The notes under the pieces: generated by a model
What the model saw: the letters and a program-made list of their open reading frames with translations, nothing else
Databases searched by the model: none
Told to the model about the DNA's origin: nothing
Made by a program: the position numbers and the translations under genes
Origin: an uncultured bacterium
Lineage (GTDB): Bacteria; Muiribacteriota; Ozemobacteria; Ozemobacterales; Ozemobacteraceae
DNA: 44,678 nucleotides
NCBI GenBank assembly: GCA_964474705.1
Contig: CAYYUI010000040.1
Span: forward strand, 1 to 44,678
Reading direction: 5' to 3'
Part shown: positions 1 to 44,678 of the stretch, piece after piece
Layout: every line of letters begins with the position of its first letter
Position numbering within the stretch: the first letter of the stretch is position 1

Positions 1-189
1 ACTTCTATTCATGATGTTTTCCACGATTCGTCAAAATTTTAACCGGACAGTAGTGGTTGAGCACCTGTTATTGAAGACTGCATAAACATGGTTCTCTGTA
101 ACAAATCAAAGACAGGCCCAGAGAAAAAGACGGGTCGTAGAACCGATTCCATTTTGGTTCTACATGGCTCAAAATGAAGGGATAAATTC

Positions 190-588
190 ATGCAAGACAG
201 AATGGGTGAAAAAATAGGTTGGTCAGCGGGTTGGGCCGGTGGTTTTATCTGGGTTCTGGCTCTCTCTGTCGTTTTTCTTTTCCAGGGAAAGATAGAGGAG
301 GGGGTATCGGGTCTGTCTCTGGTCGGTATTTCAATTTTTGTTATTTTTTATTTTTCACCATGGCGCTTCGCCTCAACACCGTATTGGAAATTAATGCTCG
401 CTCCATATGGCGTCTTTTTCCTGTCGATAACCTGGGCTGTCTGGTCATATGGTGGTTTTAGCGCTGTTGGGTTTGATTGGTGGAATCTTCTGTGGCTCCT
501 GCCTGCATTGATACCATTTGGAAGTTTAAGCGAAAAGCGATGGTCGGATTCTATCGCCCAACCAGGAGCAGCAGGGATCAATATGTGA
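190..588 (+). CDS. small integral membrane protein (about 4 TM helices), function unknown
   Basis: Provided ORF is strongly hydrophobic with TM-like segments; GAAGGGA sits upstream of the ATG. Confidence 0.5.
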   Translation: MQDRMGEKIGWSAGWAGGFIWVLALSVVFLFQGKIEEGVSGLSLVGISIFVIFYFSPWRFASTPYWKLMLAPYGVFFLSITWAVWSYGGFSAVGFDWWNLLWLLPALIPFGSLSEKRWSDSIAQPGAAGINM

Positions 589-655
589 ATGGTTTCATCC
601 GGGTGCAGTGAATCTGCTTTGCAGGCACTGTATCCGGCGACTCAGGGAGGCAATT

Positions 656-1408
656 ATGCGGGTCAGATATATTTGCGGGCTGATGTTGCTGCTGGTATTT
701 TTTATTCGCGGGTCGTCGTCGGGGCTTTCGATTGTGGCACCCGATGAGCCTTATTACGATGATATGGTCAGAGTTTCGATTGTTGGTGACGAACGCGGGC
801 CGCTGCAGACATGGTCTTCTTACCGATATCACCGTCACCTGCCTTCACCGCCCTTCAGTGTCGAAGCCAGGCAGGGCGAAAGATACAGCATCAGGGTCAC
901 GAATGTCGCCCGCGAAAGGGTTGCACTGGTCGTATCGGTTGATGGTCTGAACATTATCAGTGGCGAGCGTGCCTCTGGAAGTTCAAATGAAAGCATGTAT
1001 GTTCTCGATCCAGGGCAGACCGGCAATTTTTCGGGCTGGCGTTCAGGAATGAGTCGCGTGCAGCGTTTTTATTTTACCAGTGCCGGCGATTCATATGCCG
1101 GGCGTATGGGCCAGGCAGATCAGCTGGGTCTGATAAGGGTTTCGGCCTTCAGGGAGCAGCGGGTTGTCTATCGCCCTTATGATGATCTGGAAATGAAAGC
1201 GGCAGCACCGAGCCGGAGCATGCAGGAAAGCGGCCCTGGAACCGGTTATGGCGAAAACACCTGGTCACCGGTCAGTCTGACTGATTTTACCCCGCAGAGT
1301 AACCCCGCCCAGACAGTCGAAATCAGGTATGAGTGGTCGAGTCCCAGGTATTATAAATACAATGAACCTGACCATCATGATTTTGCCGAACCGCCCCCGG
1401 GGCGCTGA
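656..1408 (+). CDS. secreted hypothetical protein
   Basis: ATG at 656 is preceded by GGGAGG; N-terminus MRVRYICGLMLLLVFF is signal-peptide-like; rest of ORF has no recognisable domain; the upstream ORF part before 656 has no RBS. Confidence 0.5.
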   Translation: MRVRYICGLMLLLVFFIRGSSSGLSIVAPDEPYYDDMVRVSIVGDERGPLQTWSSYRYHRHLPSPPFSVEARQGERYSIRVTNVARERVALVVSVDGLNIISGERASGSSNESMYVLDPGQTGNFSGWRSGMSRVQRFYFTSAGDSYAGRMGQADQLGLIRVSAFREQRVVYRPYDDLEMKAAAPSRSMQESGPGTGYGENTWSPVSLTDFTPQSNPAQTVEIRYEWSSPRYYKYNEPDHHDFAEPPPGR

Positions 1409-1409
1409 T

Positions 1410-2216
1410 TCAGATGAAAATTTCGGGCTCGCGGCGTTTGGCGCAGTTGGTGGCCAGCATTTCCCTGAATTTCTCTACATGCTCGGATTTAATTACCCGG
1501 GCATGCCTTGGGCACTCCTTCAGGCAGGCACAGCAGATGATGCAGAGATCCTGATGGGTCTGGTAACCCTTTTTGAAATAGACAGCGCCGGCAGGGCATA
1601 CTTCCTGACAATGGCCGCACTGAATGCAGTTTTCATGTATGGTTTCTGCAAAAGACGGCGGAATGACTCTGCGTTCCGGCAACGGGAAAGCTCCGGGCAG
1701 TGCCAGTTCAGACCATGGATTCTTATTGCTCAGTGACTGAACTTTTTCATAGATACTGCGACCGAAGTCGCGGGCGGCCTGTTTGTCGTGAATATCGGGC
1801 CGGCCTTTGGCTACCGGAAAAGCTTTCGTCGAATATGAATGCTCGCCGATGAATGCTGCGGCGGCAATGGGGCGCAAACCGGCGGTCAGGGCGAATTCCC
1901 GCAGGTCGATCAGGGCGTCGTCGTAATGACGGTTGCCATATACAGCCACCAGCACAACCGGATTGCCTGAGAACCTGATTTCGGCAAAGCGTTTCAGGGC
2001 CGACAGGGCGATGCGGCCGGCGTAGACTGGGGCACCTATCACCACCAGATCTTCGGGTTCGACTTCAATCATCGAATTATGGAACTCAGGAAACGTCAGG
2101 TTGTTTTCCATTATTTTCTGCGGATCGATGCCAATACCGGCTGCGATTTCATTGACGATTTTCTGCGTGGTATGGGTCGGCGAATAATAGAACATACTGA
2201 CGCGTCTGAATTTCAT
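1410..2216 (-). CDS. flavodoxin-like domain fused to a 2x[4Fe-4S] ferredoxin domain
   Basis: N-terminus MKFRRVSMFYYSPTHTTQKI is flavodoxin-like; C-terminus has CIQCGHCQEVCP and CIICCACLKECP cluster motifs; AAGGAA RBS before the ATG at 2216; ORF-track N-terminal extension judged spurious. Confidence 0.7.
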   Translation of the reverse strand: MKFRRVSMFYYSPTHTTQKIVNEIAAGIGIDPQKIMENNLTFPEFHNSMIEVEPEDLVVIGAPVYAGRIALSALKRFAEIRFSGNPVVLVAVYGNRHYDDALIDLREFALTAGLRPIAAAAFIGEHSYSTKAFPVAKGRPDIHDKQAARDFGRSIYEKVQSLSNKNPWSELALPGAFPLPERRVIPPSFAETIHENCIQCGHCQEVCPAGAVYFKKGYQTHQDLCIICCACLKECPRHARVIKSEHVEKFREMLATNCAKRREPEIFI

Positions 2217-2280
2217 TGAATTGTTCCTTTGCTTACTTTGGTTGCAGAATACTATAGCAGGCTCCCCCCGGCCAGGCAAT

Positions 2281-2590
2281 CATTGTCTATTGACCAGGGC
2301 AAACGCTTACTTTATTCCCATGTAATGAGGCTTACAGGCATGGCAGGCGATTGCATAAGCGATGCTTATCGAGCACTCCATAATCCCCTGCAAGCGATGC
2401 CGCTAAGACCGGACGTTTTGCCTGGAGGGCAAAACGCGGGCGATTGTCGCAGGATGCGACTTAGAGCCCGTGTTCCGGTCGTGCGTGCAGAGCAAGCAGA
2501 TGGGATTATGAGAGTGCGAAAATCGCAGAGCGTTGCAACGACTGACATGCCGTAATACGCGGTCTAGAAAGAAAAAGGTTCCCGTTTGCC
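2281..2590 (+). repeat. copy A of a roughly 310 bp conserved intergenic element (candidate structured RNA or regulatory module)
   Basis: About 85% identical to the reverse complement of 25667-25980; contains the hairpins CGTTTTGCC-N5-GGCAAAACG and GTCGC-AGGAT-GCGAC. Confidence 0.6.
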
Positions 2591-2598
2591 CTGGTCTA

Positions 2599-2627
2599 TT
2601 GACATGGCAATCAGTAAGTTATATAAT
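2599..2627 (+). promoter_or_regulatory. sigma70-type promoter for the ABC exporter operon (TTGACA-17-TATAAT)
   Basis: Perfect consensus hexamers with a 17 nt spacer, located about 40 nt upstream of the leader ORF. Confidence 0.55.
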
Positions 2628-2665
2628 TCTGCCGTTATCGAAGCTAATTAACAGGAGGCCTTACC

Positions 2666-2719
2666 ATGATCAATGCATTTTTTTACCGACCGGCCTCCAT
2701 TGGCGCGAACTCTCTTTAA
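2666..2719 (+). CDS. 17-aa leader peptide uORF (MINAFFYRPASIGANSL)
   Basis: AGGAGG lies 7 nt before the ATG; it sits between the promoter and the terminator hairpin upstream of the ABC exporter. Confidence 0.4.
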   Translation: MINAFFYRPASIGANSL

Positions 2720-2736
2720 CCGATTTTGTCTGCAAG

Positions 2737-2774
2737 AGCGGGTTGCCTGATGGTGGCAGCCCGCTTTTCTTTTA
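2737..2774 (+). terminator. intrinsic terminator / attenuator in the ABC exporter leader
   Basis: 11 bp stem AGCGGGTTGCC / GGCAGCCCGCT with one G-U wobble, followed by UUUUCUUUU; the exporter start codon is 39 nt downstream. Confidence 0.55.
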
Positions 2775-2812
2775 CCCCTTTTTTTACCTGAGACAAAGAC
2801 AAACAAACACAG

Positions 2813-4633
2813 ATGCAAAAAAACAACAGCAAATCAGTTCTGAAAAGAATTCTTCCATATTTCAGGCCGCACCTCGGCAGTCTGGGTATTGCGATTTTCA
2901 CGATGATCGTCGTCACCGCCGTGCACCTGCTTCGGCCGATGATTCTGCGCACCATTATCGATACGGCTATTCCCGCCCGCGATATCAACATGGCACTTGG
3001 TTACGCGGGTTTCTTCGTCGGCTGTCTGGTTATCGGCGCTATTGCTATGTACGTGCGTGTCAAGATCATGGCCCGTATCGGCGCCGAAGTGGTAGCCGAA
3101 ATCAAGCGCCGCCTGTTTTCGCATATTCTTGGCCAGGGCATGCGCTTCTTCGATCAGAACCAGACCGGTAAGCTGATAACCCGAAGTGAATCAGATGCCA
3201 ACCAGTTGAAGTCAATGTTCACCCAGTCGACTGCTCAGCTGGTGGCCAGCATCATGCTGATCGTCGGAACCATTTTCGTGCTGATGCGCGAAGATGTCAG
3301 AATTGGCATCGTCGCAATGTTCTCGCTTGTGATCGTCGGTCTGGTCATGTTCTTTTACCTGACCTACATCCGCACTCTTTATACGAAGGTGCGCGAAAAA
3401 AACAGCGCTCTGACTGGCTATCTGGCCGAATATATTCAGGGTGTGCCGCTGATCAAGGTGCACGGGCGCGAAAACGACATAATGAACAACATGCGTGCTC
3501 ACAGTCAGGAAAAGGCACAACTCGAGTGCAAAGCCGCCTTTATTGAATACACGCTGTTTTCTTCGGCGTTCCGCTTCTGCACTGAAATTGGTGTGCTGAT
3601 GCTGCTGTTCGCCTATTGCAGCAGTCGGGTCTACGCCGGCACCATGAGCGTCGGAACCCTGGTGATGTTCATGGAACTGCTGCGGCAGTTCTTCAGACCG
3701 CTCGAGTTTCTCATCGAAGTGCTTGCCCAGTTGCAGTCGGCTCTGGCTGCCGGCGTGCGCGTCTTCGACATTCTCGATACCGAACCGGCCGTTAAAGATG
3801 CAGGCCAGCCGACGCCCGGGCTGCGCTTGCAGCATGAAATCGCCTTTAACGATGTTTCGTTTGCCTATGACAGCGAAGTCGTTCTGAAAAATGCTGTCTT
3901 CAGCATTCCCCGGGGCCAGCAGCTGGCGATCGTCGGAGCGTCAGGTTCAGGCAAGACAACCTGCGTCAACCTGCTGCTGCGTTTCTATGACCCTACTTCC
4001 GGCAGTATCAGCGTCGATGGCCGCGATATTCGCAGCATCAGCCTCGAAGACTGGCGCCGCAATATTGCCCTGGTTCTTCAGGAAATCTACCTGTTTCCGG
4101 GCACGATCATGGAAAACCTCAAGGCTTTTCATACCGATGTCGCTGATGAAGTCGTCATTAAAGCGGCTAAAGAGCTGGGAGCGCATGATTTTATCATGCG
4201 GCAGAGCAATGGCTATGAAACGATGCTGGCCGAGCGGGGTGCCAACCTGTCTTATGGCGAGCGACAGCTGCTTTCGTATACCAGAGCGATGGTCAAGAAC
4301 CCTGATCTTCTCATTCTCGACGAGGCTACTTCATCAGTCGACGTCATTACCGAGCGCGAACTGCAGGCCAGTATGGAAAAGCTCATGCAGGGCCGCACTT
4401 CGATCGTCATCGCCCATCGTCTTGCCACGATCAGAAAGGCCGATCGCATTCTGGTCTTTGAAAAGGGCAGTCTGATTCAGAGCGGTGACCATCTGACCCT
4501 GATGAATCGGGAAGGGATCTATCGCGAACTCGTCAATATCCAGACCGCCGGCCGTGGCGCCCCGGCCGTGATCTGTGAAGGCGGTGCCGGCGAAGAAGCC
4601 GTGGCGGCCGCACCGGCAGGAGCTGTAGCATGA
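2813..4633 (+). CDS. ABC transporter permease/ATP-binding protein (type I exporter half-transporter)
   Basis: Six-TM N-terminal domain; Walker A GASGSGKT; signature LSYGERQ; Walker B LILDEATS; H-loop present. Confidence 0.9.
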   Translation: MQKNNSKSVLKRILPYFRPHLGSLGIAIFTMIVVTAVHLLRPMILRTIIDTAIPARDINMALGYAGFFVGCLVIGAIAMYVRVKIMARIGAEVVAEIKRRLFSHILGQGMRFFDQNQTGKLITRSESDANQLKSMFTQSTAQLVASIMLIVGTIFVLMREDVRIGIVAMFSLVIVGLVMFFYLTYIRTLYTKVREKNSALTGYLAEYIQGVPLIKVHGRENDIMNNMRAHSQEKAQLECKAAFIEYTLFSSAFRFCTEIGVLMLLFAYCSSRVYAGTMSVGTLVMFMELLRQFFRPLEFLIEVLAQLQSALAAGVRVFDILDTEPAVKDAGQPTPGLRLQHEIAFNDVSFAYDSEVVLKNAVFSIPRGQQLAIVGASGSGKTTCVNLLLRFYDPTSGSISVDGRDIRSISLEDWRRNIALVLQEIYLFPGTIMENLKAFHTDVADEVVIKAAKELGAHDFIMRQSNGYETMLAERGANLSYGERQLLSYTRAMVKNPDLLILDEATSSVDVITERELQASMEKLMQGRTSIVIAHRLATIRKADRILVFEKGSLIQSGDHLTLMNREGIYRELVNIQTAGRGAPAVICEGGAGEEAVAAAPAGAVA

Positions 4634-6483
4634 AACACGAAAAACGCAAAGACCTCAGACACACCCGTGCCTACTACATAAAATGGATCTGGAACGAATA
4701 CCGCCCGCACTGGCGGATGGTAATGTTTCTGCTCTTTCTGACCTTTCTGTCGACGATCATCGCGGTGCTGTTTCCGATGGTGCTCAAGCATATCATCGAC
4801 AGTCTCGTCACGGGTCTTAAAAGCTTTCAGGCCGGAACCACCAGCGTCGAAGCGGCCCAGGGAGAACGTAACCGCATGCTGCTTATGCTGCTGGCCATGG
4901 GTCTGGGTCCGGTGTTTTCTGGCATTTACCCCTATTTCAGGGCCCGCATGAACGTGACTTTCGAAATGTACTTTCGCGAAAGATTCTTTGCCGAAATACT
5001 CTCAAAGGGGCACCGGTTCTTTCTTAAATTCAGAACCGGCGATCTGGTTACCCGTCTGACCGAAGACATCAGAACCAACCCGCCCGGGCTGTCGTGGCTG
5101 TGCTGTTCAGGCATCTTCAGGGCCGTCAACTCGGCGAGCATCATCTTTTTCTGCGTGATTTCGATGGCTCTGCTGCACTGGAAACTGGCGCTCGTCGCCT
5201 GTATTCCGCTGCCGATCATGCTGTTCATCTTTATCAAGCTCGAAACAAGTTTCGGCGAAACCTTCAAAGAAGCCCAGGAGGGTATGTCCGAGGGTAATGA
5301 TTTTCTCGAAGCCGCTTATTCGGGTGTCAAGATCATCGCCTCGTTCAATGCCCGTCAGCCGCAGCAGCGTCTGTTCGACAAGCTGCTCGAAAAGCGTATC
5401 GGTCAGGAAATCAGAGTCGACAGCCTCTGGGGCCTCTTCATGGTCTTCTTCGAATTTCTCAACTACGTCGGTGAGATCATGGTGCTGATTTTCGGTGGAA
5501 TAATGGTCATCAGAGGCTCGTTGACGCTCGGAACCTACTATGCCTTCTTCAGCTATCTCGGCATGATCATCTACCCGCTGATGGACATTCCGATGATGCT
5601 GGTAACCCTTACGCAGGCCTGCGTGTCGATCGACCGTCTCGAAGACATGCAGCAGGCCGACCGGGCCTGGCAGGAACTCGATGTCGACGGCAGCACTGAA
5701 ATAGCAACCATCGAAAGCCTGAGCTTTGAAAACGTCAGTTTCAGGCACAGCACTCTCGAAAAACTTGAAAAGCCGGAAGCCACGGCCACTGGTGGCGAGG
5801 AGAAAGTCGAACAGGAACCATTTGCATTCGACAATCTCAACTTCACCATCCGCAAAGGTGAAAAAGTTGCGATTGTCGGTCAGATCGGTTCGGGCAAGAC
5901 TACATTGCTGAACCTGATTTCCGGGGTTATGAAGCCAGACGGAGGCACTGTGACTATCAACGGTCTGCCGTTGCCGGAAATCAGAAAGCAGTCGTTCCGT
6001 GACAAGATCGGCTACATTCAGCAGGAACCGGTTATCTTTTCCGAGTCGATCCGCACCAACATCGACTTCTGGCGCAATCAGAGTGACGAGCTGATTCAGT
6101 CATGCGCACGCCTGGCCCAGTTTGACCGCGAAGTTCTGTCTTTTCCCGGCGGTTACACCGAGCCGGTCGGCCAGCGCGGTGTCACGCTCTCAGGCGGTCA
6201 GCGTCAGCGCCTGTCGATTGCGCGCGCCCTGGTCGGTCGCCCGCAGCTGCTGCTCATGGACGACATCACCGCCAGTCTCGATGCGGCAAACGAGAAGAAA
6301 CTCTGGGCCGACCTCGACCGGGAATGCGGTTCCATAACCTGCCTGATCGTCACGCACCGCATGGCGACCGCAATGATGGCCGACCGCATCATCGTCCTGA
6401 AAGATGGCCGCATCGAAGCGACCGGCACCCATGATGAGCTGATGCAGAGCTGCGAGACCTACCGCCATCTGTCCCACGCATAA
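4630..6483 (+). CDS. ABC transporter permease/ATP-binding protein (second half-transporter, heterodimer partner)
   Basis: ATGA start/stop overlap with the upstream gene; TM domain; Walker A GQIGSGKT; signature LSGGQRQ; Walker B LLMDD. Confidence 0.9.
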   Translation: MKHEKRKDLRHTRAYYIKWIWNEYRPHWRMVMFLLFLTFLSTIIAVLFPMVLKHIIDSLVTGLKSFQAGTTSVEAAQGERNRMLLMLLAMGLGPVFSGIYPYFRARMNVTFEMYFRERFFAEILSKGHRFFLKFRTGDLVTRLTEDIRTNPPGLSWLCCSGIFRAVNSASIIFFCVISMALLHWKLALVACIPLPIMLFIFIKLETSFGETFKEAQEGMSEGNDFLEAAYSGVKIIASFNARQPQQRLFDKLLEKRIGQEIRVDSLWGLFMVFFEFLNYVGEIMVLIFGGIMVIRGSLTLGTYYAFFSYLGMIIYPLMDIPMMLVTLTQACVSIDRLEDMQQADRAWQELDVDGSTEIATIESLSFENVSFRHSTLEKLEKPEATATGGEEKVEQEPFAFDNLNFTIRKGEKVAIVGQIGSGKTTLLNLISGVMKPDGGTVTINGLPLPEIRKQSFRDKIGYIQQEPVIFSESIRTNIDFWRNQSDELIQSCARLAQFDREVLSFPGGYTEPVGQRGVTLSGGQRQRLSIARALVGRPQLLLMDDITASLDAANEKKLWADLDRECGSITCLIVTHRMATAMMADRIIVLKDGRIEATGTHDELMQSCETYRHLSHA

Positions 6484-6507
6484 ACACGGGAACAGGAGAA
6501 ATATTTC

Positions 6508-6570
6508 TCACGGATTAACACGTATTAACACGGATAAACATGGATAAACTTCGATAAATATCGACGAACA
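6508..6570. repeat. six tandem degenerate 10 bp repeats (consensus AYGGATAAAC)
   Basis: ACGGATTAAC ACGTATTAAC ACGGATAAAC ATGGATAAAC TTCGATAAAT ATCGACGAAC, directly after the exporter stop codon. Confidence 0.4.
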
Positions 6571-6584
6571 TCATCAGACAAAGG

Positions 6585-6626
6585 TTGCCGCCAGGTTGAA
6601 TACCATATCTGGCGGCAAATTTTATT
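6585..6626 (+). terminator. intrinsic terminator after the ABC exporter operon
   Basis: Stem TTGCCGCCAG / CTGGCGGCAA with a 14 nt loop, followed by ATTTTATT. Confidence 0.55.
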
Positions 6627-6706
6627 AAGAAATCAGTATTATCAGAGCCAGTTTCTTTGTCGCAGCCCAGCTTGCTGGCAACGCCGTGGCTGATACGGCA
6701 GAATTG

Positions 6707-8626
6707 TCAGGTGCCGGCAAGGATTTTTCGGAAGAAGACCGCCTCTTTTTCGAGTGAATCGACGAGATTGCCTTTCTGTCTGAAACCGTGGCCTTCGTCG
6801 GGGTATTCGTAGTATTCGTGCATGATATGCTTGCTGGCGAGAATTTCTGCCATTTCCCGGGAATTTTCAGGTGGAACGACTTTGTCTTCGGAACCCTGAA
6901 AGATGATCATCGGGCTTTTCAGATTTGCGAGATGATTGATCGGTGATCTGTCTTCGAAGACATGGCGATGTGTGATCATCTGGCCCCCGAGCAGTCCTTC
7001 GAGATAACGCGATTCAAATTTGTGGGTGAGATTCTGCAGAGTTATCAGATTGCCGATGCCGAAATAGCTGGCTCCGGCGGCAAACATCTCCGGAAACATG
7101 GTCAGAAGTCGCTGTACTGTGTAACCGCCGGCGCTGCCGCCTGAAACAACAACCTGATCGCCGATCATTCGTTTCTGGCGCAGGTAGTTCAGCCCGTCTC
7201 TGACATCGCTGATTTCAAGAACTCCCCATTCCCCAAGCAGAGCATCGCGATAGGCTCTGCCAAAACCGGTTGAACCGCGATAGTTTACATCAAAAATTGC
7301 ATAGCCCTGGCTGGTCCAGAAGACGTGCTCACGACTGAAGCCCGGTCGTGCCATGCTGGTGGGCCCGCCATGCACGAGAACCCTTGCCGGCGGGAGTTCC
7401 CCATCGGGAGCCTGGTAGAAACTGTTTTGCGGCGGGTAAAAATAGCCGTGACATAACCTGCCATCACTGACCGGAAAGCTGATTTTTTCGGGTTTGCTGA
7501 TGCTGTCGGCGGGAATATCACATTCTGATGAATTGCGCAGAATCTCGATGCTGCCGTCCTGCTTTATCAGAGCCAGTTGTGAGGGTTTATCAGAAGATGT
7601 TCCAGTCAGGGCAAGATTTTCACCGCAGGCGACTGGCTTAGATACTGATAAAAATGGGGTCGGCAGTTCGGTTAAACTGCCATTTCCGGCGTTAACCCAG
7701 GCCAGGCCGGGTATGCCTTCTCTGAATGTCAGGGCGAGAATTCGATCTTTCATGTGCAGAATCCAGGCAATCTCGTGCATGGATTCTGTAGTGCGGCTTA
7801 TGGAGCCATCATGCCAGGTATATATGTTGAAAAAATTGTCGACCGAATCTTCACTTGCTCCCTTTCGATCGATGCTGAAGCGTATTTTGCCCTCTCTGCT
7901 GAAAGAAAAGTCGTTTACAGCTTCGCTTTCGGAACCGGCAACCCTGCAGATGGCATTCTGGATGATCTGGCCGTCAGCAAAGGGAGCGCAGCAGAGAATC
8001 GTTGAATCCCAGGGCATATGTGGGTGATTCCATTGCAGCCATGCCAGACTTCTGCCATCTGGCGAAAAAATCGGTTGTTTGTAGAAATCTGCTTCTCTTA
8101 CCAGAATTACGGGCTCCTGAATGTCATTTTGGCGCAGGTCAAGAAGGCAGATGGCATTTTCCGGTTCTTTGTCCCCGCCCTCGAGCTCGCAGGCGGCAAC
8201 CAGCCAGCGGCCATCAGGAGACACGGTCGGCTGCATAAATTTTATCATTCGGCCGTCTGCTGCCTTTTCGGGAGTAATGGCTGTCGGTGTTTCGTTTCTG
8301 GCAGAATCAAATGAATAAAGACGCTGGTCTGCAAAATTGGCGAAGATGACCCGGGTTCCGGTTGCAACGTATGGCATGCCGCCGTATTCCATGACTCGGC
8401 TTCTGGCTGAAAAGGGTGCGGGCAGCAGTTCTTTGATTGCGCCGTCAGGATTGCGCATCATGATGACGCAACGCCCTTTTTCTTCGGGCCGAAGTTCAAC
8501 CCAGAACAGTCTGCCGGTTTCGTCACCGTGCAGAAACGAAAAGTTTACGGTTGCCTGAAAGACTTCTTCTGCGCTTATGACTGGTTTCCAGGTCAGATAT
8601 GAAGCTGTGACCGGTGAGTGCTGCAT
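6707..8626 (-). CDS. S9 family serine peptidase (prolyl oligopeptidase / acylaminoacyl-peptidase type) with N-terminal beta-propeller
   Basis: GGSAGG nucleophile-elbow motif; C-terminal alpha/beta-hydrolase region; AGGAGAA RBS. Confidence 0.85.
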   Translation of the reverse strand: MQHSPVTASYLTWKPVISAEEVFQATVNFSFLHGDETGRLFWVELRPEEKGRCVIMMRNPDGAIKELLPAPFSARSRVMEYGGMPYVATGTRVIFANFADQRLYSFDSARNETPTAITPEKAADGRMIKFMQPTVSPDGRWLVAACELEGGDKEPENAICLLDLRQNDIQEPVILVREADFYKQPIFSPDGRSLAWLQWNHPHMPWDSTILCCAPFADGQIIQNAICRVAGSESEAVNDFSFSREGKIRFSIDRKGASEDSVDNFFNIYTWHDGSISRTTESMHEIAWILHMKDRILALTFREGIPGLAWVNAGNGSLTELPTPFLSVSKPVACGENLALTGTSSDKPSQLALIKQDGSIEILRNSSECDIPADSISKPEKISFPVSDGRLCHGYFYPPQNSFYQAPDGELPPARVLVHGGPTSMARPGFSREHVFWTSQGYAIFDVNYRGSTGFGRAYRDALLGEWGVLEISDVRDGLNYLRQKRMIGDQVVVSGGSAGGYTVQRLLTMFPEMFAAGASYFGIGNLITLQNLTHKFESRYLEGLLGGQMITHRHVFEDRSPINHLANLKSPMIIFQGSEDKVVPPENSREMAEILASKHIMHEYYEYPDEGHGFRQKGNLVDSLEKEAVFFRKILAGT

Positions 8627-8772
8627 TTTGTTCTCCTATTTGCTTTATCGGCCAGCGAATGAGTTTCTTCGTGGGGGTTATGATAACAGCGCTGGTCTCT
8701 GCTTTTTTCCAGGCCTTTTACGCGGGTGACAAAATCGGTATCTGAGCCTCAGAATGCGATACCGTCTGGCTG

Positions 8773-10395
8773 TCAGAACAGAAAATCAGTGGTTAGAAAG
8801 CTTGAGAGGTCGTCTTTAAGAATTCTGGTGATCAACTGTTTGTTGTCATCGCTGTCTTTGGCGGCGACCAGGGTTCTTATCGAGAAAACCCGCAGAGCAT
8901 CAGAGACTGAAAGGGTGCCTTCTGCTGAATCCTTGCGGCCGGTGAACGGGAAGGTGTCGGGGCCGCGCTGGCACTGGCTGTTGATGTTAACACGACAGAC
9001 CTGATTAACCAGCGGGTCGATCAGTGAGGCCATCTGTTTCGCATCTTTCCCGAAAAGGCTTACCTGCTGACCATAGTCTGACTCGACGACGTAATTTATT
9101 GCATCTTCAATCTTATCGTAAGCCACAACTGGCACAATCGGCCCGAACTGTTCTTCGCGATACAGCTTCATTTTATCGTTAACCGGGTAGACAACCGCGG
9201 GAAAGAAGAGAGAGCCCGAAAAAGCCCCGCCCGAAGGATTAAGGATTCTGGCACCGTTTGTTTGCGCGTCTTTGATGAGATCAGTTAGGCGCTCTGATTT
9301 GCCGGGTTCTGCAAGCGGAGTGATCTGAGCGCCTTTTTCCCAGGGAAGATTGACCTGAAGCTTTTCTACTTCGGCGCAAAACTTAGCCAGGAAAGTTTCG
9401 GCTATAGAAGAATGGACAAAGATAATTTTCAGCGCGGTGCAACGCTGGCCATTGAATGACAGGCTTCCGAGAATGCATTCTTTGACCGCCAGATCGATAT
9501 CGGCATCGGGAAGAATAATACATGGGTTTTTAGCGTCCAGACCGAGTACGCAGCGCAGGCGGTGCGGTTTAGGGTGTGACCTGCGGATGATGTCTGAAAC
9601 ACGGCTGGTGCCGATAAAAGCCAGAACATCAACTTTTCCGGAGGTCATCATCGGCGTGATCACGGTCTGTCCGTCCCCATATACCGTATTGATGACCCCT
9701 TTCGGAAATGAATCACGAAAAGCTTCAAGCAGCGGCTGAAAAAGCAGGACGCCAAGTTTAGGTGGCTTGAAAACGACGGTGTTGCCCATGATCAGAGCTG
9801 GAATCAGCGTCGTAAAAGTTTCGTTGAGCGGGTAATTGAACGGGCCCATGCAAAGAACGACGCCGAGCGGTGCCCGTCTGATCTGACCGATAATTTTCTG
9901 CTGAATGGTAAAACGCGATGAAGTGCGGTCGAGTTCCTTCAGGGCTTCGATTGTATCGCGGATATAATCGATGGTGCGGTCGAATTCCTTCTGGGCATCG
10001 GCGAGGTTTTTGCAGATTTCCCACATCAGCAGGTTAACGACGCGGTCACGGCAGGCAAGCATGCGCTCTACAAAACTCTGAACGTGGCTGATGCGTTCTC
10101 CAACCGGCATGGTAGGCCATTTTCCCCGGCCGTTGTCGTAAGCCGCCGATGCCGCATTCAAAGCTTCTATGGCAGCATGATCTGACATGCTTGGCACGCA
10201 GCCAAGTTTTACCTGTTCTGGAGAGTTGTCTTTCCTGATTCTGACCGGGGAACTGATTTCCTGCATCTGGCCCTGCCATTGCCGTATTTCTCCATCGATC
10301 AGGTAATCGCGCTGCTCGATCCATGGGGCTTTGAATTCAGCTGGAATATTGGTTTCCTGTGGCGCAAGGGCTGCAAGCATTTCGCCTGTTATCAT
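8773..10395 (-). CDS. NAD(P)-dependent aldehyde dehydrogenase, GapN-like (non-phosphorylating GAPDH family)
   Basis: ALDH motifs FTGS-like, catalytic Cys in QRCTAL, and a C-terminus similar to GapN (QRGPDTFPFTG); GGAGG RBS before the ATG at 10395. Confidence 0.85.
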   Translation of the reverse strand: MITGEMLAALAPQETNIPAEFKAPWIEQRDYLIDGEIRQWQGQMQEISSPVRIRKDNSPEQVKLGCVPSMSDHAAIEALNAASAAYDNGRGKWPTMPVGERISHVQSFVERMLACRDRVVNLLMWEICKNLADAQKEFDRTIDYIRDTIEALKELDRTSSRFTIQQKIIGQIRRAPLGVVLCMGPFNYPLNETFTTLIPALIMGNTVVFKPPKLGVLLFQPLLEAFRDSFPKGVINTVYGDGQTVITPMMTSGKVDVLAFIGTSRVSDIIRRSHPKPHRLRCVLGLDAKNPCIILPDADIDLAVKECILGSLSFNGQRCTALKIIFVHSSIAETFLAKFCAEVEKLQVNLPWEKGAQITPLAEPGKSERLTDLIKDAQTNGARILNPSGGAFSGSLFFPAVVYPVNDKMKLYREEQFGPIVPVVAYDKIEDAINYVVESDYGQQVSLFGKDAKQMASLIDPLVNQVCRVNINSQCQRGPDTFPFTGRKDSAEGTLSVSDALRVFSIRTLVAAKDSDDNKQLITRILKDDLSSFLTTDFLF

Positions 10396-10633
10396 CGGGT
10401 TCCTCCGTTTGGTCAGCAACAGCTGCAGAAATTTAAGGTGTCTGAATTTACTCAGTAATTTTACATGATCGGCATGCTGGTAGCATTATTTTTTATGCAG
10501 CTCAGGGGCAAGAGTCTGGCCTTTTCTGAATATTTAAGCGCCCAAAGAGAGTTTATTGTACTTGAGAATAAAACCGGCCCGTTCAGATTTCTGACCGTGC
10601 CGGACGTTGATTCTGGCGTTTGCGGTGAATGCT

Positions 10634-10739
10634 CAGGGCCCCCAGTAAGTAACGCTGTAATTGTTCAGGATTTCTTTGAGTTTTCCGCTGGCGCGCCATT
10701 CTTCGATGCTCTTATCGTAACGGCGGCAAATATTGATCA
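10634..10739 (-). CDS. possible 35-aa small protein (MINICRRYDKSIEEWRASGKL...)
   Basis: Strong GAGAGGAG RBS 5 nt before the ATG; no homology recognised; downstream of the ankyrin gene. Confidence 0.2.
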
Positions 10740-10853
10740 TCGTATACTCCTCTCTAATTTCTTTTTGAAAAGACTTCAGCGTGTCTGGTAAAGATTTCGA
10801 TTCGTTAAATCTGCTCAGAAATCAAGAGATTCGACTTTTGCTTCAGCTCTTAT

Positions 10854-11933
10854 TCAAGACTTAACCGATTTGCAGAGAGGGCATTTGTTAGCGTCCGGCA
10901 TGCAGGCGGGGCAGATGTGTTCATGGTGAATGCAGCGGGGAAATGTGTTAACCGCTGTAGTCAGGTCGAATGTTTTTCTGCAAAGCGGGCATTGAAAAGT
11001 CTTTTTGCTTTTGCCGATGTTTTCACGGCGGTGCGCCCAGCGCCAGATGGTGTGCAAACCAGCTTCTGCCTTGTCGCGATTAAGTCCTGAGGCGGTCATG
11101 CAGGGTTTGCAGATCTTGTGCTCCTGGTCTGATGATCTGCCGTAGATCCCGCCGGCACAGGAAGAGCAGGTTGGGCGGCCACACCAGGAGCAGTGCCAGT
11201 CTATATCGCCAAAATCACTCATTCCGAGCCGATACGATCCGGAAAAGAAGGTTTGCCCGCAGATATGGCACGGCCCTGGCATACGTTGCCCATCAGCTCC
11301 GTGTTTCAGCAGAAGGTCGGTCAGTGTCTGGTTGTTTTTCTGGTGCGCGGCAAGAAGCGGGGTATCACCGTCTTTGCCCATGGCATTAACATTGGCGCCG
11401 CCGTTGAGCAGAACTTCAGCCAACTCCAGATTGTTCCAGTGAACCACCAGCGTGAGTGGCGTGGTGAAGTTCTCATATGACTGATATTCTGTAGAAAGTT
11501 TATTCTGGATGAGAAAATTAACCAAAGCAGGATTCTTACCCCATATAGCTCTGCCGATGAGGTAACCCTCATGCTCCTCGAGGGTTTCTGTCAGTTTTGC
11601 TCCGTGTTTCATCAGGAGTTTCAGTCCCTCCAGATTTCCTTTTTCACAGCAGATGTTCACGGCAGTTCGCCCCTGTCTGGTTCTTGCATCAGGCTTCACG
11701 CCATTTTTGAGCAGCAGACGGATAAGATTGTTGTTCGCGCCCATCGCTGCGTAGATAAGCGCATTGCCACCATCTACCGTAACCCGGAAGATATCTGCAC
11801 CGTCGCGATACAGCTCCATCGCGGTTTCTTCTTTTCCCCGCTGCAGGGCTTCGAAAAATTCAGAAATGCCGGCAGCATCGACCGGCTCGGCTCCAAGCAG
11901 ACGCTTAATTCCAGATTTGATCAGTCGTATCAT
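10854..11933 (-). CDS. ankyrin-repeat protein with C-terminal Cys-rich zinc fingers including a C3HC4 RING finger
   Basis: At least five ANK repeats (GxTPLhhAA / LLKHGA motifs); C-terminus CPLC-x14-CIHH-x3-CPAC-x6-CPLC fits RING spacing; a preceding Cys/His B-box-like module. Confidence 0.8.
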   Translation of the reverse strand: MIRLIKSGIKRLLGAEPVDAAGISEFFEALQRGKEETAMELYRDGADIFRVTVDGGNALIYAAMGANNNLIRLLLKNGVKPDARTRQGRTAVNICCEKGNLEGLKLLMKHGAKLTETLEEHEGYLIGRAIWGKNPALVNFLIQNKLSTEYQSYENFTTPLTLVVHWNNLELAEVLLNGGANVNAMGKDGDTPLLAAHQKNNQTLTDLLLKHGADGQRMPGPCHICGQTFFSGSYRLGMSDFGDIDWHCSWCGRPTCSSCAGGIYGRSSDQEHKICKPCMTASGLNRDKAEAGLHTIWRWAHRRENIGKSKKTFQCPLCRKTFDLTTAVNTFPRCIHHEHICPACMPDANKCPLCKSVKS

Positions 11934-12132
11934 GGCCTGTTTTCCGGTTGGTCATATTAATCTCAACGCAAAAAGACTAGCACCGGGTCAGAAAAAAGAC
12001 AATATCGCGACAAGACCATGCTGCGGTGAAAATTTGCAGCGTCAACGACTTTAGATTATATTGGTGTTAGCTTTTTTAAAGATTGGTTTGTATTCAAGCC
12101 TGACTGGCAGGTCTTGCAACCGGAGGAAGTTC

Positions 12133-12366
12133 ATGAAAACAATAGATCTGAATCTTTCGGATTATACCCTGGCGCAAAAGCTGCAACTGTTGGAAACCCT
12201 GTGGGATGACATTGCCAGAGAGGGCAGTTTCGATTCGCCAGAATGGCACGGCGCTGTTTTAAAAGACCGTCAGAAGGCCTATGATGCAAACAAACTGACA
12301 TCCTCAGATTGGCAACAGGCCAAGAAGCGTATCAAAAAAATCTCGCATGCGAGTAGAAATCCTTAA
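12133..12366 (+). CDS. putative addiction-module antitoxin component (RelB/Phd-like family)
   Basis: MKTIDLNLSDYTLAQKLQLLETLWDDIA is typical of the TIGR02574-type small antitoxin; GGAGGAAG RBS. Confidence 0.55.
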   Translation: MKTIDLNLSDYTLAQKLQLLETLWDDIAREGSFDSPEWHGAVLKDRQKAYDANKLTSSDWQQAKKRIKKISHASRNP

Positions 12367-12499
12367 TACCGCAGAAAGCGACCTTGAGGAAGGCTTGAAA
12401 GCGTTGATACCAGTTTACGGATTAACAACAAGCTCATGGAAAGCGCGTAAGCGTGAATTTAAACGCCTCTTGAAAAAGCTCGCTTCTGCCTTCCCCTGA
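12347..12499 (+). pseudogene. truncated RelE/ParE-like toxin remnant (50 aa)
   Basis: Overlaps the antitoxin 3' end in the usual TA arrangement; only the N-terminal part (MRVEILNTAESDLEEGLKAL) resembles ParE/RelE; about half the normal length. Confidence 0.3.
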
Positions 12500-12513
12500 C
12501 TTAAAGAAATTAT

Positions 12514-15375
12514 TCACGCAGTGAGTCGCTGGTATAAATCAAACAAGAAGGCGACGCGGTCGGCTTCGGTTTTGAATGTGGTTTTGCCGTAGGCGGCATC
12601 CACTGCTTTGTCGAGATTCTGATGTGCCTTTACCAGTTCAGGGGGCATTGATCTAGGATCGTAGAGGTCAGCAAGAGAACTGTCTGGGTATTTGGTGCGG
12701 GCATCTAATACTTGCTGGGCCGCCAATTCAACTGCTTTCTGTTGTTTTTTGTCTGGGTTTAAAGGCCACGGGAATGTATTGTAGGTCAGCTTGGCCGAAT
12801 ATTGATAGTCGCTTTTCAATCTACCAGAAGTTGTGCGCATCCATGCCATGTGCATTGTGCTGGTAATTATGCCAAAATCATAAAGACTTGCACCGGGAAT
12901 GGTTTGCAACTTGTCGCCTGCAATGTGGGTATGTGGCAGATAGCCGATTGGGATGTAATTTCGGTTTTCTGATGAAACCCTTGGCAATGCGAGATAGTAG
13001 CCTGATTGAGGTTGTCTGATTTCAGCAAACAATGCTGGTTTATTAGAATCTCTTTGCGTGGCTTCTTTAGTGCTCGCACTTCTCATGGCTTTGACAGCTT
13101 CAACACGCTTCATCACATGATGCATTTCTCTTAACTTGTTTGGCGAGCAACCTACGAGCCAAAGGCAAAATCGTGGAATGTTGTTGATGAATTCATCACC
13201 CATTGAAAAAGGTCTTACAAGCTCTTCAGCGGCGGGTTCAATTTTTAATAACTCATTTTTTTCGTCTTCTGATAGCAAAAGATTGCCGCCATCGGTAGGC
13301 TTGTTGCCGTTTACCATTGCTGGAACTTTGCATAATGCCTGCGACCGTGCCAGAACAACAGCGTTGGGTGCATCGAGCAGGTATGGGTTAATGTTCTTTG
13401 CGATTGTGCTGTGTGGTTCGCCTTTAATGTCGTCATAGACAAATAGGGTCTTTTCTGGGGTTTCGGCCAGACCGAAGCCGATAATAACAACATGCACGGC
13501 CGCCTTTCCGCGTGCTTCGCTGCTCCAGCTGAATGTTCGGTGGGCAAAATAAATTTTCAGTCCTGCTTTTATAAGTGGCGGCCATAATATAGAGACCTGT
13601 TCACCCTGGGTGATGCTGTTTGTCGAGACGAATGCGACGCGTGTGTTTTTGTTTTTTACCAGGTAATCTGTGGCCAGATAATACCAGGCAGCGACAAAAT
13701 CAAGGCTTCTGTATAACTTCACTGGTTCGAGGCTGGCAGCAGCGTTGAATACCTTGTGTAAGTCGGTGTCCTGCTGGTCGGAACGGTAATTTTTGCCGAT
13801 GAACGGCGGATTTCCCATGATGTAGTCAAAACTTACCCGTTCTGATTCGGCTGGGGCCTGGCCTTTGTGCACTTTAAACGACTTTGTTTGAACATTGATA
13901 GTATTGTAAGTTTGCTTTGGATCATTTACCAGATAGATATTTGTATGTTGAGCTGTTGCATCAATGGTGCTGATGGGAATGAGAAGTTCTTGCCAGTCGA
14001 TCTGCAGGGCGTTGGCGCATACGATGGTGCCGCCGCCGCGCAATGGAATACGTGCAAAATAAAGGCCGAACTCTTCAGAAACCTGCATGTTCATCTGGTG
14101 GTCAACCAGCCACAGTGCAACCTGGGCAATCTGAGCCGGGAATTCTTCAATTTCGATGCCGTAGAACTGGTCAACATCAAGCTTTATCAGTGTCTGCACG
14201 TCCAGAATCTGTTGCTGTTTGTCATACATGGCGCGAAGAATTTCTAGTTCCAGCAGGCGCAATTCACGGTAGGCAATGACCAGAAAGTTGCCACAACCGC
14301 AAGCCGGGTCGAGAAATTTCAACGAGCGCAGCTTTTGATGAAACTCAGCCAGCTTGTTTTTATTACCCTTAAATTTGGTGAATTCTTCCCAGAGAACATC
14401 GAGAAACAGCGGCTTGATCAGCTTCAAAATGTTCCTTTCACTGGTATAGTGGGCACCAAGATTTCGTCTGGCGGTTTTATCCATGATTGACTGAAACAAC
14501 GAACCGAAGATAGCCGGTGAAATACGGCTCCAGTCGAGAGCGCAACAGTCGAGCAGAGTCTGGCGCATTTTGCTGTCAAAACTGGCGTTCGGCAGGATTT
14601 CCTCAAACAGCTTACCATTAACGTATGGAAAGGCGGCCAGCTGTTCATCGAGATTTCTGAGACGCCTGCTTTCTGGCGTGTTCAAAACCTGAAAAAGTGC
14701 GGCAATATGGTAAGCCAGATCTGAGCCGTCTTCATTCGTGCGTTCTTCAACATAGTTCTGAAAGGTCTGGCGCTCAAAAATGCCGGTGTCTTCGGCAAAT
14801 AGACAGAAAAGAAGGCGCACCAGATACAGCTCAAGCTGATGACCGTCGTAGCCGATTTCCTTGAGCTGGTCATGCAATCTCCCCATGTTTTCGGCGGCCC
14901 TGATATTAACCGGGTCTTCTTCGCGGATCTTGTGTTTCTGGTATCCGGCCACAAAGCCGAAAAGCCTGATGTTTTTGTGCAGGTCTCTGAGGTCGAAGTC
15001 GTGCTGCTCGTTTTCTTCCAGGTCATAGAGGCGGAACCTGGCAAAGTCAGAAACCAGAATGTATTTGGGCAGCTCGCGCTCCAGTATGCCGGGGAAATAA
15101 TCGAGAGCTTGAGTGTAGGCTCGATCAAGGTTTTTGCCGCGCGATTTGTGCTCGACCAGCAGAATTCCTTTCCAGAACAGGTCAATGAACCCTTGCTTTT
15201 CTCCGAGTTTCTTTACTGGTTCTTCAAATGACGCAACCCGCTTGCGGGTAATACCAAAGATATTGAAGAAGCCATCCCAGAATGATTTGGCTTCGGCATC
15301 TTCTGATGTTTCGGTTTCCCACTCTTTTGAAAAGGCTATGGCGCGGCTTTTTATCTCGTTCCAGCTCAAAGGCAT
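12514..15375 (-). CDS. MmeI-family Type IIL restriction-modification enzyme (fused endonuclease, N6-adenine methyltransferase and target-recognition domain)
   Basis: N-terminus MPLSWNEIKSRAIAFSKEWE; DLFW..EHKSRG nuclease motif; SAM motif I FLDPACGCGNFL; motif IV GNPPF; C-terminus LKAHQNLDKAVD..AFLFDLYQRLT, all characteristic of MmeI-like enzymes. Confidence 0.85.
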   Translation of the reverse strand: MPLSWNEIKSRAIAFSKEWETETSEDAEAKSFWDGFFNIFGITRKRVASFEEPVKKLGEKQGFIDLFWKGILLVEHKSRGKNLDRAYTQALDYFPGILERELPKYILVSDFARFRLYDLEENEQHDFDLRDLHKNIRLFGFVAGYQKHKIREEDPVNIRAAENMGRLHDQLKEIGYDGHQLELYLVRLLFCLFAEDTGIFERQTFQNYVEERTNEDGSDLAYHIAALFQVLNTPESRRLRNLDEQLAAFPYVNGKLFEEILPNASFDSKMRQTLLDCCALDWSRISPAIFGSLFQSIMDKTARRNLGAHYTSERNILKLIKPLFLDVLWEEFTKFKGNKNKLAEFHQKLRSLKFLDPACGCGNFLVIAYRELRLLELEILRAMYDKQQQILDVQTLIKLDVDQFYGIEIEEFPAQIAQVALWLVDHQMNMQVSEEFGLYFARIPLRGGGTIVCANALQIDWQELLIPISTIDATAQHTNIYLVNDPKQTYNTINVQTKSFKVHKGQAPAESERVSFDYIMGNPPFIGKNYRSDQQDTDLHKVFNAAASLEPVKLYRSLDFVAAWYYLATDYLVKNKNTRVAFVSTNSITQGEQVSILWPPLIKAGLKIYFAHRTFSWSSEARGKAAVHVVIIGFGLAETPEKTLFVYDDIKGEPHSTIAKNINPYLLDAPNAVVLARSQALCKVPAMVNGNKPTDGGNLLLSEDEKNELLKIEPAAEELVRPFSMGDEFINNIPRFCLWLVGCSPNKLREMHHVMKRVEAVKAMRSASTKEATQRDSNKPALFAEIRQPQSGYYLALPRVSSENRNYIPIGYLPHTHIAGDKLQTIPGASLYDFGIITSTMHMAWMRTTSGRLKSDYQYSAKLTYNTFPWPLNPDKKQQKAVELAAQQVLDARTKYPDSSLADLYDPRSMPPELVKAHQNLDKAVDAAYGKTTFKTEADRVAFLFDLYQRLTA

Positions 15376-15745
15376 GATTGTTACTCTCTGTTCAGGTTGA
15401 TTTTTGTTATGACTCAGGCTTTCGTCCGGCAAAGTCCATTAAATCACAATCAGATCTATCATGCAATTTTTGCTCAGATCGAACAACTCTACGAGTGAAG
15501 CATGGTCGATTCGCCTGATTTGGAAGCTTATAGTGGCCGCCTGGTAAAGGTTAAAAAGCGGCAGCAAAGTCTTCCTGATATAAATTCTGCGAACCATTGT
15601 TTGCTCAAATTAGGAACGCATTGCATACCATTTTGAAGACGGCTTGCTGTTTTAATTCACTGAATCTCGGCCTTTCCAGTTTGCTTCTTTCAAAGATTGT
15701 CGTCGGGTGGTTGAATTGTAATATTGCAGGTGATATCATAAATAT

Positions 15746-15991
15746 ATGGGAACATTTGAAAAACTCCTGGAAAAAATGCGCAGTAATCCTCGTGGAGATT
15801 GGACTATGGAAAATCTTCTGACGATTGCCAGGCGGATGAACATTGAGGTTCGCAACAGTGACGGCAGTCACCATGTTTTTTCTTTTCCAGGGCTGGATGA
15901 GGATGTAACGGTACCGTATAAGCGGCCGATCAAACCGGTTTATATCAAAAAGTTTCTTGCGCTGGTTGATGCGGTTAAGGAGGTTGTATGA
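15746..15991 (+). CDS. hicA: HicA-family mRNA interferase toxin
   Basis: GSHHVF ... VTVPYKRPIKPVYIKKFL motif of HicA/YcfA; ATGA overlap with the downstream gene. Confidence 0.7.
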   Translation: MGTFEKLLEKMRSNPRGDWTMENLLTIARRMNIEVRNSDGSHHVFSFPGLDEDVTVPYKRPIKPVYIKKFLALVDAVKEVV

Positions 15992-16380
15992 AGAAGGTTG
16001 CAAAAGTTAAGCCGCCCTTTGCTTTTGATGAATACACAAGGGTTCTGAGCCGTATTGCGGAAGATGACGGCGGCGGGTTTCTGATTACTTTTCCGGATCT
16101 GCCGGGCTGCATGTCTGATGGAACCACTGAGGAAGAGGCCCTCGAGAATGGAAGAGATGCTTTTGTTTCGTGGGTTTCAGCGCGGATGGATCAGGGAAAG
16201 AATATTCCGGAACCAAAAGCGAAGCCGATGGACTATGTTGCGGCAGATGTTTCCGGACGATTTCTGGCGCGGATGCCGAAGTATATTCATGCTCGTCTGG
16301 TTAAGAGGGCAGAACGTGAGGGTGTGAGCGTGAATGCCCTGGTTCTGTCTTTTATCGCTTCCGGGCTTGGGCAGAGCTGA
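15988..16380 (+). CDS. hicB: HicB-family antitoxin (RNase-H-like fold N-domain plus RHH DNA-binding C-domain)
   Basis: LITFPDLPGCMSDGTTEEEALENGRDA is HicB/UPF0150-like; the C-terminus is a ribbon-helix-helix. Confidence 0.75.
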   Translation: MKKVAKVKPPFAFDEYTRVLSRIAEDDGGGFLITFPDLPGCMSDGTTEEEALENGRDAFVSWVSARMDQGKNIPEPKAKPMDYVAADVSGRFLARMPKYIHARLVKRAEREGVSVNALVLSFIASGLGQS

Positions 16381-16434
16381 AACTCTCATTAACCAATAAT
16401 TTCCGGCACGCTACGTAGCGCGGCGCAAAAGATT

Positions 16435-16719
16435 TCAGGCAACCTTGCTTAGAGTCAGGTTGAATCCTGATCTCATGGCCAGAATAATAAGCATTTCCAG
16501 ACTGAATTTTTCCCATTTTCCACGAACCAGATCAGAAATTCTCGACTGGCTAACCTGCAGAATTTCGGCAGCTTCAGCCTGAGTAAGACCCTGATCACTG
16601 ATCCACTTTCTTACCTCTGCCATCAAATCAGCCCGCATTCTAAGAATTGCAGCATCTTCACTCGAATAGCCGAGGTCGAGAAAAACATTTCCAGATGATT
16701 CATGAATTTCGTTTTTCAT
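16435..16719 (-). CDS. higA: HigA-like XRE-family HTH antitoxin
   Basis: HTH LTQAEAAEILQVSQSRISDLVRG; its ATG overlaps the TAA stop of the upstream toxin reading frame by 1 nt. Confidence 0.75.
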   Translation of the reverse strand: MKNEIHESSGNVFLDLGYSSEDAAILRMRADLMAEVRKWISDQGLTQAEAAEILQVSQSRISDLVRGKWEKFSLEMLIILAMRSGFNLTLSKVA

Positions 16720-17041
16720 TATTTTACCCCAATGAGAGCCAGTCTTTTGCGAGCAATTTCGATATCCTGCAGAGAGGTTTTCTGTGTTTTTTTCTGAAAA
16801 GCGTGCAAAACATAAACAGCATCCAAAACTTTGGCTACGTAGATAACCCGCCATTCCCCAAGGATATGAATCCGGATTTCATTTACTCCAGAACCGATTG
16901 TCTTCAGGGTTTCCAGTCGCCTGGCTCAAACCCATTTTGAATAGCTCGAAGCTCGAAACCGGCAGCACGCCGCGCTTCCTCCGGGAAATCGCGCAATTCA
17001 TTCAGACTCGGCCCAACAAATCTTAATGGCTTGGTAGTCAC
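16719..17041 (-). pseudogene. higB: HigB/Gp49-like (RelE/ParE superfamily, COG4679-type) toxin, disrupted by a frameshift
   Basis: Two adjacent frames give KPLRFVGPSLNELRDFPEEARRAAGFELRAIQNGFEPGDWKP and LKTIGSGVNEIRIHILGEWRVIYVA..VYVLHAFQKKTQKT, which join if one C is added to the CCC run (plus-strand GGG at 16907-16909); putative GTG start at 17041. Confidence 0.6.
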
Positions 17042-17046
17042 AATAC

Positions 17047-17076
17047 AATTATATATGTTTTTATATAATTCTCAAG
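17047..17076 (-). promoter_or_regulatory. promoter (TTGAGA-16-TATAAT) with a perfect 9 bp inverted-repeat operator AATTATATA-N6-TATATAATT for the higBA locus
   Basis: Palindrome arms at 17047-17055 and 17062-17070 overlap the -10 element; typical TA autoregulation site. Confidence 0.4.
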
Positions 17077-17227
17077 CAAAAATTTGCTTCATCCGAATCC
17101 TGCATACTTTTATAACGAAAGGACTTGAAAAGCGTGGACATGAGTTTCAAGGCAGATAGATGCCACTCAAATCTGCCTGGAGGAAACCATGTTCATACTG
17201 TGCCGGCGTGGCAGACTGGTAGCAGGT

Positions 17228-17425
17228 TCAGTAATGCGGCGGTTTTTCGTCGTGGGGGCGGTCTTCGTCGATTGGGGAAGGGGTGGTTTTGGGCTGCAGG
17301 CGGGTGATTTCTTTGTAGCAGCGGTCGAGCTGTTTCTGCTGGTCGACGATGACTTCGTTGAGTTCTTCGACGAATTTTTCGAGGTAGACGAGGCGTTTTT
17401 CGATTTCGATGAAACGGTTTTCCAT
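17228..17425 (-). CDS. slyX: SlyX family protein
   Basis: Coiled-coil 65-aa protein ending in PPHY, as in SlyX. Confidence 0.8.
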   Translation of the reverse strand: MENRFIEIEKRLVYLEKFVEELNEVIVDQQKQLDRCYKEITRLQPKTTPSPIDEDRPHDEKPPHY

Positions 17426-17438
17426 GGTTTTTCTGCTT

Positions 17439-26588: not shown

Positions 26589-27749
26589 TCAGGCTCCCAG
26601 GCCGTGCGCATATGAATACATCTGGTCGGCGTAGGCGTCGACACTTTTGCTGCCGGCCATTTTTTCTTTGACATAGGCGCGTTCGAGATCGGTAAGAGCA
26701 AGACCAAGACACATCTTGACCTTGAGACCGTAGCCGACGGCACCGGTTCTGGCCCTGACCATGTCTTCGAACGAACCGGCAAGTTTCTTTGAATATGGGC
26801 CCATGTTATAGGCACAGCCGGCCATGACGAGCTTATCGACTCCCGACTTCTGGCCGACGTAGCGGCTCGAAAAGACTTCCTTGAAAAACTTGGCACCACC
26901 GAGCAGATTTTGTGCCGGGTCAGTGGCATCGACTCCCAGGCCTTTGGCGGTAGCCGGCATCAGCTGCATGAAACCCATGGCGCCACAGTGGCTGGTGGTG
27001 AGTTTGCCGCTGGAATTGCGATGCACGCCACTGCTTTCGATGAAGATGATTGCTTTCATGAATTCTTCGACGCTGACTTTGCGGCCATATTTGTTGGTAA
27101 CATCAGGAAATGCCCATTTGGTGGCCCACTGCGACACAGCGCTGTTGAACCACTTTTTAAATTCAGATGATTTCGTGGTGATTGCCTGGCCGGTCGGAGC
27201 CCCGGGAACTTTCGGGGCCGGAGCGTTGCCGGCAGGTGCGGTTGAAGTCGTTGGGGTTGACGTAGACGACGTTGTTGGGGTGGTGGTCGAGGTAGCAGCG
27301 GTCGTTAAACCTGATTTTGAGGCGGTAATGCCGTCAGCAAGAGGCAGATAGCCTCCTTCGCGGGTGTCGCCGGGGTAATACGGCGCTGCAAAAGTGGCCG
27401 GCACATTCGGCAGATTGATATAATTGCGGTGCATGTAGCCTTTCTGGCCGTTGACTTCGACGTAATAGAATTCGCCTGATACGCCAAGCACATTGAGCGA
27501 AGTGCCACCCTGATATTTGGTCATGACCTTGCCCCAGGGCCACATTCGCATGCGCAGAGTACCGCAGCCGGCAATGGTTCCGGTAACCGGAAAACCATTT
27601 GTTTCTGGTTGGACAACCTTGTTGATCGCTTCCATTTCTGCGGAAGCAGTATCTTCGAGTCTGACTGCCTGCCCGGAAAAAGGCGTTTCAGCCCAGGACG
27701 GCATAACAAGAGATAAAATCATAAACAGCAAAAGGAAAAACTTATTCAC
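26589..27749 (-). CDS. secreted lytic transglycosylase with N-terminal SH3b domain and Thr/Ser/Pro-rich linker
   Basis: Signal peptide; SLT-domain motif ESSG..GAMGFMQLMP; GTG start preceded by AAGGAG. Confidence 0.8.
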   Translation of the reverse strand: MNKFFLLLFMILSLVMPSWAETPFSGQAVRLEDTASAEMEAINKVVQPETNGFPVTGTIAGCGTLRMRMWPWGKVMTKYQGGTSLNVLGVSGEFYYVEVNGQKGYMHRNYINLPNVPATFAAPYYPGDTREGGYLPLADGITASKSGLTTAATSTTTPTTSSTSTPTTSTAPAGNAPAPKVPGAPTGQAITTKSSEFKKWFNSAVSQWATKWAFPDVTNKYGRKVSVEEFMKAIIFIESSGVHRNSSGKLTTSHCGAMGFMQLMPATAKGLGVDATDPAQNLLGGAKFFKEVFSSRYVGQKSGVDKLVMAGCAYNMGPYSKKLAGSFEDMVRARTGAVGYGLKVKMCLGLALTDLERAYVKEKMAGSKSVDAYADQMYSYAHGLGA

Positions 27750-28028
27750 TGCCTGTCTCCTTTTAAGTTATTTCTGATTTTACCATGTACGGGCGGGAAA
27801 GTTTTCCGAATATTTTTTGCGACCCTGGATGCGGCCAACCAGGCAAAATGCACGATGTCAGCTATTTGAACCTGATCAGCATCAGAGCAGGAGCGATGGA
27901 TATGGCCTGCGCCACGGAGTTCGGGCACTTTCTGCCTCTATTCTGAGACCTTACGTCCGGCGGGCTGATTTTTTTGGCCCGGCCTGCTATAATTTAGCCA
28001 TCTGACAATTTTCGACAAGGAAGCAAAC

Positions 28029-29108
28029 ATGCGCATCAAGAACATCGCCTCTCTGTTACTGCTGCTCGGCCTAATGCTGCTGCCTCAGAACTGCCCTGCC
28101 TGGGAAGACTTCCCCCGCGATGACCAGAGAAATTACCTCGATTATTCCAGCAACGAAGAAAAGGAAGAAGATTATTATCCCGGTCTCACCGACGAAAACC
28201 CATACTACGATGACACAGCCACCAGTGAATATGATGGTGGCAGCGAGTTGCCATCGGATTCTGAAGAAGTCGAAGCGCCGCCGCCGGTGCCGGCCCGCCC
28301 GGCGCCATTGCCTCCCGGACCGCCGATCGATCTCAAGACCAAAAGCATCCGTTTTGGCCGTATTCCTTACCGCAGTCTCAAACAGCTGATGACGCAGGCG
28401 GTGCCGTTGCTGCGTTTTCTGCAGAAAGAAACGGGAACGAAGGAAGTTCGCTTTGTTTCTAACCGCACCGATTATGCGAGCGTTCTCGATTCGCTGGCCC
28501 GAGGCAATATAGATTTTGCCTGGGTCGGGCCGACCGCCTATCTTGCCCGGCGCGACAAAGACAAACTGATGCCGGTCGCCAAAGCTAAATTCGGTTCGCG
28601 AACCGAATACCGCGGTGTATTCATTGCCCCGGCCAACGGCCGGGTTCAGGGTCTCGAAGATCTCAAGGGCGCCACCATCGGTTTTGTCGATCGTGAGTCG
28701 GCAAGCGGTTACATTTACCCGCTGTATCTGCTGCTTCGCCTCAAAATCAACCCTTACAAAGATTCACGGGTTGCGTTTCTGCACAATCACGACAATGTCG
28801 TGCGTGCCATTCTTGCCGGAAAAATTGATGCCGGTGCCTGCCTTGAAGCAACTCTGACTTCGCTGCCTCCTGATGTTCAAAAAAAATTGATCGTGCTCGC
28901 CAAGACCAGTGATATTCCATCGGACGTCATCGTCTGCCGTCAGGATTGCCCTCTGAATCTGCGGGAAAGCTTTCTGCAGGCGCTGCTCAAGGTCGATGCC
29001 GGAACTATGCCGGCCGGGTCGCCAAGTTTTCTTGCCGCTTCCGATGAGGATTTTGTGTCGGTCGAAGGTCTGATGCAATACATCGATTCGCTGAAAACAA
29101 AAAAATGA
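28029..29108 (+). CDS. PhnD-like phosphonate/phosphite-type periplasmic substrate-binding protein with acidic Pro-rich N-terminal extension (orphan)
   Basis: Signal peptide; PhnD/SsuA fold motifs (FGRIPY, GYIYP); no adjacent ABC permease or ATPase genes. Confidence 0.7.
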   Translation: MRIKNIASLLLLLGLMLLPQNCPAWEDFPRDDQRNYLDYSSNEEKEEDYYPGLTDENPYYDDTATSEYDGGSELPSDSEEVEAPPPVPARPAPLPPGPPIDLKTKSIRFGRIPYRSLKQLMTQAVPLLRFLQKETGTKEVRFVSNRTDYASVLDSLARGNIDFAWVGPTAYLARRDKDKLMPVAKAKFGSRTEYRGVFIAPANGRVQGLEDLKGATIGFVDRESASGYIYPLYLLLRLKINPYKDSRVAFLHNHDNVVRAILAGKIDAGACLEATLTSLPPDVQKKLIVLAKTSDIPSDVIVCRQDCPLNLRESFLQALLKVDAGTMPAGSPSFLAASDEDFVSVEGLMQYIDSLKTKK

Positions 29109-29426
29109 CCTGAAAACAAACCTGAGCTGTCAGTTTGTCTTTTTCGGCTGCGGATTGCCCCGGATCAGCATCGATAGCCCGACTGCCGCTTTAAATTTAT
29201 ACAAAATGGTATTGAAAACTTCGCTTTAACCTGTCATTGGCCGGTTCGTTCGCACTCCGGCGACTCACCGGCACTTGGCCATCCTGGCCTGCGCGAGCCG
29301 TGACGAAGCAGGTTCTCTGAAAACTTGAAATTGCTCCCGTTTTGCTATGACTGTGAGTGGGGGCAGTCGGCGGTTTTTTTCTTTTTCGGGTATAATGAAG
29401 GTACGATATTAAAGCGGGGGTTGGCT

Positions 29427-30272
29427 ATGATAGACAAATTGCAGATGTTTCTGGCTTCTCTCAACGGAACTGATAAAACCGGCAAAAATTCTGCGGCAAA
29501 GAATGGCAAGGCTGACAACCCTATGATTGGCGGGCTGAATGCCGATCAGTTCGGGCTTTCTGAAGATGCCCGCAATAAAGTCATCTTGGCCAACTCTCAG
29601 TTTCAGGTCAACTACCAGGTTCTTAAATCGGTAAACTCAGCCAATGGTTATAGCACCACTGAGGAAAACTTTTCGCTGCACGCCAGTTACCGGTTTCTGC
29701 AAATGGCTTCCGGTGCCGATGACGTAGCCGCGAATGGCGCGGCACCTGTGTCTGAAGGTGCTGCCAGTGAAGAAACCGGTGAAGTCGCTCCCGATGAAGA
29801 AACCGCCGAAAACAATCTTCTTACGCGCCTTCAGGAATATTTCTCACCTGAAAATACCGCCAGGCGCATTCTCGATGTCGCTACCAGCTTCTTTTCACTG
29901 AGCGATGCCTTCAAAAATGGCGGCGATACTGAAACAGCCCGGCAGAGTTTCGCTGATTTCATCGGCGGCGCAATCGAGCAGGGCTTCAGTTCGGCCCGGG
30001 CAACACTCGGCGATCTTCCCGATACTGTCAGTGCCGGCATCGACAAAACACACTCGCTTGTGTTTTCGGGGCTTGAAGATTTCGTAAAAAATGGCATCGA
30101 CCCGCAAAAATCAATACCCGGCGGGGTTTTAGAGAAAATCGCCGCGTATCGTGAAGAAGGGCGAACCCGCCTGGGCGAAGTCTTCAAACTGACTTCAGGG
30201 GGTAGTTACAACTCCAGCGGCGAAATACAGAAAACTGCGCCAGATTCAGGCAAGATAGTGACGACCGGTTGA
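29427..30272 (+). CDS. hypothetical protein (281 aa)
   Basis: GGGGG RBS before the ATG at 29427; good coding appearance; no recognised motif. Confidence 0.55.
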   Translation: MIDKLQMFLASLNGTDKTGKNSAAKNGKADNPMIGGLNADQFGLSEDARNKVILANSQFQVNYQVLKSVNSANGYSTTEENFSLHASYRFLQMASGADDVAANGAAPVSEGAASEETGEVAPDEETAENNLLTRLQEYFSPENTARRILDVATSFFSLSDAFKNGGDTETARQSFADFIGGAIEQGFSSARATLGDLPDTVSAGIDKTHSLVFSGLEDFVKNGIDPQKSIPGGVLEKIAAYREEGRTRLGEVFKLTSGGSYNSSGEIQKTAPDSGKIVTTG

Positions 30273-30316
30273 GCCAGTTATTGACTCCTGTAAAAACAAA
30301 ATAGAGTATGTTCGAC

Positions 30317-30348
30317 GACCCGGCATATCAGCCGGGTTGCTTTTTTTT
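30317..30348 (+). terminator. intrinsic terminator
   Basis: Stem GACCCGGC/GCCGGGTT followed by a T8 run. Confidence 0.6.
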
Positions 30349-30457
30349 GCTGACAGGAGGTCGGCAATACTCGACTGAATCAGTAAAGGTGCTGTCGGGT
30401 GCTACAGAGATTTGCTCAGAGCTTGCCTTTGCCTTCAGCAAAACCTCGCTGCGTTCG

Positions 30458-32128
30458 TCACTCCTTGTCTGGCCCGGGTTCTGCAAGGGTGCGTGCCAGA
30501 TCGACGGCAACCTGTCGCTCGAGAAGAATGGTTCTGATCTGCGGGTTGCTGTTGCCGGTTTCGGTGGCTTCAAGAGAATTGGTCAGGAGAATTATTCTGA
30601 TCGCCGGGTTGAGCTTAAGGGCCTGCTCAACGACTGTTTCGGCCACAACCAGCTCTGATTCAGTGATGATAAGGGTTCTGGCCCGCTCGATTCTGGCGGT
30701 GCCCAGCATCGCTTCACGGTCAGGCTCGCCGAAAATCAGCTGAAAACCTTGGCCGGCGAGATTGCAGAAACTCTGATAATAGGGTTCGATGATTACGAAC
30801 GGCAGCTTTTCATTCTGGAACGCCTCGGCAAGGAAAACTGCAACATCGCTGCCGCCGGTAATGATATGGTGATCGCTCAACCCTGATTCGGGAATGTTGA
30901 TCGAATTCATTCCGGTATCATCTCTGAATTTTCGCACCAGTCCGTATGCCGGCCCCGAAAACCCTGCCAGCACCGGGCCGGCGATCATAGACAGGATCAC
31001 CACGTTAAGGATTACCAGATAATGTTGCTGGGTGATGGCGCCAAGATCGAGAGCAGAGCGAACCACGATGAAGGCGATTTCCGAAATCGGAATCATGCCA
31101 AAAAACATAGCCAGTGGCACGATGCGGCGATAGCCGAATCCCCGGCCGATCAAGGCCAAAATGATACCTTTGATGCCGGTTGTTGCGATAACCAGAACAA
31201 TTATCAGACTCAGATTGGCGAACACGAATCCCGGGTCAAACAGCATGCCGATCGAGGCAAAGAAAACGAGCCCGAAAAGGTCACGCAGGGGTGCAAGCCC
31301 GGAAAGAGCTTTGCTGCCATAATCCGATTCCTTGAGAACCAGCCCGGCGATAAACGCGCCGAATGCGAGAGACAGGCCGAACTGAAACGAGATGTATCCA
31401 ATTCCAAAGCCTGTTGACACAACTGACAGCATGAACAGTTCGTCAGAATTCAGGCGGGCAACATGATGCAAAGCCCACGGAATGATGCGGGTCGCGAAAA
31501 GAGCCATCAGTATGACGAAGATGACCGTGCTCAAAATTGGCTTGAGGACAGCCATCAGAGAAAAGCCTTCGGTGCTGAGGCTGCCGAGAAGAATCATCAG
31601 CGGGATGACCTGAATGTCCTGAACAATGGAAACACCCAGCATAACCTTGCCTGAAAGTGTCTGGCGCAGGCCTTTGTCGCTGAGAGTCTTGAGTATCAGC
31701 GCCGTGCTCGACGAGACTACCGCTGCGCCGAACCAGAATGACGGAATCAGGGGCCAGCCAAGCAGATATCCGATCATTGCTACCACAACAAAGGTGATGA
31801 TTACCTGTATGGTGCTGCCGATCAGAGTGATGCGCCAGATCGGTTTCAGATCGCGGGCCGAAAATTCAAGCCCAAGCGAGAACAGCAGCAGGGCTGCTCC
31901 TATGTCGGCAAGATCGGCGATGTGGTCGACACTGGTAACCGTGGCACCACCCGTGTATGGGCCGATGATTATGCCGGCAAGAATGTAGCCAAGCACCAGA
32001 GGTTGTTTGAGCAGTTTTGCGGTCAGGCCGCCGAACAGCCCGGCAAAGATCACGAGAAACAGATCAAAGGTGACGGTTGACAAGACTTTCTCCAGCAATT
32101 GTATGATGACCGGCCAAAAATAAGCCAT
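30458..32128 (-). CDS. CPA2-family cation:proton antiporter (Kef-type) with C-terminal RCK/TrkA-N domain
   Basis: Na+/H+ exchanger TM core (LGYILAGIIIGP) and C-terminal Rossmann-like RCK domain; ATG at about 32128 chosen over the upstream TTG. Confidence 0.85.
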   Translation of the reverse strand: MAYFWPVIIQLLEKVLSTVTFDLFLVIFAGLFGGLTAKLLKQPLVLGYILAGIIIGPYTGGATVTSVDHIADLADIGAALLLFSLGLEFSARDLKPIWRITLIGSTIQVIITFVVVAMIGYLLGWPLIPSFWFGAAVVSSSTALILKTLSDKGLRQTLSGKVMLGVSIVQDIQVIPLMILLGSLSTEGFSLMAVLKPILSTVIFVILMALFATRIIPWALHHVARLNSDELFMLSVVSTGFGIGYISFQFGLSLAFGAFIAGLVLKESDYGSKALSGLAPLRDLFGLVFFASIGMLFDPGFVFANLSLIIVLVIATTGIKGIILALIGRGFGYRRIVPLAMFFGMIPISEIAFIVVRSALDLGAITQQHYLVILNVVILSMIAGPVLAGFSGPAYGLVRKFRDDTGMNSINIPESGLSDHHIITGGSDVAVFLAEAFQNEKLPFVIIEPYYQSFCNLAGQGFQLIFGEPDREAMLGTARIERARTLIITESELVVAETVVEQALKLNPAIRIILLTNSLEATETGNSNPQIRTILLERQVAVDLARTLAEPGPDKE

Positions 32129-32370
32129 TTTATACGTAGCTGTGATGATTCTAGACTGCCCCGGCCCGAATTGCAACCAGACATGATCAACACAGTGATT
32201 TGCGCCATAATCTTCCCAATTGAGCTGCTGAGGTCGCGAAAAAGAACCTGACCGGTACCTCGTCTGCATCTTTGGCAAATTTTGCAGATAGCTTGCCTGT
32301 AAAAAGGGGTTAGCGTATTATGCTGTGACAGCAATACAAAATTTTACGATTTTCTGACGAGGTGTTGGCT

Positions 32371-33018
32371 ATGACAATGATGCAGAACCTGCGTGACAAC
32401 CCTTTCTTTAACGATTTCACCGATGACGAACTGCATGTTCTTTCTAACTTTACCGAAGAACAGAACTTTCATGAGGGTGAGACGATCCTGACCGAACAGT
32501 CTCCGACCACAGCGGTATATTTCATTCTGCATGGGCGGGTAACAATTTTCCGATCGTTGATGGGTTGCTCGAATTTTCTGACCATCCTTGAAAAGAACGA
32601 CATTTTCGGGGAAGTTGCCTTCGCTGATCAGCAGGCAAGATCTGCCGCCGCCAATGCTCTCGACGATACCGCAGTAGCCAGATTCAATTACGACCATTTC
32701 GATGTGATACAGAAGCAGAATCCGGTGATCGGTATGAAGCTTCTGCGCTCACTGATGCGTGAACTTACCCAGAAATTTCGCGCCGTAAATTCCGGTATCG
32801 ATCTGAAATCTTCTGAACAGACAATCAGTGAGCTGATTTCCACCAAGCAGAAGGTAAAAATAACCACCGAGAATGCTGAATACATATGCGCCATCATGTA
32901 TGCCGACAAATCGGGTGTCAATCCATTCGTAAAAATAGATCTGACCGGTCAGACGATTCTGATTCCGTTCTCGCAGATCAGGTCGATTGCGCTGCCCAAT
33001 AAATACGGAAAATTCTGA
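32371..33018 (+). CDS. cyclic-nucleotide-binding (cNMP/CAP-like) domain protein
   Basis: N-terminal cNMP-binding beta-barrel motifs (FGEVA, RSAAANA); C-terminal region without a clear HTH. Confidence 0.65.
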   Translation: MTMMQNLRDNPFFNDFTDDELHVLSNFTEEQNFHEGETILTEQSPTTAVYFILHGRVTIFRSLMGCSNFLTILEKNDIFGEVAFADQQARSAAANALDDTAVARFNYDHFDVIQKQNPVIGMKLLRSLMRELTQKFRAVNSGIDLKSSEQTISELISTKQKVKITTENAEYICAIMYADKSGVNPFVKIDLTGQTILIPFSQIRSIALPNKYGKF

Positions 33019-33067
33019 TTCTGCTGATCCGGTTTTGCCGGCTCTGGTGGGCCGCCCGGTTATGTTA

Positions 33068-33766
33068 TCAGTCTTCGCTGGTGTCTTCTTCGCTGTCGTC
33101 GCCTTCGCCGATTTCGTCGTTGCCGGCGTCAGCTGTGAAGTTCATATAGGTCGAAACGATCGAAGTACGGGGTGTATATTTTTTGTTTTCGTAATCAAAC
33201 CCGGCATCGTCGATGGTCAGATCTATTTCCGATCTGCTGCCGTCGCTGTTCACCATTTCCCAGATGAAGCGGGCATATCTGAGGACTTTGCCGCTGGTCG
33301 ATCTGGCGCGGGATGAAATGGTCGTCTGAACCCACTGCCCATCGTAGATGACCTTATCATGGTCATACTGGTTTTCAAAATCTTCTGGTTCGTAATAGGC
33401 AAGGCTATACTGAACCGGTGACGAAGTGCCCGGCTTTATCAGACCGGGGTCATAACCATTGCCGGTTTCAGCAACCGCCTTGAGCCTGGTTACATACCAG
33501 TTGAAAACCTCGTCAGGAGTGGCGGTCGTTGAAAGAGCATTCAGTCCTTTGGCAAGCAGGCCCTTCATACCGGTCGTCGAGTCGTCGAAATTGTTCTGTT
33601 CCTGTTCGAGAAGCTGGTAGTCGATTTTGCTGCCAGGATAGACGGGAACTTCGTTGAGGTTGCGCGGGGCCTGGGCATATGATGGAGATGCGGCCAGAAT
33701 GACGATTGAGACTAGAACGGTCAGGGCTGATCTGAACACTTGTAAGGTTCCTCGGTTTTTTGTCAA
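33068..33766 (-). CDS. secreted hypothetical protein with acidic C-terminal tail
   Basis: Signal peptide (ALTVLVSIVILAASPSYAQA); Asp/Glu-rich C-terminus. Confidence 0.55.
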   Translation of the reverse strand: MTKNRGTLQVFRSALTVLVSIVILAASPSYAQAPRNLNEVPVYPGSKIDYQLLEQEQNNFDDSTTGMKGLLAKGLNALSTTATPDEVFNWYVTRLKAVAETGNGYDPGLIKPGTSSPVQYSLAYYEPEDFENQYDHDKVIYDGQWVQTTISSRARSTSGKVLRYARFIWEMVNSDGSRSEIDLTIDDAGFDYENKKYTPRTSIVSTYMNFTADAGNDEIGEGDDSEEDTSED

Positions 33767-33849
33767 GTTACGCCAGCGGCGGTATTATAACACACCCGCA
33801 ACCTGATTTGTTGCGACTTGTGATTTGTGGCGGTGAAAGAATTTTGACA

Positions 33850-33879
33850 ATAAAAAATTCCGGCCGTTATCGGCCGGAA
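33850..33879 (-). terminator. intrinsic terminator for the 33921-34481 gene
   Basis: Stem TTCCGGCCG/CGGCCGGAA with a U-run on the minus strand. Confidence 0.5.
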
Positions 33880-33920
33880 TTTGCAGGGTTCTCAGGCCAG
33901 GCGTTGCCTGGTGAAGAATA

Positions 33921-34481
33921 TTATTGGACGGTAATTATCGAGCCGGGCAGATTCGGACGGTTGATACGGGTCGGAGTGCCGCCGCTGACCATGCCCCAGT
34001 TGAAACCGCGGAAAATTCGGGCGATGACGGCGCCAAGGCTGATAGCGACCGGAGCAGCAATCAGGGCACCGGCTGCGGTGCGGCCGAACGAACCATTGTG
34101 ATTCTGATGTCCGGCATTACCGGTATTGACGTTTTCAACCATTCTGATTGCGGTGTGGATGCGATCCTGAGCGTCCTGGCGGTTGTTCCAGAGAATTTCC
34201 ATTTTAGCCTTGTCGATCACCCGGTTAAGACGATGATCGAAGCAGTTGGAAACGCCGTTCTTGCTGAGCAGACGCTGGGCGTGGCTGAGATAGGCACGGG
34301 CGTTCTGGAGTTCAGTATAGGCGTAGCCATTACAGACGATATTGGAGGCTGAATTGAGATCTGAATAAATGGCGTTGATCAGATTGTTGTGACAATAACC
34401 GGCTTCGGCGGCTGGAAAAAAAGAAAAAATGAAAGAAGAGATCAGCATCAGACAAATAACCTTCGAAAAATTGCGTTTCAT
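33921..34481 (-). CDS. hypothetical secreted protein with Cys pairs and a hydrophobic C-terminal segment
   Basis: Signal peptide MKRNFSKVICLMLISSFIFSFFPAAEA; start given to within about 3 nt. Confidence 0.5.
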   Translation of the reverse strand: MKRNFSKVICLMLISSFIFSFFPAAEAGYCHNNLINAIYSDLNSASNIVCNGYAYTELQNARAYLSHAQRLLSKNGVSNCFDHRLNRVIDKAKMEILWNNRQDAQDRIHTAIRMVENVNTGNAGHQNHNGSFGRTAAGALIAAPVAISLGAVIARIFRGFNWGMVSGGTPTRINRPNLPGSIITVQ

Positions 34482-34759
34482 GAACTTCACCTCATATTTG
34501 ATTACATCAGGCGTCATATTTGTGGCCGGACTGCCAGGACGGCTTTTTGCGTGTTTACAAGGAAACACGTGAACCGGGTATAGCAAATTGCGTGCCATGT
34601 TATTTGATGGAACCAGGTTTGCTGTGAAACTGCTTTCTAAATAAGTTTTTGAGGGTGTGAAACCGGTCAGAAATTCGAAGCAGCAAAAATGAAAGTCAGA
34701 AAGTCGGCAGTTAACTGAAAGAAATCTGACAGGTTTCGACTCCCTGCTGTTGTCGATTG

Positions 34760-34850
34760 GCAGTTTCTATGCAGATTCCCACAGTGATCGAGGTGACGAT
34801 TACGACAATGACAACGATTACGACAAAGATAACGATTATGGTTGATATTC
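34760..34850. repeat. short imperfect tandem repeat (GACGATTACGACAA-like units)
   Basis: gacgattacgacaatgacaacgattacgacaaagataacgattatgg; overlaps a potential 53-codon Thr/Ile-rich uORF. Confidence 0.4.
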
Positions 34851-35017
34851 ACAAATTCCATGATTCAAGGATGTATCTGATCTGCGACTTGTGTTTGTGC
34901 CGGTCGCCAGGAGCAAATCTGAATCAATAGACAACCCGATTTCGTGGTATATTTGCGCGGCGGAAGATACTTACCTGTAATTGGTTTTACATGACACTTA
35001 GTATGGGGGAACTGCAG

Positions 35018-36193
35018 ATGGTCGGAAAAAAAATAGCGCTATTGCTGCTGCTGGTTCTGCCGGCAATTTTGCTTGTCAATCACGTTTCTGGCAACCATGA
35101 AGTGTCAGAGCTTGTGATGTCGGGTAACTTCGAAATTGACGAAGTACTTCTGTCTTTCAGGATTCCCGGCCAATTACTGGAAAGAACTGTCGCCGAAGGC
35201 GAGAGTGTCGCTTCAGGCGCGCTGATTGCAAAACTCGATCCGGCCGAGCATTTGATAGCGGTTCAGAGAGCTTCGGCAACCTACGAAGCTGATCTTGCAG
35301 CTCTGCGGGAGCTCGAAAACGGTCCCCGGCCTGAAGAGATCGAGCAGGCGCGGGCGCAGCTTCAGGTGGCTCAGGCGATGCAGGATCAGCTTGAAGCCGG
35401 TTCGCGGCCCCAGGAAAAGAAATCGGCACAGGCACTTCTTCACCAGGCAGAAGCCCAGGTCGAAAAAAATCGGGCCGCTCTCGATGAAGCGACAAAAGAT
35501 GCACGTCGGGTCACAAAGCTCTTTGCAGAAAATGCGGTAAGTGAAAAGGATTATCTGGCTGCCAGAACGCGAGAAGAGGCTGCTAAAGCCATTTATAATG
35601 AAGCGAAGGCCAAGGTGGAAGCCGCAAGGCAGAGTTTGAGCATTGCCGATGAAGGGCCCCGCCGCGAAGAAATTGCCAGGGCGCGTGCGGCCGTGCGCGC
35701 TGCCCAGGCTGCCCTCGACCTGCTGTTGGCCGGCACCCGCCGCGAGAGAATTGAACGGGAACAGGCCAGGGTGGCAGCTTCCCTGGCTGCTCTTCAACAG
35801 GCCTGTCTGCAGCTCGAATATACCAGACTCTTTTCACCGCTGGCCGGAGTAGTTCTGACCAAGGCGGCCGAGGCCGGCGAATTCGTGAGACAGGGGCAGG
35901 GAATCGTTACGGTCGGTAATCTCGATCACATTTTTCTGCGGGTATATGTAAGTGAAACGAGTTTCGGCAGAGTGAAGCACGGCCAGACGGTTGCCGTAAA
36001 CGTCGATGGCTTTCCGAAAGAGACTTTTACCGGCCGGGTTGTTTTCATCAGTCAGGAAGCGGAATTTACTCCCAAGAGCGTTCAGACGCATGAAGAACGC
36101 GTAAAGCTCGTTTACCGCATCAAGATAGCGGTTGACAACCCGGATCACAAATTCAAGCCCGGTATGCCCGCCGATGCAATCCTCAAACTGTAA
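35018..36193 (+). CDS. HlyD-family membrane-fusion (periplasmic adaptor) protein
   Basis: N-terminal TM anchor, long coiled-coil segments, C-terminal beta-barrel motifs; GGGGGA RBS. Confidence 0.8.
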   Translation: MVGKKIALLLLLVLPAILLVNHVSGNHEVSELVMSGNFEIDEVLLSFRIPGQLLERTVAEGESVASGALIAKLDPAEHLIAVQRASATYEADLAALRELENGPRPEEIEQARAQLQVAQAMQDQLEAGSRPQEKKSAQALLHQAEAQVEKNRAALDEATKDARRVTKLFAENAVSEKDYLAARTREEAAKAIYNEAKAKVEAARQSLSIADEGPRREEIARARAAVRAAQAALDLLLAGTRRERIEREQARVAASLAALQQACLQLEYTRLFSPLAGVVLTKAAEAGEFVRQGQGIVTVGNLDHIFLRVYVSETSFGRVKHGQTVAVNVDGFPKETFTGRVVFISQEAEFTPKSVQTHEERVKLVYRIKIAVDNPDHKFKPGMPADAILKL

Positions 36194-38108
36194 GTATGTA
36201 GCGGAGGCTGATAACCTCTCTCGAAATTTTGCTGCAACCCGCGCCGTTGCTTCAGTATCGCTCAAGGTCGGTGCGGGTGAAATCTTTGGTATTGTCGGGC
36301 CTGATGGCGCCGGCAAATCGACTTTGCTGCGTATGCTTGCGACAATTCTGCAGCCTGACCAGGGAGATGCCAGAGTCTGTGGTTTCAGCGCCATCATTGA
36401 TGCAGAGGCCGTCAAGAATCGTATTGCCTACATGAGTCAGAGATTTGCCCTTTATTCCGATCTGACCGTACATGAAAACATCAGATTCTATGCTGATTTA
36501 TACAATGTTCCCGAGGCCGGCCTCGAAGAACGCATCGACGAGCTTCTCCATTTCAGCGGTATGCATCCTTTCAAAAAACGTCTTGCCGGCCGGCTTTCCG
36601 GAGGCATGAAGCAGAAACTGCAGCTGATCTGTGCTCTGATTCACACGCCTGAACTGTTGATACTCGATGAGCCGACCAATGGTGTAGACCCGGTCAGCCG
36701 CAGAGATTTCTGGCGGATGCTGCAGAATCTGGCCGGCCGCGGGGCAGCGATAATAGTTTCCACTTCTTATCTTGATGAAGCCGAAAGATGTCATCGTCTT
36801 GCATTGATGCACGAGGGCGGATTTTTTACTACCGGCCGTCTCGATGAAATTATTGCCAGGGCTGATTTTGAAGTGGCGGTCTGGAGAAGCGACCTTGCAC
36901 CACGCGTGTTTGCTGAGCTTCGCCGCCGGGTAGGCGATCATGGCGTCAGACTGTTCGGCAACAGCATCAGAATAAGAAACAGAACGGCGAGCGGCGGGAT
37001 TCGGGAGCTGGTCGATGAAATTGCACGCCTCGAAGGTTGCGCCGGGGCATGGGAGCCTGACGAAAAACCGGGCCTTGAAGATGTTTTCGTCAGGTATCTC
37101 GAAACTGCTTCTGCGGGTGAAATAGCGGGCTCAAAAAACCATTTTGCTTCAAACCAAGGCCTGCGTGAAATCTGCCCGGTGCAGATCAAAGGTTTGCGCC
37201 GGGTTTTTGGCGATTTTACCGCGGTCGATTCGATAAGTCTCGATGTGAAGCAGGGGGAAATATTTGGTTTTCTTGGGCCTAACGGTGCGGGAAAGAGCAC
37301 GACCATACGTATGCTTTGCGGTTTATTGCTGCCTACTTCCGGCGAGGGGACGGTAGCGGGTTTTGATCTGAGGCGCGATGCAGAAAGAATCAAACGGTGT
37401 ATCGGTTATATGAGTCAAAAATTTTCTCTCTATACCGAACTTACGGTTGCTGAAAATATCAGATTTTACGGCGGAATTTACGGGCTGGGTGGTGACAGGC
37501 TTGAGGCAAGGCTATTATGGGCGCTCGACATGGCCGGATTGCATGGCTTTGCCTGCCGTCAGGTCAAGGTTCTCAGCCTTGGCTTCAGGCAGAGACTGGC
37601 TCTGGCCTGCTCACTTCTTCACGAACCTTCGATAGTTTTTCTTGACGAGCCGACCAGCGGGGTCGACCCGCTCACCCGCCGGCAGTTCTGGGGCACGATC
37701 AGAGACCTTGCCCATGCCGGAGTTACGGTATTTGTAACCACCCATTACATGGAAGAAGCCGAATACTGCGACCGGATTGCTTTTATCAACAACGGTCGAA
37801 TCATGGCCTGCGGTTCTCCTGAAAAACTCAAGAAGGAAATCGTCAGACACCGGATTTATCGCAGCGATAAGAGGGTTTCAGCGGCAGAACTCGACGGTAT
37901 GAAGCAATTGCCTGGTATCGTCGACGCTTATGTTCACGGAACTGGCCTTCATTTTGCCATTGAACGGCAGGAGAGCGTTCCCGTGCTGTGCGAACTGATC
38001 GGGTGCGATTTCAGCGAGCTGCAGGAAGTAGCTGCGAGCATGGAAGACGTTTTCGTTCAGCTTGCTTCTGTAAGTGGCCATGCTGCCAGGGAGGAATACA
38101 GCGGATGA
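36171..38108 (+). CDS. ABC transporter ATP-binding protein with two tandem ATPase domains (RbbA/YhiH-like)
   Basis: Two Walker A sites (GPDGAGKST, GPNGAGKST), two LSGG-type signatures, two Walker B sites; start uncertain (overlaps HlyD 3' end). Confidence 0.8.
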   Translation, partial: PMQSSNCKYVAEADNLSRNFAATRAVASVSLKVGAGEIFGIVGPDGAGKSTLLRMLATILQPDQGDARVCGFSAIIDAEAVKNRIAYMSQRFALYSDLTVHENIRFYADLYNVPEAGLEERIDELLHFSGMHPFKKRLAGRLSGGMKQKLQLICALIHTPELLILDEPTNGVDPVSRRDFWRMLQNLAGRGAAIIVSTSYLDEAERCHRLALMHEGGFFTTGRLDEIIARADFEVAVWRSDLAPRVFAELRRRVGDHGVRLFGNSIRIRNRTASGGIRELVDEIARLEGCAGAWEPDEKPGLEDVFVRYLETASAGEIAGSKNHFASNQGLREICPVQIKGLRRVFGDFTAVDSISLDVKQGEIFGFLGPNGAGKSTTIRMLCGLLLPTSGEGTVAGFDLRRDAERIKRCIGYMSQKFSLYTELTVAENIRFYGGIYGLGGDRLEARLLWALDMAGLHGFACRQVKVLSLGFRQRLALACSLLHEPSIVFLDEPTSGVDPLTRRQFWGTIRDLAHAGVTVFVTTHYMEEAEYCDRIAFINNGRIMACGSPEKLKKEIVRHRIYRSDKRVSAAELDGMKQLPGIVDAYVHGTGLHFAIERQESVPVLCELIGCDFSELQEVAASMEDVFVQLASVSGHAAREEYSG

Positions 38109-39244
38109 AATGGCGTCGTTTCAGAGCCGTTGCCTTGAAGGAATGCCTGCATGTCCTGCGTGACTGGCGCAGTCTGGCTATTTCGCTCGCTATCCCGCTG
38201 CTGCTGCTTCTGCTGTTCGGTTATGCCCTCAACATGGATCTCAATGATGTGCCGGTAATCCTGCACGATCAGGCCAGAAACGTACAAAGCCGTGATCTGG
38301 CAGAACTTTTCAGTGCTTCACCATATTTCAATATCGTTGCCAGAACCGATGAATACCGGGAAATCGAACGGGCGCTCGGCTCCGGCAAGGCTCTGGTGGC
38401 CCTGGTTATTCCGCCGGAATTTGGGCGTGAGACTATCGGTGGCGGGGAAGCTGTTGTTCAGGTGCTGGCTGATGGCAGCGATGCCAATACCGCCAGTTTC
38501 GCGCTAAACTATGCCCGGGCAATCGGTATGATTGCCGGCGTTTCGCTGCAGACAAGGTTGGCCGATCTTCAGGCCCCGGCAGGGATGGTTAAAATCGATC
38601 TGCACAGCCGGGTCTGGTTCAACCAGGACATGCGCAGCCGCAATGTTATTGTTCCCGGGGTCATCGCTATCGTTATGGTCATCATCGCTTCGATGCTGAC
38701 ATCCGTAACCGTAGCCCGGGAATGGGAGACAGGAACAATGGAACAGCTGATCAGCACGCCGGTCACTGTTCCAGAGATGATTTTGGGCAAAGTGGTTCCA
38801 TATTTTGCGGTCGGATTTATCGATCTGCTGATCGCTTTTGTCGTCGGCAGGTGGTGGTTCGGGGTGCCGTTCCGAGGAAATTCAGCCCTGTTGTTTATTT
38901 TGAGCGGTCTTTTTCTTTCAGGATCACTTTTTTTCGGTCTTTTTCTCAGCATCAGACTCAAAAGGCAGGTGCTTGCCAATCAGGCGGCTCTGATGTCGGG
39001 CTATTTGCCGACTCTGTTTCTCAGCGGCTTTGTTTTTGCGGTTCCGAACATGCCATGGTTTCTGCAGAAGATCAGTTATGTCGTTCCGGCGAAGTATTTC
39101 ATCAGCATTCTTCGAGGTCTGTATCTCAAAGGAGTCGGCCTCGAAGTTCTCTGGTTCAATGCATTGATTCTGGTAATCTATGCCGGTCTCGTTCTGTTTC
39201 TGGCTCATCGCAATCTTGAGCTGAGGCTTGACACCGATGCTTAA
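38105..39244 (+). CDS. ABC-2 type transporter permease
   Basis: ATGA overlap with the ATPase gene; six predicted TM helices typical of ABC-2. Confidence 0.8.
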   Translation: MKWRRFRAVALKECLHVLRDWRSLAISLAIPLLLLLLFGYALNMDLNDVPVILHDQARNVQSRDLAELFSASPYFNIVARTDEYREIERALGSGKALVALVIPPEFGRETIGGGEAVVQVLADGSDANTASFALNYARAIGMIAGVSLQTRLADLQAPAGMVKIDLHSRVWFNQDMRSRNVIVPGVIAIVMVIIASMLTSVTVAREWETGTMEQLISTPVTVPEMILGKVVPYFAVGFIDLLIAFVVGRWWFGVPFRGNSALLFILSGLFLSGSLFFGLFLSIRLKRQVLANQAALMSGYLPTLFLSGFVFAVPNMPWFLQKISYVVPAKYFISILRGLYLKGVGLEVLWFNALILVIYAGLVLFLAHRNLELRLDTDA

Positions 39245-40328
39245 TCGCTTCAAACAGCTCTTCGTTAAAGAATTTCTCGAATTGTTTCGCGATCCGCGCA
39301 TGCGGGTTCTAACCTTCATTTTTCCGGCGATTCAGATTGTAATCATGGCGCAGGCTTTTGTACTCGAGGTTAGAAACGTCGAACTCGCCGTGGTCGATCA
39401 TGACAGTTCGGTGCTGTCGCGCGAATTGGTTGCTGCTTTCACTGCCAGCGGCCATTTTATCAGCCGCCCTCAGGAAAACATCGCGATTGCCGGCAAAATG
39501 CTTGCGGCTGAAGAAGTCAGGGCCGTCATCGAGATTCCGGCCGGCTTTGGCGGTAATGTGCGTCGCCCCGGCGGCGGCAGTGTCGCCCTGTTTACCGATG
39601 GTACCGGCAGCAATGATGCCGGGCTGATTCAGAGTTACGCTGCGACGATTGTTTCTGAATTTCAGCAGCGTTATAACGGTCGCAGAACTGATATTCCCGT
39701 AACCAGAGCCTGGTTCAACGACAATCTCGAGAGCCGTTTTTACTATGTTCCCGGTCTCATCGGCATTCAGCTCGTAGTGATCAGCTTTCTGCTCGCTTCG
39801 ATCGCGATCGTTAAAGAAAAAGAGATCGGCACTATCGAGCAGTTGATGGTTACACCCATCACCGTCGTCGAATTCATTCTGGGAAAAACCCTGCCTTACA
39901 TGGCGATTGGCTATATTGGTGCCACCATCATGCTGGTTGCCGCATTCGGTTTCTATGGCATAGCGGTGAAGGGCAGCTGGCTGCTTCTCTATCTCAGCAT
40001 CGGCATTTTTCTCGCGGGAAATCTCGGCTGCGCCCTTATTATCAGCGTTGTTTCAACCACTCAGCAGCAGGCGCTGCTGACGTCGTTTTTTTTCATGCTG
40101 CCGCTGGTGATGCTTTCCGGGCTGCTTTTCCCCATTAGAAATATGCCGGTCCCGGTGCAGTATCTGACGATGATCAACCCGCTGCGCTGGTTTTTTCAGA
40201 TGCTCAGCGGCATTATCTGCAAGGGAAGCGGCATTGGCGAGCTGATGACCCCTATCGTTGCCCAGATCATTATAGCCGTCATCTTTATTTCTCTGGCGAT
40301 AGCAAGGTTTAAAAAGGCTGTTGACTGA
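39237..40328 (+). CDS. ABC-2 type transporter permease (paralog)
   Basis: Start overlaps the upstream stop; ABC-2 TM architecture. Confidence 0.8.
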   Translation: MLNRFKQLFVKEFLELFRDPRMRVLTFIFPAIQIVIMAQAFVLEVRNVELAVVDHDSSVLSRELVAAFTASGHFISRPQENIAIAGKMLAAEEVRAVIEIPAGFGGNVRRPGGGSVALFTDGTGSNDAGLIQSYAATIVSEFQQRYNGRRTDIPVTRAWFNDNLESRFYYVPGLIGIQLVVISFLLASIAIVKEKEIGTIEQLMVTPITVVEFILGKTLPYMAIGYIGATIMLVAAFGFYGIAVKGSWLLLYLSIGIFLAGNLGCALIISVVSTTQQQALLTSFFFMLPLVMLSGLLFPIRNMPVPVQYLTMINPLRWFFQMLSGIICKGSGIGELMTPIVAQIIIAVIFISLAIARFKKAVD

Positions 40329-40418
40329 AGACCTGGCATAAATGCGACCGGATTTTCCGATCGTGATATAATGCTGCAGAGAAATTGCATCGAGATCTGT
40401 GACGAGTTGAGACAAACC

Positions 40419-41273
40419 ATGACTGAAAGCCGGCCCGCGGCCGACCAGAAAAAACTTGAGACTCTTGGAGGGCTCATTTCGGGAATAACCCATGAGATCA
40501 ACACTCCAATGCATTATCTTGAAAACAATCTGACTTTTCTCAAAGTCGCCTTCAAAGATCTGATCAGGCTTTCAGCCGAATACCAGAAGCTCTGTGAAAG
40601 AGTCAGAAGCGGCGATGTGCCTGATGAGACCGACTGGAAAGCCCTTCAGGAAATTGAAACGGAGACCGACCCTGAATATCTGCGCACCGAGATTCAGCAG
40701 GCATTGCAGCAGTCACATGAAGGCATCGGTATGGTGTCGCGCCTGGTTCTCGCTCTTAAAGACTTTTCGCATCCATCACTGCATGAATTTGCCCTGACTG
40801 ATGTCAACAAATGTATCGATACGGTCTGCACCATTTCCAGGCATGAATGGAAGAAGGTTGCCGATATTCATTTTCAGCTTGGCAGCGATCTGCCATACCT
40901 TTATGCTTCACGCGATGAACTGCACCAGGTGTTGCTGAACCTGATCGTGAATTCAGCCCATGCAATAGGGGAAAAGATTGCGGCGAAGGTGTATGATCGA
41001 GGCAAAATCAGCATTGCAACGCGACCGGTCGATGACAGAATCGAAATCGTGATTGCCGACGACGGCCCCGGAATTGCACCGGAGAACATGCCGAAACTTT
41101 TTGCGCCTCATTTTACCACCAAAGAGGCCGGAAAAGGCACAGGTCTTGGTTTGCTCCTCGTCAGACGCATCGTTGAAGAAGCCCATGGCGGCAGGATAAG
41201 TGTTGAATCCGGCCCTTCTGGCACTGCGTTCACGATACTGCTGCCGCATCGTTGCAGCGAAAAAGCGGTTTGA
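40419..41273 (+). CDS. soluble histidine kinase (HisKA plus HATPase_c, no sensor or TM domain)
   Basis: H-box GITHEINTPM; N, G1 and G2 (GTGLGL) boxes. Confidence 0.8.
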   Translation: MTESRPAADQKKLETLGGLISGITHEINTPMHYLENNLTFLKVAFKDLIRLSAEYQKLCERVRSGDVPDETDWKALQEIETETDPEYLRTEIQQALQQSHEGIGMVSRLVLALKDFSHPSLHEFALTDVNKCIDTVCTISRHEWKKVADIHFQLGSDLPYLYASRDELHQVLLNLIVNSAHAIGEKIAAKVYDRGKISIATRPVDDRIEIVIADDGPGIAPENMPKLFAPHFTTKEAGKGTGLGLLLVRRIVEEAHGGRISVESGPSGTAFTILLPHRCSEKAV

Positions 41274-41292
41274 TAAAATCTGGAGGGGATTC

Positions 41293-42525
41293 ATGAAAAC
41301 ATTCAGTCTGTTGTTTGCCGACCCTGACAAAAATGTTCATGACGGGCATCGTCGAATGATCAAGGCTTTGAAGCCTGAATGGTCATTGATGTTTGCTTCA
41401 ACTGCCCGGGAAGCCATGTCCAAAGTTGCCATACTGCATCCGGCAGTCATCATCTCAGAATTGAACATGGAACTGGAAGACGGTTCTGATCTTCTTCAGA
41501 CTATCCAGAAGGCCTACCCCGAAATCGTGCGTATCGTTCTTTCGAGTGAACCAGATGGAGAGTCTGAAGTCATTCTGCGGGCCACACAGTCTGCACACAG
41601 GTTTCTCGCCAAACCATGTAAAGGTGAGATACTTGTTGAGCAGATCGAGAAAGCCGGAAGCCTGAGAAGGCTTCTCAACAGCAGGGAACTTATTACTATA
41701 ATCGGCGGGATTCCATATCTGCCGAGTTTGCCGGCGATCTATCACAAGCTGGTAGAAGCTATTGCCTCACCATTGACGCCATTGAGTGAAATCGGCGACA
41801 TAATCGCCGAGGACGTTTCAATGACCGGCAGAGTGCTGCATCTCGTGAATTCGGCATTTTTCGGGTTGCCGCGCAAAGTATCGAACCCCCAGACCGCTGT
41901 GGTGATGCTGGGTATAAATGTCATCAAATCGCTGGTCTGCTATGTTAAACTGTTTTTTGCCGCTCCTGACGTGGTGATGCCAGGGTTGTCGCTCGATGAG
42001 ATGTGGTCGCACAGCTCGATGGTCGCACGTCTCAGCAAGGATATAGCCGCAGCGTGCAATGCCCCGGCATCGGTTCAGGAAGAAGCGTTTCTGGCAGGCA
42101 TGCTGCATGATGTCGGCAAACTCCTGCTGCTCGACCATCCGAGCTATTACCGCAAAGTGTTTGCTTCCAGTTCAGGTAAAGGCGAAAAGGCTTTCTCAGA
42201 CGCTGAATATAATGCTTTTGGAACCTCGCATGCCGAAATTGGTGCTTATCTCCTGGGTTTATGGGGTCTATCGGATCAGGTCGTCGAAGCGGTAGCCTGC
42301 CATCACCGGCCGGCGCAGCTGCATCTGGAGAATTCGCCGGTGTTGCTGGCCACGCATCTTGCCAACGCTCTGTTGTGTCAGGCAGCAGGTCAGCCGTTTA
42401 CGATCGACAGTGGCGTGATGAACGATGCGGCGGTAAAAAGAAGTCTGCATGACTGGAAAAAGCGTGCTGAAACAATTTTCAGGGAAAGTAGCGATGAAGC
42501 CAAAAATACTGCTGGTAGACGATGA
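41293..42525 (+). CDS. pseudo-receiver (REC-like) plus HDOD domain signalling protein
   Basis: REC-like fold with Glu at the phospho-acceptor position (IISELNM) and altered acidic pocket; the HDOD/HD-like region contains an HD dyad (LHDVGK), checked by eye only; GGAGGGG RBS. Confidence 0.75.
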   Translation: MKTFSLLFADPDKNVHDGHRRMIKALKPEWSLMFASTAREAMSKVAILHPAVIISELNMELEDGSDLLQTIQKAYPEIVRIVLSSEPDGESEVILRATQSAHRFLAKPCKGEILVEQIEKAGSLRRLLNSRELITIIGGIPYLPSLPAIYHKLVEAIASPLTPLSEIGDIIAEDVSMTGRVLHLVNSAFFGLPRKVSNPQTAVVMLGINVIKSLVCYVKLFFAAPDVVMPGLSLDEMWSHSSMVARLSKDIAAACNAPASVQEEAFLAGMLHDVGKLLLLDHPSYYRKVFASSSGKGEKAFSDAEYNAFGTSHAEIGAYLLGLWGLSDQVVEAVACHHRPAQLHLENSPVLLATHLANALLCQAAGQPFTIDSGVMNDAAVKRSLHDWKKRAETIFRESSDEAKNTAGRR

Positions 42526-43639
42526 ACCGAATATAATACATTCTTACAGTCGCGGACTGCGCAAAGAATGGGATCTTGTAACTGCTCTCAGCGGTGAAGA
42601 AGGCCTGACTGCCATAAGGGAACAGGGACCGTTTCCGGTTATCGTTTCCGATTTCAACATGCCATGTATGAACGGCATAACTTTTCTTGCCAGAACCATT
42701 GAATCGTCGCCGGAAAGCGTTCGGGTGATGCTGACCGGCGAGGGAGATTTCCAGATTGCCACCCAGGCGGTCAACGAAGGCAATATTTTTCGTTTTATCA
42801 CCAAACCCTGCCCGCTCGACCGACTGCAGAAAATTCTCAGCGATTCATTGCGACAATATAATCTGCAGCAGCTTGAAAAGGAGAGCCATAGACAGGAACT
42901 TGCCATCGCCGGCAAGATTCAGCAGACGCTCCTGATCGAGAGGATTCCAGCCGGATTGAAATTGAATGTCGCGGCGGTTACAGTGCCTTCAAATGAAGCT
43001 GATGGTGATTTTATAGATTTTTTCAGATTTGACGAGAATCGCCTCGATGTTGTCATTGCTGATGTCATGGGAAAGGGTCTGCATGCCGCCATGGTTGGTG
43101 CCGGTGCCAAGAACCGATTGTCCAGGGTTCTCTGGCAGCTTTCGATGCAGAAGGAGCCCAGGGCTCTCGAACCGGTTTCGGTGATGGAAGAATTCAAACT
43201 CGCTATGGATAAAGGGCTTGAAGAGGTTCAGTGTTTCATTACCATGATTTACGCCAGATTTGATCTTCAGGCCGGCGTCATGACTTTTATCGATGCCGGG
43301 CATATGCCGGTGCTGCATTATACAAAAGGCGAAAATGTCTGGCGTGAAGTAAAAGGTTCGGGCGGTCCGGTCGGGCTTGCTTTCAAAAAACCTTATGAGC
43401 AGAAGGATATTCATTTTTCGAGTGGCGATCTCTTTTTGTTCTATTCTGACGGTCTTTGGGAGGGTCGTAATTCTGAAAAGCAGACCTTTGGAAGTGTGGC
43501 AATGAAAAAATGTGCTGAAAAGCTGGTGAATGCCACGGCTGAAGATTTTGTCGCCGGTATGCTGGCTGATTATCGCAGTTTTGTCGTGCCGGGGCCATTT
43601 TTTGACGATCTGACCCTTATTGTGGTCAGAATTCCGTGA
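42494..43639 (+). CDS. response regulator with PP2C/SpoIIE-type Ser/Thr phosphatase output (RsbU-like)
   Basis: Canonical REC (LLVDDEP, VSDFNMP, TKP); C-terminal PP2C motifs (DVMGKGLHAA, FYSDGL). Confidence 0.85.
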   Translation: MKPKILLVDDEPNIIHSYSRGLRKEWDLVTALSGEEGLTAIREQGPFPVIVSDFNMPCMNGITFLARTIESSPESVRVMLTGEGDFQIATQAVNEGNIFRFITKPCPLDRLQKILSDSLRQYNLQQLEKESHRQELAIAGKIQQTLLIERIPAGLKLNVAAVTVPSNEADGDFIDFFRFDENRLDVVIADVMGKGLHAAMVGAGAKNRLSRVLWQLSMQKEPRALEPVSVMEEFKLAMDKGLEEVQCFITMIYARFDLQAGVMTFIDAGHMPVLHYTKGENVWREVKGSGGPVGLAFKKPYEQKDIHFSSGDLFLFYSDGLWEGRNSEKQTFGSVAMKKCAEKLVNATAEDFVAGMLADYRSFVVPGPFFDDLTLIVVRIP

Positions 43640-43783
43640 CGCACTTCGGCTGATATGCCGGGCCGTCGAACAAACTCTATTTTGTTTTTGCAGGATCCAA
43701 TAATGCCGATTTGATTTCTTGCTCTTCCTGTATTGGGCAATTTGGTGTATAAATGACTATTAATCCATTGTCGGGAGTGAACC

Positions 43784-44678
43784 ATGAATCTCGTCTATCT
43801 TTCTCCACATTATCCTGCTCATTATTCACAGTTTGTCGAATCGCTGGCCCGTTACGGGGTCAAGGTTTTCGGCATCTCGGATCTTCCTGATGAAGCCCTG
43901 GATCCGAGAGTCAGACAGTCTCTCAGCGGTCACTACCGGGTGGATCGCCTCGAAGATCATCAGCAGGTAATCGAAGCGGCAGGTTTTTTCAAAGAGCATC
44001 TCGGCGAGATCGACCGCGTTGAATCGCATCTTGAGCCATGGATCGAACTTGAAGCCATGGTCAGAGACACCTATAACGTCACTGGTCCGAAGTCTGAAAG
44101 TCTGCAGTTCATCAAACGCAAATCGTTGATGAAGGATGTTTTCAGCCGCGCCGGAGTACCAGCGGCCCGGGGCATAGTGGTCAAAGATATGAAGCAGTGT
44201 CTTGATTTCATTCATGGTCATTACCCGGTGTTCATCAAGCCTGATATCGGTGTCGGTGCTGCCGATACCTATACTATCCGCAGTGAAGACGATCTCAAGC
44301 ATTTTTTCACGATCAAACAGGGCTATGACTATTTCATGGAAGAGTTTGTCGATGGTGATCTGCAGTCTTTTGACGGCCTTACCGACAAAGATAACAATAT
44401 AGTTTTCTGCACTTCGCATGTTTTCAGTAACGATATTCACAAGGTCGTCAAGAATAACGAAAACGTCTGGTATTATTCACAGATCGAGATTCCAGCAGAA
44501 ATCGAAAAATACGGCCGTGCCATCGTCAAAGCCGCCGACGTTCGCGAAAAGTTTTTCCACATTGAATTTTTCAAGCTGAAGAACGGCAAATACCAGGCGC
44601 TTGAGATCAACATGCGCCCACCGGGAGGCCTGACCACCCACATGTTCAATTTCGCCTGCGATATCGATGTTTATGACT
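43784..44678 (+). CDS. ATP-grasp domain enzyme (carboxylate-amine ligase type), 3'-truncated by window end
   Basis: Open frame to the window end with ATP-grasp motifs (FIKPDIGVGAADTY, EEFVDGD, LEINMRPPGG); the provided minus-strand ORF 43826-44440 is its shadow. Confidence 0.6.
   Translation, partial: MNLVYLSPHYPAHYSQFVESLARYGVKVFGISDLPDEALDPRVRQSLSGHYRVDRLEDHQQVIEAAGFFKEHLGEIDRVESHLEPWIELEAMVRDTYNVTGPKSESLQFIKRKSLMKDVFSRAGVPAARGIVVKDMKQCLDFIHGHYPVFIKPDIGVGAADTYTIRSEDDLKHFFTIKQGYDYFMEEFVDGDLQSFDGLTDKDNNIVFCTSHVFSNDIHKVVKNNENVWYYSQIEIPAEIEKYGRAIVKAADVREKFFHIEFFKLKNGKYQALEINMRPPGGLTTHMFNFACDIDVYD

Follow-up and report, generated by a model that had tools for sequence, protein, structure and literature searches.

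The locus described here raises the question of how a pair of ABC transporter genes is controlled when a consensus promoter, a very short open reading frame and an intrinsic terminator precede its first start codon. A preliminary description of this DNA had proposed that these elements form a leader-peptide plus terminator attenuator in front of a heterodimeric exporter, in a BmrB/BmrCD-like arrangement. In our study, we examined this proposal in the window, that is, the whole stretch of 44,678 nucleotides that was analysed, and in related loci from genomes and metagenomes. The comparative evidence and the folding models together make it probable that a ribosome-dependent (leader-peptide) transcription attenuator controls the two-gene heterodimeric ABC exporter operon. 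All the leader elements and both exporter genes discussed below lie on the forward strand.

The first half-transporter gene (2813-4633, 606 aa) carries an LLILDE Walker B motif, with the catalytic Glu, and a degenerate signature, LSYGE; the second (4630-6483, 617 aa) carries LLLMDD, with Asp in place of that Glu, and the canonical signature LSGGQ. Both genes encode ABC_membrane and ABC_tran domains, and the start of the second overlaps the stop of the first at 4630-4633 (ATGA). Compared with solved bacterial half-transporters, the first gene product is TmrA/TM288/BmrD-like, being closest to TmrA (E 1e-102), followed by TM288 and BmrD/YheH (E 1e-84 for BmrD), and the second is TM287/BmrC/TmrB-like, being closest to TM287, followed by BmrC/YheI and TmrB. 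The distribution of these motifs over the two proteins yields one degenerate and one consensus ATP site, a combination that is the hallmark of the TM287/288, TmrAB and BmrCD class. Judged by these motifs, the gene pair encodes a heterodimeric ABC exporter in which one ATP site is degenerate, and the exporter assignment of the preliminary description is borne out by two adjacent genes that each hold a transmembrane and a nucleotide-binding domain and differ in their ATP-site motifs. The flanking genes, a flavodoxin/4Fe-4S protein upstream and an S9 peptidase downstream, are oppositely oriented, so that the pair constitutes a self-contained operon. Domain annotation found no peptidase domain in the exporter subunits and no modification genes nearby. 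An exact-protein look-up with the first gene product returned no record, and an identical protein was found later as P0001.

Upstream of this operon, a sigma-70-type promoter occupies 2599-2627, with TTGACA at 2599-2604, a spacer of 17 nt and TATAAT at 2622-2627. Its 12/12 match to the consensus is unique in the first 9 kb, where eight other promoter-like matches each score 9/12, and boxes resembling TTGACA and TATAAT, about 17 nt apart, are present at the same position in all the orthologous leaders. Transcription would start at about 2634. The Shine-Dalgarno (SD) region of the small upstream reading frame (uORF), which we call segment A (2651-2660), contains AGGAGG at 2653-2658, 7 nt before the ATG. 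The uORF itself (2666-2719) runs from the ATG at 2666 to a TAA at 2717-2719 and comprises 17 codons plus the stop, encoding the peptide MINAFFYRPASIGANSL. Within it lies a putative switch segment, segment B (2686-2702, uORF codons 7-13), which consists of the core GCCUCCAUU at 2693-2701 and the upstream extension CCGACCG; its GCCUCC motif coincides with uORF codons 10-11.

An intrinsic terminator follows at 2737-2774, composed of a 5' arm (2737-2747, AGCGGGTTGCC), a loop (2748-2754, TGATGGT), a 3' arm (2755-2765, GGCAGCCCGCT) and a U-tract (2766-2774, TTTTCTTTT). Its stem in the window is G+C-rich and has 11 bp, one G-U pair included, and the hairpin alone is predicted at -24.8 kcal/mol. Direct reading of the sequence located every element of the layout in the preliminary description base for base, and the 11 bp GC-rich hairpin with its U-tract stands at 2737-2774 as had been described. 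The stem is conserved with compensatory changes, and a stem of 11-14 bp with a U-tract is found in all the orthologous leaders. CsrA-type binding to a GGA in the terminator loop was also considered and dropped: the loop reads GGU in the clade of the window and GAAAGG in other clades.

The leader RNA from 2634 to 2815 folds at -48.5 kcal/mol (z = -2.96), a stability reached by 0 of 200 shuffled sequences. Between the terminator and the start of the first ABC gene (2766-2812), no promoter-like site was found. The start codon at 2813 has no SD sequence in any lineage (ACAAACACAGATG and similar) and is not sequestered, being essentially unpaired in the leader fold; an erm/cat-type translational attenuator is ruled out on these two grounds. 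No Rfam family matches the window at the gathering score, and a permissive scan of 2150-2900 gave, on the leader, only sub-threshold matches driven by the terminator, such as L20_leader, whose 17.6 bits compare with a gathering score of 58.7.

Special attention was given to the occurrence of this layout in relatives. A scan of a genome collection with the first ABC gene recovered 18 loci with 70-96% protein identity, nearly all of them annotated as Candidatus Riflebacteria, Rifleibacterium or Ozemobacteraceae. The leader layout is present in 17/17 of the genome orthologs whose locus includes the upstream region, always in the order near-consensus promoter, GGAGG, ATG-initiated frame of 17-22 codons, stop codon, G+C-rich terminator and ABC gene. 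The distance from the uORF stop to the terminator is 13-20 nt in all the orthologous leaders, and that from the terminator to the ABC gene ranges from 47 to 289 nt across the 17 genome loci. A pattern scan of metagenomes identified at least five true leaders among the 120 matches listed (L036, L072, L093, L102 and L107, all with the same layout), most of the other matches being unrelated terminators. Two further loci, L149 and L150, whose ABC proteins are 69% and 66% identical, also possess the leader. The layout is thus present in 24/24 related loci at about 65% ABC identity or above (17 genome, five metagenome and these two), and since the whole arrangement recurs at every close orthologous locus examined, it is more than a chance juxtaposition. 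The uORF, whose absence or lack of conservation had been named as grounds for refutation, is kept with its SD sequence in all 24, down to 66% identity. The leader is missing from four ABC homologs at 55-64% identity, one with a short plain 5' UTR and another lying within another operon, which indicates that the leader is a lineage-specific addition in one sub-lineage of Riflebacteria.

The conservation of the uORF has two sides, one concerning its reading frame and the other its RNA sequence. Across 17 distinct leaders, the uORF frame contains 0 stops over 17-22 codons, compared with 16 and 12 in the other two frames; GGAG(G) precedes the ATG by 7-10 nt in 17/17 of them, GGAGG is invariant in one of our alignments (A2), and the length differences between clades are multiples of 3. 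The N-terminal half of the peptide, by comparison, varies freely between clades (MINAFFYRP, MYKNPILCVI, MLINTFAKNQSF, MVFINYHVINS and MTILIFNAFPTRAK), and the interval from the ATG to segment B (27-42 nt) is variable in both sequence and length. The only motif conserved everywhere is the RNA string GCCUCC, which is usually read as Ala-Ser and which in L149 is kept in another reading frame, giving TPPLC instead of ASIC. One or two Cys are present in most versions of the peptide, whose C-terminal half shows moderate conservation (ASICAADL, ASIGANSL). The clades do not share any run of identical or rare codons; one clade has UUU-UUU (Phe-Phe) at codons 5-6, inside a run of 7-8 U. An open frame with a drifting N-terminus and a preserved GCCUCC suggests that translation is maintained and that the conserved information resides in the RNA and not in an arrest peptide. 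The uORF is therefore presumably translated, and a sensor with an unconserved N-terminal peptide probably reads the position of the ribosome rather than a specific arrest peptide. In most relatives, a small hairpin (CUGAA...UUCAG) spans the stop codon; it was left out of the core model because it is absent from the window and from its nearest relative, L002.

The leader can be divided into four segments, which allow the pairings A with B, B with the loop and 3' arm, and 5' arm with 3' arm. The first of these, helix H1, belongs to the minimum-free-energy fold and pairs GGAGGCC (2654-2660), in which segment A supplies the 5' strand, with GGCCUCC (2692-2698), extended by GCUAAU (2643-2648) with AUUGGC (2699-2704). 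Its core is 99% paired across 22 leaders and displays no covariation because the SD sequence is invariant. The second, helix H2, joins B at 2693-2701 to the terminator at 2749-2757 and is extendable to 2686-2702 with 2748-2764, its 3' strand being the terminator loop plus the first three bases of the 3' arm (2755-2757). In the window, GCCUCCAUU pairs with GAUGGUGGC in 8/9 positions, with a U-U mismatch, and in the L008 clade UUGCCUCCAU pairs with AUGGAGGCAA in 10/10. These pairings reflect a similarity among the segments themselves: B and its upstream extension resemble the terminator 5' arm (..UUGCC), and the loop and 3' arm have a counterpart in the SD region (GGAGGC).

Several observations support H2 beyond the window. 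The partner strings change together between lineages (CCAU/AUGG, CCGU/AUGG, UUCGU/ACGAA, UUCGUAU/AUACGCA, CCCUG/CAGGG and CCCUU/AAGGG), and on the alignments the helix is 88-89% paired, a value that falls to 33-51% once its 3' strand is shifted by 1-3 columns. Both partners have been replaced in three of the pairs, with A-U, G-C and C-G occurring at one position and a C-G to U-A replacement at another, and the covariation score was matched by 0/500 and 6/500 shuffles; no more than about 9-10 independent lineages underlie this support. When the whole uORF is searched for its best duplex with the loop plus 3' arm, the same segment emerges in 15/15 lineages; likewise, when the 5' arm is blocked and a ribosome is placed on the AUG, B becomes the fold partner of the loop/3' arm in 21/22 leaders. 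It is important to note that the H2 of the window is weak and, at -12.5 kcal/mol, no better than that obtained with shuffled uORFs (p = 0.62), and for this reason we put the weight on positional conservation and covariation.

The geometry of H2 also bears on what it would do to the terminator. It leaves zero linker to the rest of the 3' arm, so that the remaining terminator stem could form only as a pseudoknot with a zero-length linker, and the two structures would be sterically exclusive. The antiterminator had been left unresolved by eye in the preliminary description; the predicted one forms when B pairs with the loop of the terminator and the adjoining top of its 3' arm, an alternative structure that shares sequence with the uORF and whose conservation includes compensatory changes. 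A search by eye for a conventional antiterminator, in which the 5' arm of the terminator would be the partner, gave no consistent pairing. Capture of the loop and 3' arm in place of the 5' arm is unusual for an antiterminator.

Whether the position of a ribosome could decide between these structures depends on when the RNA is folded. For the full-length leader at equilibrium, the terminator has a probability of 0.998-0.999 whichever codon the ribosome mask is placed on. Because equilibrium folds keep the terminator wherever the ribosome sits, we rejected a purely thermodynamic switch, and any switch must be kinetic, as it is in other attenuators; the decision between terminator and antiterminator would thus be made during transcription. 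We then folded nascent RNA in which the transcript ends 3 nt into the terminator 3' arm, just before closure of the hairpin becomes possible. A ribosome placed on the AUG leads to pairing of the loop with B in 15/15 lineages. Without a ribosome, this pairing appears in 3/15 when judged by partner positions (L011, L107 and L149, in which the antiterminator is the minimum-free-energy fold of the partial transcript even then) and in 5/15 under stricter scoring; otherwise B stays locked in H1, and in most of the other lineages the loop finds a local partner in the 5' arm. A codon-by-codon scan gave the antiterminator with the P-site at codons 1 to about 6 and the incipient terminator at later codons in 15/15 lineages, the antiterminator window reaching codons 8-13 where the N-terminal part of the uORF is longer. 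This clean pattern was obtained by folding only the RNA downstream of the ribosome, and a variant of the mask that lets H1 close around the ribosome produced ragged patterns. An ON state confined to an early-held ribosome is the behaviour expected of a sensor of early translation inhibitors, and it fits the observation that no arrest peptide is conserved.

From these models, we propose the following mechanism. The single promoter at 2599-2627 would drive the leader, in which segment B has two mutually exclusive partners, in H1 and in H2. In a transcript carrying no ribosome, H1 would form as soon as B is transcribed, B would be locked, and the terminator would form and stop transcription at about 2772-2775, leaving the operon OFF. 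The outcome would be the same with a ribosome at codon 7 or beyond, which would cover B and let the terminator form, and with a ribosome that has finished and gone, behind which H1 would form again, followed by the terminator. Only a ribosome held at the start codon or within the first six codons or so, while the terminator is being transcribed, would block A and leave B free. The free B would then capture the emerging terminator loop and extend into the first bases of the 3' arm, and H2 would preclude the terminator stem, resulting in read-through into the ABC genes and an ON state.

Under this mechanism, the natural signal would be an arrest of early translation, and by analogy with bmrB-bmrCD and other antibiotic-responsive leaders, ribosome-targeting antibiotics would be the likeliest cause of it. 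More specifically, and only tentatively, the leader may be a sequence-independent sensor of early arrest with a three-way design, in which GCCUCC, as a mimic of the anti-SD sequence, either closes its own ribosome-binding site or captures the loop/3' arm, so that inhibitors of the peptidyl transferase centre (PTC) or of the initiation phase switch the exporter on; we regard this version as possible, with the balance leaning somewhat against it in its full detail.

The same attenuator might instead answer to another signal, namely translational capacity, transcription-translation coupling or starvation (stringent response, charged-tRNA shortage), and not to antibiotics, an explanation that we judge unlikely and still worth serious consideration. 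A predicted ON window whose sole determinant is where the ribosome stands, at codons 1 to about 6, together with an unconserved N-terminal peptide, is what such a signal could also exploit; bmrB attenuation is sensitive to rare codons as well, according to PMC4191407, and the clade with Phe-Phe codons in its U run could be read in the same way. Set against this are the lack of a run of identical or rare codons shared across clades, the identity of the regulated genes, which encode an exporter and not a biosynthetic or translation function, and the precedents among exporter and ABC leaders, which respond to ribosome-targeting drugs (PMC4191407, PMC5418344).

Two other explanations concern the leader itself, and we consider both of them very improbable. 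If the small ORF were a real peptide gene, secreted or signalling and handled by the exporter, the terminator would be a leaky one that sets a high ratio of peptide to transporter, as after bacteriocin structural genes. Its strong SD sequence, its place directly upstream of an exporter, the one or two Cys in most versions and the moderately conserved C-terminal half would suit that role, which is nevertheless hard to reconcile with a motif kept at the RNA level in a different frame in L149, with an N-terminal half that varies freely even among close relatives, and with conserved codons that are exactly those complementary to the SD sequence and to the terminator loop, with which they covary. 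The peptide gene is unlikely in view of the frame change, of the freely varying N-terminus and of conserved codons that coincide with both pairing partners, and the exporter subunits also have no peptidase domain, nor are modification genes found nearby. Marginally less probable still is a translation-independent RNA switch, in which a protein or small ligand stabilises H1 or H2 and the uORF is incidental. Such a switch would account for the fact that the conserved parts are RNA motifs (GGAGGC, GCCUCC and the loop) that form alternative helices. No Rfam family matches it, however, and the 27-42 nt between the ATG and B are too variable for a conserved pocket, while the leaders preserve the ATG, its spacing from the SD sequence, the open frame and the position of the stop, and the clades change length in multiples of three; the contrast between this variable interval and the maintained ORF features is what makes an incidental uORF unlikely. 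The ribosome-dependent attenuator remains the preferred reading.

Comparison with known systems places this attenuator more precisely. In the Bacillus subtilis bmrB-bmrCD system, translation of the leader ORF and three alternative stem-loops control terminator read-through upon exposure to ribosome-targeting antibiotics; the BmrB ORF comprises 53 aa and encloses the terminator, and its translation is needed for read-through (Reilman et al. 2014, PMC4191407). Our locus shares with it one promoter, a leader ORF, an intrinsic terminator, three alternative stem-loops and a two-gene heterodimeric exporter with one degenerate ATP site, and the layout here predicts the same need of translation for read-through. 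The differences are also considerable: the uORF here is 17 codons long and stops at 2719, leaving 17 nt to the hairpin at 2737; the leaders have no apparent sequence relationship; the gene order is reversed, with the catalytic-Glu subunit first; the ABC proteins, compared with solved bacterial half-transporters, are nearer to TmrAB and TM287/288 than to BmrCD, of which they are homologs and not demonstrable orthologs; and the host belongs to Candidatus Riflebacteria, not to Firmicutes. The leader is consequently analogous, not homologous, to bmrB-bmrCD. The label "BmrB/BmrCD-like" holds as a functional analogy of layout and fails as family membership, given the 17-codon uORF, the terminator outside it and the reversed genes.

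Other leaders are similar in organization. Antibiotic-responsive uORF/terminator leaders are known from term-seq and from ARE-ABCF genes, with lmo0919, vmlR and msrD as examples (Dar et al. 2016, as summarised in PMC5418344; see also PMC9226507 and PMC10314930). These leaders resemble ours in combining a short uORF and a terminator in the 5' leader of a resistance-type ABC gene and in read-through upon an early stall of a drug-bound ribosome, which in our case is predicted. The genes that they control encode soluble ABCF ribosome-protection factors or come from Gram-positive organisms, in contrast to the membrane exporter of an uncultivated phylum studied here, and their inducers are known, whereas ours are putative.

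In trpL-type attenuators, the position of the ribosome on the leader sets a 1:2 / 2:3 / 3:4 pairing logic. The likeness lies in four segments with mutually exclusive pairings, in a leader ribosome whose position would pick the terminator or the antiterminator, and in the fact that a ribosome reaching the stop codon would favour termination. Unlike trpL, segment 1 is here the uORF's own SD sequence; the antiterminator is of a "2:4" kind, in which the loop and 3' arm are captured while the 5' arm is left looped out, instead of 2:3; and the leader has no regulatory codon runs, the permissive stall lying at the very beginning of the uORF. In the erm/cat/cmlA translational attenuators, a drug-stalled ribosome on a short leader peptide remodels the downstream RNA (as listed in PMC5418344), and our leader would work in a similar way with its own short peptide. 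Those systems, however, unmask the SD sequence of the resistance gene, whereas here an intrinsic terminator would be controlled and the sequestered SD sequence belongs to the leader itself, the ABC start having none. On the basis of the models and the conservation, these comparisons support the view that the leader is an uncatalogued, lineage-specific member of the known class of leader-peptide transcription attenuators.

To our knowledge, attenuators that couple drug-stalled ribosomes to resistance or efflux genes have been documented almost entirely in Firmicutes models. Our study describes a conserved, previously uncatalogued leader family, unmatched in Rfam, from a candidate phylum that has been seen only in metagenomes, and it yields a concrete hypothesis about the inducing signal of the exporter that is testable in a heterologous host. 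The capture of the loop and 3' arm, together with the sequestration of the leader's own SD sequence, represents a geometry unlike the classical 2:3 antiterminator. The promoter, uORF and terminator form a natural part of about 140 nt, predicted to be ON only with a ribosome at codons 1-6, which might serve as a biosensor for early translation inhibitors. If the early-arrest sensor is true, it would be the first family of drug-responsive attenuators of such kind outside Gram-positive models, in Riflebacteria, and it would suggest that the exporters of this clade have natural inhibitors of translation as substrates or as stressors.

The sequence upstream of the promoter has a history of its own. 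What the preliminary description had called a conserved element is a 300-nt MITE-like insertion (2295-2594), bounded by 11-bp terminal inverted repeats (CAGGGCAAACG / CGTTTGCCCTG) and flanked by a 10-bp target duplication (GTCTATTGAC). The site of insertion is within the -35 box, where the target duplication restores TTGACA; the nearest relative, L002, does not have the insertion, and its empty site is visible. A second copy of the element is located at 25667-25958 on the other strand. Both copies fold as one long rod, and four of the differences between them are compensatory.

The promoter of the ABC exporter leader carries a MITE-like insertion of 300 nt at positions 2295-2594 (region 2285-2604), with terminal inverted repeats and a target-site duplication. 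The inverted repeats are 11 bp long (CAGGGCAAACG / CGTTTGCCCTG), the duplication comprises 10 bp (GTCTATTGAC), and the corresponding site is empty and uninterrupted in the nearest relative, L002. The insertion point lies within the -35 hexamer of the leader promoter; since the 10-bp duplication restores TTGACA, the promoter core survives, and all the sequence upstream of this core has been replaced. On the other side of the element, the flavodoxin/4Fe-4S gene was delimited mechanically as an ORF at 1410-2279 on the minus strand, with a TTG start at 2279. The comparison with L002, together with the presence of an ATG at 2216, suggests that the latter is the real start of this gene, in which case the divergent intergenic region would extend over 2217-2598, insertion included.

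A second full-length copy of the element was identified at 25667-25958 on the minus strand (nhmmer E 1e-56; 88% identity over 214 nt), where it is bounded by the near-duplicate flanks TATAGAGCAAAA / TATGAGCAAAA. This copy has a terminator on one side and, on the other, a promoter-like TTTGCA-17-TATAAT that precedes the gene for a DUF819 membrane protein (24393-25622, minus strand). Both window copies fold as one long rod, with a consensus energy of -107 kcal/mol and four compensatory differences between them. In addition, a partial copy is present in the metagenome locus L102. Within the element at the leader promoter, the minus strand of 2418-2482 gives a borderline Rfam match to the Bacillaceae-1 RNA (RF01690), obtained with permissive filters only (35.4 bits, the gathering score being 35; E 1e-4); the motif consists of two hairpins with loops UCCU/UCCA.

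Regarding translation initiation, the ABC gene start lacks a Shine-Dalgarno sequence in every lineage compared (window 2795-2815 and orthologs), and its context is A/U-rich, of the ACAAACACAGATG type. Unlike this start, the uORF is always preceded by a full GGAGG in the window and its orthologs; at the other genes of the window the use of Shine-Dalgarno sequences is mixed. A run of 7-8 U is found inside the uORF, at 2676-2682 of the window, corresponding to codons Phe5-Phe6, and its conservation at the nucleotide level is restricted to one clade (the window, the related loci L001-L007, and the metagenome leaders L036 and L072). This run could be a site of polymerase pausing or slippage; alternatively, it could belong to a peptide motif, FF[YH][RS], that is specific to this clade and lies at the margin of the ON window, the ribosome positions predicted to favor the antiterminator.

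The spacer that separates the ABC start from the leader terminator varies among loci as well. In many of the orthologous ones (L008-L013, L016-L018, L093, L102, and L107), a second very small ORF, preceded by a GGGAGA/AGGAGA-type SD of its own, lies 3' of the terminator, with products such as MNKSNKTRNC, MNISGTPKS, and MVKFKF; in L107, a strong hairpin comes after it. The window has no such ORF; where present, it could constitute a second tier of control, possibly translational. In L004, L006, L007, and L072, the spacer reaches ~260-290 nt through repeats of a G+C-rich unit (GCGCCAGGATGGCGCAACGCAGCGGAGGCCAGGGATGGCCGGGAGTCGCGTCAGC...) plus an additional insert rich in hairpins, and these expansions look like REP-like or miniature insertions. 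Elsewhere in the window, a 57-nt inverted repeat pair (30278-30334 and 43647-43703), 91% complementary and 13 kb apart, contains a promoter-like stretch of the TTGAC... type.

Follow-up and report, generated by a model that had tools for sequence, protein, structure and literature searches.

The window, i.e., the whole 44.7-kb stretch of DNA analyzed, encodes a 359-residue protein in which ankyrin (ANK) repeats precede two predicted zinc-finger modules joined by a helical linker (Table 1). To one side lies an aldehyde-dehydrogenase family gene; the label of GapN-like dehydrogenase given in the preliminary description of the locus is not specifically confirmed, with no NCBIfam equivalog passing its cutoff. 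The restriction-modification/TA island described as the other neighbour is indeed present upstream of the ANK/zinc-finger gene, comprising an antitoxin (Unstab_antitox) whose partner ORF is truncated, a HicB-like antitoxin, an XRE-type HTH gene, and an MmeI-type IIG restriction-modification enzyme (1206 bits in PADLOC). The rest of the window is ordinary bacterial in content (ABC exporters, an S9 peptidase, CorA, peptidoglycan hydrolases, two-component parts, and an ABC-2 transporter), and Rfam and tRNA scans of the window returned nothing. A major-vault-protein homolog is encoded 7 kb from the ANK/zinc-finger gene.

Table 1. Window coordinates of the ANK/zinc-finger gene, its parts, and the neighbouring dehydrogenase gene.
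Feature	Position	Strand	Remarks
ANK/FYVE-like/RING-like CDS, complete	10854..11933	minus	From ORF listing; ATG to stop, 359 aa plus stop codon
Ankyrin-repeat solenoid, aa 25-214	11292..11861	minus	N-terminal cap and five 33-residue repeats; Pfam and AF2
Zn module 1, aa 222-278	11100..11270	minus	Predicted FYVE-like binuclear finger without PI3P-binding motifs
Helical linker, aa 279-314	10992..11099	minus	Ortholog-invariant columns; AF2 helices
Zn module 2, aa 315-354	10872..10991	minus	Divergent RING-like (C3HC4) finger, probably cross-braced
Aldehyde-dehydrogenase family gene	8773-10419		Generic

The N-terminal part belongs to the ankyrin-repeat class (PF12796/PF00023; tandem 33-residue helix-turn-helix units), with Pfam matches to Ank_2 (E = 1.7e-24; 86.6 bits vs a cutoff of 27.3), Ank_4 (E = 5.4e-20, in five stretches of the protein), and Ank (E = 2.3e-19; 68.8 bits vs 21.1). 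The AF2 model resolves this solenoid into six helix pairs across aa 25-210 (pLDDT 80-96), corresponding to the cap and the five repeats and bearing out the earlier claim of at least five. PADLOC and NCBIfam matches (PDC-M72A, Ankyrin, MzaA, and Legionella Ank models) might invite a defence or effector reading, which we rejected as they reflect generic ANK repeats only; AnkH, the highest scoring of the Legionella Dot/Icm ANK models tested (AnkH, AnkY, AnkX, and others), reached 59 bits vs a cutoff of 600, again through generic repeats. No signal peptide or hydrophobic N-terminal segment was found in the protein.

Cysteines are concentrated beyond the repeats, with 15 Cys and 8 His in the C-terminal 145 residues compared to 2 Cys in the ANK part. 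All motifs originally quoted from this region (CHICGQ, HCSWCG, CSSC, CKPCM) are found in the protein; what had been listed there simply as a Cys/His-rich module ahead of the RING-like finger is a FYVE-like double-zinc finger, which the preliminary description overlooked. This module 1 (C-x2-C-x22-C-x2-C-x4-C-x2-C-x15-C-x2-C) has the FYVE spacing of eight Cys and is predicted to fold in the FYVE manner, into two hairpins followed by a C-terminal helix. Pfam FYVE (PF01363) matches the window protein at 15.7-16.3 bits, below the gathering threshold of 27.8, and 10 of the 11 orthologs are likewise matched below threshold (best E = 8.6e-4). Against PDB sequences, the module-1-only profile yielded nothing significant; its weak matches are of FYVE type, together with a single RING-type E3 (RNF135, E = 9.5). 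Among FYVE and FYVE-related fingers (EEA1, Hrs, RUFY1; rabphilin-3A, RIM2, Slp4 type), module 1 matches the FYVE-related protein-binding fingers. It differs from FYVE fingers in its long first loop (22 residues), its sub-threshold score (16 bits vs 27.8), and the lack of WxxD and R(R/K)HHCR motifs: D-W-H-C-S-W stands where RRHHCR is expected, K-I-C replaces RVC, and WxxD is missing before C1. As both WxxD and the basic R(R/K)HHCR pocket are absent, PI3P binding is not expected, and bacteria, in which module 1 occurs, do not possess PI3P-marked endosomes. From its sequence, module 1 is thus FYVE-like or FYVE-related only, devoid of a phosphoinositide pocket.

Within the linker, AF2 predicts two helices (aa 286-291 and 293-299), and the motif W299-x-H301-x2-E304-N305-I306-G307-K308, directly before module 2, is invariant in orthologs. 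Module 2 itself reads C315-x2-C318-x15-C334-x2-H337-x3-C341-x2-C344-x6-C351-x2-C354. The C3HC4 stretch reported earlier is therefore compatible with RING spacing, although its first spacer is 15 residues and not the 14 originally given. It has the eight-ligand order of a RING and satisfies the canonical regular expression (C-x2-C-x(9-39)-C-x(1-3)-H-x(2-3)-C-x2-C-x(4-48)-C-x2-C, quoted in PMC11354881), with the C3-x2-H-x3-C5 spacing at the upper limit of the RING consensus. The expression occurs once among all six-frame ORFs of the window, is found in 11/11 orthologs, and arises in 0/100,000 shuffles of the module-2 segment, as a result of which the pattern is not a product of chance; shuffling the whole Cys-rich C-terminus gives 89/100,000. 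All 16 putative zinc ligands across the two modules are invariant in orthologs down to 50% identity. Two further likenesses to RINGs are the CP[LVI]C form of the first and last knuckles and an invariant Pro after C7.

Profile searches with module 2 point in the same direction. The RNF126 RING (PDB 2ECT) is the only significant PDB match, at E = 5.7e-6 over 44/52 positions, with module-2 ligands 3-6 out of register in the alignment; all other RINGs lie at E >= 0.1. The nonsignificant tail holds ~11 RING proteins, including cIAP1/2, RCHY1, RNF4, XIAP, MDM4, BIRC7, ZNRF1, and TRIM32; FYVE, PHD, and LIM proteins are absent from these weak matches. With the C-terminal profile run against 1.84 billion cluster representatives, the closest eukaryotic match is a Ptychodera flava protein (E = 3e-4) in which Pfam finds four zf-RING_5 domains. 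Module 2 thus resembles eukaryotic RING-HC (C3HC4) fingers in ligand order, consensus spacing, and knuckles, being closest in sequence to RNF126 and in loop lengths to IAP-type RINGs; the RINGs of cIAP and XIAP have the same six-residue C6-C7 loop.

Curated models and structure set it apart from canonical RINGs, however. The same Pfam scan that recovers the ANK repeats so strongly detects no RING family, zf-C3HC4 and zf-RING_2 included, in the full protein at E <= 1, and zf-C3HC4_3 touches only 2/11 orthologs, at E = 7.3. As a full-length AF2 run with 11 orthologs left the C-terminus at pLDDT 30-60, we used a C-terminal-only run that included five distant relatives, which returned the unit as one confident body (pLDDT 88, pTM 0.80). 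Its topology is atypical: module 2 has a helix between C2 and C3, while the C6-C7 loop is modelled as coil. RINGs carry a central E2-binding helix in this loop region, and module 2 has none in the model. No RING was returned by fold searches, and a viral (BFVD) fold search gave no match below E = 0.1. Positions important in RINGs are also unconserved, with C1+2 being L, V, or I in 8 orthologs and Glu in 3, and the linchpin position after C8 varying among K, E, S, I, M, and T. The RING-like character that had been noted thus stands, whereas the designation of a canonical C3HC4 RING does not.

Relatives of the protein bear on how module 2 would hold its zinc ions. In distant relatives a Cys aligns to H337 (C-x2-C-x4-C-x2-C), which fixes H337 as ligand 4 and shows the wider family to be C4C4. 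In P0051, a Riflebacteria ANK protein, module 2 is reduced to ligand pairs 1 and 3, with pairs 2 and 4 absent; such a loss would remove exactly one zinc site from a cross-braced finger and would wreck both sites in a sequential one. On this pattern, module 2 probably binds zinc as a cross-brace, and not in the manner of the zinc ribbon or rubredoxin-like domain that had been named as the alternative. A C2H2-finger reading of the start of module 2 was rejected, since the matches cover only KTFxCPxCxKxF and the ensuing helix lacks His ligands. Derivation of module 2 by internal duplication of module 1 is unproven (hhalign probability of only 32%), although distant relatives show C8 patterns in both modules.

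The protein family is small and confined. Among 5.8 billion proteins searched, 11 full-length orthologs were recovered at 50-100% identity, other matches being to generic ANK repeats, and the named carriers are all Riflebacteria (Ozemobacteraceae or Rifleibacterium). An exhaustive HMMER search of the 1.84 billion representatives with the C-terminal profile gave only 10 matches at E <= 1e-3, namely (i) the ortholog cluster, (ii) two other Riflebacteria/Ozemobacteraceae ANK proteins (P0051 and P0052), (iii) three small bacterial proteins (P0054, P0055, and P0058) that lack ANK repeats and carry two or three Cys8 modules, and (iv) marginal eukaryotic matches. One of the three ANK-less proteins is encoded in an ordinary bacterial gene context. 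Across 185,579 GTDB species genomes there are seven loci, again with all named ones in Riflebacteria (Ozemobacteraceae or Rifleibacterium); in one MAG, two paralogs occur together. In module 2, members of the wider family have either C4C4 ligands or four Cys. Riflebacteria are described as free-living anaerobic fermenters, one example coming from an aquifer 2.8 km deep, and their genome measures about 5.4 Mb (PMC7509429). The lineage has an expanded set of ANK proteins, and in one MAG the ANK/zinc-finger gene is adjoined by large proteins that consist of ANK repeats only and bear signal peptides or lipoboxes. No paper combining Riflebacteria and ankyrin, nor any description of this protein family, was found in the literature.

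A eukaryotic origin through horizontal transfer, as suggested in the preliminary description, is not supported. GC and GC3 of the gene equal those of its neighbours, and the 1.84 billion representatives searched with the C-terminal profile contain no close eukaryotic homolog. Synonymous divergence (dS) among Riflebacteria orthologs is near or at saturation, while pairwise dN/dS vs the window gene is 0.07-0.27 (about 0.1) in both the ANK and zinc halves, which together indicate old vertical inheritance under strong purifying selection. The gene is thus real, old, chromosomal, and vertically inherited, and not a recent import. We are highly confident that its product is a Riflebacteria-specific cytoplasmic ANK protein bearing a compact, predicted four-zinc FYVE-like/RING-like unit.

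Comparison of orthologous loci shows the ANK/zinc-finger gene to be constant while the content of the adjacent island varies. Membership of the gene in the restriction-modification/TA island was rejected on these grounds; the gene instead flanks a variable hotspot. A ParE/antitoxin pair recurs in four close orthologous loci, and argF and AddAB-like genes lie downstream in six. Of the paralogs, P0051 adjoins a TPR/Sel1 protein gene, and P0062 adjoins genes for ABC-F, ClpS, and ClpA. No conserved functional partner gene was found across 12 loci. In ~14 loci (flanks of 4-21 kb), no E1, E2, Ubl, or JAB gene adjoins the gene or its paralogs, and the window contains no E1, E2, Ubl, JAB, DUB, or secretion-system gene.

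Eukaryotic multidomain E3s and adaptors present the same order of substrate-binding repeats, FYVE-like finger, and C-terminal short-loop RING-like finger. MIB1/2 and plant XBAT/XB3 combine ANK repeats with a C-terminal RING, ANKFY1 combines ANK repeats with a FYVE domain, and yeast Pib1 and CARP1/2 (RNF34/RFFL) pair a FYVE-like finger with a RING. None of these proteins (MIB1/2, XBAT/XB3, Pib1, CARP1/2, ANKFY1) was retrieved in the C-terminal-profile HMMER search. With no detectable sequence kinship beyond generic domain class, the resemblance points to convergence or very ancient divergence, and not to recent transfer. Legionella has AnkB (F-box plus ANK) and U-box effectors as mimics of the ubiquitin system. 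For CAHE_p0026 of Cardinium hertigii, the annotation gives ANK and RING (PMC5698495), a bacterial ANK part being joined to an E3-type module as in the present protein. Neither the NCBIfam nor the C-terminal-profile search retrieved the Cardinium/Legionella mimics as homologs of the Riflebacteria protein, and their settings differ: the mimics come from bacteria that are obligately or facultatively intracellular and possess dedicated secretion systems, and their genes often lie on plasmids or islands, whereas the Riflebacteria gene is chromosomal, from a free-living phylum, and its product has no secretion signal.

These contrasts bear directly on the idea, put forward in the preliminary description, that the protein is a host-targeted effector. 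As a secreted or translocated E3, it would use its RING-like finger to recruit E2~ubiquitin of a eukaryote and its ANK repeats to choose a protein of the host or prey, with the FYVE-like finger aiding membrane or organelle targeting. The fit of module 2 to the RING expression and to the RNF126 RING, its RING-typical first and last knuckles, the Pfam-recognized RING nature of its closest eukaryotic match, and the Cardinium precedent are all consistent with such a role, as is the eukaryote-like flavour lent to the lineage by its ANK expansions and the major-vault-protein homolog. This must be set against the free-living habit of the carriers, deep-aquifer populations included, and against the results of looking for a secretion route, with no signal peptide in the protein and no T3SS, T4SS, or T6SS gene in the window. 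Moreover, the gene is chromosomal, old, and vertically inherited with native GC, it has no close eukaryotic homolog, the NCBIfam models of Legionella Ank effectors reach at most 59 bits vs cutoffs of 300-1400, the FYVE-like finger lacks PI3P motifs, the linchpin is not conserved, and Pfam RING models are negative. We thus regard an effector E3 as very improbable; a RING-like module 2 is supported, and a canonical, eukaryote-derived effector E3 is not.

Ubiquitin-type activity could alternatively be endogenous, the finger docking an E2-like enzyme charged with a Ubl encoded elsewhere and the ANK repeats presenting the substrate. Fingers of the RING class and other binuclear treble-clef fingers have reportedly radiated in prokaryotes, some in E1/E2/JAB/Ubl operons (Burroughs, Iyer, and Aravind 2011, cited in PMC4506424 and PMC11354881). 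The RING-like sequence and ligand pattern, the cross-brace suggested by P0051, the cytoplasmic nature of the protein and the strong purifying selection on it, and the position of one paralog beside genes for the proteolysis adaptor ClpS and the unfoldase ClpA would all accord with such an E3 or adaptor. Known prokaryotic ubiquitin-like systems are typically operonic, however, and no gene for an E1, E2, Ubl, or JAB adjoins any of the ~14 loci; E2-contact and linchpin positions are unconserved, the AF2 model has no central helix, and paralogs lack half of the finger's ligands. An endogenous RING-type E3 or adaptor of this kind appears decidedly unlikely. In more general terms, E3 activity of the protein is possible, and that module 2 is a functional RING and the protein a genuine ANK-FYVE-like-RING E3 native to a free-living phylum is unlikely; its counterpart would then be either an unnoticed Riflebacteria E2/Ubl system or, as a target, the ubiquitin of protist grazers.

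A different kind of function, as a zinc/redox-sensing or nucleic-acid-binding regulator, would see the Cys-rich fingers release zinc upon oxidation or bind DNA/RNA, with the ANK repeats sequestering a regulator, e.g., a sigma factor. The very high Cys content (15 in 145 aa) would suit such a role. H337-x3-C341-x2-C344 of module 2 does resemble the zinc-binding anti-sigma (ZAS) motif, but the ZAS fold is all-helical and thus unlike the predicted β-hairpin fingers; weak C2H2-type matches to the KTFxCPxCxKxF start of module 2 span only 12-20 residues and lead into a helix without His ligands. The MzaA sigma-factor model is matched through its ANK part, all of these similarities are below significance, and no sigma-factor or regulator gene adjoins the gene. 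We consider this reading quite improbable.

The reading that we favour, at a probability of roughly 45%, is that the protein is an intracellular zinc-stabilized adaptor joining a protein bound by the ANK repeats to one that docks at the zinc unit. The first partner would sit in the concave ANK groove, while the second would bind the rigid double-finger unit at the exposed knuckle loops (CP[LVI]C) of the RING-like finger and at the invariant W-x-H...ENIGK motif of the linker, both thus being brought together inside the bacterial cell. The RING-like finger would thus serve as a protein-docking treble-clef module that need not be E2-activating. Docking fits better than a tuned E2 activator because (i) C4C4 ligands or even whole-site loss are tolerated in the family, (ii) E2-contact and linchpin positions are not conserved, and (iii) there is no ubiquitin-system context. 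Counted against the adaptor reading are that RING E3s are the sequence class most similar to module 2, and that the absence of E2/Ubl genes covers the 44.7-kb window and flanks of 4-21 kb in genomes of roughly 5 Mb. ANK-then-RING and FYVE-then-RING orders are, furthermore, the classic layouts of eukaryotic E3s (MIB1/2, XBAT, Pib1, CARP/RFFL).

With the prokaryotic treble-clef radiations noted above, the protein has in common a bacterial RING-like binuclear finger that is joined to peptide-binding repeats and need not be ubiquitin related. Most of the prokaryotic RINGs described are C4HC3, and their last loop is long (PMC11354881); module 2 differs from them in being C3HC4 with a very short last loop. 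The combination of ANK repeats with a tandem FYVE-like/RING-like unit, restricted to Riflebacteria, was matched to no described family.

RING, FYVE, and ANK domains are hallmark eukaryotic signalling modules. The Riflebacteria protein shows that bacteria without any link to a host can evolve and retain a C3HC4 RING-type pattern and domain layouts like those of E3s, and it cautions that an ANK-plus-RING pattern alone is not a sign of an effector or of gene transfer. With a small, tractable, predicted four-zinc unit and about 10 sequence clusters worldwide, the family offers a means to ask whether prokaryotic RING-like fingers can engage E2s. If E3 activity is lacking, the protein would represent one more lineage-specific zinc-finger adaptor; if such activity is real, it would be relevant to prokaryotic antecedents of the ubiquitin system, and a genuine E3 would stand as the counterpart in bacteria, or as a precursor-like relative, of the eukaryotic FYVE-RING and ANK-RING ligases.

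Besides the ANK-zinc protein (ankyrin repeats with FYVE-like and RING-like zinc modules), the window encodes a second "eukaryote-like" protein, i.e., an 831-aa homolog of the eukaryotic Major Vault Protein (MVP). This ORF aligned collinearly with solved MVP chains (its aa 471-761 to their 475-791, E ~5e-15), and neither NCBIfam nor PADLOC assigned it to a family. The two genes are ~7 kb apart. A SlyX-family gene lies directly upstream of the gene for the CorA magnesium transporter.

On its 3' side, the ANK-zinc gene is separated from the aldehyde dehydrogenase gene by a 434-bp gap, whose sole content is a 108-aa ORF lacking any Pfam match; Rfam gave no match there either. Because argF is found downstream of the gene instead in six orthologous loci, the aldehyde dehydrogenase/ANK-zinc junction is, from gene order, read as a rearrangement point.

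On the upstream side, the variable island contains a Type IIG restriction-modification enzyme of the MmeI type. It is complete, with all five MmeI Pfam domains, and the PADLOC REase_MTase_IIG model scored 1206 bits; in orthologous locus L002, a different methylase/SNF2 helicase set takes its place. At 12061-12499, an Unstab_antitox antitoxin is followed only by a 50-aa ORF with no match in Pfam, which adjoins the MmeI gene. The equivalent position is occupied by a full ParE toxin in orthologous loci L002, L007, and L009, and the toxin partner in the window is probably truncated or decayed. Additional small toxin-antitoxin-like genes occupy 15746-17041. There, an 81-aa ORF at the HicA position, overlapping and preceding the HicB-like antitoxin, matched nothing in Pfam or NCBIfam; next comes an HTH_37/XRE-type gene with a 45-aa remnant ORF upstream.

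Features of the window and of loci carrying relatives of the ANK-zinc gene
Feature	Sequence	Position	Strand	Match
Gap 3' of ANK-zinc gene	window	10420-10853
Unstab_antitox antitoxin	window	12061-12366	+	Pfam
50-aa ORF	window	12347-12499	+
MmeI-type Type IIG enzyme	window	12514-15432	-	Pfam, PADLOC
HicB-like antitoxin	window	15988-16380		2.2e-12
HTH_37/XRE-type gene	window	16435-16854	-
SlyX-family small protein	window	17228-17425	-	5e-16
CorA gene	window	17439-18506
MVP homolog, 831 aa	window	18600-21095	+	Pfam MVP_shoulder 1.5e-29, Vault_3 4.8e-7
P0009 neighbourhood	L001	11279-12892	-
P0062/ABC-F/ClpS/ClpA neighbourhood	L015	3055-7719	-
Zinc-ribbon-like ORF adjoining Cys8 gene	L005	7228-7890	+
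ANK-less Cys8-module protein gene	L005	8001-8705	+
ANK-only protein, ~600 aa	L011	2532-4346	-
ANK-only protein, ~600 aa	L013	2804-4669	+

In other genomes, the paralog P0062 is divergent to adjoining ABC-F, ClpS, and ClpA genes, and an ABC-F ATPase gene also flanks the ortholog P0009; these adjacencies may be coincidental, although ClpS and ClpA are the proteolysis adaptor and unfoldase, respectively. Related to the zinc unit of the ANK-zinc protein are small bacterial proteins without ANK repeats (P0054, P0055, P0058, and P0070; 232-265 aa), built from two or three Cys8 modules; the L005 gene of this type is surrounded by a conserved QueC/PTPS/poly(A)-polymerase neighbourhood.

Finally, in the Riflebacteria MAG JAHISQ01, an ANK-only protein is encoded near each of the two ANK-zinc paralogs, and both ANK-only proteins have signal-peptide- or lipobox-like N-termini, which suggests that the ANK repertoire of this lineage is expanded and partly exported.

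Follow-up and report, generated by a model that had tools for sequence, protein, structure and literature searches.

One intact MmeI-type restriction-modification enzyme and three small toxin-antitoxin modules, of which two are damaged, form a compact islet between positions 12061 and 17100 (about 5 kb) of the window, a complete contig of 44.7 kb (44,678 nt) from a metagenome-assembled genome (MAG) of the Riflebacteria/Ozemobacteraceae. The islet is an ordinary variable defence hotspot and not a novel type of system. We consider it likely that this defence/addiction hotspot in an Ozemobacteraceae-like Riflebacteria chromosome was accreted stepwise from independent, self-contained cassettes. 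The four elements named by an earlier, sequence-only reading (an antitoxin with a toxin stub, an MmeI-family enzyme, hicAB, and higBA) are all present where it had placed them. The different states of decay that it described are also seen: parE is deleted, higB is frameshifted, and hicAB is intact. The G+C content is 0.445–0.49 in the islet versus about 0.50–0.56 in the flanks. The islet and its junctions are reproduced in independent assemblies at 99.4–100% identity.

The MmeI-family enzyme

The gene at 12514..15375 (minus strand) encodes a 953-residue MmeI-family Type IIL (IIG) restriction-modification enzyme. Its five MmeI Pfam domains, MmeI_N, MmeI_hel, MmeI_Mtase, MmeI_TRD, and MmeI_C, occur in this order and score far over the Pfam cut-offs, and PADLOC reports REase_MTase_IIG with 1206 bits. 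The open reading frame is full-length without stops. The protein aligns with MmeI (PDB 5HR4) over its full length (E=0), in two HMMER stretches that pair residues 1–465 and 518–952 with MmeI 1–470 and 477–903. The loop just N-terminal of the NPPF motif (residues 466–517) has 52 residues versus 7 in MmeI, and is thus 45 residues longer.

Residues D65, E75, and K77 in IDLFWKGILLVEHK align with D70, E80, and K82 of MmeI, the PD-ExK residues by which the nuclease of this family is recognized (PMC2731913), and are invariant in 15 homologues. The gamma-class N6-adenine motifs, DPACGCGNF (motif I, residues 356–364) and NPPF (motif IV, residues 522–525), are likewise invariant among the 15 homologues. 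The target-recognition domain (TRD) comprises residues 669–871. The domains and motifs bear out the proposal that nuclease, gamma-class N6A methyltransferase, and TRD are combined in a single polypeptide, and the conserved nuclease residues speak against a methyltransferase-only protein. Among the closest homologues (75–83% identity), the nuclease, helical, and N-terminal methyltransferase parts are 88–96% identical and the TRD 49–89%, so that the swappable recognition domain expected for this family is visible in the comparison.

The gene is solitary. Its neighbours are a parE relic and hicA, there is no separate methyltransferase or specificity gene, and the homologues at other loci are also solitary genes. 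By homology, the enzyme would methylate an asymmetric 6-bp site in one strand, at the penultimate adenine, and would cut unmodified DNA about 20/18 nt downstream of the site.

Predicted recognition sequence

The contact-residue rules for the MmeI family (PMC4833311, PMC2731914) predict 5'-C(C/A)GCAG-3' as the site of the enzyme. As a control of the mapping, MmeI's own residues were reproduced, and CstMI gave AAGGAG, its known site. As numbered along the site, C1 would be specified by K770/E785, G3 by R799/D821, C4 by K822 together with Q858 (not an Arg), and G6 by K854/D856. For N689/K692, the published rules cannot fix the base at position 2, which is C (likelier) or A. It had been stated that the specificity is predictable only by comparison. 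The TRD is indeed variable, and the statement can be refined in that the published contact residues suffice for a prediction at all positions except position 2.

No enzyme in the 2009 table of MmeI-family members (PMC2731913) recognizes NNGCAG. An MmeI design with six substitutions that give the same R/D + K/S + K/D combination was inactive, showing that some residue combinations fail. Two natural homologues, P0017 and P0019, carry the same contact-residue signature as the present enzyme. A count in the 44.7-kb contig, a test of little power, shows no depletion of the predicted motifs. C(C/A)GCAG is a testable site prediction for a natural MmeI-family enzyme, whose R/D, K/Q, K/D residues are the natural counterpart of the inactive six-substitution design and may interest those who engineer Type IIL specificity.

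The ankyrin gene and the antitoxin/parE pair

The gene at 10854..11933 (minus strand) encodes a 359-residue protein with ankyrin repeats (Pfam Ank_2, Ank_4, and Ank), the C-terminus of which is rich in Cys and resembles a zinc finger. The RING domain earlier ascribed to it has no Pfam match; the best match of the Cys-rich tail is a sub-threshold FYVE (E 0.0084). In relatives L169–L176 the gene is 81% identical in nucleotides and 83% in amino acids, and there too it adjoins the antitoxin. The ankyrin gene belongs to a conserved anchor block, outside the mobile cargo.

The antitoxin at 12133..12366 (plus strand) has 77 residues and belongs to PF09720 Unstab_antitox (E 1e-13, 51.5 bits). The former label "RelB-like" is wrong: PF09720 and TIGR02574 are the sole matches, and the partner in the relatives is ParE (PF05016). 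Compared with the closest relative, the gene is without one A in an A-run (A8 to A7), which swaps the final five residues before the stop, NLACE, for ISHASRNP. The antitoxin of the relatives has 74 residues and ends in NLACE.

The toxin gene of this pair is a relic (12347..12445, plus strand), with the first 16–17 codons kept, internal deletions, and a short 3'-end remnant. The 50-residue open reading frame at 12347–12499 has no family match in Pfam or NCBIfam, and its first 16–17 codons match the ParE found beside the same antitoxin in relatives, which is intact with 98 residues in L169 (PF05016). DNA homology to the parE of L169 ends at 12396. A second relic, from the 3' end of parE, lies at about 12410–12445 (GGATTAACAACAAGCTCATGG, reading ..INNKLM..), where 20 of 25 bases match, including an exact run of 14. 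The survival of this remnant indicates that the toxin was lost through internal deletions and not by simple truncation. In place of an intact ParE gene overlapping the antitoxin, codons 1–17 and the 3' remnant remain. Among the relatives, L166 has a frameshifted parE and L176 a shortened one of 79 residues.

The hicAB and higBA modules

The proposed intact hicAB pair is present, its toxin being a probable HicA of a divergent subfamily. The hicA gene (15746..15991, plus strand) encodes 81 residues with a GSHH motif, and hicB (15988..16380, plus strand) encodes a 130-residue antitoxin matching PF15919 (47.7 bits) and PF05534 (29.2 bits). The two genes overlap by 4 nt (ATGA, 15988–15991). HicA scores 19 bits against PF07927, under the 27-bit cut-off, and this family is matched by 32 of the 46 members of its subfamily. 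Against solved HicA proteins, the sequence gives E 0.057. The AF2 model has a pLDDT of 93.5, and the top three PDB entries in a Foldseek search with it are HicA proteins, 6G26_E/F (probability 0.97), 4C26, and 1WHZ, at weak E values of 0.06–0.35. The subfamily scans together with the predicted structure support the assignment of 15746–15991 as a probable HicA. The activity state of the toxin-antitoxin modules of the islet is inferred.

In the higBA pair, higA (16435..16719, minus strand) encodes a 94-residue XRE/HTH_37 antitoxin (PF13744, E 2.4e-17), the start of which overlaps the higB stop in TAATG. The higB toxin gene (16719..17041, minus strand) is a pseudogene that lacks one base between 16906 and 16907, and the frameshift leads to a stop after codon 45. 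With one base restored, the gene matches PF05973 Gp49 over its full length (86 bits), as expected of the frameshifted toxin noticed earlier; without the repair, higB has no intact open reading frame for a Gp49/RelE-fold toxin. Intact HigB homologues of 107 residues are up to 99% identical. In a contig with 99.4% DNA identity (L182), the extra base is present, higB is intact, and the site reads WKPMKT.

Boundaries and variability of the locus

In three related species (L001, L002, and L081), corA-slyX adjoins ABC-transporter genes with nothing between, so the comparison of boundaries that had been suggested shows that the islet is not core genome. The segment specific to the present lineage is larger than the islet, at about 6.5–17.2 kb.

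The nearest MmeI homologues (82–83% identity) lie in unrelated loci, with the gene alone in common. The single-gene cassette extends over 12502..15522, which comprises the gene, about 100–150 nt before its start, and about 12 nt after its end; by blastn, L161 and L162 cover 12502–15473, and L165 covers 12539–13824 and 13993–15522. The higBA cassette is shared over 16389..17085 (93.8% nucleotide identity over 698 nt) with an unrelated genome, a contig labelled Erysipelotrichia (L183/L184), in a different toxin-antitoxin-rich context.

The ankyrin gene and the antitoxin/parE pair (10870–12396) form a block that is conserved in relatives. The slot downstream of parE is taken there by a TmtA/MkoA-like helicase of 1591–1622 residues (Tiamat/Mokosh-like), by a PDC-S02/DUF1016 nuclease, or by a type I restriction-modification system with a GmrSD-like gene. 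The antitoxin/parE pair has Wadjet genes immediately upstream of it in L179–L181, a more distant relative. The left edge of the variable cargo falls after the parE relic and not before the antitoxin.

The marks of a classical genomic island (integrase/transposase, tRNA/att target, flanking repeats) are absent. There is no tRNA gene in the contig, no recombinase, integrase, or transposase among the open reading frames at 6.3–17.3 kb, and no convincing direct or inverted repeat around the segment, and thus nothing of this kind was found in the contig to explain how the cassettes entered.

Origin and state of the islet

On the preferred reading, the block of ankyrin gene, PF09720 antitoxin, and ParE toxin is a conserved anchor, with the slot after parE taking differing defence cargo, in the present genome the MmeI-family enzyme, hicAB, and higBA. 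Toxins are in the course of being lost, with the antitoxins persisting. Internal deletions have removed parE, the antitoxin of which has a slipped C-terminus, and the one-base deletion in higB is, on this reading, polymorphic in the population.

Could the 6.5–17.2-kb segment instead have integrated whole, as a single mobile element (for example a prophage remnant, an ICE, or a transposon)? In three related species the segment is missing from the site between slyX and the ABC-transporter genes, and the G+C of its right half is lower; both would fit such an origin. However, besides the missing integrase, transposase, tRNA gene, and flanking direct or inverted repeats, the left half carries housekeeping-type genes (S9 peptidase and aldehyde dehydrogenase) at normal G+C, and the modules differ from one another in homology boundaries and in relatives, so we regard a single element as very improbable. 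A slightly better case can be made that the MmeI homologue is domesticated or disabled (methyltransferase-only or inactive) and is kept for epigenetic regulation. Its homologues are named merely "DNA methyltransferase" in the sources, the longer loop lies beside catalytic motif IV, and the analogous MmeI design is inactive. Yet the D-E-K residues, motif I, and NPPF are intact and invariant among the 15 homologues, no stop interrupts the frame, three full-length homologues (P0002, P0007, and P0011) share the long loop, two natural homologues share the contact signature, and the gene travels as a cassette from one defence context to another. Domestication is thus improbable, and we infer an active restriction-modification enzyme.

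The damage itself might be spurious: consensus or assembly errors could have produced the frameshift in higB and perhaps also the A7 slip of the antitoxin, in which case higBA would be intact and the antitoxin normal. The 99.4%-identical contig with an intact higB comes from another run, the mutant state at the frameshift site is covered by one assembly of the MAG, the present contig, and the antitoxin change sits in a homopolymer. Against this, the higB deletion lies outside a homopolymer (CCC-A-TGAAG to CCCTGAAG), the 77-residue A7 allele is identical in three further assemblies, and large orthologous genes along the contig align full-length with relatives and have no frame breaks. Errors of this kind are unlikely, though less so than the two preceding alternatives, and stepwise accretion with decay of toxins is the preferred reading.

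A broader proposal can be offered tentatively. The conserved ankyrin and antitoxin/parE block might mark the fixed point of a hotspot at which Ozemobacteraceae exchange defence genes without an integrase. Homologous recombination through the flanks would replace one unrelated system by another (MmeI, the Tiamat/Mokosh-like helicase, type I restriction-modification, or the DUF1016 nuclease), and Wadjet genes lie on the opposite side of the pair in one relative. The resident toxin might be repeatedly inactivated (it is deleted here, frameshifted in L166, and truncated in L176) and the antitoxin kept, possibly for anti-addiction, and the enzyme might be a naturally active NNGCAG scaffold with a combination that fails when engineered into MmeI.

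The locus is an example, from the little-studied candidate phylum Riflebacteria, of a defence hotspot with restriction-modification and toxin-antitoxin genes exchanged as cassettes, and it includes a strain-level polymorphism that inactivates a toxin. The understanding of either kind of system is unchanged by the islet, and its practical value is modest.

Comparison with known systems

The enzyme resembles MmeI of Methylophilus methylotrophus in five-domain order, D-E-K residues, DPACGCGNF, NPPF, and single-gene organization. The MmeI base-specifying pairs all differ except K645 (A723K, F737A, Y738E, Y642N, E751R, N773D, A774K, R810Q, E806K, and R808D), as do the minor-groove residues (S488N and K489Y). 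The position-5 contacts are conserved, with L853 and with V800 in place of T752. The MmeI site is TCCRAC(20/18), versus the predicted C(C/A)GCAG. The residue code is common with characterized family members whose sites match the predicted one in part, PspPRI (CCYCAG), PlaDI (CATCAG), NmeAIII (GCCGAG), and CstMI (AAGGAG) (Morgan et al. 2009, PMC2731913): K-x-D gives G6, Lys at the 774 position gives C4, and Arg/Asp gives G3. The CstMI residues as extracted obey this code.

The ParE pairs with a TIGR02574/PF09720 "addiction module component" share the antitoxin family with the present locus, and their overlapping toxin gene is present in the relatives, whereas in the islet two short relics are all that is left of the toxin, and the tail of the antitoxin is altered. 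The higBA module resembles HigBA (Gp49/PF05973 toxin with HTH_37 antitoxin; HigB PDB 6AF3) in its toxin-first order, a stop/start overlap of 1 nt, and, after restoration of the base, family matches over the full length; unlike in intact HigBA, the toxin gene is broken after codon 45. The hicAB module shares toxin-first order and overlapping genes with HicAB of Burkholderia pseudomallei (PDB 6G26/4C26). Its probable HicA differs from known HicA in the divergent subfamily, an extra N-terminal helix, and the sub-cut-off PF07927 score; the model predicts the alpha-beta-beta-beta-alpha fold of known HicA, the sequence has the Ser-His motif, and HicB has the HicB_lk domain and C-terminal HicB/RHH region of known HicB.

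The islet and its occurrence in other assemblies

The islet at window positions 12061–17100 contains the four elements described in the sequence-only reading; the ORF map and family scans recover an antitoxin with a toxin relic, an MmeI-type enzyme, hicAB and higBA. Its G+C content is 0.445–0.49, versus about 0.50–0.56 in the surroundings. The Rfam scan of 10500–18600 gave no match, and the promoter and terminator scan stayed at background level apart from a single strong promoter match, TTGAGA-16-TATAAT, upstream of higB.

The window is one whole MAG contig of 44,678 nt, and DNA of the islet and its surroundings recurs in four independent assemblies. Contig L185 matches window 10790–16688 without gaps at 99.86% identity, L186 matches 6893–12377 at 100%, L187 matches 11900–13843 at 99.85%, and L182 matches 15266–17245 at 99.4%. 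Artefacts of one particular assembly therefore do not explain the junctions, nor two features described below, the deletion in parE and the changed antitoxin terminus. CorA, SlyX, a vault-like protein and the ABC transporters show 81–95% identity to their counterparts in Candidatus Riflebacteria MAGs. The vault-like protein (831 residues, 18600–21095, plus strand) combines a Vault_3 repeat with the shoulder domain of major vault protein (PF11978, E 1.5e-29). Its conservation in two related Riflebacteria (92–95% identity) exceeds that of CorA, encoded next to it (85%).

The MmeI-type enzyme and its predicted specificity

The gene at 12514–15375 (minus strand) encodes a protein of 953 residues in which each of the five MmeI domains of Pfam is present. 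The alignment with MmeI (PDB 5HR4) is full-length (E=0), and the protein scores 1206 bits against the PADLOC Type IIG model. Residues D65, E75 and K77 correspond to the nuclease residues D70, E80 and K82 of MmeI, and it was by such a D-E-K alignment that Morgan et al. defined the family (PMC2731913). No variation occurs among 15 homologues in the D-E-K residues, in motif I (DPACGCGNF) or in NPPF; thus the nuclease residues are kept, the protein does not appear as methyltransferase-only, and the restriction-modification label of the earlier reading holds. The enzyme is probably active.

The loop before the motif IV NPPF comprises 52 residues (466–517, window 13824–13983) versus 7 in MmeI. Among the homologues a long loop is common only to P0002, P0007 and P0011, and its spread does not track overall identity. 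The AF2 model of the full 953 residues, built on a 15-sequence alignment, has a mean pLDDT of 54.5 and values below 50 in the loop, too poor for interpretation.

All 14 homologues are 69–83% identical to the window enzyme, the closest 75–83%. Among the closest, the nuclease, helical and first methyltransferase parts retain 88–96% identity, versus 49–89% for the recognition domain, indicating that the recognition domain is exchanged or evolves separately, in line with the swappable domain proposed earlier. Such exchange or separate evolution is known behaviour of the MmeI family.

The specificity of the window enzyme is predictable. The DNA contacts seen in the MmeI-DNA structure (PMC4833311), together with Morgan and Luyten's covariation rules (PMC2731914), were mapped onto it, with MmeI itself and CstMI from plasmid pTP10 as controls. 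The alignment returned the contact residues of MmeI exactly, and for CstMI the pairs A/Q, F/M, K/D, L/R and K/D gave AAGGAG, its known site. In the window enzyme, K770 and E785 predict C at position 1; N689 and K692 predict at position 2 a C, likelier than A, Lys here occurring mostly with C:G; R799 and D821 predict G at position 3; K822 with Q858, not Arg, predicts C at position 4; V800 and L853 predict A, the methylated adenine, at position 5; and K854-x-D856 predicts G at position 6. The predicted recognition site is 5′-C(C/A)GCAG-3′.

NNGCAG is the site of none of the characterised enzymes tabulated in 2009 (PMC2731913), and a literature search on CCGCAG-type motifs returned nothing relevant. 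Close homologues are combinatorial variants of the same residue code; P0003, P0004 and P0012 would read ..GCAC, and P0010 bears an NmeAIII-like contact signature. A six-substitution MmeI design with an analogous residue combination was inactive (PMC2731914); the analogous combination is natural in the window enzyme and likewise in the homologues P0017 and P0019. The contig, which at 44.7 kb is too short for this test, shows no depletion of CNGCAG, the observed/expected ratio of 0.87–0.94 lying inside the bulk of all 6-mers.

The toxin-antitoxin loci

The antitoxin gene (12133–12366, plus strand, 77 residues) had been called RelB-like; its family is instead PF09720 (Unstab_antitox/TIGR02574). 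The 50-residue ORF overlapping it (12347–12499) matched no family in the scans. Relatives carry an intact ParE of 98 residues (PF05016) overlapping a 74-residue antitoxin. Homology of the window DNA to this parE ends at 12396, after codon 17, so the toxin is indeed damaged, as the earlier reading held; it is not a simple truncated stub, since a piece of the gene's 3′ end persists at about 12410–12445 (20 of 25 bases match, reading ..INNKLM..). The A run of the antitoxin gene is one A shorter, which alters the last residues. Truncation of parE by insertion of the MmeI cassette is rejected because the 3′ remnant lies between the deletion and that cassette. Damage to parE occurs elsewhere too, as a frameshift in contig L166 and a shortened gene in L176.

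The hicAB pair is present as described, hicA at 15746–15991 and hicB at 15988–16380 overlapping by 4 nt. HicA itself falls below the Pfam threshold; HicA_toxin is matched by 32 of the 46 members of its subfamily, and the top PDB hits of a confident AF2 model, though weak in E-value, are structures of HicA. In the 54-nt gap separating the convergent hicB and higA lies an imperfect palindrome, GCACGCTACGTAGCGCGGCGC (16395–16434), perhaps a terminator used by both genes, or else the junction of two cassettes.

The genes higB (17041–16719) and higA (16719–16435) lie on the minus strand with a 1-nt overlap. The frameshift reported for the toxin is borne out: higB breaks off after codon 45, and with one base added the product matches PF05973 over its entire length at 86 bits. 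Intact HigB homologues of 107 residues reach 99% identity. L182 supplies the missing base, the A in CCC-A-TGAAG, outside any homopolymer. The frameshift thus seems recent and polymorphic, a consensus error being the less likely explanation. The higBA cassette (16389–17085) shares 93.8% DNA identity with L183 7957–8653 (BAAFTJ010000026.1, labelled Erysipelotrichia). The two genomes are assigned to different phyla; either the module was recently transferred horizontally, or the contig is mis-binned.

A variable locus

In three related species the ABC-transporter pair comes immediately after corA-slyX; in the window this pair ends at 6483. At this site the stretch of about 6.5–17.2 kb is therefore particular to the lineage, and the islet is variable rather than core, as comparison with relatives had been expected to tell; the left border of the variable cargo needs correction. 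After the ABC-transporter genes, the stretch carries an S9 peptidase (6707–8626) and an aldehyde dehydrogenase (8773–10419), then the ankyrin gene and the islet. Segment 6483–10850, which also holds a 108-residue ORF, is missing at the site in the three species, yet its G+C is normal; together these points suggest rearrangement rather than foreign DNA. Neither flanking repeats nor tRNA genes were found as borders in the repeat and tRNA searches, nor an integrase at the locus. Homologues of the MmeI-type enzyme at 82–83% identity lie in unrelated neighbourhoods and have only 12502–15473/15522 in common with the window.

The ankyrin and antitoxin/parE block (10870–12396) is conserved in other Ozemobacteraceae at 81–94% nucleotide identity, where it adjoins an OTCase gene and AddAB-like helicase-nuclease genes. 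The ankyrin protein (359 residues; 10854–11933 on the minus strand, 6654–7733 in contig L169, also in L173–L176) has a CxxC-rich C-terminal region of 140 residues and matches the PADLOC PDC-M72A and 'Ankyrin' models; in several genomes of Ozemobacteraceae its gene adjoins the antitoxin/parE pair. Pfam does not bear out the RING label: it finds no RING domain, and FYVE matches only weakly (E 0.0084).

The defence cargo beside the antitoxin/parE pair varies by genome. It may be a TmtA/MkoA-like helicase of 1591–1622 residues and then an SNF2 helicase, a PDC-S02/DUF1016 nuclease, or type I RM genes together with a GmrSD-like one. In L169 (8540–13315, minus strand), L173–L175 and L178 the 1591–1622-residue protein occupies the MmeI slot; it joins a SACS/HATPase-like N-terminus to an Upf1-like helicase, matches PADLOC TmtA (Tiamat) and MkoA (Mokosh), and is followed by ORFs of 162 and 94 residues before the SNF2 helicase. 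Immediately upstream of the pair, a more distant relative has Wadjet genes; downstream it has no recognised defence gene.

The observation and interpretation of the sequence-only reading are essentially right apart from three points: which family the antitoxin belongs to, the RING label, which lacks support, and where the variable cargo begins on the left. Well-known types of module make up the locus, a mosaic defence hotspot.

Follow-up and report, generated by a model that had tools for sequence, protein, structure and literature searches.

The question raised by this locus is whether two short reading frames lying directly ahead of an antitoxin gene are the remains of a single toxin gene and, if so, whether the break between them is a mutation, an error of assembly or a site of recoding. 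The locus was analyzed within the window, i.e. the whole 44.7-kb stretch of DNA under study, and against related contigs, genomes and structures.

The split toxin gene and its antitoxin

A minus-strand toxin in two pieces, with an intact XRE antitoxin behind it, had been described in the first-pass annotation, and this arrangement was confirmed in the sequence at the coordinates listed here.

16904 to 17041, minus strand: higB 5' piece, from GTG at 17041 to a premature TGA stop at 16906-16904, 45 codons, sequence VTTKPLRFVGPSLNELRDFPEEARRAAGFELRAIQNGFEPGDWKP
16719 to 16907, minus strand: higB 3' piece, 62 codons plus TAA at 16721-16719, running from LKTIGSG to LIGVK, i.e. LKTIGSGVNEIRIH...LALIGVK
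16435 to 16719, minus strand: higA, intact 94-aa XRE/HTH_37 antitoxin, its ATG overlapping the higB TAA by one base
16389 to 17085, minus strand: higBA cassette (promoter, higB, higA and a short 3' tail), 697 bp, 93.8% identical to positions 3957-4653 of contig L084

Several details of the earlier description required revision. The first piece, given as 47 aa, is 45 aa long and aligns with residues 1-45 of intact 107-aa relatives, and the second piece, assigned earlier to the +1 frame, is read in frame -1 (= +2) with respect to it. The joined protein is of the Gp49/HigB type as proposed, and restoring one base gives a HigB of 107 aa in place of the approximately 106 aa suggested. The overlap claimed between the toxin TAA and the antitoxin ATG was found as described, with one base in common at 16719 (TAATG, 16721-16717). 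An exact-protein look-up of the 45-aa stub returned no gene on record.

The restored HigB matched the Pfam Gp49 profile (PF05973) in a single stretch running over the junction (residues 15-101, E=8e-25; profile positions 2-89 of 90), scoring 87.1 bits against a gathering cutoff of 23.9. The 3' piece alone also matched Gp49 (E=8e-18), while the 45-aa 5' piece alone gave no match in Pfam, as is expected for a short fragment. Because the restored protein matches Gp49 as one unit and the 3' piece does so by itself, the two halves can be regarded as parts of one domain, and the possibility that homologues would reveal two unrelated halves was not borne out. At E<=1e-10 there were 7352 homologues of HigB, of which the 120 best all measured 103-110 aa; nine intact 107-aa proteins were 93-100% identical to the joined sequence over its full length. 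In an alignment of 27 homologues, D42, W43 and K44 were invariant, P45 was at least 90% conserved and residue 46 was mostly Met, placing the junction within a near-invariant DWKPM block. A reading of the pieces as independent short ORFs, at a site that never held a toxin gene, is contradicted by the unbroken Gp49 match, by the nine intact full-length relatives and by the position of the junction in this block, and has practically no probability.

The reference-genome scan did not recover the species of the window, its best match having 77% amino-acid identity. The toxin frame was intact in 78 of 80 reference-genome loci, a higA-like gene lay directly 3' of the toxin in 74 of the 80, and close relatives shared the arrangement of a 107-aa toxin and a 94-aa antitoxin. 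Against the NCBIfam model TIGR02683 (upstrm_HI1419 RelE/ParE toxin), the restored protein scored 27.4 bits, below the curated cutoff of 62.85. An uninterrupted ORF over the full domain is absent from the window, where a premature TGA follows codon 45, and the higB of the window is best classed as a pseudogene of the Gp49-like HigB toxins, without the status of a functional member.

The antitoxin behind it is intact, as had been noted. Its 94-aa ORF matched Pfam HTH_37 (PF13744) at residues 19-90 (E=2e-17, 63 bits versus a cutoff of 27), and the nearest solved protein was 2A6C (E=7e-11). The score against NCBIfam TIGR02607 (HigA family addiction module antitoxin) was 19.8 bits, under the cutoff of 47.7. 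The protein would thus be HigA-like by its gene context and HTH type while lying outside the canonical HigA equivalog, and toxin and antitoxin together can be assigned to a Gp49/HTH_37 branch of HigBA-like systems. The HigA protein is identical in contig L001, and that of the other relatives is also 94 aa long. A 139-aa ORF at 16854-16435 on the minus strand was considered as an extended HigA and rejected: it is present in both alleles and overlaps the higB frame. It runs through the higB 3' piece and was called as a gene only on contig L002, which carries the broken allele.

In contigs L084-L087, whose proteins are 96% identical, DNA similarity to the window extends from approximately 45 nt upstream of the GTG to approximately 45 nt past higA. 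There the cassette sits in a different toxin-antitoxin island (PIN, PemK/ParD, Uma2), with flanks unrelated to those of the window. Since the shared block, 17085-16389, spans both promoter and operator, these travel with the cassette.

The missing base and its origin

The break was located by base-by-base alignments to three contigs carrying intact alleles, L001, L088 and L084.

16906 to 17007, minus strand: region of the deletion, the feature meant being the deletion point between 16907 and 16906

The intact alleles read CCC ATG AAG here, the window reads CCC TGA AG, and L001 has AAACCC-A-TGAAG at the break; the corresponding sequences are CCCATGAAG for the intact allele and CCCTGAAG for the deletion allele. 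Because all three intact close relatives read CCC-A-TGAAG, the lost base is an A and not a fourth C, namely the lone A that is the first base of the Met46 codon, with the length of the C-run unchanged. The deletion itself makes the TGA stop. The first-pass annotation had placed the frameshift within the C-run and held that four C residues in the reads would mean an intact gene. The plus-strand GGG at 16907-16909 is present as it described, and this CCC has the same length in both alleles, so that a search for a fourth C would address the wrong base. Alignment to intact homologues, also proposed there, upheld the one-base frameshift and located the missing base at Met46.

Contig L001 (1,981 bp, run SRR8925812) was found through an exact look-up of the HigA protein. 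It is 99.4% identical to window positions 17245-15266, and its toxin gene is intact, encoding 107 aa. Contig L088 (NCBI contig JAHZTK010024643.1) is 98.6% identical to the window and carries CCCATG. It was considered as a second broken allele, since its gene call covered no more than a 62-aa Gp49 piece, and was rejected: the gene is intact from its GTG, and the public annotation had started the toxin at the internal Met46, giving 62 aa. The toxins of L001, L088 and L084-L087 all lie in a single frame. The deletion recurs in contig L002 (1,196 bp, run SRR8925823), which is 100% identical to window positions 17272-16077, deletion included. A scan of metagenome contigs with a junction pattern for either allele gave 0 matches.

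Positions 17224-17221 also set the deletion haplotype apart from L001 and L088, and position 16982 sets it apart from L001; because of these further differences it represents a distinct strain. The metagenome assembly GCA_020047475.1 (L003/L089, L088/L092) breaks inside higA. In this assembly a 99.84%-identical contig ends at window position 16688 and a 98.6%-identical one at 16393, which suggests that two co-existing strains meet at the assembly break in higA.

Taken together, the evidence makes it very probable that the break is a genuine, recent, strain-level inactivating deletion, and much likelier that it is this than a sequencing error. We infer a biological origin rather than a read error because L002 repeats the deletion, because the deletion is linked to other haplotype-specific variants and because the other genes of the window are unbroken. 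With regard to the last point, the large ORFs of the 44.7 kb other than higB match Pfam profiles essentially end to end (five MmeI domains in the 972-aa ORF, ABC_membrane 1-274/274, Aldedh 17-455/461, DUF819 2-378/379), and the ORFs of 972, 831, 639, 617 and 606 aa are among those free of frameshifts. An artefact of sequencing or assembly would mean that the organism truly has CCCATGAAG and an intact toxin, one base having been dropped from the consensus. Such an error is consistent with the fact that, within higB, a single synonymous change is all that separates the window from L001 besides the missing base; the absence of any other amino-acid change is expected of a recent mutation and equally of an error. 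Moreover, the window is a whole GenBank contig of 44,678 bp, and this contig and L002, a Logan contig, may go back to one run, i.e. two assemblies of one read set, so that the agreement between them, at 100% over 1196 bp in a separately built assembly from a public run, has to be read with this in mind. The site, on the other hand, is a lone A between C and T rather than a homopolymer, which led to the homopolymer error offered in the first-pass annotation being rejected, and an artefact of any kind is considered rather unlikely.

The slippery site named there as a further explanation fared no better, and of its three candidates the genuine mutation is the one favoured. Programmed recoding would require -1 ribosomal or transcriptional slippage at AAA-CCC-TGA, by which some full-length toxin would be made from an attenuated gene. 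A stop codon directly behind a short C-run can favour P-site slippage in some systems. Here, the stop does follow such a run immediately, and the downstream frame is fully open as far as the natural stop. Nevertheless, no in-phase X XXY YYZ heptamer exists at the break (TGG AAA CCC TGA), and the sole heptamer in the gene, T TTC CCG approximately 80 nt upstream, runs into a stop codon. The tRNA-Pro on CCC would need to re-pair on ACC, and a 3-nt run is far too short for transcriptional slippage. Furthermore, the shift is missing from the three closest relatives and 78 of the 80 reference-genome loci are single-frame. The two-frame layout is accordingly a derived deletion and no conserved feature; recoding is very unlikely, and programmed frameshifting can be taken as essentially excluded on these sequence grounds. 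The allele might be attenuated if, with UGA in the A site, the P-site tRNA-Pro now and then slipped back by one base on A-AAC-CCU, or if read-through changed the frame; a little full-length HigB with Leu46 in place of Met46 would then be made. This too is given very little weight, and is entertained at all because the downstream frame is perfectly open and undecayed; if true, it would describe a naturally dialled-down toxin kept in the population beside the full-strength allele.

Promoter, presumed operator and start codon

Upstream of the toxin, the promoter and the palindrome reported in the first-pass annotation both proved to be real. They comprise the following elements.

17070 to 17075, minus strand: -35 hexamer TTGAGA (promoter scan), a TTG-type -35 being equally placed in relatives
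17048 to 17053, minus strand: -10 hexamer TATAAT (promoter scan), with the GTG start 6 nt downstream
17047 to 17070, no strand assigned: perfect inverted repeat AATTATATA-N6-TATATAATT, 9+9 bp, spanning the promoter spacer and the -10; presumed HigA operator

The promoter TTGAGA-16-TATAAT (17075..17048) matched 11 of 12 consensus positions in the scan. The inverted repeat occurs once in the window even when 2 mismatches are allowed, and 0 of 100 dinucleotide-preserving shuffles matched it. It can be observed that such repeats recur in the family: arms of at least 7 bp were found upstream in 35% of 74 family loci versus 4% of shuffles, and arms of at least 9 bp in 8% of the 74 upstream regions versus 0.3%. 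Where the half-sites vary, both arms change together, e.g. TTATACAA/TTGTATAA and ATATCCA/TGGATAT. This symmetry is as expected of a site bound by a dimer, presumably one of HigA.

The same layout was found in relatives from the Bacteroidota, Thermodesulfobacteriota, Nitrospirota, Chloroflexota and Proteobacteria. In distant relatives it consists of a TTG-type -35, an inverted repeat (e.g. TATATAA-N4-TTATATA) overlapping TATAAT, and then the start codon. Of 74 related loci, 37 contained an exact TATAAT, and 35 of these 37 had an in-frame start 5-12 nt downstream of it, with a mode of 6. The GTG start of the window lies 6 nt past the -10 and has no Shine-Dalgarno sequence. Because the start codon comes approximately 6 nt after the -10, a leaderless mRNA is predicted, and the spacing suggests that transcription would start at or near the GTG. 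Starts this close behind the -10 and without a Shine-Dalgarno sequence recur across the family, and for this reason at least one public annotation, that of L088, missed the true start of the toxin. A scan of metagenome contigs with a pattern for promoter, operator and start gave 0 matches.

Consequences, known relatives and surroundings

In its undamaged form the cassette would be an approximately 0.7-kb, self-contained and autoregulated type II toxin-antitoxin unit with the toxin gene first. The toxin is a Gp49-type HigB, presumably a RelE-fold, ribosome-dependent mRNA endonuclease when intact, and the antitoxin an HTH_37/XRE-type HigA. A sigma-70-type promoter, TTGAGA-16-TATAAT, would drive transcription of an mRNA that is probably leaderless, with the GTG 6 nt past the -10. 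The HigA dimer, alone or together with HigB, presumably binds the A/T-rich inverted repeat over the -10 and spacer and so switches the operon off. Deletion of the A of Met46 brings an immediate stop and a 45-aa product, with higA itself untouched and uncoupled in translation from higB.

The loss to the toxin can be judged from a model of the restored HigB built from the family alignment, of moderate confidence (pLDDT 72.5, pTM 0.66). Its topology is beta-alpha-alpha-beta4-alpha (strands 47-50, 53-60, 63-72 and 75-84; helices 21-35 and 91-103), and this combination of an antiparallel sheet of four strands, helices packed against it and a long helix at the C-terminus corresponds to a RelE-type fold. 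Residues F82, K84 and K85 are invariant in the family alignment; in the window, the out-of-frame 3' piece alone encodes them. In the alignment with Streptococcus pneumoniae HigB, K84 falls on the catalytic Lys K92 and F82 on F90, the roles of these residues being taken from PMC9098466; K92 in turn corresponds to K95 of Mycobacterium tuberculosis HigB1 and R81 of RelE (PMC9098466). The stop precedes the entire beta-sheet, the C-terminal helix and the region of the catalytic lysine, so that the 45-aa stub is expected, by homology, to be a dead toxin with no RNase activity.

The age of this damage is reflected in the codon differences. Relative to L084, higB carries 16 synonymous and 4 non-synonymous differences and higA 9 and 3; relative to L088, higB has four synonymous changes and one non-synonymous. 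Since synonymous differences outnumber non-synonymous ones, both genes appear to have been under purifying selection, the toxin until recently. The broken allele shows no further damage, and for this reason the deletion is considered very recent. With regard to the antitoxin, ribosomes now stop 185 nt ahead of higA, implying that the translational coupling through TAATG is lost, and HigA would have to initiate by itself. A GGGG run lies 9-12 nt upstream of the higA ATG. Any HigA that is made would act as a repressor of its own promoter and might neutralise related incoming HigB toxins.

Comparison with known systems places the restored toxin in familiar company. The Foldseek matches of the model comprised M. 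tuberculosis HigB1, S. pneumoniae HigB (6AF3/6AF4), Vibrio cholerae HigB2 and RelE proteins. The best of them was M. tuberculosis HigB1/HigB-TAC (Rv1955; 7AWK, 7NBU), with a TM of 0.78 and an rmsd of 2.8 A for 7AWK; 7NBU is the ribosome-bound form with cspA mRNA. HigB1 has the Gp49-like RelE fold and long C-terminal helix that are here present in the model, and it cleaves mRNA on the ribosome by means of a catalytic lysine after the last strand (PMC9098466). Leaderless transcripts are common for M. tuberculosis toxin-antitoxin modules (PMC3898074, PMC8485053), and those described in PMC3898074 match the architecture proposed here. HigB1 nevertheless differs from the HigB of the window, with a sequence identity of approximately 21% and a relationship that HMMER did not detect. 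Rv1955 is also part of a toxin-antitoxin-chaperone system of three components, the chaperone being SecB-like; the cassette of the window consists of two genes, and its toxin is interrupted.

S. pneumoniae HigBA (6AF3/6AF4) is the only solved structure that was detected by sequence (E=3.4e-4), its HigB being the sole match in an HMMER search of PDB sequences at E<=10, and it is also a top fold match. It resembles the window in its toxin-first order and HTH antitoxin, and the two toxins have in common the motif LH-F-K(K/R)TQKT followed by the C-terminal helix. They differ in that identity is 18-26%, the last ~40 residues alone align, and the S. pneumoniae toxin is longer, at ~120 aa. In V. cholerae HigBA2 (8A0X, 5JA8) the toxin is likewise Gp49-like, and its partner, an HTH antitoxin, binds to a palindromic operator within the promoter that drives it. 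HigB2 was found by fold search (E=4e-3) as a weaker match, with a TM of ~0.5 and no match at the sequence level.

The cassette is flanked by slyX/corA on one side and by a hicA-like/hicB pair on the other, and adjoins an MmeI-family restriction-modification gene. The higBA genes, the hicAB pair and the MmeI-family gene together form a small defence and addiction islet. Its other members, and a further gene of the window, are as follows.

12514 to 15432, minus strand: MmeI-family type IIL restriction-modification enzyme, full length, 972 aa, five MmeI domains
15746 to 16380, plus strand: second toxin-antitoxin pair, HicA-like/HicB-like, converging on higA
18600 to 21095, plus strand: vault-protein-like gene, 831 aa, with MVP_shoulder (E=1.5e-29) and Vault_3

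The order of the MmeI-family gene beside two toxin-antitoxin pairs is kept in the sister contig L003. The HicA-like protein (81 aa) has a weak Pfam match (E=0.0015), under the gathering score, and its gene overlaps that of the HicB-like antitoxin (130 aa, E=2e-12). The genes hicB and higA converge with 54 nt between their ends, and the palindrome CGCTACGTAGCG at 16409-16420, within this gap, may be a bidirectional terminator hairpin; no T-run stands behind it. The 831-aa protein is a bacterial homologue of the eukaryotic major vault protein; its homologues at E<=1e-20 number 6678 and are spread over many bacterial phyla. Among named matches, the best come from Candidatus Riflebacteria (79-84% identity), a group to which the host is related. 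Elsewhere in the window a repeat of approximately 200 bp occurs in two inverted copies, at ~2344-2546 and ~25709-25911, with 89% identity over 203 bp. Each copy contains a perfect hairpin, CGTTTTGCC-N5-GGCAAAACG, in an apparent intergenic gap. The repeat matched no Rfam family or tRNA; candidates for its nature are a MITE/REP-like element and a small RNA not described before. An exact look-up of CorA found nothing on record, and a 29-kb contig carrying a SlyX relative (L093) was discarded as a comparison, as its DNA is not similar to that of the window and it lacks higBA at that site.

The higB of the window is thus an ordinary pseudogene of recent origin within a toxin-antitoxin family that has very many members, and the system is of a known kind. 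Chromosomal toxin-antitoxin loci with a frameshifted toxin beside an intact antitoxin and promoter are commonly reported. The window is in the same state as these decaying type II loci; here, the intact and broken alleles stand side by side in near-identical strains, and since both are visible there, decay has apparently been caught very early. The locus is correctly labelled as an intact higA preceded by a higB pseudogene that lacks one base at Met46; two small ORFs or a 139-aa regulator would be wrong. Beyond this correct annotation the importance of the finding is small. The coexistence of intact and broken alleles in an uncultured Riflebacteria-like population nonetheless offers a clean natural example of the first step of toxin-antitoxin decay. 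For the large Gp49/HTH_37 family, the -35, the inverted repeat over a TATAAT -10 and the start approximately 6 nt later make up a compact signature across phyla, which could help annotators to choose the start codon, often non-ATG and without a ribosome-binding site.

Follow-up and report, generated by a model that had tools for sequence, protein, structure and literature searches.

A core-only histidine kinase, a Glu-substituted REC-HDOD protein and a canonical REC-PP2C protein share a putative operon in an uncultured Riflebacteria relative

Overview

Our analysis of a 44.7-kb contig from an uncultured Riflebacteria relative (the whole stretch is called the window below) revealed a plus-strand signalling operon of three genes encoding a histidine kinase, a REC-HDOD protein and a REC-PP2C protein. 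We regard it as a two-component operon that is complete in itself, two regulators being served by a single kinase gene. In the reading that we favour, to which we give about an even chance, the kinase phosphorylates the REC-PP2C protein only, the Glu-locked REC-HDOD protein acts free of phosphorylation, and evolution has thus silenced one of the two branches of phosphotransfer. The operon is an uncommon mix of individually known parts and not a new kind of system: Glu pseudo-receivers, their enrichment among HDOD proteins, and operons that combine a single kinase with an Asp regulator and a Glu regulator (CmrRST) have all been published before.

Results

Gene layout and the ATP-grasp neighbour

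All four genes of the original prediction were found where it had placed them (Table 1), with Pfam domain E-values between 1e-9 and 1e-50, far past chance. A 19-nt gap separates the stop of gene 1 from the start of gene 2, which is preceded by a GGAGG ribosome-binding site, and genes 2 and 3 overlap by exactly 32 nt. Because this spacing is tight or overlapping, and because all related Riflebacteria/Ozemobacteraceae loci on long enough contigs show these genes in the same arrangement and coupled alike, genes 1 to 3 look co-transcribed. The expectation of a common transcript is thus supported for these three genes, whereas the ATP-grasp gene does not look like a part of the module. That gene follows the triad only in the window and in a contig of the same species (L001), and is absent from every other related locus. 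The spacer before it carries about 350 extra nt in L001, although its last 130 nt or so, next to the ATP-grasp start, are 99% identical. Since the gene is a neighbour in this species only and lies behind an indel-variable spacer, we judge from this comparison that it stands outside the module, and the suggestion that it is a module output is not supported. No consensus terminator or promoter was called in the 144-nt spacer, whose fold z-score (-0.3) is not significant. The ABC transporter upstream of the triad is not a conserved neighbour.

Table 1. Coordinates of the genes and of the residues and regions discussed in the text
Feature	Position	Strand	Description
Gene 1	40371..41273	+	Soluble core-only histidine kinase; 300 aa, or 284 aa from second ATG at 40419
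Predicted phospho-accepting His codon	40491..40493	+	H-box ITHEINTP; aligned to ZraS H-box; invariant H25 in alignment A2
Gene 2	41293..42525	+	410 aa: pseudo-receiver (1-128), HDOD (143-340), C-terminal helix
Glu56 codon GAA	41458..41460	+	At phospho-acceptor Asp position (CheY D57); alignment with CheY and 120 homologues
HDOD domain	41719..42312	+	Keeps H240, H272-D273, H313, H337-H338; aligned to di-iron 3hc1
Gene 3	42494..43639	+	381 aa: receiver (5-115), helical linker, SpoIIE/PP2C Ser/Thr phosphatase domain (181-380)
Asp53 codon GAT	42650..42652	+	Predicted phospho-acceptor; CheY alignment
Spacer between gene 3 and ATP-grasp gene	43640..43783	.	144 nt; weak hairpin and U-rich tract right after stop codon
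Gene 4, ATP-grasp	43784..44678	+	298 aa, truncated by contig end; Pfam ATP-grasp_4 33.8 bits (cutoff 27)

A kinase reduced to its core

The product of gene 1 consists of a DHp domain (an extended phospho-His helical hairpin) and a catalytic ATPase domain, with no sensor and no membrane segment. Pfam assigns HATPase_c at 89 bits and HisKA at just 16.8 bits, under the HisKA cutoff. The AlphaFold2 model (pLDDT 86.9) contains only the long hairpin (helices 5-63, 70-83 and 85-117) and, after it, the ATPase domain, which agrees with the earlier view of a kinase lacking an input domain. Relative to ZraS (9jfj) the hairpin carries an insertion of about 40 aa, present family-wide. Riflebacteria orthologues measure 285-330 aa and mostly start near the second ATG, the start that had been chosen originally; the H-box His is residue 41 of the longer form and 25 of the shorter. 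In the kinase alignment (A2) there is no variation in the H, N, G1, F and G2 boxes. The kinase has been cut down to its catalytic core with every catalytic box intact.

A Glu pseudo-receiver and a complete HDOD metal site

Gene 2 matches Response_reg at 37.9 bits and HDOD at 170.3 bits, and the top fold matches of its AlphaFold2 model (pLDDT 85.6) are the HDOD structures 3hc1 and 3m1t. It had been described as a Glu-substituted pseudo-receiver fused to HDOD, with AVIISELNM at the acceptor site and ADPD in the acidic pocket. This register is correct because the CheY alignment puts E56 at D57; the homologue alignment agrees, and there is no Asp at the true acceptor position. CheY D12, D13 and K109 correspond to D10, P11 and K107, and T87 to S85 by eye, the MAFFT column being one position off. 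The pocket has D-P in place of D-D, which removes one of the two Mg-binding acids. Judged by alignment, then, gene 2 has lost the acceptor Asp and one Mg acid and has retained the Ser and Lys that grip the phosphoryl group; since these Ser/Thr and Lys positions are kept, a phosphomimetic role of Glu56 is plausible. Glu is the commonest replacement at the acceptor site and can mimic phosphorylation, but natural Glu is sometimes non-activating and exceptions are recorded (PMC12632262).

The conservation of the Glu in orthologues, proposed at the outset as a check, is clear: it occupies the acceptor site in 47 of the 120 top homologues and in all Riflebacteria loci L001-L010, has an entropy of 0 among 42 full-length Glu-clade sequences, and in one sub-clade is invariant even between sequences of only about 46% identity. 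Within the pseudo-receiver, conservation is highest on the beta4-alpha4-beta5 face (0.24-0.70 bits for beta4-alpha4 versus 1.13 for alpha-1, which is only moderately conserved). Together, the invariance of the Glu and the conservation of this face suggest that a fixed signalling conformation has been under purifying selection. Helix alpha-1 keeps a clade-specific conserved G-H-R-R motif.

The HDOD ligand positions match the W-x-H, LHDVG, TSH and HH motifs of 3hc1, whose metal ligands are five His and one Asp (PMC12075610). Most of these residues are invariant in alignment A1, with D273 and H338 at 90% or more. The HDOD domain of gene 2 thus retains a full predicted di-metal ligand set, with a counterpart for each of the six residues that hold the two iron ions of PDB 3HC1.

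A canonical REC-PP2C protein

Gene 3 (Response_reg 57.6 bits, SpoIIE 117.8 bits) is the canonical REC-PP2C protein that had been proposed, with D9, D10, D53 and the Lys in place in the CheY alignment. The acceptor Asp is found in 17 of 18 aligned REC-PP2C orthologues, the exception being Asn in L011, and also in the REC-PP2C proteins of L083, L085 and L086. The PP2C motifs GD..D, DV..G, GH, DG and DD are conserved across the 18 orthologues; by these alignments, both the receiver active site and the PP2C metal site are complete. The best full-length PDB match is the Pseudomonas aeruginosa REC-PP2C protein 3eq2/3f7a (E = 4e-20). Against a profile of 45 canonical REC-HDOD receivers, REC-PP2C receivers score 83-101 bits. 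They therefore belong to the same receiver subfamily, and the same kinase could plausibly serve the REC-PP2C protein.

History of the module in related loci

We compared about 85 related loci. In 55 of the 74 informative loci, which come from many phyla, the REC-HDOD gene has an orthologous kinase gene no more than 200 nt upstream. The kinase and receiver families are therefore ancestral partners, and kinase/REC-HDOD is an old and widespread gene pair. Elsewhere the kinase orthologues carry PAS and other sensor domains (median 712 aa), and the partner receiver is canonical. Triads with two canonical Asp receivers occur in Desulfobacterales and relatives (L050, L052, L063, L066, L069, L072, L079 and L081); L075 also has two Asp receivers, its contig starting at REC-HDOD so that no kinase gene is seen. 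The triad with a short kinase is conserved across Riflebacteria/Ozemobacteraceae. Almost every relative has genes 2 and 3 either abutting or sharing a few nt, and gene junctions with 4-nt overlaps occur in L083, L085 and L086. In Riflebacteria the Asp was lost in the HDOD branch only, and its loss can be traced inside one candidate phylum, from VDDEP/SD (canonical) through VDRD/AD (intermediate) to ADPD/SE (Glu). No adjacent kinase gene was detected for the Asp-less HDOD regulators L030, L037 (Glu) and L053 (Asn; about 890 nt available upstream), which fits decoupling from phosphotransfer. Short kinases also accompany fully canonical REC-HDOD proteins in L012 (Riflebacteria), L026 and L052; L012 lacks a PP2C neighbour. 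In L007 an ECF sigma gene begins 20 nt past the PP2C gene, and L085 and L086 have an ECF sigma/FecR pair at a distance of about 2 kb.

Discussion

Proposed mechanism and alternatives

In the mechanism that we propose, the kinase would autophosphorylate on the H-box His, from which the phosphate would pass to the REC-PP2C protein at Asp53. The phosphorylated receiver would then switch on, through the helical linker or a dimer, a Ser/Thr phosphatase whose substrate is presumably encoded elsewhere in the genome. This step is modelled on other PPM phosphatases with N-terminal regulatory domains; dimer/linker activation is common to those with receiver N-domains (PMC12143880). REC(Glu)-HDOD would accept no phosphate, Glu56, Ser85 and Lys107 fixing the receiver in a probably active-like state, and its predicted metal-binding HDOD domain would work constitutively or under the control of its own ligand. 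Translational coupling would keep it in fixed proportion to the kinase and the REC-PP2C protein. Because the kinase has no sensor, a separate partner or regulated expression would have to supply its input. The HDOD gene has nevertheless been kept, coupled, between the kinase and PP2C genes over deep divergence, so its product could still interact physically with one of the two, which would favour one of the next two explanations.

The former regulator might have become the input. The Glu pseudo-receiver would dock on the kinase hairpin while the di-metal HDOD domain senses redox, a gas, a metal or a nucleotide, and gene 2, acting allosterically or as a competitor that cannot be phosphorylated, would set the balance between kinase and phosphatase action on REC-PP2C. 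A kinase deprived of the PAS and other domains of its orthologues, descended from an ancestral docking partner and still translationally coupled to the REC-HDOD gene, would suit such a role, as would the complete metal site and the G-H-R-R motif on alpha-1, the usual kinase-contact helix. Yet alpha-1 is only moderately conserved, short kinases pair with canonical REC-HDOD in L012, L026 and L052, so that sensor loss needed no pseudo-receiver, no HDOD domain is known as a sensor, and the HDOD domain of SadB is a ligand-independent adaptor (PMC12075610). We consider this explanation unlikely.

Alternatively, the pseudo-receiver could pair with REC-PP2C through the alpha4-beta5-alpha5 face and tune activation of the phosphatase, much as HnoD restrains HnoB or the Asp-less WhiI pairs with BldM. 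The conserved beta4-alpha4-beta5 surface, the overlap of genes 2 and 3 and the close paralogy of their receivers agree with this, and there is precedent both for control of PPM phosphatases of the gene 3 type by N-terminal-domain dimerisation (PMC12143880) and for inhibition of a sibling by direct contact with a degenerate HD-type regulator (HnoD-HnoB; PMC6335343). The same face could, however, just as well bind the HDOD domain of its own chain or mediate homodimerisation, and L012 keeps a REC-HDOD protein with no PP2C neighbour. We hold this pairing to be quite improbable.

The original prediction went further, to a four-gene, input-less phosphorelay feeding a partner-switching (anti-sigma antagonist) module or modifying a target through the ATP-grasp enzyme. 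Neither an Hpt protein nor a hybrid kinase is present at the locus in the Pfam/NCBIfam domain search, so this is a one-kinase, two-regulator system and no phosphorelay. The REC-PP2C proteins RsbY and Pseudomonas RssB act on STAS-type antagonists (PMC12143880), and the ECF sigma genes near L007, L085 and L086 would also suit a partner switch. Genes for STAS, RsbW or anti-sigma partners were found neither among window ORFs of at least 90 aa nor in the sampled flanks of related loci, so that a partner-switch output of gene 3 can be drawn only by analogy with other REC-PP2C proteins. The ATP-grasp gene, for its part, adjoins the triad in this species only. We regard the four-gene model as very improbable.

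Relation to known systems

Like other Asp-less or pseudo-receivers (ALR/PsR; Maule et al. 2015, PMC4395418; Bourret et al. 2025, PMC12632262), gene 2 keeps the fold, replaces the Asp by Glu, has lost one acid of the DD pair and retains T/S and K. Asp-less receivers are reported to be highly associated with, and enriched among, HDOD outputs (PMC4395418). What sets our case apart from this class is that the pseudo-receiver gene still lies between a cognate-family kinase gene and the gene of a canonical sibling regulator. The CmrRST operon of Clostridioides difficile likewise joins one kinase to a normal-Asp and a natural-Glu regulator, the latter with a D-x-D motif instead of DD and inferred to be constitutively active (PMC12548384). 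Both of its regulators are OmpR-type DNA binders, whereas here the outputs are HDOD and PP2C and the kinase is soluble and sensor-less.

To our knowledge, there is no experimental study of any HDOD pseudo-receiver. In the H-NOX/HnoK network of Shewanella and Vibrio (HnoK, HnoB, HnoC, HnoD), the input reaches HnoK through a separate protein; our operon has no gene for H-NOX or another sensor. As in our operon, several regulators branch from that kinase, and one of them, which has a degenerate HD-family domain, acts through protein contact and not as an enzyme (PMC6335343). HnoD differs in being a degenerate HD-GYP protein, not HDOD, and is reported to respond to kinase inputs; its enzymatic sibling is an EAL phosphodiesterase, in place of the PP2C protein.

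Gene 3 shares the receiver/helical linker/PPM-SpoIIE architecture and the intact metal motifs of RssB (P. aeruginosa, 3eq2/3f7a) and RsbY (Bacillus cereus). It differs from RssB in scoring 87.5 bits against the NCBIfam RssB_Pseudo model (cutoff 700), and from both in having no adjacent STAS antagonist (RssC, RsbV) or anti-sigma kinase.

For gene 2, we compared canonical REC-HDOD proteins (Desulfovibrio vulgaris DVU0330, Xanthomonas campestris GsmR and Methylococcus capsulatus MmoQ) and the HDOD structures 3hc1 and SadB (9qzk). It shares the HDOD fold with all of these and a complete HD-type metal site with DVU0330 and 3hc1, unlike SadB, a proteolysis adaptor in which three His ligands are missing. 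DVU0330-type regulators are treated as ordinary phosphorylatable regulators, unlike gene 2, and DVU0330 is adjoined by a kinase gene according to an operon figure legend (PMC4114195). DVU0330 itself shows weak bis-pNPP hydrolysis only and no c-di-GMP activity.

Locus organization

Four genes on the + strand occupy the final 4.3 kb of the window (table), which comes from an uncultured organism, and their nearest homologues are annotated as Candidatus Rifleibacterium, Riflebacteria or Ozemobacteraceae. The first three, hereafter the triad, encode a histidine kinase (gene 1), a receiver fused to an HDOD domain (REC-HDOD, gene 2) and a receiver fused to a PP2C phosphatase (REC-PP2C, gene 3); gene 4 encodes an ATP-grasp protein. 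The stop codon of gene 1 lies 19 nt from the start of gene 2, which is preceded by a GGAGG site, and genes 2 and 3 overlap by 32 nt, matching the gap of about 20 nt and the 32-nt overlap of the original prediction. The spacer between genes 3 and 4 is 144 nt. None of the four genes matched a named equivalog in NCBIfam.

Features of the window and of related loci (L numbers, other genomes or contigs), with Pfam matches in bits; the Pfam cutoffs are 26.9 (HisKA), 30.2 (Response_reg) and 22.9 (HDOD)
Feature	Sequence	Position	Strand	Pfam match
Gene 1, kinase	window	40371-41273 (second ATG at 40419)	+	HATPase_c 89.3; HisKA 16.8
Gene 2, REC-HDOD	window	41293-42525	+	Response_reg 37.9; HDOD 170.3
Gene 3, REC-PP2C	window	42494-43639	+	Response_reg 57.6; SpoIIE/PP2C 117.8
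Gene 4, ATP-grasp	window	from 43784, past window end	+	ATP-grasp_4 33.8
Export operon	window	34991-40328	+	
Vault-protein-like ORF, 831 aa	window	18600-21095	+	MVP_shoulder 102.9; Vault_3 30.3
MmeI-family type IIL restriction-modification enzyme	window	12514-15432	-	all five MmeI domains
Toxin-antitoxin-like gene	window	12061-12366		Unstab_antitox
Toxin-antitoxin-like gene	window	15988-16380		HicB
Toxin-antitoxin-like gene	window	16435-16854		HTH_37
Ankyrin-repeat protein, 359 aa	window	10854-11933	-	Ank_2 86.6
PP2C/ATP-grasp spacer, compared part	window	43650-43700		
PP2C/ATP-grasp spacer, compared part	L001	8102-8473		
ECF sigma-70 region	L007	5212-7278		
ECF sigma/FecR pair	L085/L086	10690-12179		
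REC-HDOD and REC-PP2C	L011	1925-4302		

The histidine kinase

The H-box of gene 1 (ITHEINTP) aligns with that of ZraS and is of the class I (HisKA) type. Its residues H25, E26, N28 and P30 are invariant among 44 orthologues, as are N174/N178, G216 of the DDGPG (G1) box, F228/F232 and G238-G244, so that the N, G1, F and G2 boxes of the ATPase domain are all present. The catalytic boxes of the kinase are, as read from this alignment, complete. The HisKA match of gene 1 stays under the Pfam cutoff because the whole family carries an insertion of about 40 residues in the hairpin. Compared with ZraS, these additional residues separate the H-box helix from the second helix, and the AlphaFold2 model (pLDDT 86.9) shows a long His-bearing helix, an additional short helix and a helix that runs back, followed by the ATPase domain.

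The original prediction held that this kinase has no obvious input domain, and the AlphaFold2 model bears this out, since neither a sensor domain nor a membrane segment is seen in it. The insertion was considered as a hidden input domain and rejected: it is a family-wide extension of the hairpin that folds as an extra helix, and it also occurs in family members that contain sensors, so that it is no private or lineage-specific input domain. Fifty-eight kinase clusters of Riflebacteria are 285-330 aa long and start, in most cases, near the second ATG, which leaves only about 24 residues ahead of the phospho-His.

The two receivers and their output domains

We aligned both receivers with CheY and 120 homologues. 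In gene 2, D10, P11, Glu56 (GAA, 41458-41460) and K107 correspond to D12, D13, D57 and K109 of CheY, and S85 corresponds to T87 by eye, the MAFFT column being one position off. The protein has neither an acceptor Asp at the end of beta-3 nor the DD pair that binds Mg2+: the second Mg2+-binding acid is missing (D10-P11), the consensus among homologues with Glu at the acceptor position (the Glu clade) being D-[PS]-[DE]. With the fold of PF00072, scored above its cutoff, and Glu56 at the acceptor position, it is a pseudo-receiver, or Asp-less receiver (ALR), and its AF2 model has the (beta-alpha)5 topology. A register error at the acceptor is excluded by the CheY alignment, the 120 homologues and the 80 loci described below, and the Glu originally read at this site was therefore placed correctly. 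Its conservation, which had been left as a check on the prediction, is complete: Glu56 is unvarying in 42 full-length sequences of the Glu clade, and more distant homologues have Asp. In these 42 sequences, the best-conserved region of the pseudo-receiver is beta4-alpha4-beta5, with an entropy of 0.24-0.70 bits versus 1.14 bits for the whole domain; helix alpha-1, at 1.13 bits, is average. As judged from sequence conservation, the pseudo-receiver of gene 2 is constrained and not decaying.

The C-terminal part of gene 2 belongs to the HDOD family (PF08668) by a score far above the cutoff. Its closest PDB relative, by sequence (E = 3e-24) and by fold, is the G. sulfurreducens HDOD protein 3hc1, and the top Foldseek matches are 3hc1, 3m1t, 3mem, MmoQ and SadB. 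Two iron ions are bound in 3hc1 by five His and one Asp (PMC12075610). Residues H240, H272, D273, H313, H337 and H338 of gene 2 match the motifs of 3hc1, and within the family each of them is invariant or reaches at least 90% conservation; gene 2 is thus predicted to retain the binuclear metal site with its five His and one Asp. The literature on HDOD domains is thin and inconsistent. The REC-HDOD protein DVU0330, in which the HD site is intact, hydrolyzed bis-pNPP only weakly and showed no activity on c-di-GMP (PMC4114195). The degenerate HDOD of SadB acts as a ligand-independent proteolysis adaptor (PMC12075610), and an earlier report described binding of c-di-GMP by SadB (PMC6543031).

Gene 3 carries the full canonical receiver set in the CheY alignment, namely D9, D10, the acceptor D53 and the conserved K, and the GD..D, DV..G, GH, DG and DD motifs of its PPM/SpoIIE domain are kept in 18 orthologues. 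With the receiver site and the metal-binding Asp motifs complete, it is a REC-PP2C protein of the RsbY or P. aeruginosa RssB type, and the canonical receiver-phosphatase fusion first proposed stands. For gene 3, the best structural match over the full length is P. aeruginosa RssB (3eq2/3f7a), which has the dimer architecture with crossing linkers that is proposed to underlie activation of PPM phosphatases (PMC12143880). Yet gene 3 scores far under the cutoff of the Pseudomonas RssB equivalog (NF045505, 87.5 bits versus 700). Against a profile of 45 canonical REC-HDOD receivers, the receiver of gene 3 reaches 83-101 bits. The receivers of genes 2 and 3 are accordingly close paralogues, and it is plausible that one kinase serves both.

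Conservation across genomes

Across species-representative genomes, 80 REC-HDOD loci (L003-L082) were recovered from many phyla, and the window proteins were placed on them with tblastn. An orthologous kinase (35-74% identity over residues 27-292) lies less than 200 nt upstream of the REC-HDOD gene in 55 of the 74 informative loci, which argues that kinase and REC-HDOD are an old cognate pair. Kinases of this pairing form a subfamily with the extended hairpin and a HEINTP H-box, and the loci span Bacillota, Planctomycetota, Desulfobacterota, Nitrospirota, Acidobacteriota, Ignavibacteria and others. Our literature search found no published description of this widespread two-gene module. By comparison, no adjacent kinase was detected for three unrelated Asp-less HDOD regulators (Glu in L030 and L037; Asn in L053, where upstream sequence extends only about 890 nt).

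Outside Riflebacteria, the kinase ORFs have 226-1163 aa (median 712), PAS or REC domains are present in related kinase clusters, and the HDOD receiver is canonical (VDDEP ... SDMRMP). In Riflebacteria, the kinase ORFs have 290-310 aa (nine loci with a measurable ORF), and the REC-PP2C gene directly follows REC-HDOD in the loci with a long enough contig (L001, L003-L007, L009, L010 and L083-L086), mostly abutting it or overlapping it by a few nt. The pattern of the Glu form is F-A/V-D-P/S-D/E ... S/T/A-E-L/I, and its clade extends to about 46% identity. The clade takes in 47 of the best 120 homologues as well as loci L001-L010 and Ca. Ozemobacter sibiricus. A sister group (proteins P0047-P0053 and locus L083) has retained the Asp and lost the second acid (VDRD ... 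ADL), and the basal Riflebacteria locus L012 has a fully canonical receiver and a short kinase, the PP2C gene being absent. Triads with two canonical receivers occur at eight loci of Desulfobacterales and relatives. Locus L075 has REC-HDOD followed by REC-PP2C; its contig begins at REC-HDOD, so the kinase gene is not visible.

In one further Riflebacteria locus (L011, UR.bin127), the acceptor of REC-PP2C is Asn (VVVSNFRMP), REC-HDOD keeps its Asp with DG in place of DD, and the kinase gene is absent upstream; this reads as degeneration in the opposite branch.

Partner genes and downstream neighbors

The original prediction joined all four genes in a phosphorelay with a possible partner switch or ATP-grasp ligase as output, which is largely unsupported and, in our view, very improbable. 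The family of gene 3 is the one that acts at the partner-switch loci of RsbY and RssB, but the STAS antagonist and anti-sigma kinase genes of those loci do not stand beside gene 3. Pfam detected no STAS, RsbW-like/HATPase_c_2-only or anti-sigma domain among the non-overlapping window ORFs of at least 90 aa, and no STAS, HATPase_c_2-only or anti-sigma match in the sampled flanks of L005, L006, L007, L009 and L012. A relay is further contradicted by the domains of genes 1-3, among which Pfam and NCBIfam found neither an Hpt domain nor a hybrid kinase with a fused receiver.

The ATP-grasp gene adjoins the triad in the window and, among the other loci, only in L001 (tblastn), which is from the same species (99.5% identical over 8.1 kb) and has about 350 extra nt in the spacer between PP2C and ATP-grasp. 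With synteny absent and the spacer variable by indel, we rejected a four-gene operon and with it the proposed membership of the ligase. The spacer insert of L001 has GC-rich motifs resembling repeats, and the predicted fold of the window spacer is not significant.

The genes downstream of the triad vary by lineage, the non-conserved flanks including an ECF sigma factor (L007), a PLD enzyme (L005), a hybrid kinase (L009), a radical-SAM protein (L083) and TerB (L085). The ECF sigma-70 gene of L007 lies 20 nt past the PP2C gene and precedes three small genes lacking Pfam matches; in L085/L086 (Ca. Ozemobacter sibiricus), the opposite strand carries a pair of ECF sigma and FecR genes about 2 kb downstream. 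These ECF sigma genes near PP2C could be a lead to the pathway of the phosphatase, or chance.

Discussion

The most economical reading of the triad, to which we give about an even chance, is that one kinase has two regulators, of which the HDOD branch has been cut off from phosphotransfer. The kinase core would pass phosphate to Asp53 of REC-PP2C, and this phosphorylation would activate a Ser/Thr phosphatase acting on a substrate encoded elsewhere. The Glu-bearing REC-HDOD protein would be locked in a single state and work without phosphorylation. Like all that we say on the function of the triad, this is drawn from sequence. Glu is the most frequent replacement at the acceptor position and is able to mimic phosphorylation (PMC12632262); the Asp is missing from about 4% of receivers, and HDOD domains have been listed among the outputs highly associated with such receivers (PMC4395418, PMC12548384).

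Two rival readings have the HDOD protein still in contact with the neighboring proteins of the triad. The HDOD protein might touch the kinase and serve as its missing input or as a modulator, which we consider unlikely. It is equally doubtful that in Riflebacteria a former response regulator was rewired as a regulatory subunit, its Glu-locked receiver resting on the kinase or on REC-PP2C and its di-iron-type HDOD providing the input (e.g., redox, gas or metal). Such rewiring, if true, would give HDOD domains their first defined role, as a sensor, and pseudo-receivers a defined mechanism. Finally, the HDOD protein, whose gene overlaps that of REC-PP2C, might be the partner of the latter, in the way that HnoD restrains HnoB (PMC6335343); this seems to us quite improbable. 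The triad has a parallel in CmrRST of C. difficile, an operon in which one kinase is joined by two regulators, one with Asp and one with Glu, the latter with a D-x-D motif (PMC12548384). In each system a single kinase gene is accompanied by two genes for regulators, and in one of these regulators Glu occurs naturally at the acceptor site. However, the CmrRST regulators are both DNA-binding proteins of the OmpR family, whereas the outputs of the triad are HDOD and PP2C, and the resemblance is one of analogy, not homology.

The triad is made of known parts. What appears to be new is the way they are combined, the persistence of this combination across a candidate phylum, and an active site visibly lost in steps next to a kinase that has itself lost its sensor; our literature search found no paper mentioning HDOD alongside PP2C, SpoIIE or RsbU. 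The triad bears on two general questions, the mechanism of pseudo-receivers and the function of HDOD domains. With its three soluble proteins, the lineage amounts to a small natural experiment: the regulator can be found in related genomes in its canonical, intermediate and Glu-locked forms, and the kinase and the canonical sibling regulator are retained as internal controls. As a consequence, it can be asked directly if naturally occurring Glu truly mimics phosphorylation, and if a receiver that has lost its Asp remains in communication with its former kinase.

Upstream genes and other features of the window

An export operon encoding an HlyD-family adaptor, a double-ATPase ABC protein and two ABC-2 permeases ends, on the same strand, 43-90 nt upstream of the kinase (43 nt before the first ATG), and no terminator was called between them. 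Read-through from this operon into the kinase gene may occur in this strain. We rejected the ABC transporter as the sensor of the kinase, on the model of BceAB, because the HlyD/ABC/ABC-2 genes adjoin the kinase only in the window and in its closest relatives, L001 and L008; at the other triad loci the upstream genes are unrelated or divergent. Scans of the window for consensus promoters and terminators gave counts not above those of shuffled sequence and no calls in the intergenic gaps, and Rfam had no match.

Farther upstream, the window holds a gene with domains of the eukaryote-type major vault protein, which is unusual for a Riflebacteria contig, and an ankyrin-repeat protein of a kind uncommon in bacteria. 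Toxin-antitoxin-like genes stand beside a complete MmeI-family enzyme, and this stretch (12061-16854) looks like a small defense island.
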